Origin: Armatimonadota bacterium
Lineage (GTDB): Bacteria; Armatimonadota; UBA5829
Length of the DNA: 64,000 bases
NCBI GenBank assembly: GCA_026392045.1
Contig: JAPLCU010000009.1
Span: forward strand, 247-64,246
Direction of reading: 5' to 3'
The notes below the pieces were generated by a model. It was given only the letters and a program-made list of their open reading frames with translations, did no database searches and was not told the origin of the DNA. Position 1 is the stretch's first letter, and each line of letters begins with the position of its first letter. Below, piece by piece: positions 1 through 64,000 of the stretch. The position numbers and the translations under genes are program-made.

Positions 1-597
1 CGAAAGATCAAAGCTTTTGAAACTTGGGAACATGTGATAAGCCATTTCCAGCTTGACATTCATGCCCACGTTCACGCCAGCAAATACGCTTCCTCCAGGG
101 CCCGCAAAGCGAAAACCCGTATCGATATTGTCTGCCAGAGAGCGTATATTGGCTATACAGAGGCTGGCTGTTCCGCCCACGTAAGGCGAGAACGCCCGGG
201 ACATGCCGAGTCTGTGCGTATACTTAAAGCCAAACGGAAAAATGGCTGCGTAATCGCTGTCAGATTTCCGGCTGATGCCATCGAATTGAAACTGGAGTCT
301 ATCTTTGCTTCTGTCTTCATCGCGATAGTCAACAGTAATCCCAATCATCATCCAGGAATCGCCAAACCGGCTTCTGGTCTTGTCATTGGTAGGTAGATAG
401 ATACCCGCGCTCGGTTTCAGGGCGAGCCTGGGTTTTCTGGGTTTCTTGGGCTCTGGGGTTTCCGCCGGAATAGGGGCAGGCGCGTTGAGCGTCGGTGCTG
501 GCTCAGCTACCTGCGCATGACATCGAAGCGCAGGCAGCGCGGTCGTCATCACAATCGCCGCAGTGGTCAGCAAAAGAATACCTTTTGAATTGATCAT
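1..597 (-). CDS. Outer-membrane beta-barrel protein, partial (C-terminus beyond window start)
   Basis: Reverse frame is open from the ATG at 597 to position 1 (MIINSKGILLLTTAAIVMTTALPALRCHAQ...) with an N-terminal signal peptide. Alternating aromatic/Gly-rich beta-strand segments resemble OmpA/OmpW-like barrels. Absent from the ORF track because it has no stop in the window. Confidence 0.45.
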   Translation of the reverse strand, partial: MINSKGILLLTTAAIVMTTALPALRCHAQVAEPAPTLNAPAPIPAETPEPKKPRKPRLALKPSAGIYLPTNDKTRSRFGDSWMMIGITVDYRDEDRSKDRLQFQFDGISRKSDSDYAAIFPFGFKYTHRLGMSRAFSPYVGGTASLCIANIRSLADNIDTGFRFAGPGGSVFAGVNVGMNVKLEMAYHMFPSFKSFDLS

Positions 598-772
598 CAT
601 CTTCACCTTTTTCTTTGATAAGGAATGGAACGTGACATTTGCGCAAAGCGAGCTTTACCCACTTATTATGTTTCATCTTAGCATTCCTGTCAATACGCGA
701 TGTGTAAAAAAGACGCCAAAAAGGACTTTTATTCGAGTACCGGGAACAAATAACAGACAATCTGACGTAATA

Positions 773-1429
773 ATGCCTATGATCAGCTCAATTGAATGGA
801 TGGCTTGGAACGTAATGCTTGCGGTGATCCCCGTGGTTCTCGCGTATGCGTTGGTAGGCGTCTCGAAACTGAAAATAACAAAAGGACTAAAATACACCGC
901 AATGGCAGCGCTGACGCCTATATGGTTCTTTTTCCTGCCCAACACCTGTTACCTGATAACCGAATGGCGCCACTATTTCTTCACTTTGGATGCCAACAAC
1001 CTCTTTTTGCGAACACATACAGACAGCCGGTTGCTCATGCCGCTATTGGCATTCTCTATCTTCTATGCGTTATACAGCGGGTTTGGGATGATGACTTTCA
1101 CCCTGGCTGTGAGACCAATAGAACGCCTTTCCGCGCGTGTAAGTTGGCCGATTTGGAAATGGGGCCTACCGTTCTTCGCGCTGGTTTCGCTGGGAGTTTA
1201 CCTCGGCCTGGCGCTTAGATTCAACAGCTGGGACATGTTTTACAGATCTGGGCACGTTTGGAGCGCGATAATGGATGTCTTAACAAGGCCAAGGCTGTTG
1301 GCATTCATAGTAGGCTTCGGACTCTTCCTTTGGATTGCATACGAGGCCCTGGATATCTGGGTGGACGCTATAGCCGAGCGTTGGAAAGCGTTAACAGGCA
1401 AACTAACAAATGAGCAACTGCCAAATTGA
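773..1429 (+). CDS. DUF1361-family polytopic membrane protein
   Basis: Multiple TM helices and an FFLPNTCYLITEW motif (DUF1361 has an LPNAPYIxTD-like motif). Start moved to the internal ATG at 773 (MPMISSIEWMAW); the upstream part of the track ORF is low-quality sequence. Confidence 0.5.
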   Translation: MPMISSIEWMAWNVMLAVIPVVLAYALVGVSKLKITKGLKYTAMAALTPIWFFFLPNTCYLITEWRHYFFTLDANNLFLRTHTDSRLLMPLLAFSIFYALYSGFGMMTFTLAVRPIERLSARVSWPIWKWGLPFFALVSLGVYLGLALRFNSWDMFYRSGHVWSAIMDVLTRPRLLAFIVGFGLFLWIAYEALDIWVDAIAERWKALTGKLTNEQLPN

Positions 1430-1600
1430 TAGATGATATTTATGTCTGTTTTGATCTCCCACACCCTGCATAACTGCGCATTATGATGCTTAGCAAAAAA
1501 AAACTCAACTATTTTCGGTTATCGCGAAGGACATTTGCCTGCAATCGCTAAGTTACATATATCAGGGGTTTGTATTACCCCAATTTTGGAGGCGAAAGTT

Positions 1601-2296
1601 TTGAAGTATTTGTTTCTAGTGATTCTTTTACTGTTTGTGGTGAGTTGTGCGTTTGCCGATGACATCGTTACGATGCCTACCGCAAACCAGCTCAAGGCCG
1701 GCGAACTTGATGCCGCCGTCTACTATCTGAATTTGGACACCCCAGCGGGAGCGCCGCAGTTTGTTCAGATGCAGACACTCTACTACGGCCTCACGGACAA
1801 GCTGGAGCTGGATATACACCGTTCTGCCATAGACAACGTCAAGACCAGCACCATCCTCGTAGGATCATACAAGCTCCTCTCGGAGTCGCCGACAACACCA
1901 GACCTGGTGGTTGGCTGTCGAAACATAGGTGGCGCAGCCACATTGCCGGATGCCCCAGGCATATCAAACAAGACTAGGGATCGTTCGTATTTTTTGGCAG
2001 CTGCCAAAACTTTCTTCTTTAATCCGGAGCAGCCGGGTCCACCTTTGGTTCGAGTTCATCTGGGAATTGGCACAGAGGACTGGACATTGCTCGGCGAGAA
2101 GAGGCACGACGGCATTTTCGGCGGACTGCAGTTCCTGCTGCGCCCTGAATTGGGTCTCGTGGTTGAACACGACGGTCAGGACCTCATCACAGGCATCACA
2201 ATTATGCCTAAGAACTCCGGGCTGACCATCAAGGGCGGCATGTTTGGCGATCATACATGGGTAGGAATCGCTTATAGGGCAGAGTTGTCCAAATAG
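1601..2296 (+). CDS. Secreted hypothetical protein with signal peptide
   Basis: TTG at 1601 follows a GGAGG RBS with a 7-nt spacer. Signal peptide LKYLFLVILLLFVVSCAFADD. No recognisable domain. Followed by an intrinsic terminator. Confidence 0.5.
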   Translation: MKYLFLVILLLFVVSCAFADDIVTMPTANQLKAGELDAAVYYLNLDTPAGAPQFVQMQTLYYGLTDKLELDIHRSAIDNVKTSTILVGSYKLLSESPTTPDLVVGCRNIGGAATLPDAPGISNKTRDRSYFLAAAKTFFFNPEQPGPPLVRVHLGIGTEDWTLLGEKRHDGIFGGLQFLLRPELGLVVEHDGQDLITGITIMPKNSGLTIKGGMFGDHTWVGIAYRAELSK

Positions 2297-2330
2297 GCAG
2301 AATTGTCTTTTCGGTATAAGCCAATTATCA

Positions 2331-2368
2331 AAACGCCCCGCTTTTGTGTTAAGCGGGGCGTTTTTCTG
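2331..2368 (+). terminator. Rho-independent terminator
   Basis: 12-bp stem aacgccccgctt / aagcggggcgtt with loop ttgtgtt, followed by tttctg. Confidence 0.65.
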
Positions 2369-2510
2369 CGATTTTGCATGCATTCTTTTCATTTCATTGC
2401 CCTCTCGGCAGGATTACAAGCGTATTTGGGGGAATAATTATCTGGGCGCCTGTGTCGGGAACCACGCGGGCGTTTTTGGAATCTAATAAGCACAGGCATA
2501 TATTTTTTAT

Positions 2511-2728
2511 ACTTCGGGACTGTTTTTCGTCCCGAAGGGGTTTTTTTATACTTTATACTTCGGGACTGTTTTTCGTCCCGAAGGTGGGGTTTTTTTATAC
2601 TTTATACTTCGGGACTGTTTTTCGTCCCGAAGGTGGAGTTTTTATACTTTATACTTCGGGACTGTTTTTCGTCCCGAAGGTGGGGTTTTTGTGCGTGCTT
2701 CGGGGCGAAATGCGAGCCCACGAAGCAT
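2511..2728 (+). repeat. Tandem array of 4 hairpin units (CTTCGGGAC-TGTTTTTC-GTCCCGAAG then G/T-rich tail) plus a degenerate 5th hairpin
   Basis: Perfect 9-bp-stem hairpins at 2512-2537, 2558-2583, 2607-2632 and 2654-2679, period 46-49 bp. Each is followed by a conserved GTGGGGTTTTTTTATACTTTATA spacer. An imperfect hairpin (tgcttcgggg...cccacgaagca) lies at about 2692-2724. Each unit is terminator-like (stem-loop plus T-run). Confidence 0.75.
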
Positions 2729-2779
2729 AGTCAGCATATCTTTTCTGCGCGTTTTCACTTTCAATCATGGAGCTGAGCA

Positions 2780-3532
2780 TTGCTAAAAGTAACCAATTTA
2801 GTTAAATATTACAAGAGATTTCTTGCGGTTGACGGGCTGTCGTTTGAAGTGGGCGATGGAGAGATTGTGGGGCTGCTGGGGCCGAACGGCGCCGGCAAGA
2901 CCACTGTTTTACGCTGTGTCACGGGGATCGTGCAAGCTTCCGAGGGCGCTATAGAGATCGACGGCATTGACCTGGAAACCAACGAAGAAGAGGTCAAACG
3001 GCGCATTGCGTTTGTCCCAGAAGTGCCAACTCCTTATGAAATGCTTACAGTTTGGGAGCACCTGCGATTCATCGCGATGGCTTATCAGACTATGGACGGC
3101 TTCGAGGAACGCGCCGATGCCATGCTGCATAGGTTCGATCTAGATGAAAAGCGCAACGACCTGGTTCTGAGCCTCTCAAAAGGCATGAAGCAGAAGCTCG
3201 CCATTGCCTGTGCGTTCATCCATGAAGCTCGCGTAATACTATTGGACGAGCCTCTCATCGGAATCGACCCCAGAGGCGTGCATGAGCTCAAAGAGATGAT
3301 TTCCGAAGCGAAAAGCAATGGCAAAGCCATACTTATCAGCACTCACATGCTGGACACCGCCGAGCGCCTCTGTGATCGCATTATCATTCTTAGAAGAGGG
3401 ACGATCTTAGCCGAAGGAAACCTGGCAGAGCTGCATGAAAGCGCAAAAATGGGAAAAGATGCCTCCCTTGAGGATGTATTCCTGACGCTCACGGAGGAGG
3501 GTGGAGAAGTTGAAATCACTCCTCTATCTTGA
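2780..3532 (+). CDS. ABC transporter ATP-binding protein
   Basis: Walker A GPNGAGKTT, ABC signature LSKGMKQKL, Walker B ILLDEP, H-loop STHML. TTG start. Confidence 0.85.
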   Translation: MLKVTNLVKYYKRFLAVDGLSFEVGDGEIVGLLGPNGAGKTTVLRCVTGIVQASEGAIEIDGIDLETNEEEVKRRIAFVPEVPTPYEMLTVWEHLRFIAMAYQTMDGFEERADAMLHRFDLDEKRNDLVLSLSKGMKQKLAIACAFIHEARVILLDEPLIGIDPRGVHELKEMISEAKSNGKAILISTHMLDTAERLCDRIIILRRGTILAEGNLAELHESAKMGKDASLEDVFLTLTEEGGEVEITPLS

Positions 3533-5186
3533 GATCAGGCAGCTCATAAATGCGATAAAGAACACTACCCGCAGCCCGAAAAGGCTCATTCCGGCGCTGC
3601 TGATGGGCGCATGGGTGGGATCCTGGTTCATTCACGGAATACTGCAATACACAAATGCGCCAGGCCCCAGGGCGCCAAGCCTGAGCCTGATCAAAGACAT
3701 TCCGATCAGTCTACTGGAAAACGGCGTATTCCTATTCATAAGCATCGGAAGCATGATTGTTATGTATAATGCTTTCAGCTCTGGAATGATGATCTTCTCT
3801 GTCTCTCACATAGATTTTCTGTTCCCCACCCCTATAAAAAGAAAATCTGTGCTGCTGATGAAGCTGGTCAAAGATTACCTGAAATACGGCTTTTACGTTG
3901 CATTTTTCTTTATGTTCATGGGTATTCCGGCGTTCGGAGCCCTCAATGTGAACGTCGTCCCCTCGGGGTTCATTAGCATTGCTGCTGTCACAGCGTTGAT
4001 GGCGCTGGTGATAAATCTATCGCACACCATCAATATCATCTTCACTTTCGGCTTTGAGCGACTGAAGCAGGCTGGCACAATCATCAAGGTAATTATTTTC
4101 GGGGCGCCGGCTTCTGCTGTTGCTTATGGTCTGTACGATTTTATGCGGGTCGGCAACGCCCAGGAGAGTTTCATACAAGCAATGAACTCACCGATAATCA
4201 ACTTCGTTTTCGCCCCCGCGCACTGGTGCGCAGTTCTATTTCTTGCGCCGCTGAATGGCGTTACGAAAATAGACCAACTACATCTTGCGCTGCTCACCGC
4301 CATGGCGCTGATAAGCTTTATTGTGCTGCTGTATCGCAGGGAAAATATCTATGAACCAGCGCTGGGAGTGAGCACGAAGTTCGCAGAAAGACGCGTCGCG
4401 ATGCGCACGGGCGACTATAGCGGGATTCGCGTAAATGAGCTGCGCGACAAAGGCGCGACGCACGCTGGCGGATTAAGTATCCCACCGTTTGGCCGAGGAG
4501 CGGTGGCTATCCTTTGGAAAAGTCTGCTTCTGCGCTATAGGCTCTCGACTACTCAGTTGATGATGATGATCATGCTTCCCATTGTCTTGATTTACGTCAT
4601 CAAAGTGAGTCTGCCCAGGCCTGAGCTGCTTTCCTACCTGCCGATGGTGCTGCTGTATGTGGTGTGGGCGATGTCTATGCTCGCTTCGGCGGAGATGCGC
4701 TCGGAGCTTAAGCAAGCCAATATATTGAAATCGATGCCCATTCGCGCCTGGAAGGTGATGCTGGCGCAGGCAGTCAATTCCACGTTATACTTGACTGCGG
4801 GTGTGTTTGTCTTTTCCGCTGTGATGTGGATTCTTGTGCCGGAGACGCGCGATCCTGACCCAAACAAAGGCTCTTTGCTGCTTGCCTGCATGTTTGGAGC
4901 GCCGTTCTTGGGGTTCGTGAATGTATCGGCGTCGATTGTCTCCGCTCTACTTTACCCAGACACCCGCGACCCAGCACAGTCTTTTCTCGGCGGCATGGTG
5001 TCCTTTATACTGGCTTCCCTGGCGCTGATTCCATGCATAGTAATCGTGCTGGGAATGCTGTTCGCCCTCAGATCATCTTACAGCAATATCGCGATTTCGG
5101 TCTCGCTGGTGAACTTAATCGTCGGTGCGTTGGGCGTGGCGCTTGCGGGGGTTCTATTCCATAGGTTCGACCCGACCAGCGACTAA
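3501..5186 (+). CDS. Putative ABC exporter permease (large polytopic membrane protein)
   Basis: Overlaps the ATPase gene by 32 nt, suggesting translational coupling. About 12 predicted TM helices over 561 aa. Resembles the putative-ABC-exporter membrane family. Confidence 0.6.
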   Translation: MEKLKSLLYLEIRQLINAIKNTTRSPKRLIPALLMGAWVGSWFIHGILQYTNAPGPRAPSLSLIKDIPISLLENGVFLFISIGSMIVMYNAFSSGMMIFSVSHIDFLFPTPIKRKSVLLMKLVKDYLKYGFYVAFFFMFMGIPAFGALNVNVVPSGFISIAAVTALMALVINLSHTINIIFTFGFERLKQAGTIIKVIIFGAPASAVAYGLYDFMRVGNAQESFIQAMNSPIINFVFAPAHWCAVLFLAPLNGVTKIDQLHLALLTAMALISFIVLLYRRENIYEPALGVSTKFAERRVAMRTGDYSGIRVNELRDKGATHAGGLSIPPFGRGAVAILWKSLLLRYRLSTTQLMMMIMLPIVLIYVIKVSLPRPELLSYLPMVLLYVVWAMSMLASAEMRSELKQANILKSMPIRAWKVMLAQAVNSTLYLTAGVFVFSAVMWILVPETRDPDPNKGSLLLACMFGAPFLGFVNVSASIVSALLYPDTRDPAQSFLGGMVSFILASLALIPCIVIVLGMLFALRSSYSNIAISVSLVNLIVGALGVALAGVLFHRFDPTSD

Positions 5187-5298
5187 ACCACTTTGACCAA
5201 TACACAAAATAGCAGAATCGGAGTCCAACCCAACGCCATTCGGCTATGGCGGGCAGGCTGGTTAATGAACGAGCTTGAGCAAAAGGAGATGCCGAGAC

Positions 5299-5476
5299 CC
5301 GACGATCTGACGATCTCTACCACGATCGCCCTGGAAATCTGTTCCAGGGCGCAGGTATTGCGGAAATCCATTCCGCCGGTAAAGCCCTGGCAGGTAAATC
5401 ATCCCGATTTAATCGGGAGAAACGTGCGTCGGGGAACAGATTTCCCCGACGATCTGACGATCACGATCTCTACCGA
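5299..5476. repeat. Direct repeats CGACGATCTGACGATC(ACGATC)TCTACC flanking two short GC hairpins
   Basis: Repeat copies at 5299-5322 and 5447-5476. Hairpins tcccgat-tta-atcggga (5402-5418) and ggggaa-cagat-ttcccc (5431-5447) lie between them. Confidence 0.45.
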
Positions 5477-5502
5477 TAGGTTTCAGTACGTAAGCCCTGC
5501 GA

Positions 5503-7167
5503 TTAGCTCTTCCTGCCCTTGATAAGCTTCTGGAAAGGCGATTCCGGCGACTTTGGATCGTCGTGTGACTGCTGCTGCCATTTTGCGAGCCTGGCTTTCA
5601 TGTCCTCGAGAATGTCTTTGTGCGTGGGGCTGTCTATGAGATTCTTCATCTCGTAATGGTCCTGCGTGAGGTCGTAAAGCTCGTCCATGTCCCCATCGTT
5701 CCAAACGTATTTGTATTGGTCAGTCACCACCATCCGACCCAGCTCATTCTTGAAATGGCCGTGGGTTTCGCACATCAGGTCCTTGCGCCAATCTTTTGTC
5801 TCGCCCGTGCACAATGGAAGTAAGCTGCGACCATCTGTCTCTTTGCTAAACGAAAGACCAGCGGCAGCCAGGAAAGTCGGCGCCAGGTCGATGTTTCCAA
5901 CGAGTTCTTTGCGCTTTTGACCGGGCTTTATTCTGCCTGGGAATCTGACAGCCATGGGAATGCGCATCATTTCTTCGGGCAAGTATGCGTCCTTGTCGAA
6001 GTGGCCGCCATGGCACGCAACGGCATCGCCATGATCGGTGGACCAAACGACCAGCGTATCCTTATCCAGGCCCAGCTTATCGAGCATGTCCACAATGATT
6101 CCGCCTGCATGATCGATCAGGCTGATCTGAGCGTAACACATCGCCAGCGCTTTCTGCCATTGCGACCACGGGAGCGGGTTGGGCTGGATGATATGCCTCT
6201 GACCATCGTGTAAAGGCCAATTCGCTTCCGATTTATATCGGTTTGGCTTTGTCTTAAGGTCATCTTTGAAGTTTGGATATTCGGGAATCGAGGCCGCATC
6301 ATACATATCCAGGAAACGCTTGGATGCAAAGTAAGGCGGGTGCGGCCCCCAAAAATCGATTCGCATCGACCACGGTTGATCGCTCTTTGATTTGGCCAAT
6401 TCTTCCAGTTGCTTACACGCCAGGTCAGCAAGGAACATGGCTTCATGCGTAGCTTCAGGCGAGGTCATCACCCCGGTCACATGCGGATTACACCACTCAC
6501 CGCGCACATGGTAAGGCTCCCCGGGGACGGCCCCTCGCAGCGCATCCGGTTTCTCCGCTCGGATCTTCTTAGCTTCCTCGGGTGAATTCAAAAACGATCG
6601 GCCGATTTTCACTTCAAAATCCGGCAGTCCGTGTTCCTTTAGATAGTCTTTATATTCAGGTTTGTTGTAGGGGCTATTATAGGATGGATTGGAGAACCCC
6701 TCGCAATGGTGATCTTTAGCCGTGCCTGCACCCGCATGCCACTTGCCATAATAAAAGTTGCGGTAGCCGTTTTGGGCCAGGATGTCCAGATAGACCTCCC
6801 GATCATAGGGAGCGTTGACATCATTCTTGATTTCACCATGATTGTGAGGAAAGAGGCCGGTGAGCATAGTTCTCCTGGATGGGCCGCAGAGCGGAGAGGC
6901 GCAATATGCCCTTGAAAACTCTGCACCCTGAGAGGCGAGACGGTCGAAGTTTGGCCTGCGAATTTTAGGGCCGCCGTAGGCGCCGTGGCCATAGAAAGCC
7001 TGGTGGTCATTTAGGATATATAATATGTTCGGTCTGCGCTTCTTCGATGCCTCTGCCATAACTGCCCCCGGAATGCTCAGTAAGGATGCGCCTGCTATCG
7101 TCGCAGCAGCGCCCTTTGCGGTGAGCTTTATAAATTCCCTGCGCGTAAGTTTAGATTTGTCTTCCAT
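5503..7167 (-). CDS. Sulfatase (arylsulfatase family) with Tat signal
   Basis: Sulfatase signature CGPSRRTMLTG (C-x-P-S-R). N-terminal twin-arginine motif TRREFIK followed by a hydrophobic stretch. Start set at MEDKSKLTRREFIKL (ATG at 7167) rather than the longer track ORF. Confidence 0.8.
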   Translation of the reverse strand: MEDKSKLTRREFIKLTAKGAAATIAGASLLSIPGAVMAEASKKRRPNILYILNDHQAFYGHGAYGGPKIRRPNFDRLASQGAEFSRAYCASPLCGPSRRTMLTGLFPHNHGEIKNDVNAPYDREVYLDILAQNGYRNFYYGKWHAGAGTAKDHHCEGFSNPSYNSPYNKPEYKDYLKEHGLPDFEVKIGRSFLNSPEEAKKIRAEKPDALRGAVPGEPYHVRGEWCNPHVTGVMTSPEATHEAMFLADLACKQLEELAKSKSDQPWSMRIDFWGPHPPYFASKRFLDMYDAASIPEYPNFKDDLKTKPNRYKSEANWPLHDGQRHIIQPNPLPWSQWQKALAMCYAQISLIDHAGGIIVDMLDKLGLDKDTLVVWSTDHGDAVACHGGHFDKDAYLPEEMMRIPMAVRFPGRIKPGQKRKELVGNIDLAPTFLAAAGLSFSKETDGRSLLPLCTGETKDWRKDLMCETHGHFKNELGRMVVTDQYKYVWNDGDMDELYDLTQDHYEMKNLIDSPTHKDILEDMKARLAKWQQQSHDDPKSPESPFQKLIKGRKS

Positions 7168-7318
7168 CAAAATGTGCGCCTTCCTACGAATTGAGAATAC
7201 AACAAGTCTCTGCCAAAACCCTCTTTTGGCGAGCGCAAGCGCTGTTATTGGCTTCTGAGCCCTCTGATGTTTGACCGAACCGATCATGGGTATCTTGTTT
7301 TTTAGGTGGTGGAACATA

Positions 7319-7753
7319 ATGGCGAGCTTACCCGTCATGAATATGGGACATACTGGGTATATGGTGGTTCAGACAAACTCAATGGGGCTGTCTACGGCAA
7401 GAAAGCATGTGCACGGCATCGCAAGAGGACTGCGTTTCTCCGATGATGACGCAGCGGATATTCTGCTCGCTGTCGGAGAGGCCATATCGAATGCCTACAG
7501 GCACGGAACTCAAGACCACATTAACGGCTTCATATACATCGACTGGGAATTTGCCCAACGAACCCTTACAGTATCTGTTAAAGACGAAGGCTCCGCATTG
7601 CCATCCGGTATCCAATACTCGCTGGGTTCTTCGTTTACCCCAACTGGCTGTGGATTGGATATCATCCGAAAGAGCGTGGATGATGTCTTTCTTGAATGCG
7701 GCAGCGGCACAAGGATAGCGCTGAGGAAGCGCGCACGTGAATTATTACGTTGA
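7319..7753 (+). CDS. Anti-sigma regulatory factor (RsbW/SpoIIAB-like Ser-protein kinase, HATPase_c)
   Basis: DILLAVGEAISNAYRHG motif typical of RsbW-like anti-sigma factors. About 145 aa. No cognate STAS antagonist adjacent. Confidence 0.55.
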   Translation: MASLPVMNMGHTGYMVVQTNSMGLSTARKHVHGIARGLRFSDDDAADILLAVGEAISNAYRHGTQDHINGFIYIDWEFAQRTLTVSVKDEGSALPSGIQYSLGSSFTPTGCGLDIIRKSVDDVFLECGSGTRIALRKRARELLR

Positions 7754-8050
7754 CAGACAGGCTCGTTCAAGGCTACAATTACTATCCTAATGCCGACGGA
7801 ACGGCTTCACGTGGAATTTGGCAAGAAGCCTATCCGGCGGACGTGCATCGGGGAACGGATTTCCCCGACGATCATAGTTTTGTCCGCGTCCCCGATTTTT
7901 CCACTACACCATATCCTAAGTAAATACTATTTGCTCGGTAAGCGCCCATATCTACGCGTCAAATTGCCTCGAAAGCGGTCGATTTACTGCTTACTGGTAA
8001 TCATTACAGTGTTCAGGGTACGATCTTTGCAACACATGTCGTAAGAGGGC

Positions 8051-9430
8051 ATGATGAAACAAATCAGAGACTTGATGACGTCTGATGTTGTGTGGGTAAA
8101 CCCTTCCACACGTGTTAAAACTGCCGTCATCTTAATGAAAGGGCATAATATCAGCGCGCTGCCGGTCATCCACAACACTGATGGTGTGGTTGGCCTTGTC
8201 ACGCTTCATGCTCTGCTTGGTGAAGCTCAGGACGCGCCCATCTCTAGTTTGATGGATACAAATTTTGCTTCAGTCGACCCTGATACGACCGCCCATAACG
8301 CCGCCGATTTGATGCAGGAAAGCAACACAGGCCATCTGCTTGTAATGGAAAACGGCCGGCTCCTCGGCATCGTCAGTGACAGCGATCTCATCCCCGAACT
8401 CGGCCGCACCTACGACCCGCTCACTGAACTGCCATGGTCAGATACATTCCGCGAATGGGCAATGAATGCGCTCAAAAAAGGGCAGGAAATCAGCGTAATC
8501 CTCTTCGATTTAGACCAATTCGGCAGGTTCAACAAGAAGCACGGGCATGTGATTGGCGATCGGGTGCTTCAAGAGGTTGCGGGTGTGTTCAAGACCAACA
8601 CAGACCCCAACCTGGAACTCACATGCCGATATGGCGGAGATGAGTTTGCAATTGTAAGCGTACGCCTTGCTGATGAGGCCGAAATGCTTGCTGCTCGGCT
8701 GCAGGAAAAAATTGCATTGCTTGCTGTAAAGGGTCTGCCGGAGAAGGTCACAGCAACTTGGGGTATGTTTGGCGGAATGCGCACCAAAGAGCGCGAAGAT
8801 ATGCATTACGCCGCCACGCTGGATGATCTCATCACCCGCGCAAGCAAAAATTGTATTATGAAGAAAAAACCATTCGAGACCGCGAAGGCGCAAGATGCTC
8901 CTGCCGCGCCCCCGAGAGACGAGCCGCAGGCCGCAGCAATTTCGCAGCCCTCTCGCCAAGAGGCCAGAGCAAGTCGCGCTAGCCAAGACGCAGCCGCAAG
9001 CTATGGCGATGAGCGCGCGCCCAGGCTCAAAATAGATACAATCAGCTTCTCATCCACCGGCACCGAGGTAAGCGCCTGCGTCATCTTAAAGCGAGACGGA
9101 AAGCAGTATAAGCGCGAAGTCACCGGGTATACGGTTGGAGGTAATGGCATGCTCCGATTGTTTGCCGAGGCGGCCGCAGGCGCTGTATGCAAGACACTCG
9201 CGCCTGAGCACGGAATAGTGGTTGAAGATACCGGTATAAATGATCTTGGCGATGACGAAGAGCTGGTCACGGTAGTAGCAATATATATTAGCCCAAGGCA
9301 GAACACTCGCCTGGCAGGAACTGCCCTTGTCCGCCGAGGCGATCAATACCGCGCCGCCGTTGCCGCCCTGCTCGATGCAGTAAACAGGCAGATAGAGCTT
9401 GCCCCGCCAGCCTGCGACGAAGAAGAATAG
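8051..9430 (+). CDS. CBS-pair / GGDEF diguanylate cyclase with C-terminal domain of unknown function
   Basis: Two CBS motifs at the N-terminus. GGDEF domain with intact RYGGDEF and inhibitory-site-like residues. C-terminal about 150 aa unassigned. Confidence 0.75.
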   Translation: MMKQIRDLMTSDVVWVNPSTRVKTAVILMKGHNISALPVIHNTDGVVGLVTLHALLGEAQDAPISSLMDTNFASVDPDTTAHNAADLMQESNTGHLLVMENGRLLGIVSDSDLIPELGRTYDPLTELPWSDTFREWAMNALKKGQEISVILFDLDQFGRFNKKHGHVIGDRVLQEVAGVFKTNTDPNLELTCRYGGDEFAIVSVRLADEAEMLAARLQEKIALLAVKGLPEKVTATWGMFGGMRTKEREDMHYAATLDDLITRASKNCIMKKKPFETAKAQDAPAAPPRDEPQAAAISQPSRQEARASRASQDAAASYGDERAPRLKIDTISFSSTGTEVSACVILKRDGKQYKREVTGYTVGGNGMLRLFAEAAAGAVCKTLAPEHGIVVEDTGINDLGDDEELVTVVAIYISPRQNTRLAGTALVRRGDQYRAAVAALLDAVNRQIELAPPACDEEE

Positions 9431-9522
9431 AAATAGGATGGGAGGGCTCAGAATGCTGGAAGAGCGCTAAACGCGCCTACTGCGCGGCACGCTTCGCGTG
9501 AAAGCAGAAGGTCTCAAACTAC

Positions 9523-9609
9523 GTCATTCCGAGGAGAAACGACGAGGAATCTGCTTTTTCGGGACCTTGGTTCAAAGCAGATTCCTCACTGCGTTCGGAA
9601 TGACATGCT
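9523..9609. terminator. Long imperfect inverted repeat between convergent genes (candidate bidirectional terminator)
   Basis: Arms gtcattccgaggag...gaggaatctgcttt and aaagcagattcctcactgcgttcggaatgac. Lies between the GGDEF gene (+) and the CE7 esterase (-). Confidence 0.4.
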
Positions 9610-9730
9610 CGGTACGTGTTTCTGGAAACGAATTCGGGGAGTTTCACGCTCAAAATGAGCAATATTTTTCTAAGATGGAACTAAACCTTCCCTTCTGGGC
9701 TCTCTGCTTTCCGCTTTCCACTTTCCACTC

Positions 9731-10693
9731 CTATTCCATCCCCAACATAAACCCCAAAATGGTATCCCAGGCTCCCGGCAGACCTTCGTGGCCGAAATCC
9801 GGATAGATCAACAAGTCCTTCTTTGAAGTAATCTTGTTATAGGCAGCGAACTGGGTCGATGGCGGGCAGATTGTATCCATCAGCCCAAACGGCATCAGAA
9901 CCTCGGCTTTGATACGGTTCGCCAGATGCTGGTTGTCGATATAGCCCAGGCGAGTGAAAATCTCTTTTTCGCGCTTGTGCAGCGGGTCGAAGTATTTGAA
10001 GAAAGTCTTAAGTTCTGTGTAGGCGTCGACTGCCAGGTCCATCTCCCAGACGCGCTGATAATCGCACAGGAACGGATAGACCGGCGCGGCGCGATTGATG
10101 CGCGGTTCCAAAGCAGCGCACGCTAACGTCAGACCGCCTCCCTGTGAGCCGCCGGCAGCGCCAACGCGATTTTCGTCAACCTCAGGCAGGCTCATTAATA
10201 TCCCAGCGAGTTGAGCGCAGTCCAGATACACCGAGCGATAATATAGCTTTTCGGGCGAATCATCGAGGCCGCGAATAATATGGCCTTGGTAAGTATTGCC
10301 GCGCACGCCGCCGACATCCTCCGAAAGCCCCGCCTGCCCTCTGCAATCCAGCGCGGCTATCGCAAAGCCCTGGCTCACCCACGGCAGCAGATCGTACCAG
10401 TCCTCGCTCCTCCAGGAATAACCATGAAAATGCGCCAAAGCAGGATTTGGCTTATCCGAATGCTTTGGCCGGACGTATTTGGCGTGCACTCTCGCCCCGC
10501 CGACCCCCGTAAAATAAAGATCGAAGCACTCGGCATTCGGCAGCTCCACCCCGCGCGGCATGAGTTCCACATTCGCGTCCACGCTCATCATCTCGACAAT
10601 TGCAGTGTCCCAATATTCATCAAAATCATCCGGCCTGGGGTTTCGACCCTGGTATTTTTTCAGCTCTTCAAGCGGCATGTCAGTTAGAGGCAT
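9731..10693 (-). CDS. Acetyl xylan esterase / cephalosporin-C deacetylase (CE7 family)
   Basis: CE7 hallmarks: GGSQGG nucleophile motif, RGQ tetrapeptide, C-terminal DxxxxPxxxxxxYNxIxxxKxxxxYPxxGHE-type block. Confidence 0.85.
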   Translation of the reverse strand: MPLTDMPLEELKKYQGRNPRPDDFDEYWDTAIVEMMSVDANVELMPRGVELPNAECFDLYFTGVGGARVHAKYVRPKHSDKPNPALAHFHGYSWRSEDWYDLLPWVSQGFAIAALDCRGQAGLSEDVGGVRGNTYQGHIIRGLDDSPEKLYYRSVYLDCAQLAGILMSLPEVDENRVGAAGGSQGGGLTLACAALEPRINRAAPVYPFLCDYQRVWEMDLAVDAYTELKTFFKYFDPLHKREKEIFTRLGYIDNQHLANRIKAEVLMPFGLMDTICPPSTQFAAYNKITSKKDLLIYPDFGHEGLPGAWDTILGFMLGME

Positions 10694-11033
10694 ATCAAAA
10701 AACTCCTTGCAATCAAGCTGAGGTTATTATACAACACAGCGCCGCAAAATGGGTAGCGTTTCTACCCCAAATTCAAGAGTTCTCGGCCAACCCAGCAGTC
10801 ACACACTCTACCATACATGACACATCTATAACGCACAAATCCCAGTAAATCACAGCGCTCGGCTTGTCAAACCCATCCAAAGAACAAAAACCCTGCTATA
10901 TATGTGGTAGAGTTACGACATGTTTGAAGCAAGTAGGCACACGGGTATCTAACCGCCAGCCTGCTAAATATATGGCAGCGCTAAAAAACGGGCAACCGCC
11001 ACGGGCGGCTTGAAAAACCGGGAGGGATAGGAA

Positions 11034-14000
11034 ATGAAGCGCTTATACTATATTTGCCTGGCGGCATTTGCGCTGGTTGTGTGCGCACAGGGCGCATGGA
11101 GCCAGTTGGCATCATCCACTTGGCCGAAATTCCATAGGGACTACGCCGCCACCGGCATGAGCCTGTTTGGCGGGACCGGCTCAGAACTCAGCTGGACTTT
11201 CACCGCTGGTGGAGCAATACAATCGTCGCCTGTGATCGGCGCCGACAACACCGCCTACTTCACCTGCGCAGATGGCAAACTCTACGCGATCAGGGGCGCG
11301 GGCGTGAGCCTGTGGACCAACAATCTAAAGGCTGTCAGCACAATATCGCCAGCCATAGGCGCTGATGGCGTGATATATGTTGGCGCCACAGACAAATATC
11401 TTTGTGCAGTCAAGCCAGACGGCGTCGTAAAATGGAAAAAGCTTCTGGGATCAATACCCAATGCTTCAATTTCCATAGCGCCGGACGGAACCATCTACGC
11501 CGCCTGCCAAAACGGCGCTTTATACGCGTTCGATATTAATGGCACCCAGAAATGGCTGTTCTCTGCAGGAGCCGCAATCAGCTCATCACCCGCGATCGGC
11601 TCAGACGGCGCACTGTATTTTGGCTGCCAGGACTCCAAAATCTATGCCGTCACATCCGCAGGAGCGAAGAAGTGGCCGCCGTTCATCCCATCAGGCGCAG
11701 CAGCATTTTATGCCTCGCCCGCTATAGGGTCCGATGGAACGATCTACATCGGCTCATCAAACGGTTATTTCTACGCCATCAACCCAACCGGTTCAATGAA
11801 ATGGCGAATAAACTCCGGCGGCGATGTTCGCTCCTCGGCTGCAATCTATTCCAATGGATCGATCTACTACGGATGTCGAGATGGGAAAATTCACGCTCTC
11901 TCGAGTCTCAGCCCACAGCTCTGGACATTTGCGACCGGGCAATATGTGGATTCCTCCCCTGCCCTGGGCTCTGACGGAGGCATCTTTGCAGCTTCGTTGA
12001 ACGGCAAACTCTATGCGCTGAACCCGGACGGCACCGAGCGATGGAACTTCGATGCGGGTTCGCCAATCTATTCCTCACCGGCGATGGGTCCCGGAGGGGC
12101 GCTGCTGATCGGCGCTGACAACGGCATTCTATATTGCTTCACCGCAGATTCCACCCCGCCGGGCGCGCCGACCGTCACCGATGACGGCGTCTACACTGGC
12201 CAAAGTGACCGTCTCCACGGCTCGTGGGCTGCGGCTGACCAAGAAAGCGGCATTTATTCTTATGAATACTGCATAGGCGCTGCGCCAGGATTGGCGGACA
12301 TTGCCCCCTGGCTCAACACAGCAGGCGCTGCCCAGCACACCCGCACCGGCCTGAGCCTTACGGATAAGCAGGTTTACTATATCACCGTTCGCGCTATCAA
12401 TGGCGCAGGTCTGACGGGTCCCGAAGCCAGCTCAGATGGAATCACATTGGATGGGACGCCTCCCACTCGCCCGAGCGTCACGGACGACGGCGCGTTTTCT
12501 TCAGACAACACAAAGCTCCATGCAACCTGGGCCTCATCGGATCCTGAATCCGGAATCGGCAGATATGAGTATTCATTAGGCACGACCGCAGGCGGGACAA
12601 ATATTCTCACGTGGACTGACGCAGGAACAAACTCATCCTTCACAAAGACCGGCCTCAGCCTGCAGCAGGGTGCCACCTATTACATCAACGTCCGCGCCTA
12701 CAACAACACCGGCAATGTGAGCCAGATTGGGTCATCCGATGGAATCGTGATCGATACAGCATCACCTCCGGCCCCAGTGGTAACTGATGACGGCAATTAC
12801 ACGGCATCTACGAACACATTGCACGCTATCTGGACAACCGTAACGTGCGCTTCAGGCGTGGCAAGCTATGAGTATTCAATCGGCACATCCGCAGGCGCCC
12901 TCAACATAAGAAACTGGACCGACGTTGGCCTGCAGACAAGCGTAACCGCCACTGACTTGAGCCTGACAAACGGCATAACATACTACATAAATGTTCGCGC
13001 CCGCAACTCGGTAGGCAAAGCGGGATATATAGGATCGGCTGACGGTATTGCCGTAGATTCCACTCCGCCGAGCAAGCCGGTTGTGACTGACGACGGCATT
13101 TACACAAGCTCCACAAGATTGCTGGCAGCGAACTGGTCGTCCAGCGACCCCGAATCCGGCGTTGTCGAATATTTCTATGCAGTAGGCACAACACCCGAAG
13201 GCGCCGATATTCGTGGGTGGACGTCTGCAGGCGCTCAGACAACTTATATAATCACTTCGCTCAACATGCTTGATGGAACCAAATATTACATCAGCGCAAA
13301 GGCCAGAAACGCTGCAGGAGCGGAAAGCGCAGTAGGAACATCCGACGGCATCACCGTAGACTCCACTCCGCCCAGCGCTCCTGTGGTCACGGACGATGGC
13401 AACTATCTGATGGATGCGACCAAGCTTCATGCCACTTGGAGCGCTGCAGATCCTCAATCCGGCATTATCAGATATGAATATTCCGTTGGCACAGCGGCAG
13501 GCATTACGGATGTCCTTGCCTGGACCGATGCCGGAACCGCCACCGATTTCACCATTGCGAACCTGAACCTGGTTTCCGGTCTGCGATACTACGTCAACGT
13601 TCGGGCAACAAACGGCGCGCACACAATAGGCGCGGTTGGATCGTCCGACGGCATATTTGCGGAATCCACCCCGCCAACCACACCGGAAGTCATAGATGAC
13701 GGCGATTTCACCCTTGATACCGCCAGGCTTCACGCCACATGGTCATCTGAAGACCCTGAAACCGGCGTTACGCTTTTCGAGTATTCGATAGGCACATCTC
13801 CTGGTGACGCCAATGTTGTCGGGTGGACTGCTGTCGGCTTATCAACAAGCTTGGACAAGACCGGAATGAACCTCGCTCAGGGTGTCACATATTACATAAA
13901 TGTGAGAGCCACCAACGGCGTGGGCATGGTCAGTGAAATTGGCGCATCAGATGGAATCACAGTGGATACCACCCCGCCGGAGATCGTGAAAGTCACAGAT

Positions 14001-17000
14001 ACCGGCGAGTATACTGCCGACAACACCCAGCTTCACGCAACATTTGAATGCAGCGATCCCGAATCCGGCATCTCAGGCTACGAATGCGCCGTCGGAACAA
14101 TCCCTGGCGGAAGCGATATCTCAAATTGGCAGAATGTGGGACCCGATCCCGAAACCGTAATTATCGATCTTCAACTCCAGGACGGAGTAATATACTACAT
14201 CAGCGCTCGCGCTATAAATGGCGCAGGAGTGCCCGGCCCGATGGGATCGTCGGACGGAATCAAGGTCGATGCCACTCCACCCGTGGATGTAGTAGCTTAT
14301 GATGACGGCGTCTACTGCGGCCTCCCAGACAAACTCCACGGCAGATGGAGCGCAACCGATCCCGAATCCGGCATTGCCAGCTACAAGTATTGCATAGGCA
14401 CAGAACCAGGGTTAAATGACGTCGCAGACTGGCTCGATGTCGGCTCTTCCACCGAGGACACACGCGAAGGGCTGACGCTCACCAACGGCTCGGTCTATTA
14501 CATCACCGTTATCGCTGTCAACGTCGCAGGAAGCGAGAGCCAACCGGTCAGCTCGGATGGAATCAAGTGCGATCTGACACCGGCGACCGTCCCCGTGGTC
14601 ACCGACAACGGCAAATATTGGGGTTATAAGACCAATATGCCCGCGAGTTGGAGCTCTGAAGACCCGGAATCAGGCATAGTCGGCTATCGAACCTCAATAG
14701 GCACAGCGCCCAGCCTTGCGGACGTCGCAGACTGGCTGGAGCTTGGCATGATCACGTCATACACCCGCACCGGCTTAATGCTTAAAGACGGAATTACATA
14801 TTACATAAACGTGCAAGCAGAAAACGGCGCCGGCGTGTGGAGCGAGACCGGCAGTTCGGACGGAATAATGCTGGATTCGACCCCTCCGACCACTCCAATC
14901 GTCACAGATGATGGCGATGGCACGCTGATGCTGGACAGGCTCCATGCCAAATGGCGCTCCGAAGACCCGGAATCAGGCATAGTCGAATATATGTATTGCA
15001 TTGGCACAAGCCCCGGCGCAATCGATGTGAAGCCATGGACCAGCGCGGGGACGAGTGAAGACATCACAGTCACCGGCCTGAAATTGGAACCAATGCTGAC
15101 CTATTACTTCTCCGTCAAATCGAAAAACGACGCGGGAGCCTGGAGTGCGGTAAGCGCCAGCGACGGCATCCAGTTTAGCACAGGAGCAGCCATTTGGTGG
15201 AAATTCCACAATAATACCACCAATGTCGGGCGACAAATATTCAAAGGCACCCGCGTGAACGACCTTGCGTGGTCCGTCGAAACTCAAGGCTTCGTGGAGT
15301 CATCCGCAGCCATAGCCTCCGACGGCACCGCCTACATTGGCTCGGGCGACGGCAAGGTCTATGCAGTCACGCAGAACGGCACCCTGAGATGGACTTTCAA
15401 CACAGGCGGCCCTATCGACAGCTCCCCTGCGGTGGCTGTGGATGGCCGAATTGTGATAGGCTCCAACAACGGCAAAGTCTATTGCCTGAACCCAGCAGGC
15501 GAAGTGGTCTGGACCTATACCGCAGGCGGGGCCGTGCGCTCATCAGCGCTAATCAGCAACGGCCGCGTCTACATAGCCTGCAATGACAAGTCGCTCTATG
15601 CCCTCAACCTCGAGACAGGCGCGAAACTCTGGTCATACAAAACCGGAGATGCTATCTGGTCATCGCCCGCATGCGACACTAACGGCGTAATCTACTTCTG
15701 CAGCGGTGATTCTTATATATACGCAATCAATCCGGACGGCACGCGCAAATGGCGCTATCTGACGGGTTCCGCAGCGGATTCATCACCAGCTATTGGTGAA
15801 GACGGCACCATTTACGCAGGCAGCGGCGACGGCTACTTCTACGCCATCAACCCAATTGGTACCCTGAAATGGCGCTACTTTGCAGGAATCATAGCGGACT
15901 CATCGGCCGCCATCGGATTGGACGGCAACATTTACTTCGGCGCAGGTATTGATGGCGGCGATGGCGCGTTTTACGCTCTATCTCCAAGCGGCAGCAAAAT
16001 CTGGAGCATAAATTTTCCAGGTGGAGGTATCATATCCTCACCGGCAATCGATTCCACCGGCATGATATACGTTGGGTCGGCGGACGAGCATATCCGAGCG
16101 ATCAATCCCGACGGCACAATCTGCTGGACATTCAAAACAGGCTCCTCGGTTGCAAGTTCACCGGCGTTGGGCGCGGACAGCAGCGTGGTTTTCGGTTCTT
16201 ATGACGGCAAAATCTACTGCTTGCGCGATATGAAAGCAAGAGACCTTACGCCGCCCACCACTCCCGTAGTTATCGTTCCAGCGACGCTTGCATCAGGCCA
16301 GCCGCTGACAGCTTTATGGAGCGCCACGGACCCCGACTCAATGGTCGCCGAATACGTATATGCAATCGGCTCCGCGCCGGGTCAGACAGACGTTTCATAT
16401 TGGACCATCGCAGGCATCGAGACCGGTGTCACTCGTCTTGATCTGGCTCTAATTGTGGGTCAAACATACTATGTATCGGTCAAGGCCCGCAATTCATCTC
16501 AAAGATGGAGCGAGATCGGCGTTTCGCAGGGTGTCGTAATCGGGGGCACAGCCATAACCGTCAACATTGCACAGGCAAAGAAGCTCGCGGACAATACTAT
16601 AGTATCGATGAACGGCAAAGTCGTGGGCGCGGTATTCAATGACTGCTTCTTCGTGCAGGAACCCAACAGAATCGCCGGTATAAGATGTGTATTTGCCGGA
16701 GCGAATCTGATTTCGGGCGACACAGTAAACCTGATCGGCGATGTCAGCACGCTTAATGACGCGAAAACTCTATCGAGCGTGACGTTCACCCAGACAGCAA
16801 CAGGCCCCGCCCCCGCGCCTCTGGGCCTGTGCGGAAAGCTGCGCAAAGACCAAATGCCCGACCCATTCGGGCTGAACGTGAAAATCTGGGGCCGGGTGAC
16901 ATCAGTGGGCCCTGGCTATTGCATAATCAACGGCCACACCGGCGCCCAACCCGCTGGAGCGCCCACGGGTATAGAGCTCCGATCCGCCGAAATAACAGCA

Positions 17001-17117
17001 GCAAGCGGAGACTTCGTAACCGCGAGCGGCATACTGTGCGCTGAGAAAGTCGGCGAACAGATAACAACAGTGCTGCGGGTGAAGACGCCGGGGGCAGTGG
17101 TAGTGGCGCCAAAATAG
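11034..17117 (+). CDS. Giant secreted protein (2027 aa): two PQQ/BamB-like beta-propellers, about 14 tandem FN3-like modules, C-terminal domain
   Basis: RBS GGAGGGATAGGAA before the ATG. Signal peptide. PQQ-like repeats (GSDGxIYxGSxDGxxYAxNPxGxxKW) at aa 60-370 and 1400-1720. Repeats of about 101 aa (TPPxxPxVTDDGxYT...LHAxWxxxDPESGIxxYEYxIGTxPG...YYxNVRAxN). Confidence 0.8.
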   Translation: MKRLYYICLAAFALVVCAQGAWSQLASSTWPKFHRDYAATGMSLFGGTGSELSWTFTAGGAIQSSPVIGADNTAYFTCADGKLYAIRGAGVSLWTNNLKAVSTISPAIGADGVIYVGATDKYLCAVKPDGVVKWKKLLGSIPNASISIAPDGTIYAACQNGALYAFDINGTQKWLFSAGAAISSSPAIGSDGALYFGCQDSKIYAVTSAGAKKWPPFIPSGAAAFYASPAIGSDGTIYIGSSNGYFYAINPTGSMKWRINSGGDVRSSAAIYSNGSIYYGCRDGKIHALSSLSPQLWTFATGQYVDSSPALGSDGGIFAASLNGKLYALNPDGTERWNFDAGSPIYSSPAMGPGGALLIGADNGILYCFTADSTPPGAPTVTDDGVYTGQSDRLHGSWAAADQESGIYSYEYCIGAAPGLADIAPWLNTAGAAQHTRTGLSLTDKQVYYITVRAINGAGLTGPEASSDGITLDGTPPTRPSVTDDGAFSSDNTKLHATWASSDPESGIGRYEYSLGTTAGGTNILTWTDAGTNSSFTKTGLSLQQGATYYINVRAYNNTGNVSQIGSSDGIVIDTASPPAPVVTDDGNYTASTNTLHAIWTTVTCASGVASYEYSIGTSAGALNIRNWTDVGLQTSVTATDLSLTNGITYYINVRARNSVGKAGYIGSADGIAVDSTPPSKPVVTDDGIYTSSTRLLAANWSSSDPESGVVEYFYAVGTTPEGADIRGWTSAGAQTTYIITSLNMLDGTKYYISAKARNAAGAESAVGTSDGITVDSTPPSAPVVTDDGNYLMDATKLHATWSAADPQSGIIRYEYSVGTAAGITDVLAWTDAGTATDFTIANLNLVSGLRYYVNVRATNGAHTIGAVGSSDGIFAESTPPTTPEVIDDGDFTLDTARLHATWSSEDPETGVTLFEYSIGTSPGDANVVGWTAVGLSTSLDKTGMNLAQGVTYYINVRATNGVGMVSEIGASDGITVDTTPPEIVKVTDTGEYTADNTQLHATFECSDPESGISGYECAVGTIPGGSDISNWQNVGPDPETVIIDLQLQDGVIYYISARAINGAGVPGPMGSSDGIKVDATPPVDVVAYDDGVYCGLPDKLHGRWSATDPESGIASYKYCIGTEPGLNDVADWLDVGSSTEDTREGLTLTNGSVYYITVIAVNVAGSESQPVSSDGIKCDLTPATVPVVTDNGKYWGYKTNMPASWSSEDPESGIVGYRTSIGTAPSLADVADWLELGMITSYTRTGLMLKDGITYYINVQAENGAGVWSETGSSDGIMLDSTPPTTPIVTDDGDGTLMLDRLHAKWRSEDPESGIVEYMYCIGTSPGAIDVKPWTSAGTSEDITVTGLKLEPMLTYYFSVKSKNDAGAWSAVSASDGIQFSTGAAIWWKFHNNTTNVGRQIFKGTRVNDLAWSVETQGFVESSAAIASDGTAYIGSGDGKVYAVTQNGTLRWTFNTGGPIDSSPAVAVDGRIVIGSNNGKVYCLNPAGEVVWTYTAGGAVRSSALISNGRVYIACNDKSLYALNLETGAKLWSYKTGDAIWSSPACDTNGVIYFCSGDSYIYAINPDGTRKWRYLTGSAADSSPAIGEDGTIYAGSGDGYFYAINPIGTLKWRYFAGIIADSSAAIGLDGNIYFGAGIDGGDGAFYALSPSGSKIWSINFPGGGIISSPAIDSTGMIYVGSADEHIRAINPDGTICWTFKTGSSVASSPALGADSSVVFGSYDGKIYCLRDMKARDLTPPTTPVVIVPATLASGQPLTALWSATDPDSMVAEYVYAIGSAPGQTDVSYWTIAGIETGVTRLDLALIVGQTYYVSVKARNSSQRWSEIGVSQGVVIGGTAITVNIAQAKKLADNTIVSMNGKVVGAVFNDCFFVQEPNRIAGIRCVFAGANLISGDTVNLIGDVSTLNDAKTLSSVTFTQTATGPAPAPLGLCGKLRKDQMPDPFGLNVKIWGRVTSVGPGYCIINGHTGAQPAGAPTGIELRSAEITAASGDFVTASGILCAEKVGEQITTVLRVKTPGAVVVAPK
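12147..15190 (+). repeat. In-frame tandem array of about 14 repeats of about 303 bp (FN3-like modules) inside the giant gene
   Basis: Periodic recurrence of DPESGI / YEY / YYINVRA peptide blocks every 100-101 aa. Many long antisense ORFs in this interval are repeat artefacts. Confidence 0.7.
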
Positions 17118-17150
17118 ACCCAGTCTTTTACTTGGGGGAGAAGAAAAGTT

Positions 17151-17179
17151 CGGGGCGCATGATCTGCCATGCGCCCCGC
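17151..17179. terminator. 11-bp perfect stem-loop between convergent genes (candidate bidirectional terminator)
   Basis: cggggcgcatg-atctgc-catgcgccccg, 34 nt after the giant-gene stop and 64 nt before the stop of the 549-aa gene. No canonical U-tract. Confidence 0.4.
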
Positions 17180-17242
17180 GAGTTATAATGCAGATGCCAC
17201 ACAAAAAGTTCAAGCAGTTGAGACCCATAAGTCCTTGATTTA

Positions 17243-18892
17243 TTAAGACACCGGTTGTTCCGCGAACCAGTGGAGCACATTGCGTACCGGTCTCAATTCA
17301 TAATGGGCAATAATACTTCGAACTTTGGTACATACGCGAAGAACATGTCCAATGTTTGGATCATACTCTATTGCGCGCACCATCAATGGTCCTTGCTCAA
17401 TATCGGTGGCATCTAAAATCAAATCCAACACTCTTTTTCCATCCATTTCAGCCGTTGCCCGCCATACATATTTAGGCATACACTCGAGAAGTACCGCTTT
17501 TTTGTAATCACCTGACAAAACTGGCGATTCCAAAATTTCTCTTTTTAGTTTGTTAACTTCTGTGAGGTAGATATCCCATTCGATGACATCGAATAATTTC
17601 AGGGACTGCGCGACTATGGGAAGCTTCATGAACTCATCAAACCCAATCACTACATTCATTGCAGTACGATAAGGAATTCTAATCTTATGATATAGGGGAA
17701 TAAGTAGGTACTCTGGTTTTGCGTAAGTATCGCCGATTTTTCCGCATTGATTACGCCAAGAAGTCTTCAATCGCGGATAATCTGTCTGAAGTGGGTATCC
17801 GGTTGACTGATCAATCATAACGCTACCCGTGTCAGGATCAATCAGATTTACCATAATGGTGTCTATCTCCATCCTTGCAAAAGGACCGACACCATCATCA
17901 TGCGCGTAGAGTTTGTCGATCCGACTGGCCCTAAGAAGAAAATCAGATTGGCCATACGAATCAGGCGATGTCTTCCCCAAACTGTAGCCTGTTACCGCAA
18001 CCGCGTGAAGCCCACGCTTCGTCTGAGCAGAGTGATCATAAAGCATGACTATGAGGGGCACTGGAATTCCCCCCTTGAGATATCCATAGATTGTACTCTG
18101 TAGGCAATACTCGTTGCTTATCGTATCGTTAATCTTCACATGCAGCGGCTGAAGGCCGACACTGCTTATGGCATGTGCCATTTGCTCTTTTCTTAACCCA
18201 AAGTTAGGCAGTTCACGCTCATCCAATGGAAACCTGGCATGTGCTGCCTTGGTGATTTCTACTGGCGAAGGTATAGCATGCTGAAATTGTCTGCCGGTGC
18301 CTTGAAACGTCGACCACAGTGCACTTGTCGCACAAGCTGCCGCAACACTATCTTGTTCTTGAAATGCCAAAGTATCTGCAATTTCTAGCTTAACACCAAA
18401 AATATTGGCTTTATATGGACGAGTAATTGGGAAGTGCCTGCGGTCGTTATCTGGCAAATAGGTCTTAAGACAAGTTCGGCCTATTATCGTTTCCGGTAAG
18501 GGCTTAACAACTATGAAACCTAAATAGGCATTACGTAGCTTTTCGACAAAGCGTTTACCCCGACAACCTCGCAACAATTTCGTGAAATTGTCTCTTGTGA
18601 AGAACTCATCAAAGAAGTGCAGTCGCGTGCAAATAGAATTGTAGTCAAAGAAGCAACGCACATAATAGCTAGAGTAGTCTTCGAGAAAGTCACGATCAAT
18701 ATAATTATGCTCGACAAGGATTGTCTTCGCATTAACCCCAGAAGATCCAAAATATTCATAAAAGTAGTCGGAATGTGGTTTATCATGAACAACATCAACC
18801 GAAGCCATAGAGCAATCAGAAAGAATCTGTATTAGTTTGCTGGAGCTATAGGCATAAACTTCAAAGGCTTGCTTTCTGGTTGAATCAGTCAT
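17243..18892 (-). CDS. Hypothetical 549-aa protein on a low-GC island; possible papain/C39-like Cys...His motif
   Basis: Strong single ORF at about 40% GC against about 55% in flanks. No recognisable domains. Candidate catalytic Cys in QDSVAAACATSALWSTFQG and His in RGLHAVAVTGYSLG, resembling the C39/papain-like CxxxxL...HxVVxxG arrangement (speculative). Start overlaps the stop of the upstream 65-aa ORF (ATGA). Confidence 0.6.
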   Translation of the reverse strand: MTDSTRKQAFEVYAYSSSKLIQILSDCSMASVDVVHDKPHSDYFYEYFGSSGVNAKTILVEHNYIDRDFLEDYSSYYVRCFFDYNSICTRLHFFDEFFTRDNFTKLLRGCRGKRFVEKLRNAYLGFIVVKPLPETIIGRTCLKTYLPDNDRRHFPITRPYKANIFGVKLEIADTLAFQEQDSVAAACATSALWSTFQGTGRQFQHAIPSPVEITKAAHARFPLDERELPNFGLRKEQMAHAISSVGLQPLHVKINDTISNEYCLQSTIYGYLKGGIPVPLIVMLYDHSAQTKRGLHAVAVTGYSLGKTSPDSYGQSDFLLRASRIDKLYAHDDGVGPFARMEIDTIMVNLIDPDTGSVMIDQSTGYPLQTDYPRLKTSWRNQCGKIGDTYAKPEYLLIPLYHKIRIPYRTAMNVVIGFDEFMKLPIVAQSLKLFDVIEWDIYLTEVNKLKREILESPVLSGDYKKAVLLECMPKYVWRATAEMDGKRVLDLILDATDIEQGPLMVRAIEYDPNIGHVLRVCTKVRSIIAHYELRPVRNVLHWFAEQPVS

Positions 18893-18894
18893 GA

Positions 18895-19092
18895 TTATGT
18901 CCAGAGGGCAATCTGATATACAGGTTGTGCATCAATGCTCTGAGCTTCGCGCATACGGTCTTCAGCAGTCTTTGCGCGTTTAGCTATTTCGGAGACTGCC
19001 GTTTGCCCATCAGAACTTTCCATCCAAGTTCGTACCTTCTCAGCACGCTGCTTAACTGCTGGATCAACTCCACGTAACAAAACCTTCTCCAT
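18895..19092 (-). CDS. Small 65-aa protein, ribbon-helix-helix-like (antitoxin/regulator-like)
   Basis: MEKVLLRGVDPAVKQRAEKVRTWMES has the beta-strand plus two-helix pattern of RHH proteins. Preceded by a purine-rich SD (gatggggggatgggata) and a consensus promoter. Translationally coupled to the 549-aa gene. Confidence 0.5.
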   Translation of the reverse strand: MEKVLLRGVDPAVKQRAEKVRTWMESSDGQTAVSEIAKRAKTAEDRMREAQSIDAQPVYQIALWT

Positions 19093-19118
19093 TATCCCAT
19101 CCCCCCATCACTAGCTCT

Positions 19119-19147
19119 AGTATAACACCCACATATTACCGTGTCAA
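19119..19147 (-). promoter_or_regulatory. Sigma70-type promoter TTGACA-N17-TATACT driving the 65-aa/549-aa cassette
   Basis: On the minus strand: TTGACA cggtaatatgtgggtgt TATACT, about 27 nt upstream of the start codon at 19092. Confidence 0.5.
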
Positions 19148-19232
19148 ACTTACCCTCAAGCTTATTATGGTAAAACGGTTATTCCTCATTTAGTGGCAAA
19201 GAACCAATCTCTATTGATTTTGTCCTATAAAA

Positions 19233-19832
19233 CTAAACCTTAGAAACCCACCGCCTATATCTCTCCAGATAAAACCGCCAAGGCTCATCAATGGCTTCTT
19301 TTATGCCTATGCGCGGTCGGATGATTATCTCACCTATATCCAACCCATCATCAATGACATACAGCCGCCCGTCAGCCAGGCATTCGCCATTAAGCTCCTT
19401 AGCGATGCCCATGGCCTGGGTGAGCTTGCCGGGACCGCTGCAAAGGTCTTCAAGGCGTTCTTTATTGCGGTTTTGCATCATGACATCGATGCCATCGATA
19501 GGCTCTAGCGCTCTGATCAAAATCGCCTCGCCAATACCCTTTGGCTGCGTAACAAAATTGAGGCAGTAATGAAAACCATAGGTGAAATAAACATAGGCGC
19601 GCCCTGGCTCGCCAAACATTATCTCATTTCGTTTGGTCATTCCTCGGCTGGCATGGCACGCGGGGTCATCGTGAAGATAAGCCTCCGTCTCAATGATCCT
19701 GCCAGAAGTGACAACCCCATCATTCACATGCACAACTATCTTACCCAGCGCCGCCCGCGCAACCTCCACGGTATTTTGAACATAAAAATCGCTATCCAGC
19801 TTATTCACTGCTTGCCTCTGATCATTCAACAC
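19233..19832 (-). CDS. DNA-3-methyladenine glycosylase (Mpg/AAG family)
   Basis: Conserved blocks GRIIETEAYLHDDPACHASRGMTKRNEIMFGEPGRAYVYFTYGFHYCLNFV and GPGKLTQAMGI typical of methylpurine DNA glycosylase. Confidence 0.8.
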   Translation of the reverse strand: MLNDQRQAVNKLDSDFYVQNTVEVARAALGKIVVHVNDGVVTSGRIIETEAYLHDDPACHASRGMTKRNEIMFGEPGRAYVYFTYGFHYCLNFVTQPKGIGEAILIRALEPIDGIDVMMQNRNKERLEDLCSGPGKLTQAMGIAKELNGECLADGRLYVIDDGLDIGEIIIRPRIGIKEAIDEPWRFYLERYRRWVSKV

Positions 19833-19937
19833 TCGTATTACTAATTGTACATCCGCGGTATATGGCGCGCAAGTTTACAGGTGAACTCTAGGGGGTAAGC
19901 ATCATTTGATGATTAATATTATATCGAGGACAATATT

Positions 19938-20399
19938 ATGGTGCGGCTCATAGATAGCAAGGTTGAAGAGCTTATAAAACGGTCTTTACAGAGCGATTCC
20001 CGAATAGACCTCAGCGAGATTCATGTGCGGGTTGAGGATGGCATCGCATATCTTAGCGGCATGGTGGATAGCGCCGCCGAGCGCCGCGCCGCGCGAGAAG
20101 ACCTGCAATCCACTCAGCAAATTGAGCGAATAGTCGATGAGTTGCAGCTCCGCAATTATGTCGAGCGCACTGATCCCGAACTGCGCGAATCAGTCAGGCA
20201 GGCGTTGATTAGAGATATCGATGTCGACATTCGCCCGATAAAGGTCGAAGCCAATAACGGCGTTGTCACACTCACGGGCAAGGTCGATTCATACTCACAA
20301 AAAACCGCCGCTGAGAACATCGCATGGTGGACCCCGGGTGTCACTGAAGTAATCGACCGAATGGAATTGGACGGAAAAATCAGACCATCGTTCGATTAG
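19938..20399 (+). CDS. BON-domain (OsmY-like) protein, two BON domains
   Basis: Two copies of the VxVxVxNGxVxLxGxVxS BON pattern. RBS GAGGA. Confidence 0.75.
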   Translation: MVRLIDSKVEELIKRSLQSDSRIDLSEIHVRVEDGIAYLSGMVDSAAERRAAREDLQSTQQIERIVDELQLRNYVERTDPELRESVRQALIRDIDVDIRPIKVEANNGVVTLTGKVDSYSQKTAAENIAWWTPGVTEVIDRMELDGKIRPSFD

Positions 20400-20452
20400 C
20401 GACATTGGATATTGCATTTCTGCCTAATCTGGCCAAGGTCACCATCATCCTC

Positions 20453-20648
20453 TATCGAATTGTCAAACCGAACTATTTCTGTGCTCGAGTAATAGGTGCA
20501 TCCCATTTATGACCGTCAACAATTTTCATCACGGAAGCACGGAATTTGTGAATCACGGAAGGGAGCGATAAAAAAGACTTTGGCTCGGCGGGAGCCTCGC
20601 CCTCCCATCGAATTGTCAAACCAAATGATTTCTGTGATCGAGTAATCA
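20453..20648 (+). promoter_or_regulatory. Leader region of the histidine kinase with 40-bp direct repeats and tandem ATCACGGAA motifs
   Basis: Direct repeats tcgaattgtcaaaccgaactatttctgtgctcgagtaata (20453-20492) and tcgaattgtcaaaccaaatgatttctgtgatcgagtaatca (20608-20648). Between them atcacggaagcacggaat (20528-20545) and atcacggaaggg (20553-20564). Confidence 0.4.
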
Positions 20649-20653
20649 ACCGG

Positions 20654-22741
20654 TTGACTGAAACCTCTAGTTGTGTTACGCTTGTGAATGATAGAAAATC
20701 ATCGTTAATTAGGCAAGAGGCACACGTTTTGATCAAGTTGAACAGCCCAGCGCAACGAGATAGCAACAAGCACATCCATACTACTCCCGAACGCGTCAAA
20801 CTCACCGACTTGATGAGCAAGAACGATATTGCGGAGCGAATCATGGCGTTCTGCGCAGATGGCGTAGCCACTGCGAGTGTGTTTGTGTTCGACGATGCTT
20901 CGACGGGGCTCAGCATGCTGGAAAATGAACCAATCGAGCAGATACACGGAGAAAACCCCCCGTGCTTAGACGGGGCTCAGCATGCTAAGCTGCTTGAACT
21001 CATTGACGCGGTTCGCAGCAAGGGTGAAAATCAGTTAGATCACAGTGCCGAAGGGATGCTGACCCTGACCAGCCCAATCTGGCTCAAATACGATGGTCAC
21101 AACTACCTCAAAGGCTGCTTTGCGGGCAGCTTGACTTGTCCCAGCAAACGACAGTTGGAATCATCCGTGCTTATAGCTAAGTTTGTTGCGGACACCATAT
21201 CTGACCGCATAACTTACGCTTTCGGCAGCCGAGTCGCCCGTTACGAGTATCAGGCCCTTGAACATGAGCTTAAACTCGATAGCGAACTGGCGGCGATGAT
21301 GGAAAACATCGGCGCTAAATTGATGGTGGTTGACCGCGATCTGAATATTGTCTGGCACAATTCTGTCATCACAAAACGCTGCAATGGCGTGAGTCCGCGT
21401 GGAAAACTATGTTACGAAGCTATGGGCGCCGTTGCCAGATGTAATCCCTGCCCCGCTGTTATGACGTTCAAAACCGGCAAGCCGCAATTGAATGTGTATG
21501 GCAAGAATTCAGACGGCATGATCGCGAACCGCACATCTGCGATGCCAATTTTAGACAGCGAAGGCAAAATTCACCACGTTCTCGTGCTCATAAATGATGT
21601 GAACGATGCTGCGGAAGCAAGCCAGGCTGCTGCGGAACTAGCTAGTTACAAGCACCTGATCAATAGTTCAGACGACTTCATGCTGATGTGCGATAATAGC
21701 GGACAGGTTCTGGCCGTCAACAAAAAAATGATTGAGACGCTGGGATATGCAGAAAGCGACCTCATCGGCAAACACGGCAACAGCGCCGTTGTAACCGAAG
21801 ACCTGCACAAGTTTCATGATGTGGCCCAGAGCGCCATGCAACTCGGAATTGCCATGGACAGCGTTCGCGTTCAGGGAAAGAACGGCGAGATCATACCCAC
21901 TCAGATGATGCTTGCTTATGATAAAGAACGCAGTGTTTATGAGATCATATTTCGCAATATCTCCGAGCGTCTGCAAATGGAAAAAGAGCTTAGAGAACGC
22001 TCTGAAGAGCTTCAGGCGCAAAATTTCAAAGTCCTCGCAATGGCTGAAGAGCGAGACAGATTTTTCCGCAATGTCTCACATGAACTGCGCACCCCGCTGA
22101 CCTCGATAATAGGCTTCGCGGAACTGCTGTTCGAAGACATAGACGAGCCGCTTTCAAAGAGGCAAAAACAGCAGCTCCAGCGCGTCGTAGGCAATTCACA
22201 CAAGCTTCTGAGCATGGTTAATGATATTATGGACATCAGCAAGATCGACGCAGGCCGCATGGAAATCCATATTGGCTCCCTGAAACTGCACGAATTCATA
22301 CCGCACATCGCCGCGAACCTCACACCGCTTGCGAAAGAAAAAAATCTGGCTCTGAACCTGCACTTGGACGACAAACTTCCCACGGTGCACACCGATGAGA
22401 ATAAGCTAGGCCAAATATTGGTCAATCTAATCTCAAACGCTATCAAGTTCACCAATCAAGGAACAATAGATATCACCGCGACCGCGCAGGCCACGAATTT
22501 CGAGATATCAGTAAAAGACACAGGCATAGGAATCCCCGAAACCGACCTCAAAGAAATCTTCAAAGAGTTCCACCGAGCCCACACCCAGGCATCAAGCGTA
22601 CGCGGCAGCGGCCTGGGCCTGACCATAGCCCAGGGAATGGCCGGGCTATTAGGCGGGAAGATTCTGGTCGAAAGCGAAGTCGGCAAAGGCTCCACTTTCA
22701 CCATAAGTCTGCCGATTGCGCTGAGCGCATCACCTAATTAA
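20654..22741 (+). CDS. Sensor histidine kinase (GAF-like N-terminus, two PAS domains, HisKA + HATPase_c)
   Basis: HisKA H-box FRNVSHELRTPLTSIIGFAELL. N, G1 and G2 boxes at the C-terminus (LVNLISNAIKFT, DTGIGI, GSGLGL). TTG at 20654; the first ATG is at 20813. Confidence 0.8.
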   Translation: MTETSSCVTLVNDRKSSLIRQEAHVLIKLNSPAQRDSNKHIHTTPERVKLTDLMSKNDIAERIMAFCADGVATASVFVFDDASTGLSMLENEPIEQIHGENPPCLDGAQHAKLLELIDAVRSKGENQLDHSAEGMLTLTSPIWLKYDGHNYLKGCFAGSLTCPSKRQLESSVLIAKFVADTISDRITYAFGSRVARYEYQALEHELKLDSELAAMMENIGAKLMVVDRDLNIVWHNSVITKRCNGVSPRGKLCYEAMGAVARCNPCPAVMTFKTGKPQLNVYGKNSDGMIANRTSAMPILDSEGKIHHVLVLINDVNDAAEASQAAAELASYKHLINSSDDFMLMCDNSGQVLAVNKKMIETLGYAESDLIGKHGNSAVVTEDLHKFHDVAQSAMQLGIAMDSVRVQGKNGEIIPTQMMLAYDKERSVYEIIFRNISERLQMEKELRERSEELQAQNFKVLAMAEERDRFFRNVSHELRTPLTSIIGFAELLFEDIDEPLSKRQKQQLQRVVGNSHKLLSMVNDIMDISKIDAGRMEIHIGSLKLHEFIPHIAANLTPLAKEKNLALNLHLDDKLPTVHTDENKLGQILVNLISNAIKFTNQGTIDITATAQATNFEISVKDTGIGIPETDLKEIFKEFHRAHTQASSVRGSGLGLTIAQGMAGLLGGKILVESEVGKGSTFTISLPIALSASPN

Positions 22742-22850
22742 GCCGCACCCGATCTTTCCGGACTTCAGTCCCGAAACGAACCAGGAATTGGTCGCGAGGG
22801 CGAGTCCCTTCCCGGCTCTCCGCTCTCCACTCTCAGCTTTCCACTCCTTC

Positions 22851-23927
22851 TCAACTTCGCCCGGCGTTCTTCCTGATCTCCGCTATTTGCTCCTCGGTCA
22901 GGGCTTTTTCGAAGCTCCTGAAACCGGCGAGTTTGAAGCCGTGTTTGTTGGCAATCTTGGTGATTTGCTCGACTTGTTCTACCGAGACATCCTTGCCAAG
23001 GGTGAAATTTTCGTAGCGGCCATCGAGAGCGAGCATTATTGTTTCGGACATACATGCATAGGCGGTCTTTGGGGGGAAGCCGAAGTTGAAATTGAAGTTA
23101 GCGTCTTCGCCGGGAATCTGCACCACACCGCCTTCGATCACCAATACATCGTTGCGCTCCTGCTGAACCCGCACTGAGACATCGCGGGGGCGGGCAACAT
23201 CGCAAACCACGGCGCCGCGCCTGATGAAGCTTGGCTCTATAATGGCGTCAACCGCGCTTGAGACTGTGACAACTATATCGGCGTCCTTTATCCCAGCTTC
23301 TACATCGGTGGCTGTTGCGATATTTGCGCTGACTTTGCCTGAAAGCTGCGCGGCAAAATCGTCGAGCTTGTCCTGACTGCGGCCGACGAGCGTCACCGCT
23401 GCGGAGCCCTTGCCGAACATCTCTGCGCAGGTCTTGCCGATGGAGCCGGTCGCGCCGACCACTGCCACATGCGCCTTGGCGGGGTCGATTCCCATTATCT
23501 CTGCCGCCCGCAGCGAGCCCGCAATGGCTGTGGCGACGGTGTAGCTGTTGCCTGTGGTTACAGCTATATTGGAGTTTTTCGCAACGGTAATTCCGCCATC
23601 GCCCACCACCGATGTGAACGCGCCCAGGCCGATGATCTTCGCTCCTTTATCCTCGGCGATTCTCATCGTGGCGATAATCTTTTTCCAGACCTCGTCTATA
23701 GGCAGGTTCATCATCAGCTTGGGCGTGAGCGGGCAGCCCACAAACCATCCCTCTGCCTCAGCGCCGGTGAGGGACTTTATCCCGGTGATGTGCGAAACTT
23801 CAATCGGGTTCTTGTAACGCAAAGCGAACTCAATCCAAGATTCGGGCAGCGCCTTCACAAACGGGTATTTCCGCGCAACATCTTTCTTTGCGGATAAGGG
23901 GTGGATTATAAATGCGAATTTTTCCAA
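22851..23927 (-). CDS. NAD(P)-binding Rossmann oxidoreductase (shikimate/quinate-dehydrogenase-like fold), function unknown
   Basis: VAVVGATGSIGKTCAEMF dinucleotide-binding motif. Conserved partner of the downstream 304-aa gene. Confidence 0.4.
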   Translation of the reverse strand: MEKFAFIIHPLSAKKDVARKYPFVKALPESWIEFALRYKNPIEVSHITGIKSLTGAEAEGWFVGCPLTPKLMMNLPIDEVWKKIIATMRIAEDKGAKIIGLGAFTSVVGDGGITVAKNSNIAVTTGNSYTVATAIAGSLRAAEIMGIDPAKAHVAVVGATGSIGKTCAEMFGKGSAAVTLVGRSQDKLDDFAAQLSGKVSANIATATDVEAGIKDADIVVTVSSAVDAIIEPSFIRRGAVVCDVARPRDVSVRVQQERNDVLVIEGGVVQIPGEDANFNFNFGFPPKTAYACMSETIMLALDGRYENFTLGKDVSVEQVEQITKIANKHGFKLAGFRSFEKALTEEQIAEIRKNAGRS

Positions 23928-24027
23928 TGTTTACTCCATATAACAGGGAAGGGCGAGGCTCCCGCCGAGCTTGGTATCTTCGTAGTGATGCGGCTCAGGG
24001 GGACTTTCGCCCTCCCGAGCTTAACCG

Positions 24028-24942
24028 TCAACTCAAATTATTAATAGTCGGTTTCCAGTCCATTTTGACCAGAAGCGACTCGTAATCTTCTATTGTTACG
24101 TCCTCGGGTTTCTTAGCCAGGAGGGTGATTAGAACTCCCTCAAGCACGTTTGTTGCGTAATGGCGGCCGTCGTATTCGGGAGTTGCCGTTACGAGCATTT
24201 TTACGCCGCGGTCTATGAGCATTTTGGTGTCTTCTGCGGTCACGGTGTTGGTAACGATCACCTTGCCCGCAAGCGCACCGGATTCGACTGTGGGCATACT
24301 TTTCTTGATAATCAAATAGTCGCCGGCGATTACATCAGCCCATTTATAATATTTCTCATACTTTGGCTCAATTTTTTCCTGTTTTTCGCCGGTGGGGTAG
24401 AGCCACTGAAACGGCACGCGAGATATTATCGGCATAAGAATCGATGCCGCAGTCCTGACCGCGCCATAACTGCGCATCGGAATGGGCAGGCCGAGCATAA
24501 ACATAAGGTCTCCATAGACCACATTTTTTGCCAGTTTTGCGATGGTTTGCGCCATTCCGAATCTATCCACCGCGCAAACAACCATTACCTTGCTCTTCCC
24601 GAAATCGACAAGACCATTTGCCTGTAAATATTCTATGGTTTTGCGCTCGAGTGTGTTTTTTACGCCGCTTCCGTCCACCACGGGTGTGATTTTGGCGTTT
24701 GACGCCAGCCGCTGGGCATCGCGAAACGTATAACGGCGCTTGTCGGTCCAGACATAGCGGTCTATGCCGCCGAGGCCGATGGCGTCCACTTTGCCGTCCA
24801 GTTCACGCACCATTGCAGCGAATTTTTCCATATTGCCGTCGGTGCCGATTCGTGAAATCTCGAACTTTTGGCCCAACAGCTCTATTTGTGATGTCTTATC
24901 ACGCTTCGAAGAGCCCAGGCTCACACTTACAACGCGCTTCAT
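24028..24942 (-). CDS. Conserved hypothetical protein (partner of the Rossmann oxidoreductase)
   Basis: 304-aa ORF with good coding statistics. Overlaps the dus gene by 44 nt, so a downstream GTG start is possible. Confidence 0.4.
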   Translation of the reverse strand: MKRVVSVSLGSSKRDKTSQIELLGQKFEISRIGTDGNMEKFAAMVRELDGKVDAIGLGGIDRYVWTDKRRYTFRDAQRLASNAKITPVVDGSGVKNTLERKTIEYLQANGLVDFGKSKVMVVCAVDRFGMAQTIAKLAKNVVYGDLMFMLGLPIPMRSYGAVRTAASILMPIISRVPFQWLYPTGEKQEKIEPKYEKYYKWADVIAGDYLIIKKSMPTVESGALAGKVIVTNTVTAEDTKMLIDRGVKMLVTATPEYDGRHYATNVLEGVLITLLAKKPEDVTIEDYESLLVKMDWKPTINNLS

Positions 24943-25906
24943 TCAATACCTCTAAAATCTCTTCGACTGACTTAGTTGTCATTACCCGCGCTCGCAGCTT
25001 GGGCGCGCCCGGCATGCCTTTGAAGTAATGCACCAGATGTCCGCGCAGCTCTCGCGCGGCGCGGGCATAACCGAGAATCCCCGCAAGTATTGAGGCGTGC
25101 TCAATAGCGGCTTCCATGCGCTCGGCATAAGTAGGTTCCGGCGGAACAATGCCTGTGCGCAGATATTCGGCGCTATGCGCGAATATAAACGGATTTCCAA
25201 GCGCCGCTCTGCCGATCATCACGCCGTCGCAGCCGGTTTGTTCCATGATCCGCGCGGCGTCTTCGGGCGTTTTGACGTCGCCATTGGCAATAACGGGAAT
25301 GCCGACCAGCTTCTTTACCTCGCCTATTATATCCCAATCCGCCGCTCCTGAATATCCCTGAGAAGCGGTTCGAGCGTGAACGGTAATAGAATCCACCCCG
25401 CAAATCTGGGCTGTCTTAGCCAATTCGAACACCGCGCGGTCATCTGCGGCCCAGCCAATTCGACATTTTATGGATAATGGAACGTTCAAAACCTGCCGCG
25501 TGGCGATCAATATCTCACGGCAAAGATCGATGTTCTTCAGCAGCATTGCGCCTGAGCCGCTTTTGGCTACTTTGGGCACGGGGCAGCCGAAGTTAACATC
25601 CACAATATCATCGCCCCAGTCCTGCAGCGCCCGCGCGCCAATCGCGACGGTTTCTGGGTCGCCTGCAAAGACCTGCGCGGAAATCGGGCGCTCTTCATCC
25701 GTCCAATCTATCATGGACTTCGTGCGGGGGTCGCGGAACTTGATCGCATACGCGCTGAACATTTCAGTCGACACCAGCCCCACCCCACCCAGGCGTTTGC
25801 AGACAATTCTGAACGCATGATTAGTCACCCCAGCCATTGGAGCAAGCGCCAGAGGAGGATCGATCACTACATTTCCTATCTTAAAGGGGTTCAAAACACT
25901 CTCCAA
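24899..25906 (-). CDS. dus: tRNA-dihydrouridine synthase
   Basis: Dus family blocks LAPMAGVTN, DxNxGCP, KxRxG. The catalytic Cys context is conserved. Confidence 0.8.
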   Translation of the reverse strand: MESVLNPFKIGNVVIDPPLALAPMAGVTNHAFRIVCKRLGGVGLVSTEMFSAYAIKFRDPRTKSMIDWTDEERPISAQVFAGDPETVAIGARALQDWGDDIVDVNFGCPVPKVAKSGSGAMLLKNIDLCREILIATRQVLNVPLSIKCRIGWAADDRAVFELAKTAQICGVDSITVHARTASQGYSGAADWDIIGEVKKLVGIPVIANGDVKTPEDAARIMEQTGCDGVMIGRAALGNPFIFAHSAEYLRTGIVPPEPTYAERMEAAIEHASILAGILGYARAARELRGHLVHYFKGMPGAPKLRARVMTTKSVEEILEVLNEARCKCEPGLFEA

Positions 25907-26041
25907 AATTGCATTGCACTTTTGTTTATTATAACAGATGTAGGGGGTCTTGATTTTGGGAATTTTGAGCGGTTTATCTCACGGAGTTAGCTACGGGATG
26001 AAAACAGTCCTGAAGCATATAAATAGAATGAACAGGAGCAC

Positions 26042-26070
26042 TTCAAAAGGAACGAACAAAATGCTATAAT
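26042..26070 (+). promoter_or_regulatory. Sigma70 promoter TTCAAA-N17-TGcTATAAT upstream of the methyltransferase gene
   Basis: Extended -10 (TGnTATAAT) at 26062-26070, -35 at 26042-26047. About 50 nt upstream of the AGGAGA RBS and the ATG at 26120. Confidence 0.45.
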
Positions 26071-26119
26071 ATAGGCGATTAAGAGCAAAATGAAATGCAT
26101 TACTAAATCAGGAGAAACA

Positions 26120-27067
26120 ATGGAAGCAATCATCAACATTCTGCCAGAGACGGACTGCATATTGGAAGGTGATTGCCGTACCTTGTTGCGGCGGTTTCCG
26201 ACTGAGCATTTTTCAGCCTGCATAACAGACCCACCTTATAATTATGAGTTTATAGGGCGTACCTGGAATGAAGATGAGATAACGCGAAGGTTGGAGCGCA
26301 TTCAGAACTCCAAAACACTTGTAAAGAATATTCCATATGGAAGCGGGCTAGCAGGGGGGGTAAGAAACGAGCGATGGTACGCGCGTAATCGAGAGAACAT
26401 AGAACAGTATCAAAAATGGTGCAAGGAGTGGGCAGATGAGTTGTTTCGTACACTTCGCCCGGGAGCGTATGTAATGGTCTTTAATAGCACCCGAACGATT
26501 GCGCATGTTCAGGTCGCACTGGAGGACGCAGGATTTTATGCACGCGACATACTTGTGTGGCGACGTCATTCCGGTATTCCCAAAGGACTAAACTTTTCGG
26601 ATAAAATGGGTAAGTTGGGTGACGAGAAGGCAGCTTCGCGTTGGACAGGATGGCATAGCTGTCTGCGCAATGAATGGGAAGCTATATGCTTGCTCCAGAA
26701 ACCGCTTCTTAATAACTACATTGAGACAATAAAGAAATCGGACGTTGGGCTGCTACATGCTGAGGATGGATTTGGCTTTGCGTCTAACATAATTGACGGG
26801 ATTGGCAGATCGTTAGATGATAAGACAAGTGAGCATTGCACAGTGAAGCCGCTTGATTTGATGCGCTATCTAATACGACTGGTCGTTCCGCAGTCACACG
26901 ATCATATAGTGCTCGATCCTTTCGCCGGGACAGGAACGACATGTGTGGCGGCACATGAATATGGCGTCGGTTATGTGGGAATCGATATAAACCAGCGTTA
27001 TTGTGAAATTGCACGTGAACGTTTGATGGTAATTGGTCAAGTGCCCACCCAGAAAGCACTATTCTGA
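26120..27067 (+). CDS. Type II DNA methyltransferase, beta-class (N4-cytosine or N6-adenine)
   Basis: DPPY (motif IV) near the N-terminus and FAGTGTT (motif I) near the C-terminus, which is beta-group order. RBS AGGAGA 5 nt upstream of the ATG. GC lower than flanks. Confidence 0.8.
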   Translation: MEAIINILPETDCILEGDCRTLLRRFPTEHFSACITDPPYNYEFIGRTWNEDEITRRLERIQNSKTLVKNIPYGSGLAGGVRNERWYARNRENIEQYQKWCKEWADELFRTLRPGAYVMVFNSTRTIAHVQVALEDAGFYARDILVWRRHSGIPKGLNFSDKMGKLGDEKAASRWTGWHSCLRNEWEAICLLQKPLLNNYIETIKKSDVGLLHAEDGFGFASNIIDGIGRSLDDKTSEHCTVKPLDLMRYLIRLVVPQSHDHIVLDPFAGTGTTCVAAHEYGVGYVGIDINQRYCEIARERLMVIGQVPTQKALF

Positions 27068-27646
27068 ACCCCGCGTAATGCAGTGTGATGTCGCGCACAT
27101 CCGCAACCAGCTCTGTAAGTCAATTCCTGTTTTGGTGCATATATAATCGAACGTCTGCTGTGCTGTGTATACTGTCCATCCACCGGTAATACAGGCAGTA
27201 AGTGCCGCTGGCAAGTTATCATCGCGCACTATGAGCAACACTGGACGAAATCCCTCCGCAGTCAGAGCTTTACCGTATTGCTTGAACTTCTTGAGGGTTC
27301 CAGAGTCACCCGATCCGATTCGATATTTAGTGTCAATTGCATCTAGCCCGCACATTAAATCGCACAATTCATCATTGTTATCGCGGTATCCGTGCGCAAA
27401 ATCTTGGCAATTCACGCGAAAGAGCGCAGTAATGATCAATTGCCAGCACATTCCCAACTCCCTGCCCCAATACTGCCGGTTCTCTCGCTTCAGCTCTGGT
27501 GATATGCTGAAGACATCCATCAAGACGTCTATGTCATTGTTTTCGTCGCCATAAGTCTTGCTCGAAAACGAATCAGAATACTGGCTAAGTATCTCAGTCA
27601 GTGCTTGCTGCCATTCATTCATTGCTGCTCTCCATAATCTCATCAA
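27059..27646 (-). CDS. Putative Type II restriction endonuclease (small, PD-(D/E)xK-like)
   Basis: Position is the classic C-R arrangement: it overlaps the end of the C gene and is convergent with M. Candidate D...ELK catalytic motif (IDVLMDVFSISPELK). No direct family recognition. Confidence 0.4.
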   Translation of the reverse strand: MMRLWRAAMNEWQQALTEILSQYSDSFSSKTYGDENNDIDVLMDVFSISPELKRENRQYWGRELGMCWQLIITALFRVNCQDFAHGYRDNNDELCDLMCGLDAIDTKYRIGSGDSGTLKKFKQYGKALTAEGFRPVLLIVRDDNLPAALTACITGGWTVYTAQQTFDYICTKTGIDLQSWLRMCATSHCITRGSE

Positions 27647-27860
27647 CTAGCGCAGAAACAGTTACTCCATACAACTGAGCAAAATACATTGCCTCAATTG
27701 CGTCAATACGCCGTTCTCCAGATTCGCATTTTGCAACAAAGGATTGCGGTTTCCCGAGGCGTCGCGCCACCTCCGCCTGAGAGAGATGTGCTTTCTTTCT
27801 TGCTTCGCGCAGATGCATCAAAAAAGTTTGGTATTTGTTAGAGTGAACTTGCTTGCTCAT
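27615..27860 (-). CDS. Controller (C) protein, XRE-family HTH
   Basis: HTH LSQAEVARRLGKPQSFVAKCESGER. 81 aa from the ATG at 27860. Its stop overlaps the start region of the downstream putative REase. Confidence 0.6.
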   Translation of the reverse strand: MSKQVHSNKYQTFLMHLREARKKAHLSQAEVARRLGKPQSFVAKCESGERRIDAIEAMYFAQLYGVTVSALVDEIMESSNE

Positions 27861-27887
27861 ATATACTCCATGATATCGCTGCTTGCT

Positions 27888-27905
27888 AATTATCCCATAT
27901 CGGGA
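27888..27905. promoter_or_regulatory. Candidate C-box operator palindrome TTATCCC-ATAT-CGGGATA
   Basis: 6-7-bp inverted repeat centred about 35 nt upstream of the C-gene ATG. Flanked by GATATCG direct repeats. Confidence 0.3.
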
Positions 27906-28467
27906 TATCGTGGCTGCAACCATTCATTCGGTTTTTCGGGATTTGAGGGTTGGAGCACGATCTAGCAAGCTCTGATCTAAGCATTCAACCCAACCCCTTC
28001 CTTCCCCTCTAAAACCTAACACCTCCTGCCATCTGAGCTCAAAACCACCCCTGTGCACAATCTGCGAACAAGATTTAATCAAATCATACCGAAAATTTAG
28101 CCAAATAATGGCATTCTCGCCGTCTAGTACATGAGGGACAAATTTTTTTGGCAGTTCCTTCCGGGCTCTCTGCTCTCTGCCATCCCTTCTGAGGCTCCCG
28201 CCGAGCCGCTTCCTTTGTTCGGGCGGAATCTCTGATCCGCCCGCTTTCGTTCCGCACTTTTTAGACCCAAATTTCGCTATTATGGAAGGAACGAAATCAG
28301 CTCAATTCACGCTCAGCGACCATTTCGTTTTGTGGAGAAAAACTATTTGAACACAAAATGCAATATGCAAAGAGATTGAATGTTATAGTTTAAGTGGCAG
28401 CTAACTATATAGCCGCTAATAGTGTAAAATATCACTTAGGAAAGCATACGCACACGGAGGTTCAACC

Positions 28468-29400
28468 TTGAAAGATATTCATGCGTATAAGCTCGGCGAC
28501 GGCTGCTCGTGCTCCATAGCGGCGGGGTGGGGATGCAATTTGTTTTCGTGGAAAGCAGGCGGCGTAGAGCTTATGTATTGCCCCGAAGACCTTCCGCAGA
28601 CCGCTCAGAAGATCACCGGCGGCGGGAACCCGATACTTTTCCCATCGGTCGGGCGGACGTGGGATCATTCGTCTGGGGAGCCTGTCGCGGGTGTATACCG
28701 AGTTTTCGAGCACGAAAAGCCCTACTTCATGCCATCGCATGGGGCGCTCTTTATGAGCGAATTTCGCAAAGTAGACGAGCAAATCGCCTCTGACAGCATA
28801 ACTGCGGCTTACGAAACCCGAATATCTGAAAAGATTCGAGAGGAAAACTATCCGTTTGACCTCAGCCTGACCCAGCGCTTCACCCTCAAGGCAAATAGCG
28901 TGGAGCTCGAATCAATCATAACCAACCACGGCGGCACCCCAGCTCCGTGCGCTTTCGGTTATCATCCGTATTTTGCTATATCAAACCCGAAACGCGAGGG
29001 AATCACCGTGCGCATGCCCGTCAGGAAACGTCTTCTGCTTACGCCCGATACCATACTACTCACCGGCGAAAGCGAGCCGACCGACGGCATTTTTGACCTC
29101 CAGCCCGATGTCCACTATGATCAGCCCTACGGCGAGCCAACGGGCACGCGAATGTCGATCATTGACCATATCGCGGGCCATACGATAAATGTGGATTTTG
29201 ATAAGAAATGCGAGCTTTTCTTGCTATATTCGCCCGCCGGCTCAGATTTCGTATGTATCGAACCCTGGACACGCGGTCTGGGCGCTTTCGAGCATCTCAA
29301 AGAGCCTGGCTGGGAAGATGGCAAGCTGATACCTGTGCTGCAGCCAGGGGAAGCGATGGACTTCAAGGCAACATTCAGCGTGAATTGGGGGCGGACATAG
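28468..29400 (+). CDS. Aldose 1-epimerase family protein
   Basis: Galactose-mutarotase-like fold signatures. TTG start after an ACGGAGG RBS. Confidence 0.65.
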   Translation: MKDIHAYKLGDGCSCSIAAGWGCNLFSWKAGGVELMYCPEDLPQTAQKITGGGNPILFPSVGRTWDHSSGEPVAGVYRVFEHEKPYFMPSHGALFMSEFRKVDEQIASDSITAAYETRISEKIREENYPFDLSLTQRFTLKANSVELESIITNHGGTPAPCAFGYHPYFAISNPKREGITVRMPVRKRLLLTPDTILLTGESEPTDGIFDLQPDVHYDQPYGEPTGTRMSIIDHIAGHTINVDFDKKCELFLLYSPAGSDFVCIEPWTRGLGAFEHLKEPGWEDGKLIPVLQPGEAMDFKATFSVNWGRT

Positions 29401-29443
29401 TATGCCCGCCTAATACTTATAACTTATAACTCAGAACTCAAAA

Positions 29444-30676
29444 CTAACTCTGGCTCTGTTCGCCGCCGGGAGAATCTTTGCTTGGGCCGCGGTTTCCACC
29501 GTCGCCTCGTCCGCGTGGGCGGTTGCGGTTGTTGCGATTTTGTCTCGCGCCATCGGTGCGCTCACCCTGGTTCTGGCCGCCGTTGCCGCCTTGCTGAGGC
29601 TTCTGTGGAGACTGCGGCCCGGAGGTTGGCTCTCGGAAAGTAACGCCCTTCGTCGACCGATCTTGTGCAGGACGCTCTCTTGTCGGCTGCTCCGGGCGGC
29701 GATTGCGATTCTCGCTGCTCGGGAACCTGACATCTTCGACAATATCAACGAAATCATCTACAATGTCATCATCTTCTTCATCGTCCGGCAATATAACAAC
29801 AGGGTGATCCGGATCGGCTATAAGGGTCTGGCAGTTTTTCTCTGTCATGCTGCATCCAATGCCATGTCGACGACAAATACCCTCGAGTTTGAGCTGGTTT
29901 GCCGGAACGTGAATTTGCACTCCGTCCTCAGTCTCCATGGTGATTATGTAGTTGATTACATTGACATCCAAAACACGCGCTCTGCCCTTTTCCCATTGCA
30001 GTATCGCGCCGACCGCAGGCAAACGCCTCTGCGATTCTTTGTAATGCTCATGCTCATAGCGCAAGCAGCACATCAGCTTGCCGCAGCATCCGGAAAACTT
30101 GGCTGGGTTGAGAAAAAGGCTTTGGTCCTTGGCCATTTTCATAGAAATGGGTTCGAAGTTGCTGAGAAATGTAGCGCAGCATAGAGGTCTGCCGCAGCCG
30201 CCATAGCCGCCGACCAGTTTCGCCTCGTCTCTCACACCTATCTGATGGAGTTGCACCTTTGTCTTGAGCGCTCCGGCGACATCTTTTACCAATTCGCGGA
30301 AATCGATTCTGCCTTCAGCGGAGAACGAAAATGTAACCTGCGACCCATCGAACGCGCACTCAGCCTCAAGCAGCTTCATCACCAAACCGTGCTCGTTGAT
30401 TTTTCGCTCACAAACTTCATAAGCATTGCGCTCTTTTTCGCGGTTTGCAGCTTCGTGCTCAAGATCAGCTCCATTAGCAACCCGCACAACTCTTTTCAGA
30501 GGCGCAACCAGCTCGACCTCGGAAACCTGACGCGGTTCAAGAACCACCTCGCCAAACTCCACGCCCCGCGCAGTCTCAGCTATAACAAAATCACCCTCTT
30601 TGAGAGCAAGCTCACCAGGGTTGAAATAATAGACTTTTCCAACTTTTCTAAAAGAAATACCCACAACAAGCGGCAT
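29444..30676 (-). CDS. ricT: PSP1-domain protein RicT/YaaT with low-complexity C-terminal tail
   Basis: Near-canonical YaaT blocks VVGISFRKVGKVYYF, ELVKDVAGALKTKVQLHQIGVRDEAKLVGGYGGCGRPLCCATFL, ISMKMAKDQSLFLNPAKFSGCCGKLMCCLRYE. Confidence 0.8.
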   Translation of the reverse strand: MPLVVGISFRKVGKVYYFNPGELALKEGDFVIAETARGVEFGEVVLEPRQVSEVELVAPLKRVVRVANGADLEHEAANREKERNAYEVCERKINEHGLVMKLLEAECAFDGSQVTFSFSAEGRIDFRELVKDVAGALKTKVQLHQIGVRDEAKLVGGYGGCGRPLCCATFLSNFEPISMKMAKDQSLFLNPAKFSGCCGKLMCCLRYEHEHYKESQRRLPAVGAILQWEKGRARVLDVNVINYIITMETEDGVQIHVPANQLKLEGICRRHGIGCSMTEKNCQTLIADPDHPVVILPDDEEDDDIVDDFVDIVEDVRFPSSENRNRRPEQPTRERPAQDRSTKGVTFREPTSGPQSPQKPQQGGNGGQNQGERTDGARQNRNNRNRPRGRGDGGNRGPSKDSPGGEQSQS

Positions 30677-30882
30677 AGTATTATCCCCTTATCTACACGA
30701 TAATTCTAACACATTGCCGATTGTCCAGCAAATTTATGAGGGGTCTGAATTAGATTATAGATCAACATCGAGTATTTCTAACTGAACGTGAGATTAGCAA
30801 CCATATAACATCATACGCTTCCGTGGTATAATATATTTGAGCAGATTGCCTGGAGAATTGCCACATTACAGGAGCGGATATC

Positions 30883-31083
30883 ATGGTTTTTAAGGTTGTT
30901 CTGGAGCCCAGTGCGGATGGGGGATACACTGCGATAGTTCCTTCGTTACCTGGATGTATCACTGAAGGCGAGAGCGTTGAAGAGACGATGTGCAACGTCC
31001 GAGAAGCCATCGAGCTATATCTTGAGCCTATAGATGAGTATTCGCTGCCGGAGGGGTCAGTGATAAGGGAGCTAAGTATTTGA
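30883..31083 (+). CDS. hicB: HicB-family antitoxin (short form)
   Basis: MVFKVVLEPSADGGYTAIVPSLPGCITEGESVEETMCNVREAIELYLE matches the HicB/UPF0150 N-terminal domain. Confidence 0.7.
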   Translation: MVFKVVLEPSADGGYTAIVPSLPGCITEGESVEETMCNVREAIELYLEPIDEYSLPEGSVIRELSI

Positions 31084-31307
31084 GCAAAGTTCTCAGCCTC
31101 AACTATCCGGAGATAATCAGGGCGCTTGAGCCCGCCGGCTGGGTAGGAATTCAGCAACGCGGCAGCCGCATTCGCCTGCACAAGTTCGTGGATGGCGAGG
31201 TGATGAAAGTCACCGTGCCCGCGCATAAGCCAGTTAAGCGTTCAACACTGGCTCATATCCTCAAACAAGCCCGGCTTGATATAGACCGATTTCTGGAACT
31301 GCTCTAG
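31080..31307 (+). CDS. hicA: HicA-family mRNA interferase toxin
   Basis: GWVGIQQRGSRIRLHKFVDGEVMKVTVPAHKPVKRSTLAHILKQARL matches the HicA (YcfA-like) consensus. 4-nt ATGA overlap with hicB. Confidence 0.7.
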   Translation: MSKVLSLNYPEIIRALEPAGWVGIQQRGSRIRLHKFVDGEVMKVTVPAHKPVKRSTLAHILKQARLDIDRFLELL

Positions 31308-31338
31308 ACTACACGTTCCAAGAAACTCAAGCCAGCCC

Positions 31339-31959
31339 TCACTCCACATTCGCCCCATGACACTGCGCGAAGTATACGGCTTGAGAGATATCCAAGTGGG
31401 CGTCCTTGATGTCGGCGGTGCGTAGGTCGGCGCCGGATATGTTTGCGCCGCGAAGGTCTGCGCCGATTAATTTTGCCTGGCTGAGGTTTGCTTTGGTCAG
31501 GTCGGCGTCTCGGAGGACGGCATTGGTGAGGTCTGCGCCGGTGAAGTCGGTTTCGGTGAACATAATGCCGCTGAGGTCCAAACCCTCCAGTTTTTGAAAA
31601 CGCAGGCTTGCCCAGGACCAGTTTCCACCCTCGATGGTAACGCCGCCGAGGTTAGCTTCAGCAAAGGTAGCGCCCAGCATGCGGCAGTTTTCAAAGCGTG
31701 AAACAAATAGATCGGCGGCGGTGAATGTGCAATTGTCAAAAGAAGACTCGCAGAAAACTGATGCGTTCATGCGCGCGTTGGTGAAATCGCATTCCTCAAA
31801 CCGGCAATGCGTCGTGCGCAGTTCGCTCAAATCCGCGCCGTTGAATCGGCATTGCGTGAATGAACATTTTACAAGTTCAAGCTCGGATAAATCCTGATGC
31901 TCGAAGTTTTTGTTTGCATAATCCGCTTCAGCAAATTTATTCGGCTTGTCTTGGGTCAT
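31339..31959 (-). CDS. Pentapeptide-repeat protein
   Basis: Tandem A(D/N)LxG pentapeptides throughout. Start at MTQDKPNKF (ATGA overlap with the upstream GHL10 gene). Confidence 0.75.
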   Translation of the reverse strand: MTQDKPNKFAEADYANKNFEHQDLSELELVKCSFTQCRFNGADLSELRTTHCRFEECDFTNARMNASVFCESSFDNCTFTAADLFVSRFENCRMLGATFAEANLGGVTIEGGNWSWASLRFQKLEGLDLSGIMFTETDFTGADLTNAVLRDADLTKANLSQAKLIGADLRGANISGADLRTADIKDAHLDISQAVYFAQCHGANVE

Positions 31960-33593
31960 TTGCCGCCCTTGACCTTGTCGATCAGTCCTGGCACATCGTG
32001 AGGAGCCTTCGCGGGAGCCGGAAAGACCTCGTTCAGATACTGCCACCAGCCGTATTTGCGCAGGTAGACCAGATCAAAGATCATACAGCCCTGGGTCTTA
32101 TCCAGGCACTGCCTCATAGATTCCACGAACCTGTCCGGCCGAGCAGCGTATTGATAGACATACAGGCTGCCATAGACGAATGTTGCGTCCTTTACGGCAT
32201 TCATAGACTCTTCCGTCGCCGCCTCCACGCTCTTCCACTCTTCATCACCTGCGGCGATAGCGTCTTTGCGGGTGGGGTGAGTGTAATAGCAGCCCGTGCA
32301 CATATAATCTACAAGGTTGGCGTAGCCGGTTTCCTCGTAGCCATCCGGCCACCATTCATGCTGCGCAGTGTTGGCGCTGCTGCCCCAATTGACCCCGACA
32401 TCATAATACATGGGATACCAAGACCCCACATATATGCCTAGCTTGACGGTGGGTTTGGCCATTTTCACGGTCTTTCTGGCCTCAGCAAGGAAATCATGCA
32501 TCACTGTAGCGCGGAACTTGACCCAGTCCTTGAAATGCATGCCTCGGATTATATCATCGCCAGGGATGGGATTTCGCTTGTAGATATCGTAAGGCCAGTT
32601 TGCGATTTTCTTGCCAAGGAATTTCTCGAATGCTGCTCGGCTTGCATCGCTAAAATCAGTGTAGATGTTTGGGTAGCGCATGCGATCGAGCACGATGCCG
32701 TCTACTGCGTATTTGCGGCAAATCTCTTTGATTATGCTCAGCTCATAAGCCCTGACTTCAGGGTTCACCGGGTTCACGAATATGGCGTTGTGAACGTTGC
32801 TCAACTCTCCAATCTTCATGAAGCGCTCGTTTCCCTCAATGTGGAGTCGAACTTTATTATCTGAACAATCTTTGAGCCATTGCCCAGCCTCGCCGGCGCC
32901 TAGAAGCAGGAATCCGCCCTCGGGGTTGGAAATGCGAGCCTTACCCGTCGCAATGCCGCACGATATCGGTTTGCCATCGTGAGTGATTCTCAAATATGTC
33001 GTGTTTGGCGGCAAGACACCCGCCGGTTTGGAACCAGCGCCGTAGAGGCAGATATCGCCCACCATATAAGGCGTGTTCGAGCAGGTCATCTTCATCCTGG
33101 CGCCATTGTCACCAACCAGGAACCGCTCCACCTCATACTGCACGCATTGCCAGTCCGGATTCTTATAAGCCGGACCACCAGGAACATTCGCCGCGCCCTC
33201 GCTGAACACATTCATAGCCGCATGAATATTAATGCCAACTTTGTGGGCTTCTTCAATTACCGTCTGCAGCAGATCGTATTTTTGCGGATAATGCCTGCCT
33301 TCCCATTCGGTCAGGTGCGGTGCGATCTTGCTATTGTATAAAACCAGACCGCATAGCGGCTTCACATCCAGCACAATAGTATTTATGTGAGCGGCTTTGC
33401 ATTGCGCTACGGCCTCTGCCACGCCAGATCGAGTAGAAAGCTCCCAGAGGTTGGCTTCCGCATCGAACCATACCACCCGGCCCTGCAAACCCATTTGCTT
33501 AGCTATAAGGTTTGCGCGGCTGTCATCCGCCGCACCCGAAGAGACGAACATTAGTGTTATCCCTACTATTATCAGTATTTTGATAAACATCAT
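31956..33593 (-). CDS. Glycoside-hydrolase-like family 10 (GHL10/DUF187) protein, secreted
   Basis: Signal peptide. TIM-barrel-like blocks (INTIVLDVKP, DGIVLDRMRYP) resembling the YngK/GHL10 family. Confidence 0.5.
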   Translation of the reverse strand: MMFIKILIIVGITLMFVSSGAADDSRANLIAKQMGLQGRVVWFDAEANLWELSTRSGVAEAVAQCKAAHINTIVLDVKPLCGLVLYNSKIAPHLTEWEGRHYPQKYDLLQTVIEEAHKVGINIHAAMNVFSEGAANVPGGPAYKNPDWQCVQYEVERFLVGDNGARMKMTCSNTPYMVGDICLYGAGSKPAGVLPPNTTYLRITHDGKPISCGIATGKARISNPEGGFLLLGAGEAGQWLKDCSDNKVRLHIEGNERFMKIGELSNVHNAIFVNPVNPEVRAYELSIIKEICRKYAVDGIVLDRMRYPNIYTDFSDASRAAFEKFLGKKIANWPYDIYKRNPIPGDDIIRGMHFKDWVKFRATVMHDFLAEARKTVKMAKPTVKLGIYVGSWYPMYYDVGVNWGSSANTAQHEWWPDGYEETGYANLVDYMCTGCYYTHPTRKDAIAAGDEEWKSVEAATEESMNAVKDATFVYGSLYVYQYAARPDRFVESMRQCLDKTQGCMIFDLVYLRKYGWWQYLNEVFPAPAKAPHDVPGLIDKVKGGK

Positions 33594-33653
33594 TTACAAG
33601 TTCGGGCGTCCCGATTTAATCGGGACAGCCCGCAATCATTGTCTGATGCCTGG

Positions 33654-35450
33654 TTACGACCTCACTACGACCGTTGCCGGATAGTTCGAGCCTGCCACCG
33701 GGATGGTTATAATATTTACGTTTCGTTCCTCACCCGGTTTCAGCTGGTAAGAAACCAGCGGGTAATCATTCGGCGGCTTAGCATATTTGATCGCAACCAA
33801 AGCGCCGTTAATCATGAATACCCCGGATGCAAGTCCCGCAGTCGGGTCGAAAGCTACAATTACCTTTTTTGTATTATCGGTCGGGTTTTCAATTCTTAAG
33901 TTTATATCGTAGGTCACGCCGTAGTTGCCGTAGAGCTTTTTCTGTGAGCTGGCCTCAGTCACGGCGTGCTTACCGATGGGAATAAACACCCATTGCCTGC
34001 CGACGATGTAGTTTGTGTCGATATTTTTCACGGGGCTTGAGTAGACCTGCTCAGACATGGACGCAACAAACGGGTTCGGCGATGGCGTTATATCGCCTCT
34101 TGCCACATTATCCAGACCAAGCGGGTTGGATACCACTTTCACATAAGCCGGGTTGCCGCTCATCTGCCTTATCTCAACAACTCCACTGATGGTTTCGTTG
34201 TGCTTCAATTTGTGCGCAACGAGGACAAGGCGAGATTGCGGCGGCACCGTCTCGATTACGCTGACCTCGTTCTTATAATCTGTCATGAATGCCGTAGTTG
34301 CCATGTAACCGACCAAAACAGTATTTATTGACGGGCTCGACACCCCTCGAAAAACTCTGAACATAGCAGGAGTGCTGCCAGTGTTTATGATATCAACAAT
34401 AAAATGGGCGCGCTTGCCCATGTCATTTTGATGATGGAAAAGAAGCCGCGTGGACTTGTCCAGCTCCAACTTGCCCGCGAATAGCGTCTGATATTTCAGC
34501 AATCGCTCGGGGTTGTTGCTATAGAAAAGCTGCCGGACTGTTTCGCTCGGCATCAAGGAGTTGTTGACCTGCACCACCGTTTTGCTGGTAGATGGTATGT
34601 AGCCAACGCCTGAAACAGTGATATTTACATCCACCTGCCGTGACCGGCTTCGCCCAAGCGCGCCGCCATTGACATCAACGCTGCCAATCCGCACCATCGC
34701 GCCCGCCTCATGAACTGCCAAGCGAGATGCAGCCTGAACAGCCGCATATCCAACAGTGCTGCTCGGGCACGGGTTGCCGGTGACTTCTGCAAACGCCATA
34801 TTCCCGACTTTGCCTGCGTATTTGCGGACCGTCACAAGGAGCATGACAGTTTCGCCCTCTACGCTGACCTCCAGCTGAGTGGCGCCGGTCTTCAGACCGG
34901 TTATTTGGATATTTCGGTCATAATCATTGGCAGTAACCTGGGCGACATCTTCATCGGCCGCTATGACCGATATCGGCCCGCCGGCCGCCCCGCCCACGGT
35001 GACACTTCGATTTTCTCCAAGCGGCACCAGAATGCTGCTGTCGCTGAGTTTTATTGGGGGAAGCGCAATGAGCGACTTCATATTGGAAACCCAAATATTT
35101 GCCAACGCAATCGCGCTTGTGCCGTTTTCTTTGGCGTCCTTTGCAGTCGCCACGCAGATGAAAGTCTCGCCTGCGTAGATGCGTCCGGCGCTTCCCCGGG
35201 ACTTAACATACAAAGATTTAGCGCTCAGGCCAGCGTCTATGAGCGCTTTGAGGCGTGTGGCTGCCAAAGCCGCTCTGTCCGCAGGTGGAAGCAATCCGTT
35301 TGTGGTCAAAAATCGCGCGGCAGGCTTACCATTGATGAGCAAAGCGCCCGCATCCGTGCTCACCTTGGGCTTGAACTCCGCCCACGCAGTTCCGGAAATC
35401 ACCGCAAGGATTACGGCAGCCGTTACACACAGTTTTCCTCTGAAAAGCAT
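33654..35450 (-). CDS. Secreted protein with Ig-like (BIG2-type) domain, unknown function
   Basis: Signal peptide. BIG2-like segment (VTVGGAAGGPISVIAADEDVAQVTANDYDRNIQITGLKTGATQLEV). Confidence 0.5.
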   Translation of the reverse strand: MLFRGKLCVTAAVILAVISGTAWAEFKPKVSTDAGALLINGKPAARFLTTNGLLPPADRAALAATRLKALIDAGLSAKSLYVKSRGSAGRIYAGETFICVATAKDAKENGTSAIALANIWVSNMKSLIALPPIKLSDSSILVPLGENRSVTVGGAAGGPISVIAADEDVAQVTANDYDRNIQITGLKTGATQLEVSVEGETVMLLVTVRKYAGKVGNMAFAEVTGNPCPSSTVGYAAVQAASRLAVHEAGAMVRIGSVDVNGGALGRSRSRQVDVNITVSGVGYIPSTSKTVVQVNNSLMPSETVRQLFYSNNPERLLKYQTLFAGKLELDKSTRLLFHHQNDMGKRAHFIVDIINTGSTPAMFRVFRGVSSPSINTVLVGYMATTAFMTDYKNEVSVIETVPPQSRLVLVAHKLKHNETISGVVEIRQMSGNPAYVKVVSNPLGLDNVARGDITPSPNPFVASMSEQVYSSPVKNIDTNYIVGRQWVFIPIGKHAVTEASSQKKLYGNYGVTYDINLRIENPTDNTKKVIVAFDPTAGLASGVFMINGALVAIKYAKPPNDYPLVSYQLKPGEERNVNIITIPVAGSNYPATVVVRS

Positions 35451-35479
35451 TCAAAAACCCCCTGCAAATCACCAAAAAA

Positions 35480-35516
35480 AACGGGGAAAGTCCCCAAATA
35501 GTCTTTCCCCAAATAG
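35480..35516 (-). terminator. Rho-independent terminator on minus strand (ggggaaag-N12-ctttcccc then T8)
   Basis: On the minus strand: GGGGAAAGactatttggggaCTTTCCCC followed by GTTTTTTTTGG, about 30 nt after the stop of the 94-aa ORF. Confidence 0.55.
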
Positions 35517-35546
35517 GTACATATTGTCTATTCTTACATAGTAATT

Positions 35547-35831
35547 CTATTGCTCAACGGCGATGGTGTCAAGCTGTCTGAACGATTCCTTGCATTGCGC
35601 AGACAGTATTTTGGCATCGAAAGGTAGAACCCGAAGATTGGTCGAGACTGATGAAGTGGCAATAAATTCTGGTCCATCTTGCTTCATCCTCCCTTCGATG
35701 ACTTTAACCGTATAGGTTCCGTGGGTTTTGAATGTGTAAATGGCTGAGATAACCAGGTAATAGGCGCTTGTCTGATTGGGATTGATCTCATTGGACCCGC
35801 CGCCAATGAAGTCCAGGAGAACGGGCCGCAA
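35547..35831 (-). CDS. Small hypothetical protein (94 aa), possibly a gene remnant next to the IS
   Basis: ORF immediately downstream of the ISL3 element and followed by a strong terminator. No domain recognised. Confidence 0.3.
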   Translation of the reverse strand: MRPVLLDFIGGGSNEINPNQTSAYYLVISAIYTFKTHGTYTVKVIEGRMKQDGPEFIATSSVSTNLRVLPFDAKILSAQCKESFRQLDTIAVEQ

Positions 35832-35879
35832 CCGGTAATGTGCACCACATCAATGGTAAATCAACAAAAATATCTGGCG

Positions 35880-37119
35880 CTATGGGCTTTTGTGTGGATA
35901 GAGCGCCAGTTTTCTGAGAAAGAAGAGGATTGCGATTCGATAACTGGCAAAGCGTCTGAATCCATGTGCGCAGGCTTTGATATGCTGGATACGGCTATTC
36001 AAGCCCTCAGCCATTGCGTTTGTACGACGGTGCCGTAAGTAGGCCAGCAGACCGGTCAGATGCCTATTCAACATATCCGCCACTTTGGTGAGATGCCGTG
36101 TTGCCGAGGGCGAGGGCGTCCTCATACCATTGAGTGAAGAAGAGATGGCCCTCCTCGATGGTGTTGCAGGCAAAGAAAGAACGAAAGGTTTCTTTGAACG
36201 ACCAGACTTTGGCAGTGGCTAAGTCCTGATCCCGCAGGTCAGCAAATCGCTCGCGTTGAGTGTCGGTGAAGCGGTCTGGCCCTTTGAGCCAGAGGTATTT
36301 GCTGTTTTTGAGAGTGTAACAGTCCTGTTGGAGTAGCGTTTTATGCTCGGCCCGCGGGGTTTTATCCACGGCGGCGTTGAGGTATTGGGCGGTGTGAAAG
36401 CGGTCATGGATGATATCTGCTTGAGTTAGGATTGTCTGAGCGGCATTCATGAATGCTTCCCACATGTCCATGGTGATCGAGCGTACGCCGCAGCGCTGGG
36501 TGCCTGTGAGGGTCTCGGTAAGCAAGGCGCTCGTGGCATCTTTCATGCGGGTTTCGCACACATCGAGGCCACGTCCGGCGATGGCATCGCCCAGCACAGT
36601 CATGTACTGGTGCCCGCGGGCGAAGCTCTTCTCATCGAGGGTGAGATGCTCAATCACTTCGTCTTCGTCCCGACGTTTGAGGCCACGGTGAACTGCACGC
36701 TCCATGAGATCATGAACCTGGTTGGGGGTGAGTCCCAGGAGGCCGGCTGTTTTGGCTTGCATCTGTGTTGCGAGGAGAATGTCAATCGCAAAGCGCTCAA
36801 ATAGGAGTGTGAAGCGGGAATGTGGCTCGCACCAGGGCAAGGCGGCGGTCAGAACCCCGTGGGTCTCACAGCGCACCCGTGGCGCTTCGGCAACCAAGTA
36901 AGTCTGGAACTGGCAACTGTCAAGATGCCGCCAAGTACACTCCTTGCGGTGATCGTAGAGCGTGGCAGGCTCGCCAAATGTGGGACAGCTCCAGATCGCA
37001 TCCGTAGCCTCCACGAGATAAACATACACGGCGATCTCCTCAATGTTGAGGGAAACGCGGTCAACGGTCCACGGGGATTCGACCCCCAAGAGTTGGCGGT
37101 AAAGTTCAATGTCTTGCAT
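35880..37119 (-). pseudogene. ISL3 transposase, frameshifted (two overlapping ORF fragments)
   Basis: N-terminal/core frame ends at 36064. The C-terminal ISL3 block is in another frame (35880..36173). ISL3 transposases are normally a single ORF of about 430 aa. Confidence 0.55.
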
Positions 37120-37250
37120 ACCGAAGAGTATATGGGATTTGCGGAAAATGGACAAGAGTAGCACTGGTGGGAGGGGGCACTGGAGGCACCCTGATTGAAC
37201 CGGATCGAAAATAAACTGAAAATAACTGGCGCGAGGGGTTGACAATGCTC
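35880..37250 (-). mobile_element. ISL3-family insertion sequence (about 1.35 kb) with frameshifted transposase
   Basis: Transposase pieces in two frames: 36064..37119 (MQDIELYRQLLG...LTLDEKSFARGHQYMTVLGD DDE_Tnp_ISL3 core) and 35880..36173 (C-terminal ...AEGLNSRIQHIKACAHGFRRFASYRIAILF). Imperfect terminal inverted repeats around CTGAAAATAACTGGCGCGAGG (about 37210-37240) and CTCAGAAAACTGGCGCTCTATCC (RC of about 35898-35920). Boundaries are +/-20 bp. Confidence 0.6.
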
Positions 37251-37494
37251 AAATTTCATGGTGCTTTGAACTTAGTAGCTTGGGGCAGATGATGTGCGCA
37301 TGAGCAATAGTGTTTATCCACAAACTTCCCCATTGCGCCCAAATATCTAAAGCAAGGCTTAATAACTCAATATTAAGGAGGTATACTCAAAACAAGTCTG
37401 TTTGGCACGATTCTTGCTAGTGTTATCTATATAAGCTCAACCATTAGCTTTAAACCATCCTTAGAGAAAATTCCTGAAATGGAGAAAAGAATCT

Positions 37495-38169
37495 ATGAAA
37501 ATGTTAAGAAAGAGACTCGTTTTAGTAATTGCAATCGGGCTGATTGCAATCGGGCTGATCGCAATAGCAACATGCTCTTTTGCGGCAACCGTCTCGTATA
37601 ACACGTCGACGCCTATAGCGTATTCAACAACTGACTGGGTAAATGCTTTGATGTTCCAGCAGTTCAACACTGCGCTCGGCACCCTTACTCAGGTAGACCT
37701 GTCGATAACCTCCGCGATTCAAACCACTTTGACCGTGGAAAACCAGGCTGATTCAGACTCGAGTGGCAATGCAAAGACTCACCTAACGGTAACAGCTATA
37801 GATCCCAACAGTTTGTTGACCCTGGTGCCGAATATCTATAGCCCTGCGTTTAACTACATCTTGACCCCCTGGCAAGTTGCAACCTCTGGATTACTCGAAA
37901 ATAACGGAACCGACTTTGGGTCCTGGACATCTACGCCAATTCTGACGGAGTTCACAGGTTCAGGCAACATTGGTATAGGTCTCCTCACTTTCACTGAGAC
38001 AGTAACTGCCAACACCGGCGGCAACACCGTATCCAGCCAGGTAACGGATGCGAACGCGACAGGAACCGTCACATATCATTATGAAGTCGTTCCTGAACCG
38101 GGCAGCATACTCGTTCTGAGCAGCGCACTCATTGGTTTACTGGGTTTTGCGCGTAAGCGCAAGAACTAA
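37495..38169 (+). CDS. PEP-CTERM sorting-domain secreted protein
   Basis: Signal peptide. C-terminal VPEPGSILVLSSALIGLLGFARKRKN (PEP motif, TM helix, basic tail). Confidence 0.75.
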   Translation: MKMLRKRLVLVIAIGLIAIGLIAIATCSFAATVSYNTSTPIAYSTTDWVNALMFQQFNTALGTLTQVDLSITSAIQTTLTVENQADSDSSGNAKTHLTVTAIDPNSLLTLVPNIYSPAFNYILTPWQVATSGLLENNGTDFGSWTSTPILTEFTGSGNIGIGLLTFTETVTANTGGNTVSSQVTDANATGTVTYHYEVVPEPGSILVLSSALIGLLGFARKRKN

Positions 38170-38190
38170 GGCAGTAAGTTTAAATTATCA

Positions 38191-38226
38191 AGCTCCCGAC
38201 CAATACGGTCGGGAGCTTTTTTTGTT
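38191..38226 (+). terminator. Rho-independent terminator
   Basis: agctcccgacc-aatac-ggtcgggagct followed by TTTTTTTGTTTGG. Confidence 0.7.
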
Positions 38227-38257
38227 TGGGTCGGTCTAAATGTGAGGTCTATTTGGA

Positions 38258-38821
38258 CTACCGTTCTTTGCTGATGAGCGTCATGAACTCCGTGCGGGTC
38301 GAAACGGACTCGTGGAAGCTGCCTAGCACGCTCGATGTGGTCATCATAGAGTTCTGCTTTTCCACCCCGCGCATCATCATGCAAAGGTGCTGGGCCTCAA
38401 TTACAACGCCCACGCCCTCACAGTCAACGAAGCTCTTAATGGCTCGCGCAATCTGCTGCGTTAGCCTTTCCTGAATCTGCAGCCGCCTGGCGTAGCAATC
38501 GACTATCCTCGCAAGTTTGCTTACACCCAGCACTTTATCTTTTGAAATGTAACCTATATGACACCGGCCAAAAAACGGCAGCATGTGATGCTCGCATATA
38601 CTATAAACTTCTATATCGCGCACAACCACCATGTTGTTGGTGGAATGCGTGAATATTGCGCCGTTGATCACTTCTTCTATAGTCTGCTTGTAACCCTTGA
38701 GCATAAACTCATAGGCTGCAGCCACTCTTTTGGGCGTGTCCTGCAAGCCCTCTCTATTCGGGTCTTCGCCGAGTTCTATCAGCAATTGTCTGACAAGCTC
38801 TGCGATGCGTTCCTGGTTCAT
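38258..38821 (-). CDS. folE: GTP cyclohydrolase I
   Basis: Highly conserved FolE blocks [53 protein letters not shown]. Confidence 0.9.
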
Positions 38822-39333
38822 GTTCCTATCTCCTTGCGCAGTGCGGCGGTAAAATCTACGAGCGGGCGCATCAAATTCGAGACCAATGAGCGAGCTATAT
38901 CCAATATGCGATCTCCGCTTTCGGGCAAGACCAAATTCGGGTCCATCTCCGCAATCGCCGCCGCCGCAAACGCCCTGGTGTATATATCGGGGTCCGGAAT
39001 AATAAGTTCCGGTTCGTCTATAACGGCATCCCCATATATCATTATATCAAGGTCTATGGTTCTTGGGCTATATTTATTCTCAGTTCTCAGCCTGCCGAGA
39101 GATTTTTCTATGCCGCGGAGCGCTTCGAACTTGAGCGCGTGCGCTGGGATATCAGTTTCGATAAGCGCTGCGCCGTTGATGAAATCGGGCGAATTGGAAT
39201 TTCCCACGGCAGGGGTTTGGTAAAAAGTCGACACCGCAATGACCCTCACCCGCGCTTTGAGCATCTTTACGGCGGCGGTAATATTTCTCTCCGGGTCTAT
39301 ATTCGAGCCGATTCCCACGTATACCCGCGCCAT
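38818..39333 (-). CDS. folK: 2-amino-4-hydroxy-6-hydroxymethyldihydropteridine pyrophosphokinase (HPPK)
   Basis: [19 protein letters not shown] and [12 protein letters not shown] blocks. 4-nt overlap with folE. Confidence 0.85.
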
Positions 39334-39335
39334 AT

Positions 39336-39695
39336 CTAAACTTGCTCGCGTTTGCGGGATATTTCGACCCCGACCGTTCGCGCGTAACGCAGGGCGGAGG
39401 GTTTTTCCACCAGCACATCCACCTGTTCAACTCTATCGAACTCAAGACACGCCTGCGCGATTGCCGCAGCCAGGGCTTCGACAAGCTGAAACTGCGAGCT
39501 TTCCACCAACGCCAAAACGCGCTGCTTCACGGCTTTGTAATCGATGGTGTCGTTGAAGTCATCCGTCACACCGGCTTGCATCAGATTGGCATGCAGGGTG
39601 ATATTGATTACAACTTCTTGCTTTACCTCGCGCTCGTGCTCGTAAATGCCTATGATGCACTTGAGCGCTAAGTCTCGAATGTGGATTTTATCCAC
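39336..39695 (-). CDS. folB: Dihydroneopterin aldolase
   Basis: MDKIHIRDLALKCIIGIYEHEREVKQEVVINITL matches the FolB N-terminal consensus. 119 aa. Confidence 0.85.
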   Translation of the reverse strand: MDKIHIRDLALKCIIGIYEHEREVKQEVVINITLHANLMQAGVTDDFNDTIDYKAVKQRVLALVESSQFQLVEALAAAIAQACLEFDRVEQVDVLVEKPSALRYARTVGVEISRKREQV

Positions 39696-40440
39696 GGCTT
39701 ACCTCGTTCAGATGTCGGCCGCCATCCACAAAAATGACCTGGCCGGTAATAAACTCGCTGCTCACCAGATAAAGCACGGCATCCGCGACCTGCTGGGGGT
39801 TTCCGATGCGCTTCAGCGGCAGCTCGTCCTTTAATGATTCGAGATAATCCATCCCTTTTCCTTCCGGGGGCAAAATCAGACCCGGCGCGACGGCGTTCAC
39901 TGCAATCTCAGGCGCAAGCTTAATGGCGAGCATTTTGGTGAAAAGACCCAGCAAATGCTTCGCAGAGAGATATGCCACATGCGAAAAATCATAGCTTGAA
40001 TATATTCGGGTGTCGAGCAGATTCACTATGTGCTGAGCGCCGGGTTTGGCGGCAAAGCTGCGAGAAAGCGCAAACGGCGCCCAAGCGTCTGTTTTGATGC
40101 TATCAATGAGAGCGTCAAATGTCAGATTATCGAGCGTATTGCGTGGAAATGCCGATGCGTTGTTCACGAGTATATGCAGCGGCCCTGCGATATCACAGGC
40201 GCGGTCGATTAGCTGGTCGATTTCATCCAAAACCGAGAGATCGGCTTGGATTGTCCAGGCATTCGGCCCTAAGGCTCGAATCTCAGCCGCCAGTTGCTCC
40301 GCCTCAGCCTTTGAAGCGCGATAGTGAACAACCACATTCGCGCCCTCGCAAGCAAGGCCCAGCGCAATCGCCCGCCCAATTCGTTTTGAAGCGCCGGTTA
40401 TAAGCGCGGTTTTGCCTTCAAATAATTTGTTATCGCACAC
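39688..40440 (-). CDS. SDR-family oxidoreductase, FolM/pteridine-reductase-like
   Basis: TGASKRIGRAIALGL cofactor motif. YxxxK active site. First gene of the folB-folK-folE operon, overlapping folB by 8 nt. Confidence 0.6.
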   Translation of the reverse strand: MCDNKLFEGKTALITGASKRIGRAIALGLACEGANVVVHYRASKAEAEQLAAEIRALGPNAWTIQADLSVLDEIDQLIDRACDIAGPLHILVNNASAFPRNTLDNLTFDALIDSIKTDAWAPFALSRSFAAKPGAQHIVNLLDTRIYSSYDFSHVAYLSAKHLLGLFTKMLAIKLAPEIAVNAVAPGLILPPEGKGMDYLESLKDELPLKRIGNPQQVADAVLYLVSSEFITGQVIFVDGGRHLNEVSRG

Positions 40441-40449
40441 TTGACATTT

Positions 40450-40560
40450 ATCCTTGCAGTTGTAGGTTATAGGTTATAAGTTTTAAGTTGTAAGTAGCTG
40501 GCACCGAGGCGTCTGGTTCTGGACTTATTACTTATTACTTATTACTTATGACTTATGACT
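40450..40560. repeat. Tandem short-period repeats (GGTTATAG / ACTTATTA / ACTTATGA octamers)
   Basis: gttgtaggttataggttataagttttaagttgtaagtag ... ttattacttattacttattacttatgacttatgacttacaac, between the esterase stop and the SDR start. Confidence 0.6.
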
Positions 40561-42689
40561 TACAACTTCTCGACCAGCTTCTTCATAGCGACAGCGAAAC
40601 GCTCGCCGAGGGATACCATACCGGCGGTGTCATAGTGCCATGGATCGCCCATGCCGTAGTCGTCGGTCGTGAACGTGCCTGTATTCGGCACCGTATTGAC
40701 GACCTCCACCTCAGCTGCGCGAACCCCGTCGCCGAGGTCGGGACCCCATGCCGGCATTTTGGATATCTGCGCCAGCACGAATGGTAGGTTGGGCTGTTTT
40801 GTTTCGGTGCGAATATCTTTGATGAACGCAGTCAGGTTCTTTGCGTAGTCGGCGGTCATCTGCTTGTCGGACGCATCGGATTCGCCCTGCATCCAGATCA
40901 TACCGCAGAATTCGGGTTCAAAGGCCGGGTCGAGTGTGGACTTAGCTTCATTGAAGAAGTTGACCCATTTGGTGTAAAGGTCACCAACGGTTCCACCGGC
41001 GCTCGGCGGACGCCATTGTGCGCCAAGATTAGTGCCGCCCCAAGCTATTTTGATGATCGCCATAACCTGTTTTGGGTCTTGCGGGGCCATATTATAACCA
41101 AACAAGAGCTCTGGGCCGAATGTTCCCTTGCCGTCTCTGTTACCAAAGTCGCTTCCGAGGCCATCTTTTAGATAAGCCCATCCATAAGCGGGTTCGTTTT
41201 TCTCATTCTTAGGTATGCACTCACCGCGCACGAAGATGATGCAGTTCTTATTGAAGCCTTTGTATTTTTCGGGCATACCCGTGACCATACTGCATCCGAC
41301 GGAGTTCGATTGGCCCGAGGAAATATAAACTTTCAGCTTCTTGCTGACGGTGCGGAAGCTCCATACATCGCCCTTACTCACCGAAAGCTTATTGCTGTTG
41401 ATAGTCTCTACTCGCCAGTAATAGCTCTTGCCCAAAGCAGGATTCTTGATGGGTAACTCGACCGAAGTGACGCTCGCAGCCAGGCCGGCGAAATTGGGTT
41501 TCTTCTTAGCCAGCGCTTCTTCAGCTGTCTCACCTATATAGACATTCTGCTTAACGGCATACTTGCCCGGTGTCCAAGCAAGCTCGTGCTTGCCACCCTC
41601 AACAAAGATATAGCTATCAGCGGGAACAGGCTTGGCAGCGTTGCCGGTTTCTGTCTTAAATTCAGACACAATGCCTTTTTGCGCAACCTTGCCGGAAGCG
41701 TCGAGCTGATCGACTTTCCAATAATAGGTCTTGCCAAGGTTTAGCTTTAGTGGGCCATATTCTGTCTTATTGACCTTATCTATTATAGTGAAGCCTGCAG
41801 TGCTCTTTACATCATTTTCAGCAACAAGTTTGTCATTGCTAACGCGAATGGCATAGGAAGCAACATCAGGGCTGCCCTTCTCCCACTTCAGCATGGATGT
41901 CAGCGCGTCAACTGTAGCGCCGCGCTGCGGAGCCAATAAAATAGCCGAATTGAAGCCGTAAGCATTCCAGCTTTGCACCGTGGTGAATCCACGGTCATAT
42001 ACCTTAATGCTGGCGATTGCGCCATTGACATTATGCACATAACCAACACCTGGCGCAGGATCGCCGGTCATGCAGGCGCCGATCACAAACGGTCTGTCTT
42101 CTTTGGTAGCCAACGAGAACTTTCTGCTGATGCGAAGATCGCCATCACACCACGCCTGAAACTCGCCGTCTTTGCCGCCTGCGTAGGAATAAATCAGGGT
42201 GTGCCATTTATTTTTCACAGGCACGTTATCCAGCCAGCCTGAAACGTCATTGCTCCAAGTGCCGATAACGCCAAAGAATGTAGCTTCGCCGTATCCGATC
42301 TCTAAACATCTGTCGGGTCGATTAGACCACGAAATAAGCGTGCGCTCACCGGTCAGTTCCCTGCAGTTAGTCTTTACAATAACGGTCCAGGGTTTGTCGC
42401 CAACAAGAGAGGCCGGTGCTTTGAAATCCGCCAGCATGTGGTCTTTGCCGCTGAAATCCACGGCCTTCACGCCGTCGATCACTTTGACCTGCGGGTTGGC
42501 GCCGTCGTTAGAGAAAGCGCCCTCAAGGCTGCCTGCGTTTTTCCAGGCAGCGAGCGGGCCTTCAGACAATTTGTTTGCGTCAAGGTCTATTAGCGGCGTC
42601 TGCGCCAAACCCTCCGCGCTCATTATTGTTGCCATTGAAATAGCAAGCAATAACGCTAAAGATAGTTTCTTCAAGTTCATGTTAATCAA
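40560..42689 (-). CDS. Secreted carbohydrate esterase: N-terminal LamG/FN3-like domains + C-terminal SASA (sialate-O-acetylesterase-type SGNH) domain
   Basis: Signal peptide. C-terminal GQSNSVG, WMQGESD and DPWHYD blocks (SASA/DUF303). Confidence 0.6.
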   Translation of the reverse strand: MINMNLKKLSLALLLAISMATIMSAEGLAQTPLIDLDANKLSEGPLAAWKNAGSLEGAFSNDGANPQVKVIDGVKAVDFSGKDHMLADFKAPASLVGDKPWTVIVKTNCRELTGERTLISWSNRPDRCLEIGYGEATFFGVIGTWSNDVSGWLDNVPVKNKWHTLIYSYAGGKDGEFQAWCDGDLRISRKFSLATKEDRPFVIGACMTGDPAPGVGYVHNVNGAIASIKVYDRGFTTVQSWNAYGFNSAILLAPQRGATVDALTSMLKWEKGSPDVASYAIRVSNDKLVAENDVKSTAGFTIIDKVNKTEYGPLKLNLGKTYYWKVDQLDASGKVAQKGIVSEFKTETGNAAKPVPADSYIFVEGGKHELAWTPGKYAVKQNVYIGETAEEALAKKKPNFAGLAASVTSVELPIKNPALGKSYYWRVETINSNKLSVSKGDVWSFRTVSKKLKVYISSGQSNSVGCSMVTGMPEKYKGFNKNCIIFVRGECIPKNEKNEPAYGWAYLKDGLGSDFGNRDGKGTFGPELLFGYNMAPQDPKQVMAIIKIAWGGTNLGAQWRPPSAGGTVGDLYTKWVNFFNEAKSTLDPAFEPEFCGMIWMQGESDASDKQMTADYAKNLTAFIKDIRTETKQPNLPFVLAQISKMPAWGPDLGDGVRAAEVEVVNTVPNTGTFTTDDYGMGDPWHYDTAGMVSLGERFAVAMKKLVEKL

Positions 42690-42771
42690 TTTTCCTCCAA
42701 GTTAGTTTTGATCAGGTTCCAATTAGTAGTTAGGCGGTTTTGCCAGTAATCCTCCACATATATCCCAAGAG

Positions 42772-45669
42772 TTACTGTCCCGACAGCTTATGCGCGATGT
42801 ATGCTTCCAATTCCTTGCGCTCATCATCCGTTAAAGCAACTTTATAAAGGAAAACATCGCCGATATCGCCATTGAATGTCGTCCAGTCATCGGGCGCATT
42901 GCGGCCAACCGTAATGCTCTTGGCAAATCCTGCCTCGGGCGGAGCCAGCGCTGTCATAGCGCTAAGTTCTGAGTTTGACATAACCTCCGTGCCATTGGCA
43001 TATACTTTATACTTGCCATCGGGCTGCACTATGAGGCTCAATATGGTAATCTGGCCATCTGGAATAGCAACCTTGCTGTTATCTATAGGTCCGTTGCGCC
43101 GAACGCAGATCAGCCCGGAATCACTGCGGATACCCAAAGTCAGACGATCATAGAAGCAGTCAACAATTGAAAACCACCCGGAAGCTGCCGCGCTGCGTAT
43201 TGGCCGCGCAGCTACAACAATGCTGGCGCCATTGCACGGTATCGGCTCGGAATAGGCGCCAAAGTTGAAGCCGTCACCATCCAGATAGAGATTTCTGCTG
43301 AATTTCCCGCCGTCGATTTTTACCGTTTCAGGCGAAGCTATAGGTTTCAGCTTCCCGCCTTCAGGAACCATTGTCGGCCAGCCTCCTCCATTGCCAGACG
43401 GCAAAGATTCACCGAGGCAAGCCAAGATCAACTGGTCTTTATTCGGGATTTTTCCCGTGGCGTCAGAGCCGCCTTTGAACTTCACGGCAAAAGTATGGGA
43501 TGAGGAGACGTTGCTGAATGTGTATGAATCTTTTGCGCCCACATCTTTTCCGTCAACGATCACGCTCGCGACCGAATACCCTGGAATCGGGGTAATTTTG
43601 AATGTCTGGTTGCCGTTGTAGTCGGCCATCATATCGCCGCACGGGGAGATTGAGCCGCCATAGCCCGCCTCTGTCGTAATCGTGCAGGCAAATGATGCGC
43701 TGATAGTATGATTGCTCCTGACATCAATGAAAGAGAAGCTGTCTCGCGCGCTGATCTCAATTCCATCAATTGCAAGAGACTTTGTGACCAGCCCCGGATT
43801 CGGCACGATAGTAAATGTCTGCGCTCCACCCTGGGGTATAGATACAACTCCGGAAGACGGGATAGGAACGATCTTCTCCCTGGAACTGTAAGCAAAGGAC
43901 ACGGAGATAGTTCCCGTCGGCTTGATTCTCCCGCCTCTATTTGCTGAAGTTGTTATCTTATAACTTGGCGCTTTCTTAGAGAAAGTCGCTTCTATCGTGT
44001 GGTTGGCATAGACAGGATCAAACGTATAGTTTGGAACTGAGCCGACAGAAACGCCGTCCACTTTCACATCTTCAATAAAGTAACCGGCCTTCGGTTTGAT
44101 CGTATAAAGCACGGCCATCCGCTGCGGGAATTTCGCGCTGCCTGGCGGGGTGATAGTTCCCCCATCCCCGGCGGTGGCGGCGATGGTGTAGCGCTTAGTC
44201 ACGTCCTCCACATGGAACGGGGCCGCAGGCAGGCCTTCTTTATTATAGAGATTGCATCCTTCGGGGTTCTGCCAGCAGGCATACGAGACTTTGCGCGGTT
44301 CAGGAACCGATGGCGATGACATAATGACCTGGTTTTCCTTAATCACAGCATCGGCATGGAACCATTTACCATCTGCGCCAGCTATAACAAAGCGCGTCAG
44401 AGCGCCTCCTGGGATTTCCTTAGTCGGCTGATACCACGCCTTTGAACCGACCATCAGACCGCTTCCGATGCTATCAAACGAGCATATTACTTTATTGCCC
44501 GACAATGTCACATCTTTCAGCACAGGGCCGTTCGCAACTATCTTCGTAAATCCATAATCATTCTTGAGGGCCCAGAAAGCGAGCCGCTCGCCGACATCCA
44601 GTTTGTTTTCGGGATGGTAGCCAGCCCAACTTTCCTTCGAAACGCCAATGTCGATCGCCGAGGCGCACCCGGCATGCGGCAGCGCCATGGCGTTGGCCTG
44701 TTGCAGGCGGGTGTCGGCATTCCAACCGCCGGAGATGAGTACCGGAGTCTCGGTCTGCAAGGGTAATCCGTAATTCGCGATCATCACATAATAGAACGGA
44801 AAGTCATCCACTCCAAATATCCGCTTCCATCCCTGCTGAAGAGCTTTCATTTTGAGGAAATAGCTATCGGGTGTTTGCACGCTTCGTTCAGCGTTTTCGC
44901 CCTGATACCATATCGCTCCCTTAATGCCATAAGGCGCAATCGGCGCGATCATGCCATTTGAGAGATTAGATGGGCCGCCCGGCAAAACTGGCTGGCTTAA
45001 GAGCGGTTTGAGGTCTGGAATATCAATAAAACCTTCAGGAGCAAGCCACAAATCGATGCTTGTTCCTCCAACCGAAGACGTTATGAGGCCGATCGGTATG
45101 GTACCTTTAGTCTCCTGGTAAATCTTTCTCGCAAAATAGAATGCTGCTGCTGAAAATCGGCCAGCCGAATCAGGGGTGCATACGGCCCAGCTTGGGTTGC
45201 CTTTCAGCATTTTCGAAGGAACTCCCGCCGACGCACCTATCGTGCGAAATGATCTTATTCCGGGAAAATTCGCGCTGTCAACATCTTCTTTGCGATTACA
45301 GCCTCCGAGGACCATATCCATGTTAGATTGGCCGCTGCAAAGCCACACATCGCCAACCAGCACGTCGCTGAATGTGAGGGTGTTTGACCCGGCGATGGTC
45401 ATTTGTTGCCCTTTGGTGTTTGCGCTCATCGCCGGCAGCATCACCTGCCAGTTTCCTTGAGCGTCAGCGGTTGCTGAAACCTTTTTTTCACCGAATGAAA
45501 CAGCAACCTTCTCTCCAGCGCCAGCAGTCCCGAAAACCGGCACAGACTTGCCGCGCTGAAGCACCATGTGGTCACTGAATATCTTGCATAGCTGCACTTC
45601 AGCGTGGGCCGCGCTAACCAAAGACAAGACAAAAAGTACAACCAACAATCGGACTCGGCACTTACTCAT
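42772..45669 (-). CDS. Large secreted sialate-O-acetylesterase-like protein (SASA domain + Ig-like repeats + C-terminal LamG/concanavalin-like domain)
   Basis: LCSGQSNMDM motif near the N-terminus. Repeated Ig-like modules (...HTISASFA / HTIEATFS). Lectin-like C-terminus. Confidence 0.6.
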   Translation of the reverse strand: MSKCRVRLLVVLFVLSLVSAAHAEVQLCKIFSDHMVLQRGKSVPVFGTAGAGEKVAVSFGEKKVSATADAQGNWQVMLPAMSANTKGQQMTIAGSNTLTFSDVLVGDVWLCSGQSNMDMVLGGCNRKEDVDSANFPGIRSFRTIGASAGVPSKMLKGNPSWAVCTPDSAGRFSAAAFYFARKIYQETKGTIPIGLITSSVGGTSIDLWLAPEGFIDIPDLKPLLSQPVLPGGPSNLSNGMIAPIAPYGIKGAIWYQGENAERSVQTPDSYFLKMKALQQGWKRIFGVDDFPFYYVMIANYGLPLQTETPVLISGGWNADTRLQQANAMALPHAGCASAIDIGVSKESWAGYHPENKLDVGERLAFWALKNDYGFTKIVANGPVLKDVTLSGNKVICSFDSIGSGLMVGSKAWYQPTKEIPGGALTRFVIAGADGKWFHADAVIKENQVIMSSPSVPEPRKVSYACWQNPEGCNLYNKEGLPAAPFHVEDVTKRYTIAATAGDGGTITPPGSAKFPQRMAVLYTIKPKAGYFIEDVKVDGVSVGSVPNYTFDPVYANHTIEATFSKKAPSYKITTSANRGGRIKPTGTISVSFAYSSREKIVPIPSSGVVSIPQGGAQTFTIVPNPGLVTKSLAIDGIEISARDSFSFIDVRSNHTISASFACTITTEAGYGGSISPCGDMMADYNGNQTFKITPIPGYSVASVIVDGKDVGAKDSYTFSNVSSSHTFAVKFKGGSDATGKIPNKDQLILACLGESLPSGNGGGWPTMVPEGGKLKPIASPETVKIDGGKFSRNLYLDGDGFNFGAYSEPIPCNGASIVVAARPIRSAAASGWFSIVDCFYDRLTLGIRSDSGLICVRRNGPIDNSKVAIPDGQITILSLIVQPDGKYKVYANGTEVMSNSELSAMTALAPPEAGFAKSITVGRNAPDDWTTFNGDIGDVFLYKVALTDDERKELEAYIAHKLSGQ

Positions 45670-45710
45670 TCAATTTCTCCTAATATCTGTATTTGATATA
45701 CTTCGGGACT

Positions 45711-45837
45711 GTTTTTCGTCCCGAAGAGTATCACTCTTTTATTCTTTCGGCTTGTTTGCCTTCCCCAACCCCGGGAACTGCTTCAGCATTTCGGCGGATA
45801 TTTTTAATATGCTTCGGGACTGTTTTTCGTCCCGAAG
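45711..45837. repeat. Two dispersed copies of the CTTCGGGAC-TGTTTTTC-GTCCCGAAG hairpin flanking a duplicated gene-tail segment
   Basis: Hairpins at 45711-45736 and 45812-45837, identical to the units of the 2511-2728 array. Between them lies a degenerate copy of the last about 55 nt of the GH43 gene. Confidence 0.7.
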
Positions 45838-45858
45838 CACATCTTTCTAAAGCACACT

Positions 45859-47025
45859 CTATTTATCCTTTGGCTTGCTTTCTTTTCCCAACCCCGGGAA
45901 CTTCTTCAGCATTTCCGCAGATATCTTGGAAGTCTGAGGGGTGTAAGACGGCGCCGTTGTTTTTACTTCGCCGTTTTCAAACCAGATCGGGTCGATCATC
46001 ATTGAGGCGTCTTTATGACCGGTTGCATAAGTATGGCACGAAGTCCATATTCTGCCATCGGGTCCGGTGAAGAATTGGTTGTGGCCCAGGCTCGTGAATG
46101 GAAAATTGGCGTCCTCAATGTCCTTTCCATAGCGGACGGCCACGTTCTTTCCATCCTTGCTCCATGCCCCGAAGAGAGGGTTGTTCTTGTTCTTAGTGTA
46201 AGGCCCATGAATATTCTTAGCGGTGGCATAGCCAACAGCATAACCCTTTGTCCATGAGGAATAGAACAAGTAATAAGTTCCATTGTTCTTGACCACAGCG
46301 GAGCCTTCGACGCCGCTGCCGTCCCACGTTCCGGCCTCCTGGTGAAAAAGCTCAAGGGGCTTTTCCTTAAGCTGCAGATTCTTCATGTCCATTTCAGCCA
46401 CATAGATTCTATGCACGTCCGTCCAGCCGTTGTTGAAGAACGCATAGACCTTGCCGTCCTCGTCCTCGAACAGCGTAAGGTCGTTGGAAGGCCATGGAGT
46501 CAGCGGCTTGTCGGGCGTCATAACCTTGTAAGGCCCCGTGATTTTGTCTGCCACTGCTATGCCGCACGCATGATAATGCTTATATTTCTCGCTCTCATTG
46601 AGGCAGTTGAATGTCAGATAATATTTGCCTTTAATCTTGTGAAGTTCCGGCGCCCAAAATCGGTCTTTGTACCAAGTCTCCGGGGGCAGTTTTTCAGCGT
46701 CGATAAGCATGGTTTCAAATTTCCAATCGACCATATTATCGCTGACAAAAAGTTTCACGCCAGGGTTAGGGCCTGACCAGTAGGGCGGGCAGGTGCCTAT
46801 GGAATAGAACTTGCCATTGTCCGGCAGGATGACCGTGTCGCGCACGTCCAGGGCTGAGTTGGGGTTTTGGTAGTTAAACTCAGGCGGCTCCTTTGATTTT
46901 GCAGCAGACGCCCCCGCATTCGCGCCGCAGCACGCCAAAATGGGCAACGACAGCATAAACTGTGCGCATTTGCGCCAGGGGAAAGCTTTAAGCGCATCGA
47001 TATTTTTCTGCAAAACTATTTTCAA
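45859..47025 (-). CDS. Glycoside hydrolase family 43-like (beta-propeller) secreted enzyme
   Basis: Signal/lipoprotein-like N-terminus (ILACCGANA). RFWAPE, YYLTFN and YYLFYSS blocks typical of GH43 5-bladed propellers. Confidence 0.6.
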   Translation of the reverse strand: MKIVLQKNIDALKAFPWRKCAQFMLSLPILACCGANAGASAAKSKEPPEFNYQNPNSALDVRDTVILPDNGKFYSIGTCPPYWSGPNPGVKLFVSDNMVDWKFETMLIDAEKLPPETWYKDRFWAPELHKIKGKYYLTFNCLNESEKYKHYHACGIAVADKITGPYKVMTPDKPLTPWPSNDLTLFEDEDGKVYAFFNNGWTDVHRIYVAEMDMKNLQLKEKPLELFHQEAGTWDGSGVEGSAVVKNNGTYYLFYSSWTKGYAVGYATAKNIHGPYTKNKNNPLFGAWSKDGKNVAVRYGKDIEDANFPFTSLGHNQFFTGPDGRIWTSCHTYATGHKDASMMIDPIWFENGEVKTTAPSYTPQTSKISAEMLKKFPGLGKESKPKDK

Positions 47026-47301
47026 AATCGGTTGTCTCCTATAAGTTATTCGTCTTTGAAATGTTGTTCTGAAATTGTTTGATTGCTGCCACCTATGTTA
47101 TAGATGCAAACTCATCACCAATATTATCACTCTTGCATTGACCTCCATGCAATGCATGAAACTGTGCTAATATTAGAGCTTTTCGCTGTATTTTGCAACC
47201 AGCGGCACGCGCGCTGCCCTGGCCTTACACCGATGCCTTATTCCACAGCAGGCTTCAATCTGCTATAATAGCTTCTGTAAGGTAAAATAACGTCCGGACT
47301 G

Positions 47302-47628
47302 GTGATGTTCGTGAACATAACTGATGAGAGAATCTTGGATGTAGTTGACCGGATAGGGAGTAGCGTGCACCCACTGCAGATATTGCTCTTTGGCTCGGTT
47401 GCACGAGGTCAAGCTCGCCCGGATAGCGACATAGACATCCTTGTCGTTATGCCTGATGGGACTCACCGGCGCAATACTATGACTGATATATACCGAGCTC
47501 TGCTTGGCTCCAAACTGGACGTGGATGTAGTCGTCGCCACCGTTTCGGATCTAAAACTTTACGGTGAGACGTCGGGTCTCATCTACCGGCAAGCCCTGAC
47601 TGAAGGAGTACAGCTCTATGCAGCATAA
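47302..47628 (+). CDS. Minimal nucleotidyltransferase (MNT, Pol-beta superfamily), no intact HEPN partner
   Basis: LLFGSVARGQARPDSDIDILVV motif. The downstream overlapping frame gives only a 23-aa peptide. Confidence 0.6.
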   Translation: MMFVNITDERILDVVDRIGSSVHPLQILLFGSVARGQARPDSDIDILVVMPDGTHRRNTMTDIYRALLGSKLDVDVVVATVSDLKLYGETSGLIYRQALTEGVQLYAA

Positions 47629-47908
47629 CTCCGGTGGCGCCAAAGACCCAAAGAGGTGGATGCAGAACGCTGCCACGGAGAAGACTTGACTTGAGAGGTT
47701 AGCATGCTGCTCACCCTTCGAGTGACCTCAGGGTGGCGAAGTGCTTGGCGCAGTGATTGGCATAGGTCCGCTAAGCGGATGACTTTCCGCTTAGCGCCCT
47801 TCCCTTCTGGGCTTTCCACTCTCCACTTTCCACTTTCCGCTACCCTCCACGCAGGGGATTTGGCTGCAACCGTTTAAGTAAACATGAGTTACCAAAACTG
47901 GAGGAATA

Positions 47909-50900
47909 ATGACCTTGATAAGATTCGGATTGCTCGGTATGGCGGCAACATTCTTAGTTACAATGGCTATTCCGGGAAGGTGTGAATTGAAAGACAATAA
48001 ACCAGATTCGGCCTCGCCGGACCTTTCAAAAGGGGCGACTCTTTACACAGTCGGCTACGCGCATTTGGACACTCAATGGCGCTGGGATTACCCTCAGGTG
48101 ATCAACAGCATGATTCCTGCTACCATGCATGATAATTTCCGCCTCATTGAAGCCTACCCAAATTATATATTCAATTTCAGCGGGGCCAACCGCTATCGCT
48201 TGATGAAAGAGTATTATCCGGCAGACTTTGAAAAGGTCAAAGCTTACGTCAAAGCGGGTCGGTGGTTCCCATGCGGGTCATCAATGGAAGAATCCGATGT
48301 GAACGTTCCTTCGGCGGAATCGCTCATTCGCCAGATTCTTTACGGCAATCATTACTTCCGCCGCGAACTAGGCAAGGCGAGCATTGAATATATGCTGCCA
48401 GACTGCTTCGGTTTTCCCGCATCGCTGCCGAGCATTCTTGCACACTGTGGAATAAAGGGTTTCTCCACACAGAAACTCACGTGGGGTTCCGCCGTCGGCA
48501 TCCCGTTCAAAGTTGGTGTTTGGGAAGGACTTGATGGCTCATTCGTAATTGCGGCGCTCGACCCCGGCGATTATGGTGGAAGGATCCGTGAAGACCTCTC
48601 ACAAAACAAGAACTGGCTGGAGAGAATCAATCAAAACGGCAAAACATCGGGCGTATTTGCCGATTACCGTTACTACGGCACCGGCGACCAGGGCGGCGCG
48701 CCAACTGAAGATTCAGTAAAATGGGTCGAAAAGAGCGTAAGCGGCATCGGCCCGATTAAAATCATATCATCCTCCGCCGATCAATTATTTAAGGATATCA
48801 AGCCCAGCCAAATCGCCGGGCTGCCGCGCTACAAGGGCGATTTGCTTCTGACCCAGCATTCAGCGGGTTCGCTCACTTCGCAAGCATACATGAAGAAATG
48901 GAACCGCCACAATGAACAACTTGCTGACGGCGCCGAAAAAACCTTGATAGCCGCAAGCTGGCTCGGCGGTATGATATATCCACAAAAGAAGCTTAACGAC
49001 GCCTGGACGCTGGTTATGGGCGGTCAATTTCACGATATTCTCCCTGGCACATCTATTCCCAAGGCCTATGAATACTCCTGGAATGATGAAATCCTGGCTA
49101 TGAACCAGTTTTCAAACGTGATGGAGCAGGCCGTTGGAGTAATTGCATCCGCAATGGACACCCGCGCCAAGGGTACGCCGATAGTAATCTATAATCCTTT
49201 GAACGTCGCCCGTGAGGACTTAGTTGAAGCCACAGTGCCGCTAACAGCAAAATCTGCCCGAGTAATCGGGCCGGACGGCAAAGAAACGCCCTCGCAAATT
49301 ATTGATCGAACCAGCGATGGGGTGAAAGTGCTGTTTGTGGCAAAAGCGCCTTCTGTCGGGTTTGCTGTGTATGATGTCCAACCGTCCGAGATTACACCAA
49401 AGTCCGGCAATCTCAAAGTGACCGAATCCAGCCTCGAAAACGCGCGCTATAAGATCAAACTTAACAATGCCGGAGACGTGTCAAGCATATACGACAAACT
49501 CGCAAAGAATGAGCTTCTTTCTGCGCCCATGTGTCTTGCCTTCCAGTATGAAAACCCGAGGGAATTTCCAGCGTGGAATATGGACTGGGAGGATCAGAGC
49601 AAGCCGCCGCACAGCTACGTGGATGGCAAAGCCAGCATCGGTATTCTGGAAAATGGGCCGGTGCGAGTTGCCGTCGCTGTTACTCGCGAGGCTGAGGGCT
49701 CTAAGTTCACGCAGATCGTCCGCCTATCTGCAGGAAGCGCGGGCAATAGAATCGAATTCAGTGACCAAATAGATTGGCGCAGCCGCGAATGCTGCCTTAA
49801 GGCCGTATTCCCGCTCACCGTCTCAAATCCGCTCGCAACCTATAGCTGGGAAACCTGCAGCGTGCAGCGAGGCAATAACGACCCCGCAAAATACGAGGTG
49901 CCGTCGCATCAATGGTTCGATCTAACAGATAAAGAGGGCGCGTATGGCGTTTCAGCGCTCTCAGACTGCAAATACGGCTCGGATAAGCCCGACGATAGCA
50001 CCCTGCGCCTCACCCTTCTACACACCCCCGGCACGCGCGGCGGTTACCATGATCAGGCAAGCCAGGATTGGGGCAAACACAAGATCAATTACGGCCTAGC
50101 GGGGCATTCGGGAGATTGGCGAGAGGGCCAAACCGACTGGCAAGCTCTGCGAATGCAACAGCCGCTGATCGCGTTCGAGACTATCAAGCACGAGGGCAAA
50201 CTAGGCAAGAAATTCGCCATTCTGAAGCTCAGCGACCCTAGAATTCGTGTATTGGCAGTAAAAAAAGCCGAAGATACAGACGAAGTTATCTTAAGAATGG
50301 TGGAAATGGACGGCAAAAAGGCGAAATCGGTCAAAATCAGCTTCGCCGCGCCGATCACGACCGCCCGCGAGGTAAACGGCCAAGAGCAACCTATTGGTCT
50401 GATAAGCGTTAAAGATAGTGCGTTGGATATAAATTTCACGCCTTACCAGATACGCACATTTGCGCTCAAGCTTGGTGAAGCTCCAACGAACATGCTATTG
50501 CCCAAGTCCACACCAGTCACGCTGAAATATGACATCCAGCTCACAAGCAAAGACGGCGAAAAATCCAACGGCGGCTTCGACAAAGACAAACGCTGCATTC
50601 CCGCTGAAATGCTCCCGAGCGAGATCACCGAGAGCGGCATCACGTTCAAACTTGGCCCAAACGACCAGCCCAACGGCGTCACCTGCTCCGGCCAAACCAT
50701 AACGCTGCCCAAAGCCAAATCCAACCGCGTTTATATACTCGCGGCATCTTCGCCCGAAGATCAAAAAGCGATTTTCACGCTCGACGGCGAGCCAATCGAG
50801 CTCAACATTCAAGACTGGGGCGGCTACATCGGCCAATGGGACCTGCGCACGTGGAAACCCGGCACGGACGAATGCAATGGAATCATCCCCGGCTATATCA

Positions 50901-51124
50901 GACCCGAACCGGTAGCCTGGTTCTGCTCACACAGGCACAACGCAAATGGCCAAAACGAAGTCTACGCCTACTCGTACCTATTCAGATACTCCATTAGCGC
51001 ACCCAAAGGCGCAGCTAAACTCATGCTGCCTGACAACAACAAAATCAAGATATTGGCGATATCACTCGCGGACATCCCGACACCCGTATGCGCACCCGCC
51101 CAGCCGCTGATGGATACTCTGTAA
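47909..51124 (+). CDS. Alpha-mannosidase (GH38 family), secreted
   Basis: Signal peptide. N-terminal GYAHLDTQW and YMLPDCFGF blocks typical of GH38. 1071 aa. Confidence 0.75.
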   Translation: MTLIRFGLLGMAATFLVTMAIPGRCELKDNKPDSASPDLSKGATLYTVGYAHLDTQWRWDYPQVINSMIPATMHDNFRLIEAYPNYIFNFSGANRYRLMKEYYPADFEKVKAYVKAGRWFPCGSSMEESDVNVPSAESLIRQILYGNHYFRRELGKASIEYMLPDCFGFPASLPSILAHCGIKGFSTQKLTWGSAVGIPFKVGVWEGLDGSFVIAALDPGDYGGRIREDLSQNKNWLERINQNGKTSGVFADYRYYGTGDQGGAPTEDSVKWVEKSVSGIGPIKIISSSADQLFKDIKPSQIAGLPRYKGDLLLTQHSAGSLTSQAYMKKWNRHNEQLADGAEKTLIAASWLGGMIYPQKKLNDAWTLVMGGQFHDILPGTSIPKAYEYSWNDEILAMNQFSNVMEQAVGVIASAMDTRAKGTPIVIYNPLNVAREDLVEATVPLTAKSARVIGPDGKETPSQIIDRTSDGVKVLFVAKAPSVGFAVYDVQPSEITPKSGNLKVTESSLENARYKIKLNNAGDVSSIYDKLAKNELLSAPMCLAFQYENPREFPAWNMDWEDQSKPPHSYVDGKASIGILENGPVRVAVAVTREAEGSKFTQIVRLSAGSAGNRIEFSDQIDWRSRECCLKAVFPLTVSNPLATYSWETCSVQRGNNDPAKYEVPSHQWFDLTDKEGAYGVSALSDCKYGSDKPDDSTLRLTLLHTPGTRGGYHDQASQDWGKHKINYGLAGHSGDWREGQTDWQALRMQQPLIAFETIKHEGKLGKKFAILKLSDPRIRVLAVKKAEDTDEVILRMVEMDGKKAKSVKISFAAPITTAREVNGQEQPIGLISVKDSALDINFTPYQIRTFALKLGEAPTNMLLPKSTPVTLKYDIQLTSKDGEKSNGGFDKDKRCIPAEMLPSEITESGITFKLGPNDQPNGVTCSGQTITLPKAKSNRVYILAASSPEDQKAIFTLDGEPIELNIQDWGGYIGQWDLRTWKPGTDECNGIIPGYIRPEPVAWFCSHRHNANGQNEVYAYSYLFRYSISAPKGAAKLMLPDNNKIKILAISLADIPTPVCAPAQPLMDTL

Positions 51125-51164
51125 ACGCAAAATGCCCCTCCGGATAATTCAGCATTCATAATTA

Positions 51165-52014
51165 TTATCTCGCCGCTTTAGTCGCCATTTCAGCAATGCG
51201 CACGGCCTCTATGGCATCGTCTATGCCTATTCGCATCTTGTGACCCGGGTTATCAATGGCCTCGATCATATCATTCATCACCATCTGAATACTCTCAGCA
51301 TATACCTGCAGCTTGGGCTCATCCAACTCGATAACTGTGTTCAGTTCGTATTCCACATCATAAAAATACTCAGAGGAATGCGCCATCTGCTCTGGTATCG
51401 GGTCGACCACAACAGCGTTATCCCCAAGCAGTTCCTCGAGCTTTTCGAGGCCCTTTTCATCCGTCCAACCCCAAATTCCAAGCTCAAGAGGAATCCAGCC
51501 AATCATCTCAATCTCGCCAAGGTCGAATGCGAAATGAAAAGTGGTCGTTTCAAGCTCTCTGGGTCTGGAAATCGAATGCCAGATAGTGCCAATTACGCCG
51601 TTTTCGTATTTCACTGAGGCGAAGACTTTGTCTTCCATCCGCCACGCGCTTGATCTCCTCGGCATCTTTCATAGAGAGCGCGAGGGGTTTTTCGATAAGC
51701 GCATGCTTGCCTGCCCGCAAAGTTTGAATAGCAATTTCCTTATGCGAGGAAGGGGGGGTTGCAATAGAAACTATGTCCACATTCGCATCCGCCAGCATTT
51801 CATCTATATTCGTGTAAAACGCAATCCCATCGCCGGGGTTGCGTGAAGAGTCCGCGTCACAAATAGCCGCCACGCGGGCGTTGTCCATCCCATCCCATGC
51901 TTGCCGTATGAACTCGCCAAACCCGCCGTAACCTATTATACCAATCCCTTTTTTGCCTGTCTTATCCGCCATATACATACCTCCTGCGCAAGCCGCTATA
52001 TGCCTATACCCCAT
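51165..52014 (-). pseudogene. Gfo/Idh/MocA-family oxidoreductase, frameshifted and probably internally truncated
   Basis: N-terminal NAD-binding Rossmann part (GIGIIGYGGFGEF...AGKHALIEKPLAL) in frame A (51550..52014). C-terminal alpha/beta domain in frame B (51165..51665). The junction is near a G/T homopolymer run at about 51690. Confidence 0.5.
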
Positions 52015-52055
52015 AAGCGGTCAGATTTCCTTCACTTTTTTGATGAAGTAGCAGA

Positions 52056-52901
52056 TTATACTTGAATTACCCTTCCCGCCACAACCTCAGCAAAGCGATT
52101 TATAAACCCCTTTACATATTCGCCAATGTCCAGCAAATCGTCCTGGATTAGCGGGGTGAGGTCCATCGCAAAGGTGACGGCGGTGGAAGTGTCTGTGTCG
52201 TGCGAAGCCAGATATGTGGCGTTGGCGCGTTGGCGGCCGATGGTGGCGAGGTCGTATCGCTTGCCGCCGCAGATTTGAGAATCAAACACGCCAAGCAGCG
52301 CCTCGGCGAGATTTTCGTGGGCAGACACATCCAGAACCACTTTGTCCTCATCAATAAGCCAATCCAGCCCACGCCAAACCTCGCAGCCGTAAATGTGCTT
52401 TGGGCGAAGCTCTATGGGAAGCTGGCGAATCGCTTGAATGACTCGCAGGGCGACTGCCACATGCGTATCGTGCTTATCAGCCAGATTATGTGTGTATACA
52501 ATCTCAGGCAGAGCTGCCTTTAGTAGATTTTCTATATCAGAAATCACATTCGGGTTGGAGGGGTCTTTGACCTCTGCACTGGAATAGTCCAGCAGAGCCA
52601 GAGCGCAATACTCGCCCATCGCCGCTGCTTTCTTCTGCTCAATCCGCCGCACCTCGCGCATTTGTTCATCTGAATAGCTGGCGTAAATGCCGCTCCGAGG
52701 GCTCCCAGCGCCGTCCGTGACCACAACCCCCATAAATCCCCTGTCAGCTCGCCCAAAGCACTCGGCGATGCCGTGGTAGGCCATAATCTCGATATCATCA
52801 TGGTGCGCGCCAATCGCTATATGGCTCGTGCGGGCAATAGCCTCACTCTCAGGCAAATCATCCGGCACATATATCTCAGAGCTATTCTTATGCAAATCCA
52901 T
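52056..52901 (-). CDS. PIG-L/LmbE-family N-acetylglucosaminyl deacetylase
   Basis: AIGAHHDDIEIM (HxDD) motif and a downstream HxxH region. Confidence 0.7.
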   Translation of the reverse strand: MDLHKNSSEIYVPDDLPESEAIARTSHIAIGAHHDDIEIMAYHGIAECFGRADRGFMGVVVTDGAGSPRSGIYASYSDEQMREVRRIEQKKAAAMGEYCALALLDYSSAEVKDPSNPNVISDIENLLKAALPEIVYTHNLADKHDTHVAVALRVIQAIRQLPIELRPKHIYGCEVWRGLDWLIDEDKVVLDVSAHENLAEALLGVFDSQICGGKRYDLATIGRQRANATYLASHDTDTSTAVTFAMDLTPLIQDDLLDIGEYVKGFINRFAEVVAGRVIQV

Positions 52902-53181
52902 ATCATCCCTCCACGAGTAATCATAGGAATGAGGCGGGGAATTGTCAAGATTCTGAATTATGAATTATGAATAAACGGACACTAATTAATTTAGCCGAAA
53001 AATTCCACCGCACATCAGTTTGCGGATCAGATATCCGCGATACAGCATCCGGCAACGGATTTGCCGGACGATCAGATAGCTGGACAATAATAAATTTTCG
53101 GGTTTTCGGCATTTCGGGTTTTCGCGATAAATTTCATTCAAAATGTGCTAAAGTATACAATAGACGAGAAAGGGCATTGCG

Positions 53182-54921
53182 ATGGACGGCAAAACAGCAC
53201 GCGAGCGAGCAGACGATTTTCTGAAAATATCGGGCCAGTTCCGCTTGGGTGAACTGGTGACGGAAGCCTCTCACCCCGTCACGGCGAATCTCAGCGAGGT
53301 TGCAAAGAACGACATACCAGCCGCGCTCGACCTGATTTTTGAAGTCGATGGCGATGTTGTAGCCAAATACCGCGAGTTCGCACAAACAGGCCGATTCGAA
53401 GAAATTGCGGGTATAGTGCGAGATGCACTCCTGTCCGGCGGGAGAATCTTCTTCACCGGCTGCGGCGCCACCGGCAGGCTGAGCATTTTGCTCGATTCCA
53501 TCTGGCGTGATTATTGGCAGCGCACCGCTCCATCAGCCGTAGACTGGGAAAACCGCACAGTCAGCATTATGGCAGGGGGAGATTTCGCGCTGATTAAGAG
53601 CGTAGAAGGCTTTGAGGACATCACCGCGTTTGGCCGCCGTCAAATAGCCGAGCAGGGAGTATGTGAGGGAGATATCGTCTTTGCAATCACAGAGGGTGGC
53701 GAGACCTCATGGGTAATCGGAACCGCCTGTGAAGCGCTCGAGCACGGCGCGAAGGTCTATTTCGTCTATAATAACCCAGACGAAATTCTCCGCGAACATG
53801 TCCAGCGCTCCCATGAGGTCATAGACGAACCCCGCATCAAGAAAATCAATCTCACAACCGGCCCCATGGCCATCACCGGCTCCACCCGAATGCAAGCCAC
53901 CAGCATTCAACTATGCGTGATGCTCACCATAATGGAAATGGCTTTGCGGGCCTTAGGGAATAGGGAACAGGGAATAGGGAATAGAAGGGATTTGCCAGAG
54001 CAATTACTGAAAAACCTTGAGGAAATGCACGCAACTTTGCGCTCTGAAACTGTGCGAAGTCAACTCGCTAAACTGGTCGAGCTTGAAGAATCTATTTATC
54101 GGCAAGGTGGTAGAGTCAATTACTTCGCCGATTCGTTGGCTATCGACGTATTGACCGACACCACCGAGCGCTCGCCAACGTTCTGCACCCCACCATTCCG
54201 AAGAAATGGCGACACGCAGGCTTCAGAATCCTGGGCGTTTCTCTTCCTGCCGCACGAAAACACCCAAACCGCCTGGGAGAAAATGCTAAAGCGCAAGCCC
54301 AGGGCTATCGAGTGGGACAGTGAAATCATAAAGCGAATATCGCTTAAGGAGATATATCGGTTCAATATAGGCCTGAATGGGCTCGAAAATCGGCCATTCA
54401 GGCCAGGGGATGGGGCTATCGGGATTATTCACCCCAGCGATGCTGCCCGTGAAACTCTACTCGCCAATCTGCGGCAGGCCGCAGCTTCAGGAGCCAAAAC
54501 CGGCCTGATTTTCTTTGATACACTCAACCAAGAGACCAGAGTCGACGAAGCGTTGTATGTCCCCATGCCGGAAGACAGCTCATTGCTCGGCTTTACCACA
54601 CGCATAGCAGCAAAAATGCTCCTGAACGCCCTCTCCACCTGCATCATGGTGCGCCTCGGCAGGGTTATGGGCAACTATATGATCTATGTAGTCCCATCCA
54701 ATCTCAAGCTCATCGACCGCGCCGCCCGCTACATTTCCAAGCTCGCCGATCTGCCCTATGAAGATGCCTGCCGCTTGCTTTTCGAGGTGATAGAATATGT
54801 AGAACTGCGGATGAAGACAGATCAAGCCTATCCGCCGGTGGTAAAAATGGCAGTCATCAGGGCAAAACTCGGCCTCAGTAACGAGGAAGCCGAAGCATGT
54901 CGAGGGAGAGTGGAGAGCTGA
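53182..54921 (+). CDS. Double-SIS-domain protein, MurQ etherase / GKRP-like
   Basis: N-terminal block GGRIFFTGCGATGRLSILLDS resembles the MurQ/GckR SIS domain. 579 aa is consistent with the two-SIS GKRP-like architecture. Confidence 0.5.
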   Translation: MDGKTARERADDFLKISGQFRLGELVTEASHPVTANLSEVAKNDIPAALDLIFEVDGDVVAKYREFAQTGRFEEIAGIVRDALLSGGRIFFTGCGATGRLSILLDSIWRDYWQRTAPSAVDWENRTVSIMAGGDFALIKSVEGFEDITAFGRRQIAEQGVCEGDIVFAITEGGETSWVIGTACEALEHGAKVYFVYNNPDEILREHVQRSHEVIDEPRIKKINLTTGPMAITGSTRMQATSIQLCVMLTIMEMALRALGNREQGIGNRRDLPEQLLKNLEEMHATLRSETVRSQLAKLVELEESIYRQGGRVNYFADSLAIDVLTDTTERSPTFCTPPFRRNGDTQASESWAFLFLPHENTQTAWEKMLKRKPRAIEWDSEIIKRISLKEIYRFNIGLNGLENRPFRPGDGAIGIIHPSDAARETLLANLRQAAASGAKTGLIFFDTLNQETRVDEALYVPMPEDSSLLGFTTRIAAKMLLNALSTCIMVRLGRVMGNYMIYVVPSNLKLIDRAARYISKLADLPYEDACRLLFEVIEYVELRMKTDQAYPPVVKMAVIRAKLGLSNEEAEACRGRVES

Positions 54922-55130
54922 GAGTGGAGAGTGGAGAGCACGGAAGGGAAGTAGGGAAGGGAGATTCCCTTCTATTCCCTGTTCCCTGTAACCTATTCCC
55001 TTGTAGTTAAGCTTGCGTTTCGGTCGCAAAAACAGTAAAATTACACCTACCTGGAATAAGCTGGTGCAAGATTAAGCTCGCACCTGCGTCTTGCCCTAAT
55101 TACCAACGCAATTTCACCAGACAGATAAGG

Positions 55131-56750
55131 ATGTGGCCTATGAAGCAATCAATCGCAGCTTCAATAATACTCCTTTTGACAGTTGTTCTCATCACGGGCG
55201 CTCATGCTGAACTGGTTCCCGTGCGAATTTTGATTGGCACACGAGAGGCTATCGCAGCCCCATCAGCCGTATTCGATGGCAATCGGGTGCTGGGATCTGT
55301 TAATATTTTAGAATCGCTCGGCGCGACGCATGACTCAGAGATTGGCGGCAAGATGAGCATCACCAATGCCCTCGGCCGCACATCGGACATCGAAACCGTC
55401 CGTATAAAGGGAAGCACGATGCTTCCGATGAACAAGGTCGCCGAGGCAATCGGCCTGGATTACGCGTGGAATGCTGAAAATCGCACTCTTACTTTAACCG
55501 CGCGGCTGGAATCAGTCGAGTTCGCAGACGGCGTCCTCAAAATCAACTGCACAATACCCGTGAGCTGCAAGGTAAATCACTGGAGCGCGAATAATAAGCT
55601 CATAATAGACATCGGTTCCACCAAGATAGCCACGCCTGCAAATGAGGTTTTTATCGGTTCATCTCTGATTTCCCGCGCCAGGCTCGGGCAGTCTGATGAC
55701 ACAACCGCGCGGGTGGTTTTGGACCTCGAAAAAGACGTTTCCTATAAAGTGAACAGCGCCCCGCTGGATGCAAAGATCGACATTTCCGTCTCTGATAAGA
55801 CCGAGGGCGCTGCCGCTATTCCTCCGGCAATCGGGATTTCGAAGCCATTCACGGTTTCAGACATAAAAATCGAACAATTAGACGATATGCGCTTCCAAAT
55901 AGTGATGTCCACATCAAACAAGGGTTCGTTAAATGCGGCATACGCAGTCAAACCCGCGAAAATAGTTTTGAAGCTGCCGGCGTGCAGCCTTGCGGATACG
56001 GCGAAATCCTACAGCGGCTCCCACCCGTTGCTTTCAGATATGAAAATCACGCAGGACCCGGCAAGCCGCGTTACCAGGCTGGAACTTTCGCTAAAACGCA
56101 CGATGATCTGCGACACATCCATCGACGAAAACTCGATCACAGCGCTGGTCAGGCCTCCCGATAAGAGCGGCGGCGCCCTTGCGGAGAAGCTAATAGTAAT
56201 CGACCCCGGTCACGGCGGAATCCAACCCGGAGCAAAAAGCGGCAGCATCCTGGAAAAGGACATCAACCTGGCCATAGCCCGGGAGGTAGCCGACTCGCTA
56301 CAAAAGCTCGGAGCGAAGGTGATTCTCACTAGATCGACCGATCAAGCCGTAGGTCTCCCCGAACGTCCGGGTGCTGCGGTTGACTCAGGCGCTGACATCT
56401 TTATCAGCATTCACTGCAACTCAAACGGCACGCGTAACAACTTGACCGGCATCGAAACCTATTATCACATGCTTGAACCAAGCTCCAGATTGCTGGCGGA
56501 GGCTGTGCATGACAACGTCTGCACAATTACAGGCATGTGTGATCGCAGCGCGCGCTCAGACGGGCGGCTTTACGCAGGCGGGCTGGCAGTTTTACGCAGG
56601 CTAGAAGGCACCGGCATCCCCGGTTTCCTCGTAGAATGCGGGTATCTCAACAACGCTTCAGATTGCTCAAAGCTATGCAGCGCCGACTACCGCAAGAAAG
56701 TGGCCCAGGGGATAATCAAGGGCGTGAGGGAATACATTGAGGGAAATTAG
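55131..56750 (+). CDS. N-acetylmuramoyl-L-alanine amidase (Amidase_3, AmiC-like) with N-terminal targeting domains
   Basis: C-terminal VIDPGHGG...ISIHCNS...ETYY Amidase_3 blocks. Signal peptide. Confidence 0.8.
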   Translation: MWPMKQSIAASIILLLTVVLITGAHAELVPVRILIGTREAIAAPSAVFDGNRVLGSVNILESLGATHDSEIGGKMSITNALGRTSDIETVRIKGSTMLPMNKVAEAIGLDYAWNAENRTLTLTARLESVEFADGVLKINCTIPVSCKVNHWSANNKLIIDIGSTKIATPANEVFIGSSLISRARLGQSDDTTARVVLDLEKDVSYKVNSAPLDAKIDISVSDKTEGAAAIPPAIGISKPFTVSDIKIEQLDDMRFQIVMSTSNKGSLNAAYAVKPAKIVLKLPACSLADTAKSYSGSHPLLSDMKITQDPASRVTRLELSLKRTMICDTSIDENSITALVRPPDKSGGALAEKLIVIDPGHGGIQPGAKSGSILEKDINLAIAREVADSLQKLGAKVILTRSTDQAVGLPERPGAAVDSGADIFISIHCNSNGTRNNLTGIETYYHMLEPSSRLLAEAVHDNVCTITGMCDRSARSDGRLYAGGLAVLRRLEGTGIPGFLVECGYLNNASDCSKLCSADYRKKVAQGIIKGVREYIEGN

Positions 56751-57000
56751 CCAAACAGTTATGAGTTATGAGTTATGAATTATGAATTATGAATGCTGAA
56801 TTATGAATTATGAATGAGGGAAGGGAAACGCTTCGCGAATTATGAATGCTGAATTATGAATTATGAATGGGAGAGCGAAGATAGTTCTGAGTTTTGAGTT
56901 CTGAGTTTTGAGTTGGGGAAGGGAAACGCTTCGCGAATTATGAATGCTGAATTATGAATTATGAATTGGGGAAGGAACCTCTGCTTTCCGCTATTACGGA
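56751..57000. repeat. Complex tandem repeat: AGTTATGA/AATTATGA/AGTTTTGA octamers plus two copies of a 52-bp GGGAAGGGAAACGCTTCGCG-containing unit
   Basis: agttatgagttatgagttatgaattatgaattatgaatgctgaattatgaattatgaatg ... The unit gggaagggaaacgcttcgcgaattatgaatgctgaattatgaattatgaat occurs at about 56818-56870 and about 56915-56968. Confidence 0.75.
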
Positions 57001-57008
57001 GTGACATC

Positions 57009-57623
57009 ATGGCAAAAAAGAAATCTAAGAAATCAATGGGCATCGGTTCGCTATTTCTGATAGCGCTGCTGGTATTCGCTGCATTCGGGACGGGAGCGTA
57101 TCTTTACAACACCAAGTTCCGCGGGGTATCGGGTACGCCCGAATTGACCAGGCCACAGAACCAAGCGCCCCTGGTAGACGTAAACGAAGAGAAAAAGGTC
57201 ACTATCTTTGTGCCCGAAGTAACATCAAAGGAGTTTTACCTGAAGCCAATGACTAGAACTGGCGAGGCCAAAGGTGATATACTTGATGTTGCCGTTGAAA
57301 CTCTCCTCGCCACAAACTTGGAAGAAGGAGAGATCGGCGCTTTGATCCCGAAAGGGACCCGTTTGCTCTCACCCGTCAAGGTTTCCAAAGGCATTGCCAC
57401 AGTTAACCTTAGCAAGGAATTTATAGATAATTTCTCGGGTGGCACCAACCAGGAGGCTCTTACGGTAAACTCCATCGCCCATACGGTCGTTAAGAATAGC
57501 GGTGGCAAGGTCAAAGGCGTGCAAATATTGGTAGAAGGGAAGACGGTTGAGACGTTGGGTGGAGACTCCGACCTTACCACACCCATCAATGTGGGTTCCA
57601 CCATGCTCAAACCGGGCAATTAG
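57009..57623 (+). CDS. GerMN-domain lipoprotein/membrane-anchored protein
   Basis: N-terminal basic region plus TM helix. The GerMN-like region resembles LDVAVETLLATNLEEGEIGALIPKGTRLLSPVKVSKGIATVNLSKEF. Confidence 0.5.
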   Translation: MAKKKSKKSMGIGSLFLIALLVFAAFGTGAYLYNTKFRGVSGTPELTRPQNQAPLVDVNEEKKVTIFVPEVTSKEFYLKPMTRTGEAKGDILDVAVETLLATNLEEGEIGALIPKGTRLLSPVKVSKGIATVNLSKEFIDNFSGGTNQEALTVNSIAHTVVKNSGGKVKGVQILVEGKTVETLGGDSDLTTPINVGSTMLKPGN

Positions 57624-57625
57624 AA

Positions 57626-58492
57626 TTGAGATCACCTATAGGCATTTTTGACTCAGGACTGGGCGGGCTTAGCGTTGCTGCGCGAGTCCTCAACACACTT
57701 CCAAACGAGCGCATCATCTACTTTGCCGACAATGCGCACGTCCCTTATGGCGAGAAACCGATGGATATTATCCGAGGTTACGCACTTGAAATTACGCAAT
57801 TTTTGATCAATAAAGGCGCCAAAGCCGTGGTAATGGCGTGTAACATGTCCAGCGCCAGCGCCCTGGAAACTGCCCAGAAACGCTTTCCCGAGGTCCCAAT
57901 TATAGGCATGATCGAACCCGGCGCAAGAGCCGCGCTGAGCGTCGCCAATGGAAAACCAATCGGCGTGCTCGCAACTACCGGCACCATCAACAACGGCGCC
58001 TACGCGAGAACCATCAATCATTTGGATGCCGCGTGCAAAGTGGTTGGGCAGGCTTGCCCGAAGTTTGTGCCTCTGGTAGAATCAGGCCAGGCCGAAAGTG
58101 AGGAGGCCAAGGCAGCAGCGCGCATGTATGTGGCCCCGCTTGCAAGCGAATATTGTTCCACCATCATCCTCGGCTGCACCCATTACCCTTTCTTAAAACG
58201 AGCGATAGAGGCCGCCGCCGGTTCGAGTATTGCAATAGTGGACCCCGCCGATGAAGTCACTCGCACGCTCGCGGCCATCCTTGCCAAACTCGGAAAGACT
58301 TCTGACGCCCTTGCATCGCCGCATGAGTTCTACACCAGCGGCGACACAGCTGGCTTCGCATCAATCGGCAGCGCATTTCTGGGCAGAAACATCGACGCAG
58401 TGCAGCATGCCGAATGGGGGATCGATTTAGGGGAGCTTTCAGCAGTCAGCTCTCAGCATTCAGCAGGTGGCTGCTGCGCCCAAAAATCATAG
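57626..58492 (+). CDS. murI: Glutamate racemase
   Basis: GIFDSGLGGLSV, ACNMSSA and GCTHYP blocks with the two catalytic Cys contexts. Confidence 0.85.
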   Translation: MRSPIGIFDSGLGGLSVAARVLNTLPNERIIYFADNAHVPYGEKPMDIIRGYALEITQFLINKGAKAVVMACNMSSASALETAQKRFPEVPIIGMIEPGARAALSVANGKPIGVLATTGTINNGAYARTINHLDAACKVVGQACPKFVPLVESGQAESEEAKAAARMYVAPLASEYCSTIILGCTHYPFLKRAIEAAAGSSIAIVDPADEVTRTLAAILAKLGKTSDALASPHEFYTSGDTAGFASIGSAFLGRNIDAVQHAEWGIDLGELSAVSSQHSAGGCCAQKS

Positions 58493-58495
58493 CTT

Positions 58496-59371
58496 ATGAC
58501 TGAAAACTACATCACAATAATTGGTATTCTAATAATTCTCGCCATCGGCGCGCTGTTCGTTCGGCTATACTTCCGAATGAAGACGCTCCGGGCGCAGGAT
58601 AAGCAGAATAGGTTCGCCATGTTCCTGGTACTGAGGGAATATGCGTATTGCGACACCAGCCTGGAGAAGATGCTCAAAATAATGGGCAATCTGGATTCTC
58701 CAATGAAGCCAGCTATCGAGGCGGCGTTAGCGGGCGATTTTGCCAAGGCGCAGAGTATTTTGGACGCTGCTGAGGGTGAGATAAATGTGCTGAGCTACCT
58801 CGTTCAAGCGAGAATCAGGCAGGCTGCGGGCGATATTGAGGGCGCCATAAAGGCCGCACTGAACATTCTACAACCGGATGAGGAATGCAGGTCAAAAATG
58901 GCGGCATGGTGCATTCTGCGGGAGCTGGGGCATATACCCAGCGAGCAGGAAGCAAACAAATTGCTGGGCGTGGTATGCGAGTTTACGCTTGGCAAAATGA
59001 TAGCATTGCTTGCGGGTTATGCGGACGGAGACGCGAGGCTGGCTACGAGCAAAGGCTTCGCAGTGGTGGGGGTAATGCAGCAGCATCCCAGCCTATGCGA
59101 TGCCGCAATGGGGCTCGTCAACTCAGCCAAACCGTTTGTCGAAAGTCTTCCAATCGCGGATTCGCATCCATTACCTGAGCCGGGCAGGTTCAGAATGTCA
59201 TTACTCACTCCCGCTGGGCTGCGAGCAATAGAAGTCGCCGAAGCAGAAGTAGTCCGGCCGGAGCACGAATACAACCAGGTCTGGAAGTCGATGCAAAGTC
59301 TTCTTACGAATTTCAGAATAGTGGGCGAGTCCATGGGCAAAACAATAGACGATCAAAGTCCCACATCTTAA
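58496..59371 (+). CDS. Hypothetical membrane-anchored protein
   Basis: Single N-terminal TM helix and good coding statistics. No domain recognised. Confidence 0.4.
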   Translation: MTENYITIIGILIILAIGALFVRLYFRMKTLRAQDKQNRFAMFLVLREYAYCDTSLEKMLKIMGNLDSPMKPAIEAALAGDFAKAQSILDAAEGEINVLSYLVQARIRQAAGDIEGAIKAALNILQPDEECRSKMAAWCILRELGHIPSEQEANKLLGVVCEFTLGKMIALLAGYADGDARLATSKGFAVVGVMQQHPSLCDAAMGLVNSAKPFVESLPIADSHPLPEPGRFRMSLLTPAGLRAIEVAEAEVVRPEHEYNQVWKSMQSLLTNFRIVGESMGKTIDDQSPTS

Positions 59372-59410
59372 AACTTATTACTTATCACTCACAACGCTAG
59401 GAGCAATAAC

Positions 59411-60136
59411 ATGATTCGTCTTGATGGCCGCGCATCAGATCAACTTAGACAGGTTACAATAACCCGACACTTCAACAAATACGCTGAAGGCAGTTGCCTC
59501 ATCGAAATGGGTGACACCAAAGTCATCTGCACGGCAACCATAGAAGATAAAGTGCCTCCGTTCCTCAAGAACTCAGGCCAGGGCTGGGTAACCGCTGAAT
59601 ACGGCATGCTGCCGCGCTCTTGCGATACCCGAACCCAGCGCGATACCACCAAGGGCCAGGTCAACGGCCGCAGCCAGGAAATTCAGCGGCTGGTAGGAAG
59701 ATCGATCAGATCGGTTGCAGACATGGGCGCTTGGGGCGAGCGGACAATCTGGCTCGACTGCGATGTAATTCAGGCAGACGGCGGCACTCGCACCGCCTCC
59801 ATCACCGGCGCTTTCATCGCGTTCCTGGATGCTTGCGCGCTGATGAAAAAAGACGGCATTGTGAAGAAGCTGCCCTACAAAGACCTTATGGCCGCGATCA
59901 GCGTAGGTGTGGTTATGAGCGAAGAGCTTTTGGACCTCAACTACAAAGAAGACTCAAACGCAGCCGTGGACATGAACGTAGTAATGACCGCAACAGGCAG
60001 AATCATAGAGGTTCAATCCACCGCCGAGGGAGCGCCGTTCACCCGCAATCGATTCAATAACCTGATGGACCTCGCTCAAAAAGGCACCGGCGAGCTCACA
60101 AAGCTTGTCAAGGAAACAATGAAAGACGTTCTTTAG
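59411..60136 (+). CDS. rph: Ribonuclease PH
   Basis: RNase PH blocks RxDGRxxDQLR and VDCDVIQADGGTRTASITGA. Confidence 0.9.
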   Translation: MIRLDGRASDQLRQVTITRHFNKYAEGSCLIEMGDTKVICTATIEDKVPPFLKNSGQGWVTAEYGMLPRSCDTRTQRDTTKGQVNGRSQEIQRLVGRSIRSVADMGAWGERTIWLDCDVIQADGGTRTASITGAFIAFLDACALMKKDGIVKKLPYKDLMAAISVGVVMSEELLDLNYKEDSNAAVDMNVVMTATGRIIEVQSTAEGAPFTRNRFNNLMDLAQKGTGELTKLVKETMKDVL

Positions 60137-60326
60137 GCATCTCGAATGCGCTCGAAATACAATCACGGAAACACGGAATCAAGGAAATACAGAAGGAACG
60201 CGCAGTTCGGCGCTGTGGCATGAAGGTTTTGTTGATCAGATAATCATCTCCAAATCTTCATCCGTGATTCCCAATTTCCGTGCTTCTGTGATGAATATTG
60301 TATGCCTCGGGTATCCTGTTAATCCT

Positions 60327-60908
60327 ATGAAGAAGCTCATCATAGCAACGAAAAACAGCGGCAAGGCGAAAGAGGTCGCTCTAATTCTTGAGGGGATGGG
60401 GTATGAGATTGTCTCGTTGGCGGACTATCCCGACGCCCCCAAAGTTGAAGAAACGGGCAAAACATTCATCAAAAATGCCATAATCAAGGCAAAAACCTAT
60501 GCAGATTTTACCGGCGAGCTCACTCTTGCTGACGACTCCGGCCTGGAAGTTGACGCCTTGAATGGTGCGCCGGGGGTCTTCTCCAGCCGCTTCGCCCCAA
60601 CAGACGAAGAGCGCAATTCCAAGTTATTAGAACTAATGAAAGAAACCCCCGATGCAAATCGCACTGCCCGCTTCATCTGTGCAATCGCCATTGCCGAACC
60701 CGGAGGTGAAATCCGCACCTGCGAGGGGAAAGTGGAGGGTACAATCGCGCACGAACCCAAAGGCGACCAGGGCTTCGGCTACGACCCTGTTTTCTACCTC
60801 CCGCACCTCGGCAAATCCATGGCCGAACTCAACGCCGACCAGAAAAACTCCCTTTCTCATAGAGGCAAGGCGCTGGAAGAGGCAAAGAAGATTATGGCAC
60901 GTAACTAG
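60327..60908 (+). CDS. rdgB: dITP/XTP pyrophosphatase (Ham1/RdgB)
   Basis: ATKNxGK, FxGE...DDSGLEV and FGYDPVF blocks. Classic rph-rdgB adjacency. Start set at MKKLIIATKN. Confidence 0.85.
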   Translation: MKKLIIATKNSGKAKEVALILEGMGYEIVSLADYPDAPKVEETGKTFIKNAIIKAKTYADFTGELTLADDSGLEVDALNGAPGVFSSRFAPTDEERNSKLLELMKETPDANRTARFICAIAIAEPGGEIRTCEGKVEGTIAHEPKGDQGFGYDPVFYLPHLGKSMAELNADQKNSLSHRGKALEEAKKIMARN

Positions 60909-61115
60909 CAAATTCCACGCATGGTCTTTCGGGAAACTCGTTCCCGAAACCAACCTGCCTCCCGAGCAATGTCGATCTCACCCTCCCTTCATTCAGAATT
61001 CAAAACTGGAGCGTCGCGGAAACTATTTCTCCAAATGATGGAACATTCCGTCGCCTTTTCCTGTATAATATCTAAAGCGCTTTGCAAATTAAAGCATAAC
61101 CCAAAGGTGGACCTT

Positions 61116-61739
61116 ATGAAAAAGTCTCAGGCCGAGGAAGATATTCAGATAATTCGCGAGGTTATGGAGCGTTCCGCTCGATACACGCACTTTTCGGGGC
61201 TCTCCGGGGTGCTTTCGGGCATACTGGCACTCATCGGGTGCGCCATCACCTACTGGGTCAATTTCAATATTTCAGAGCTTCAGCAAAATAATTGGTATGC
61301 GCTGACCTGGTCCAGCGTGCTTATTGCAGCCATTGCCGAAGACCTCATGCTCGCCCAAAGAAATGCGCAGAAAAATGGCGGGTCTATTTGGGTGCCTGCC
61401 ACTTATCAAGTTATGAAAGCCATATTCCCGGGCGTGTTCGTAGCGTTCGTCATCTCGCTCACTGCAATGCTCGAAGGCGCGCTCGATGCAATCCCGGGCG
61501 TGTGGGCGCTTGGTTACGGAGCTGCGCTATGCGCGGCTGGTATGTTCACGGTGAAGGAGGTCTGGGTCTACGGCATAATCCAGCTCATCACGGGTTCCGC
61601 AAGCCTGCTGGTATTATCACAACCGGCCATTATTCCAAGAGAAATAGTACCCATTATCAGCTTTTCTCAACTGGCGCTGTCTTTCGGAATCTATCAGATA
61701 GTTTTCGGGCTGTGGATGACCAGAAAGTATCGGAAGTAG
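61116..61739 (+). CDS. Hypothetical polytopic membrane protein
   Basis: AGGTGG RBS before the ATG at 61116. Four to five TM helices. Confidence 0.45.
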   Translation: MKKSQAEEDIQIIREVMERSARYTHFSGLSGVLSGILALIGCAITYWVNFNISELQQNNWYALTWSSVLIAAIAEDLMLAQRNAQKNGGSIWVPATYQVMKAIFPGVFVAFVISLTAMLEGALDAIPGVWALGYGAALCAAGMFTVKEVWVYGIIQLITGSASLLVLSQPAIIPREIVPIISFSQLALSFGIYQIVFGLWMTRKYRK

Positions 61740-61741
61740 CC

Positions 61742-62035
61742 ATGCGCGAAATCGATGAAGCTATCCACCAAAAAACTCGCCTCGCGATAATGGCGCACCT
61801 GGCGGTGGTAGGGGAAACGGACTTTCTCACGCTCAGGAAAATCTTGAGCCTTACAGACGGCAACCTCTCGGTGCATTCAGCCATCCTCGAAGAAAAGGGC
61901 TTCATCGAGACCGAGAAAACCTTTGTAGGTAAGAAAACTCGCACAGTTTATCGCATCACCCCGACAGGCCGCAAGGCTTTCCAAGCTTACGTAACCGAGC
62001 TTGAAAGCATTCTTCGCGGCATTATAGACCCATAA
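61742..62035 (+). CDS. Winged-helix transcriptional regulator (HTH_34-like)
   Basis: KTRLAIMAHLAVVGETDFLTLRKILSLTDGNLSVHSAILEEKGFIE is a wHTH pattern. Start overlaps the stop of the upstream membrane gene (TAGCCATG). Confidence 0.5.
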   Translation: MREIDEAIHQKTRLAIMAHLAVVGETDFLTLRKILSLTDGNLSVHSAILEEKGFIETEKTFVGKKTRTVYRITPTGRKAFQAYVTELESILRGIIDP

Positions 62036-62039
62036 TAGC

Positions 62040-62285
62040 TAAAGGGGAGGGCGAGGCTCCCGCCGAACCGTTCCCTTCCGGGCTTCCGCTTTCCGCTATT
62101 ACTTCCATAGCGGGCCAGATTGCAAATCTGCCCGAACAAGGGCTTGCCGTTCCCTTCCGATCTCTCCGCTTTCCGCTATTACTTCCATTCGGGCCAGATT
62201 GCAAATCTGCCCGAACAAGGGCTTGCCCTTCCCTTCCGGGCTTTCCACTTTCCGCTTTCAGCTTTCCACTATCCCCCAAACATCT
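62040..62285. repeat. Tandem about 78-bp repeat (2 full + 1 partial copies) of the CCTTCCCTTCCGGGCTTTCCGCTTTCC family, each containing a cagatt-gca-aatctg hairpin
   Basis: Between the convergent wHTH regulator (+) and URO-D-like gene (-). Units contain ttcccttccgggcttccgctttccgctattacttccatagcgggccagattgcaaatctgcccgaacaagggcttg. Confidence 0.65.
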
Positions 62286-63390
62286 TCTCTTTAAGGTCTA
62301 AATAATAGAGATAATCTTCGGGTTTTACGTTTGGCGGGCAGCGGTGGTCGCAGAATGGGATGTAGCCACCGCGCTCAACATACGGCGCCAGGCTCTCCAA
62401 GTAGGCTTTAATGGCATCGGGACCTTTGCCTAGCTCAAGCTTATCTACCCCGCCCATAATTCTGAGCTGACCGTCGTATTTATCCAGCAGCTCGCCTGGG
62501 TGGGAGCAGCCGTTGACCTCAAACGGGAACAGGCAGTTGATGCCGCCTTCCAGGAGGCCCTGCAGAATCGGGCGCACATCGCCGTCGCAGTCTGTATACC
62601 AAATATCGATTCCGGCAGCCTTGAGCTTGGCGTTAATTCTCTTATATCGCGGCACAACAACGTTGTTGAAGAAGTCCACAGAGACTATCGGGCCATTCTT
62701 GAAGCAAATATCTTCCCATGCGCTGGCATAATCGAACGCGAAATGCGGCAGCGCCTGGTCCAAAAAGTCTTCCACCAGCAAACATGAAGTCTCGACCATA
62801 TCTTCGAGCATCTCAGGGTAATCGTAAATGGCGTAAGCGAGGCCTTCAAATGTGAGCATGTCTCTAATCATACCAATCATAGAACCGCACCACACGCCCA
62901 GCGGGTAATCGCGGTCGGCGGGGTAGCGCTTTTTCATGGCCTCGATATCGACCTTGCGCTCAGGGGTTCCACGCCTGAATCGCTCTTCTTTACACTTTTT
63001 CCAGTCATCGGGAGTCACAATCGATGCCTTGATATAATGCGGAATAGTGTCGTGGCCATCTTTTGGAACCTCAGCGGTGAGACCGTTGTAGTTCATCAAG
63101 ATCTTCGTAGTCTCAGTTTCGCCTATTACTTCCTCTGGAAACCCAGGGTTCATCCAAACGCTTCCCCACATCGACTCAATCTTATCGAAGCTGAAATATG
63201 CGTTGGCCTCGGCCTCATTGGTGATGCCGTTCTCAACGAACATCGGCCACAATTTATAATTCTCGTCCCAATAGCCGAACTCCATATTGAAGCACCGATC
63301 AACGGGCTTATAATGCATCTGATTAACAAAACGCTCGCGGTCTGTCATATTGCCTTTCCATTTAGGGCGGCACGGGGTTATATTCATCAT
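62269..63390 (-). CDS. Uroporphyrinogen-decarboxylase (URO-D)-family protein (MtaA/CmuA-like methyltransferase fold)
   Basis: URO-D-family length and blocks. Start set at the ATGATG following GGAGATTAGCG (63390). Confidence 0.6.
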   Translation of the reverse strand: MMNITPCRPKWKGNMTDRERFVNQMHYKPVDRCFNMEFGYWDENYKLWPMFVENGITNEAEANAYFSFDKIESMWGSVWMNPGFPEEVIGETETTKILMNYNGLTAEVPKDGHDTIPHYIKASIVTPDDWKKCKEERFRRGTPERKVDIEAMKKRYPADRDYPLGVWCGSMIGMIRDMLTFEGLAYAIYDYPEMLEDMVETSCLLVEDFLDQALPHFAFDYASAWEDICFKNGPIVSVDFFNNVVVPRYKRINAKLKAAGIDIWYTDCDGDVRPILQGLLEGGINCLFPFEVNGCSHPGELLDKYDGQLRIMGGVDKLELGKGPDAIKAYLESLAPYVERGGYIPFCDHRCPPNVKPEDYLYYLDLKEKMFGG

Positions 63391-63493
63391 CGCTAATCTC
63401 CAATGGCATCTGCCAGGCGTTATTCTTCTACGCTCAATATTATATACTAAAACGGCGGGGGGAAGGAACGAGTTTTGAGTTTTGAATTTTGAG

Positions 63494-64000
63494 TTATGAA
63501 TTGGGAAGGGAATTATCAAACTTCGGCACATTCAGCGTCGTAAGTGTTGTGAAAGACTCGGCGGGCAGGTCTATCGTTGCCTTGCCGTCTTTTATCTGTA
63601 TGGCCTCGCCCTGTTTGAAGAGGTTTGAGAGTTCGGAAGTAACTTTGTTTAGCCGCTTGAGATTCGCAGGCAGGCCGGTCAGGTTTGCTTTGCGCGCGGG
63701 GCCGTTGTTTGAGATTTGCAGGGTGTAGTTTTTGCCGGTCTGGAATGCCGTGAAGAGCACGGCGGGCTGGTCGGTGTCGGTTTTCAGGGCTTTGCTGTTG
63801 GGCACGACGAATGTCAGCCAGTGCTTTTGCAGGGCGCAGCGAAAGTTCGGGACGAGCTTCTTGGGGTCTGCCGGGTCCTTGTCCAGCAGCCTGAAATCGG
63901 GGGTGTATTCCCAGTGTATGACCGCATTCGGGCAAGCATATAGAAAAAGCTCCTGGTAGTGCTTCATCTCAGACAACGAATGTTTGGGCGTGTTGAGCGA
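63494..64000 (-). CDS. Glycoside hydrolase, C-terminal beta-sandwich portion (GH30-like); N-terminus beyond window end
   Basis: Reading frame open to the window edge. C-terminal beta-sandwich-like sequence (YTLQISNNGPARKANLTGLPANL...). Confidence 0.35.
   Translation of the reverse strand, partial: SLNTPKHSLSEMKHYQELFLYACPNAVIHWEYTPDFRLLDKDPADPKKLVPNFRCALQKHWLTFVVPNSKALKTDTDQPAVLFTAFQTGKNYTLQISNNGPARKANLTGLPANLKRLNKVTSELSNLFKQGEAIQIKDGKATIDLPAESFTTLTTLNVPKFDNSLPNS

Follow-up and report, generated by a model that had tools for sequence, protein, structure and literature searches.

A predicted papain-like cysteine peptidase and its small partner look like an undescribed toxin- or defence-type module recurring across bacterial phyla, on plasmids and in one phage

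Several described bacterial systems each share part of their design with the two-gene locus analysed here. C39-like peptidases of clan CA (PF13529; ComA, PCAT1) have a Cys at the N-terminus of a helix, followed by a strand with the His and a further strand with an acidic residue, an arrangement also predicted for the large protein of our locus. They also have a Gln shortly ahead of the Cys, for which the large protein offers candidates in Q178 and Q180. This protein, however, is neither fused to an ABC transporter nor provided with a double-glycine substrate, and its catalytic domain is embedded between two large conserved domains. The hallmarks of C39 bacteriocin processing (an ABC exporter and a double-glycine leader) are absent among its conserved or frequent neighbours and from its partner.

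In staphopains (C47), too, a cysteine protease is encoded beside a small dedicated protein, the staphostatin. Staphostatins are beta-barrels of about 105 amino acids and are encoded downstream, whereas the partner described here is predicted to be a helical hairpin of about 60 amino acids with a C-terminal tail and is usually encoded upstream. Staphostatin occupies the active-site cleft of staphopain in the direction of a substrate (title of PDB 1pxv); inhibition by our partner is a proposal. Staphopains are moreover secreted zymogens with a pro-region, whereas the large protein has no signal-like N-terminus evident by eye. Papain-fold toxins with immunity proteins are exemplified by the CdiA-CT of Citrobacter rodentium (PDB 8ssm) and by a C39-like type VI effector (PDB 9jdd). 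These are C-terminal domains of secreted polymorphic toxins that are delivered between cells; the large protein, in contrast, lacks a trafficking domain and seems to work within the cell that makes it.

CapH/CapP, ImmR/ImmA and DdrO/IrrE likewise combine a protease and a small partner near immune or stress operons, but CapP, ImmA and IrrE are M78 metallopeptidases with HTH-repressor partners, whereas here the peptidase is of the cysteine type and its partner lacks an HTH. Published work treats Bub operons as putative immune pathways (PMC11601596; PMC13373217); 31% of them are accompanied by CapH and CapP, and they encode peptidases of their own, BubE and JAB (PMC11601596). Finally, type II toxin-antitoxin systems resemble our locus in their adjacent, co-transcribed genes (here with one promoter and one terminator around the pair) and in their patchy, mobile distribution. 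They differ in that our partner has no recognised DNA-binding domain (RHH, HTH, AbrB or Phd) and that its promoter has no operator-like repeat.

The locus lies in a 64,000-nucleotide stretch of bacterial DNA, all of which is referred to as the window. It consists of two co-directional minus-strand open reading frames of the window's ORF list, encoding 65 amino acids (18895-19092) and 549 amino acids (17243-18892), with the following features:

19119..19147 (-), promoter of the sigma-70 type, TTGACA-N17-TATACT, agreeing with the consensus at 11 of 12 positions and carrying an extended -10 TG
19093..19118 (-), short 5' leader in which a G-rich run, GGGGGGATGGGATA, resembles a Shine-Dalgarno sequence and precedes the ATG, read from the sequence
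18895..19092 (-), small partner gene, 65 aa, predicted helical hairpin with consensus W and S-x-x-G, and C-terminal tail, from the ORF and its homologues
18893..18894 (-), two-base spacer TC between the small-gene TAA and the large-gene ATG, from the sequence
18368..18892 (-), large gene, N-terminal alpha/beta domain, aa 1-175, from invariant columns, secondary structure and pLDDT
17693..18367 (-), large gene, predicted clan-CA (papain-like, C39-like) cysteine peptidase domain, aa ~176-400
within that domain (-), Q180; C187, codon 18332-18334; H296, codon 18005-18007; H331-D332-D333, 17894-17902 (Asp codons 17897-17899 and 17894-17896, checked in the sequence)
17246..17692 (-), large gene, C-terminal alpha/beta domain, aa 401-549
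17151..17178 (-), intrinsic-terminator-like hairpin, 12-bp stem with 9 G-C pairs and a T-rich tail

The pair is flanked by genes for a 2027-aa beta-propeller/repeat protein and a methylpurine-DNA glycosylase, and no integrase or transposase adjoins it in the window; the earlier note had described it as wedged between a giant surface protein and a DNA glycosylase with no mobile genes adjacent, and rightly so. The same note gave the interval 40% GC in a region of 55%. The dip is real, but these figures were wrong: 17243-19147 has 43.9% GC, against 51-56% around it (window mean 51.4%, giant gene 55.7%, downstream genes 50-52%), and is, among 1.9-kb stretches, the GC minimum of the 64-kb window (0.6th percentile), with a GC3 of 0.41 compared with 0.55-0.61. 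The horizontal acquisition deduced from this dip is corroborated by the absence of synteny with the loci of the closest homologues and by the AT content of the family gene, which exceeds that of its flanks at 66 of 72 loci. No direct or inverted flanking repeats or insertion scars were found around the cassette.

The near-consensus sigma-70 promoter that had been claimed for the pair is present, and is the sole site scoring above 9/12 within 16900-19500. The G-rich run behind it would serve as the ribosome-binding part of the leader, as judged from its sequence. Translational coupling through an ATGA overlap had also been suggested; the actual junction is TAA (18897-18895), TC and ATG (18892-18890), tightly spaced and with the two genes in different frames, and at homologous loci the spacers measure 7-14 nt. 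The public annotation of the small ORF (P0274) is 42 amino acids long and starts from an internal Met. We prefer the 65-aa start because the shorter one removes W23, a consensus helix-1 residue of the partner family.

The papain/C39-like Cys/His arrangement first read in the large protein proved well founded. The motifs QDSVAAACATSAL (C187) and GLHAVAVTGY (H296) stand 109 residues apart and are followed by HDD at 331-333. An AF2 model of the protein (pLDDT 86.4, pTM 0.87) has a papain-like alpha+beta fold with the predicted nucleophile Cys and base His placed as in clan CA: C187 begins helix 186-203, H296 lies within strand 291-305 and H331-D332-D333 end strand 325-332. In a Foldseek search against the PDB the significant matches, and all of the best 25, are papain-like, and the closest include the double-glycine leader peptidase domains of ComA and PCAT1. 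Across 48 homologues of 45-63% identity, C187, H296, H331, D332, D333 and Q178-E-Q-D181 never vary; C187 is likewise invariant in a set of 57 sequences, and the predicted triad is C187/H296 with either D332 or D333. Q180 stands 7 residues ahead of C187, where the clan expectation is about 6, and the intervening loop 182-184 is modelled with a pLDDT below 50.

Sequence profiles only graze this domain. PF13529 (Peptidase_C39_2, gathering cut-off 24 bits) scores 14.7 bits (E 0.045) on the window protein, over the His region only, and gives sub-threshold matches in 8 of the 48 relatives; a relative on a Pseudomonas aeruginosa plasmid, 33% identical, is the only one to reach the cut-off, scoring 24.7 bits across profile positions 4-141. 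The N-terminal domain is highly conserved (H40, E61, Y64, D66, D72, C88, R90, H92, C141 and the motif YYVRCF...CTRLHFF) and has no match in Pfam, NCBIfam or PDB sequences, while the C-terminal domain has the conserved motifs PLYHKIRIP, EWDIYL, MPRFxWRATA and FDATDIEQG. Searches with the 549-aa protein and with its family profile returned nothing meaningful among PDB sequences and nothing in NCBIfam, PADLOC, PHROGs or GenBank phages. The earlier statement that the large protein matches no recognised family stands: it belongs to a big coherent family that has no entry in Pfam, NCBIfam, PADLOC or PHROGs. This family comprises 4,661 clusters at 50% identity, ranges from Armatimonadota to Pseudomonas, Shewanella, cyanobacteria and Bacteroidota, and is present in 266 of 185,579 species genomes (about 0.14%), scattered over many phyla.

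The pairing of a small with a large gene, first noticed in the window alone, holds across genomes as an obligate pairing. A partner homologue adjoins the protease gene in about 82 of 87 loci, 69 of them found by HMM and 13 by eye, the latter having divergent upstream partners that share the same tail. Among the HMM-found partners, 65 (of the 87 loci) lie directly upstream on the same strand, three directly downstream, and one is fused to the C-terminus of the protease (P0275); a relative 65% identical to this fusion has its partner gene directly downstream. What the fusion and the swapped gene orders speak for is no more than a physical or functional connection between partner and protease. 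Searching a set of 5.8 billion proteins with the partner profile gave 8 matches, all apparently partners of family members as judged from the matching sequences, a low count because the word index is insensitive to short divergent proteins; among those 8 there were no other partnerships and no further fusions.

What is conserved in the partners is their extreme C-terminus, whereas the N-terminus is variable. They end in a free tail, VDPxxLxEP-phi-T-phi, and 63 of 74 fit [TSNADC][LIVMFC]-stop. The window partner ends ...DAQPVYQIALWT (IALWT), which is atypical in running two residues beyond the phi-x-phi end. In the model of the natural fusion P0275 the partner domain forms two helices and no strand (pLDDT 67-89), and the tail (residues 571-581) has a pLDDT below 50 with undefined placement, so that this model lends no support to docking of the tail in the active site. 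Rows for the small proteins were left out of the modelling alignment; MAFFT had scattered them across the large protein. Mutual information between the last 12 partner residues and the protease columns (64 pairs) gave noise only.

The small protein had been read as ribbon-helix-helix-like, and a classical type II toxin-antitoxin system, in which an RHH antitoxin binds DNA and represses its own promoter, would agree with a small gene that is upstream, tightly spaced and served by its own promoter. The window copy, and it alone, has a superficially RHH-like succession of KVLLRG, helix, G-x-T turn and helix. We nevertheless consider this explanation very unlikely. Neither RHH nor CopG, Arc or MetJ families of Pfam match the small protein even at E<=1, and no DNA-binding feature was found in the partner. 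An S-x-x-G turn and two helices are present, yet the segment before helix 1, where the RHH strand should lie, differs in length and sequence and is nearly absent from some members (L005 begins 15 residues before the conserved W), and the partner domain of the fusion model is strandless. The gene order is reversed in one subclade and the genes are fused once, and no operator-like inverted repeat was found at the cassette promoter.

The likeness to ComA and PCAT1, together with a small protein of precursor-peptide size, also brings to mind a C39-type leader peptidase that matures its neighbour as a bacteriocin- or RiPP-like precursor. This we regard as most improbable, since the partner contains no Gly-Gly motif and its conserved C-terminus and variable N-terminus are the reverse of a leader-core precursor. 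Furthermore, no ABC transporter is fused or adjacent, no conserved modification enzymes or immunity genes lie nearby, and neither protein has an N-terminal hydrophobic signal-like segment evident by eye.

The surroundings of the family point to mobility and conflict. Neighbours at homologous loci include integrases, type I and IIG restriction-modification systems, SNF2/Hma, MADS, Fic and SymE. Distant relatives reside on conjugative and other plasmids, beside a Tn3 transposase, IS21, a caspase-family protein or a Bub operon, and on one viral contig the pair sits between the large terminase and portal genes, in the phage head module. The architecture had been called typical of toxin-antitoxin, abortive-infection or anti-phage modules; this context supports the conflict flavour of that description, but no known toxin-antitoxin or defence family was matched. 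PADLOC-DB v2 defence models gave zero matches for both proteins at E<=1, neither protein matched NCBIfam, PHROGs or toxin-antitoxin families, and in the literature on papain/C39 toxins, defence systems and Bub-associated genes we found no description of the protease family.

Most genes flanking the homologues are ordinary housekeeping genes, as might be expected if the large protein were a papain-fold enzyme of housekeeping or metabolism (for instance an amidase, or a transpeptidase of the phytochelatin synthase sort), assisted by a small chaperone or adaptor and outside genetic conflict. The distribution makes this decidedly improbable: the sparse occurrence over many phyla, the GC content systematically below that of the flanks, and the copies on plasmids and a phage contig all speak against it, as do the lack of synteny among homologous loci and the failure to find conserved metabolic neighbours.

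Bub operons (Multi_ubiq / Prok-E2_E / JAB-ThiF) with CapH- or CapP-type regulators adjoin the pair in about 10 of 98 loci, roughly 10%, whereas most loci have no such neighbours. In six of them (L023, L026, L046, L048, L094 and L095) the order is XRE-HTH, small gene, large gene, with a Multi_ubiq/E2/JAB-ThiF operon oriented divergently from them; none of these loci showed an M78 (CapP-like) peptidase, and the pair therefore holds CapP's usual position. In L010, L060, L061, L067 and the P. aeruginosa plasmid, an M78 peptidase and HTH pair adjoins as well. The large protein could accordingly be a signal-activated regulatory protease with a cleavable partner, following the logic of ImmA/ImmR, IrrE/DdrO and CapP/CapH, or an accessory module of Bub operons: its N- or C-terminal domain would sense stress, upon which the partner or a neighbouring XRE repressor would be cut and adjacent genes induced, or else it would deconjugate Bub Ubl adducts. 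The company of CapH and CapP at 31% of Bub operons, cited above, lends weight to such a role, which we nonetheless hold to be unlikely. Some 85-90% of loci, the window included, have no adjacent HTH or Bub genes, and in the window no Ubl, E2-like, E1-like or DUF6527/BubE gene occurs near the pair. The HTH gene is separated from the pair by gaps of 170-460 nt, so that the pair probably keeps its own promoter, and it does not simply replace CapP because L010 has a CapP-like peptidase in addition to the pair. The phi-T-phi terminus of the partner also differs from the Gly that Ubl proteins expose, and Bub operons already possess BubE and JAB.

The explanation that we favour, and to which we give an even chance, is that the two genes form a conflict module of toxin-antitoxin or anti-phage type, self-contained and horizontally mobile, in which the partner would control the protease. 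The effector would be the cytoplasmic three-domain protein of 549 amino acids, its central clan-CA cysteine peptidase active through C187, H296 and D332 or D333, and the second component an obligate partner of about 60 amino acids, a two-helix hairpin with the extended free tail VDPxxLxEP-phi-T-phi-COOH. The partner would bind the protease and restrain its activity; in the simplest case its tail would lie in the substrate cleft and imitate a substrate or a product. Once stress or infection caused the partner to be lost, displaced or cleaved, the protease would be free to cut cellular or invader proteins. We infer the toxic or defensive nature of the protease, the inhibitory role of the partner, the seating of its tail in the active site, and the trigger and targets.

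Several observations weigh against a conflict module. At 549 amino acids the protein is large for the toxin of a classical toxin-antitoxin system, and the window pair stands alone among housekeeping genes, outside any defence island. The missing matches in PADLOC, NCBIfam, PHROGs and toxin-antitoxin families, the mostly housekeeping neighbours of the homologues, the partner without a DNA-binding domain, the atypical window tail and the noise in the tail-protease mutual information count on the same side.

A bolder version of the conflict module seems possible but doubtful: the pair may be the first representative of a protease-based system of immunity or addiction that is widespread but undescribed, in which the EP-phi-T-phi-COOH tail of the partner would plug or bait the active site and hold the protease latent, the two outer domains would detect infection or damaged DNA, and some lineages would be wired to Bub pathways via CapH-type regulators.

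As a defence or addiction module, the pair would add a papain-fold protease effector under a new mode of control. Its repeated position beside Bub operons and CapH/CapP regulators offers a specific clue to pathways whose role is not yet settled (PMC13373217), and if the Bub-linked reading is true the module could supply their missing effector or regulatory arm. Even if it proves ordinary, there is a new clan-CA peptidase family to annotate, with two new domains. The pair is amenable to simple experiments, since its catalytic core is clear and its small partner is strictly linked, with a free C-terminus that is conserved and unusual.

Two minor observations concern the borders of the unit. No conserved third gene was found near the pair; an apparent third-gene cluster of 33 loci was rejected, being an antisense ORF inside the protease gene. 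The terminator-like hairpin closing the unit, which did not figure in the earlier note, lies 65 nt past the stop of the large gene and 34 nt past that of the convergent giant gene.

By predicted fold and catalytic residues, the large protein of the pair is a clan-CA, C39-like peptidase. The only Pfam match is a faint one to Peptidase_C39_2 that covers the His region (E 0.045; 14.7 bits, where the cut-off is 24), and searches of NCBIfam, PADLOC, PHROGs and PDB sequences returned nothing. Modelled confidently with AlphaFold from 48 homologues (pLDDT 86.4, pTM 0.87), the protein consists of alpha/beta domains at the N-terminus (about aa 1-175) and the C-terminus (about aa 401-549) and a central domain between them (about aa 176-400). 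Structural matches are Staphopain C (score 12.9), the ComA C39 peptidase domain (12.7; 131/135 residues, 2.5 A), PCAT1 (12.1), PeiR (12.0), a papain-like CdiA-CT toxin (8ssm; 10.5) and UfSP/ZUFSP (8-9.8), and Foldseek agrees with them. C187 opens the central helix, H296 is part of a strand, and the strand after it ends in H331-D332-D333; across 48 sequences of 45-63% identity there is no variation at these residues or at Q178-E-Q-D181, and in the model the putative catalytic residues fit a papain-like fold. A Pseudomonas aeruginosa plasmid relative (33% identical) exceeds the Peptidase_C39_2 cut-off over the whole profile, which ties the family to C39-like peptidases by sequence too. The earlier note had guessed at a Cys/His peptidase and proposed AlphaFold and Foldseek as a check for a papain/C39 fold; the structural matches, the invariant residues and the plasmid relative bear the guess out. 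The N- and C-terminal domains, though highly conserved (H40, E61, Y64, D66, D72, C88-x-R90-x-H92, PLYHKIRIP, WRATA, FDATDIEQG), match nothing. The large protein is an active-looking peptidase of clan CA under strong purifying selection. Its C39-like fold might suggest peptide maturation, but all the defining features of bacteriocin-processing C39 systems are absent from the pair and the window protein falls under the Pfam cut-off; such a role is highly improbable.

The family is very large and uniform, with at least 1,800 full-length matches of 500-560 aa, every one named 'hypothetical', and its 50%-identity cluster representatives number 4,661 at E<=1e-3 and 2,109 at E<=1e-30. It occurs in 266 of 185,579 species genomes, across Pseudomonadota, Desulfobacterota-type lineages, Planctomycetota, Bacteroidota, Cyanobacteria, Nitrospirota, Zixibacteria, Armatimonadota and others, with Pseudomonas mandelii, Methylotenera versatilis, Mangrovimonas xylaniphaga and Stenomitos frigidus among the isolates. 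The pair is absent from PADLOC, and a literature search found no paper describing the family, which is large, wholly unannotated and easy to test.

The small partner is obligate to the protease. A jackhmmer search of six-frame ORFs from 87 related loci placed it immediately upstream on the same strand in 65, immediately downstream in three and fused to the protease C-terminus in one (locus L044, protein P0275). Among the 18 loci lacking an HMM match, a divergent ORF that ends in the same way lies upstream in 13, and two further loci are at contig edges, so that the co-occurrence check suggested earlier links the genes in 69 of 87 loci by HMM, plus these 13. Since a relative 65% identical to P0275 carries the partner gene directly downstream, the fusion arose inside a large-then-small subclade. 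Both the permuted gene order and the fusion suggest that the two components are directly linked, physically or functionally. Two tandem partner genes (5210-5404 and 5800-5994) precede one protease gene in locus L027, and one Aminicenantes MAG (CSMAG_1899) holds two copies of the pair on separate contigs (L029 and L040).

The partner consensus consists of a helix (…W), an S-x-x-G turn, a long helix and VDPxxLxEP-phi-T-phi, directly followed by the stop codon. Such an ending at the stop is found in 63 of 74 partners, and in P0275 the tail remains a free C-terminus; a few partners, including the window copy (…YQIAL-WT), have 1-3 residues beyond or replacing the canonical end. The small protein had been taken for ribbon-helix-helix (RHH)-like, a view that did not hold: no RHH family matches it, the variable N-terminus leaves no room for a beta strand in short members, and the partner domain of the fusion model is two helices, all of which points to a helical hairpin with a tail. 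The pair shares its layout with type II toxin-antitoxin systems but has no DNA-binding antitoxin and no match to a known family; a classical RHH toxin-antitoxin pair is very unlikely.

In the window, the pair is organized as follows:
19147..19119, minus strand: sigma-70-type promoter TTGACA-N17-TATACT with TG extended -10, 11/12 consensus positions
18895..19092, minus strand: small partner ORF, 65 aa
17243..18892, minus strand: large protease ORF, 549 aa
17178..17151, minus strand: 12-bp G+C-rich hairpin and T run, 3' of the large gene

The near-consensus promoter reported from the sequence was confirmed as the only one in the region above a 9/12 match, and a G-rich Shine-Dalgarno-like run separates it from the first ATG. 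With its own promoter and 3' hairpin, the pair forms a complete transcription unit. The proposed ATGA overlap is instead a 2-nt spacer (TAA-TC-ATG) with a change of frame. The public MAG annotation (NT018_00960, protein P0274) starts the small ORF at an internal Met (42 aa, 18895-19020); the 65-aa reading is better because the shorter one drops W23, a consensus helix-1 residue of the partner family. The hairpin lies between the convergent giant gene (stop 17117) and protease gene (stop 17243), and since its T run is confined to the minus strand the cassette may be its main user. The low GC noted earlier stands, in that the cassette (43.9%) is the lowest 1.9-kb stretch of the window (0.6th percentile), but the contrast is smaller than claimed (window mean 51.4%, giant gene 55.7%, downstream genes about 50-52%); GC3 is 0.41 against 0.55-0.61.

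The distribution of the pair is patchy and mobile. Even the closest homologues (61% identity) lie in unrelated neighbourhoods and hence show no synteny, no third conserved gene was found beside the pair in homologous loci, and in 66 of 72 loci the protease gene has a higher AT content than the DNA flanking it (mean 6.2 points). Immediate neighbours in the 87 loci are heterogeneous. Conflict or mobility genes form a visible minority: type I and IIG restriction enzymes, SNF2/Hma-like helicases, MADS components, an AbiEii-like ATPase, IS200 and DDE transposases and XRE regulators, with integrases, Fic, SymE, Mrr and type I restriction-modification genes at individual loci. Plasmid-borne distant relatives (29-33% identity) in Shewanella baltica, P. 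aeruginosa and Hymenobacter each have an upstream 52-57-aa gene and adjoin Tn3 transposase, IS21, caspase-family protein and DEAD-box helicase genes. A non-conflict enzyme, with which the many ordinary neighbours would be compatible, is distinctly unlikely. Two of the distant relatives, L090 4860-7019 (S. baltica pS19501) and L091 4917-7097 (P. aeruginosa plasmid p4782_002), are proteins of 719-726 aa whose extra C-terminal domain of ~180 aa (common motifs GHP-x-x-TG…AARI-GE…SGRYS, without Pfam match) may be an appended effector domain. On an IMG/VR viral contig (L086 1189-12005) the pair is inserted in a phage head-packaging module, with the large terminase gene on one side and the portal gene on the other, an insertion site resembling that of a cargo ('moron') gene.

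Of 98 loci, about 10 (L010, L023, L026, L046, L048, L060, L067, L094 at 3318-8322, L095 at 5171-9593, and L091) have the pair next to a Multi_ubiq/Prok-E2_E/JAB-ThiF operon with an XRE-type HTH gene. Multi_ubiq, Prok-E2_E, JAB-ThiF or DUF6527 genes are seen there, with an M78 (ImmA/IrrE-type, CapP-like) peptidase in some. These are ubiquitination-like Bub (6E/DUF6527) operons with CapH/CapP-type regulators, which have been described as putative immune pathways (PMC11601596, PMC13373217). Judged informally, the adjacency is far more frequent than chance for operons so rare, and gives the pair an immune or stress-response context. The pair might be a Bub accessory, or a regulatory protease of the CapP/ImmA kind whose partner is cleavable; six of these loci read HTH, small, large with no M78 peptidase seen, while the adjacency is optional, the window and most loci having none of these genes, and this reading is unlikely.

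We give about an even chance that the pair is a mobile two-gene module for conflict, with a cysteine protease under the control of the partner; the protease represents a new clan-CA family. The partner is distinctive and the link to Bub/CapH loci suggestive. The partner would bind the protease and restrain it; the simplest route would be for its extended tail to occupy the cleft as a mimic of a substrate or product. Once released, the protease would damage the cell or an invader. Staphopain/staphostatin and papain-fold toxins with immunity proteins are precedents for this logic. The tail-plug mechanism itself is held with much lower confidence than the conflict-module reading, as the tail has pLDDT below 50 in the natural-fusion model and tail-protease covariation is noise.

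Around the pair, the window genes are ordinary (sulfatase, GGDEF, acetyl-xylan esterase, a 2027-aa beta-propeller/repeat protein, methylpurine-DNA glycosylase, BON-domain protein, PAS histidine kinase and Dus). As observed before, no mobility gene adjoins the cassette, and a search for flanking repeats found none. The 2027-aa protein (11034-17117) has PQQ/BamB-like beta-propeller repeats at both ends and, in the middle, about a dozen tandem modules of ~95 aa, each opening with a '…DxTPP…VTDDG' motif. An N6/N4 DNA methylase gene (26090-27067), convergent with a 195-aa ORF that lacks a Pfam match (27059-27646), lies some 7 kb from the cassette; the two could form a small restriction-modification pair.
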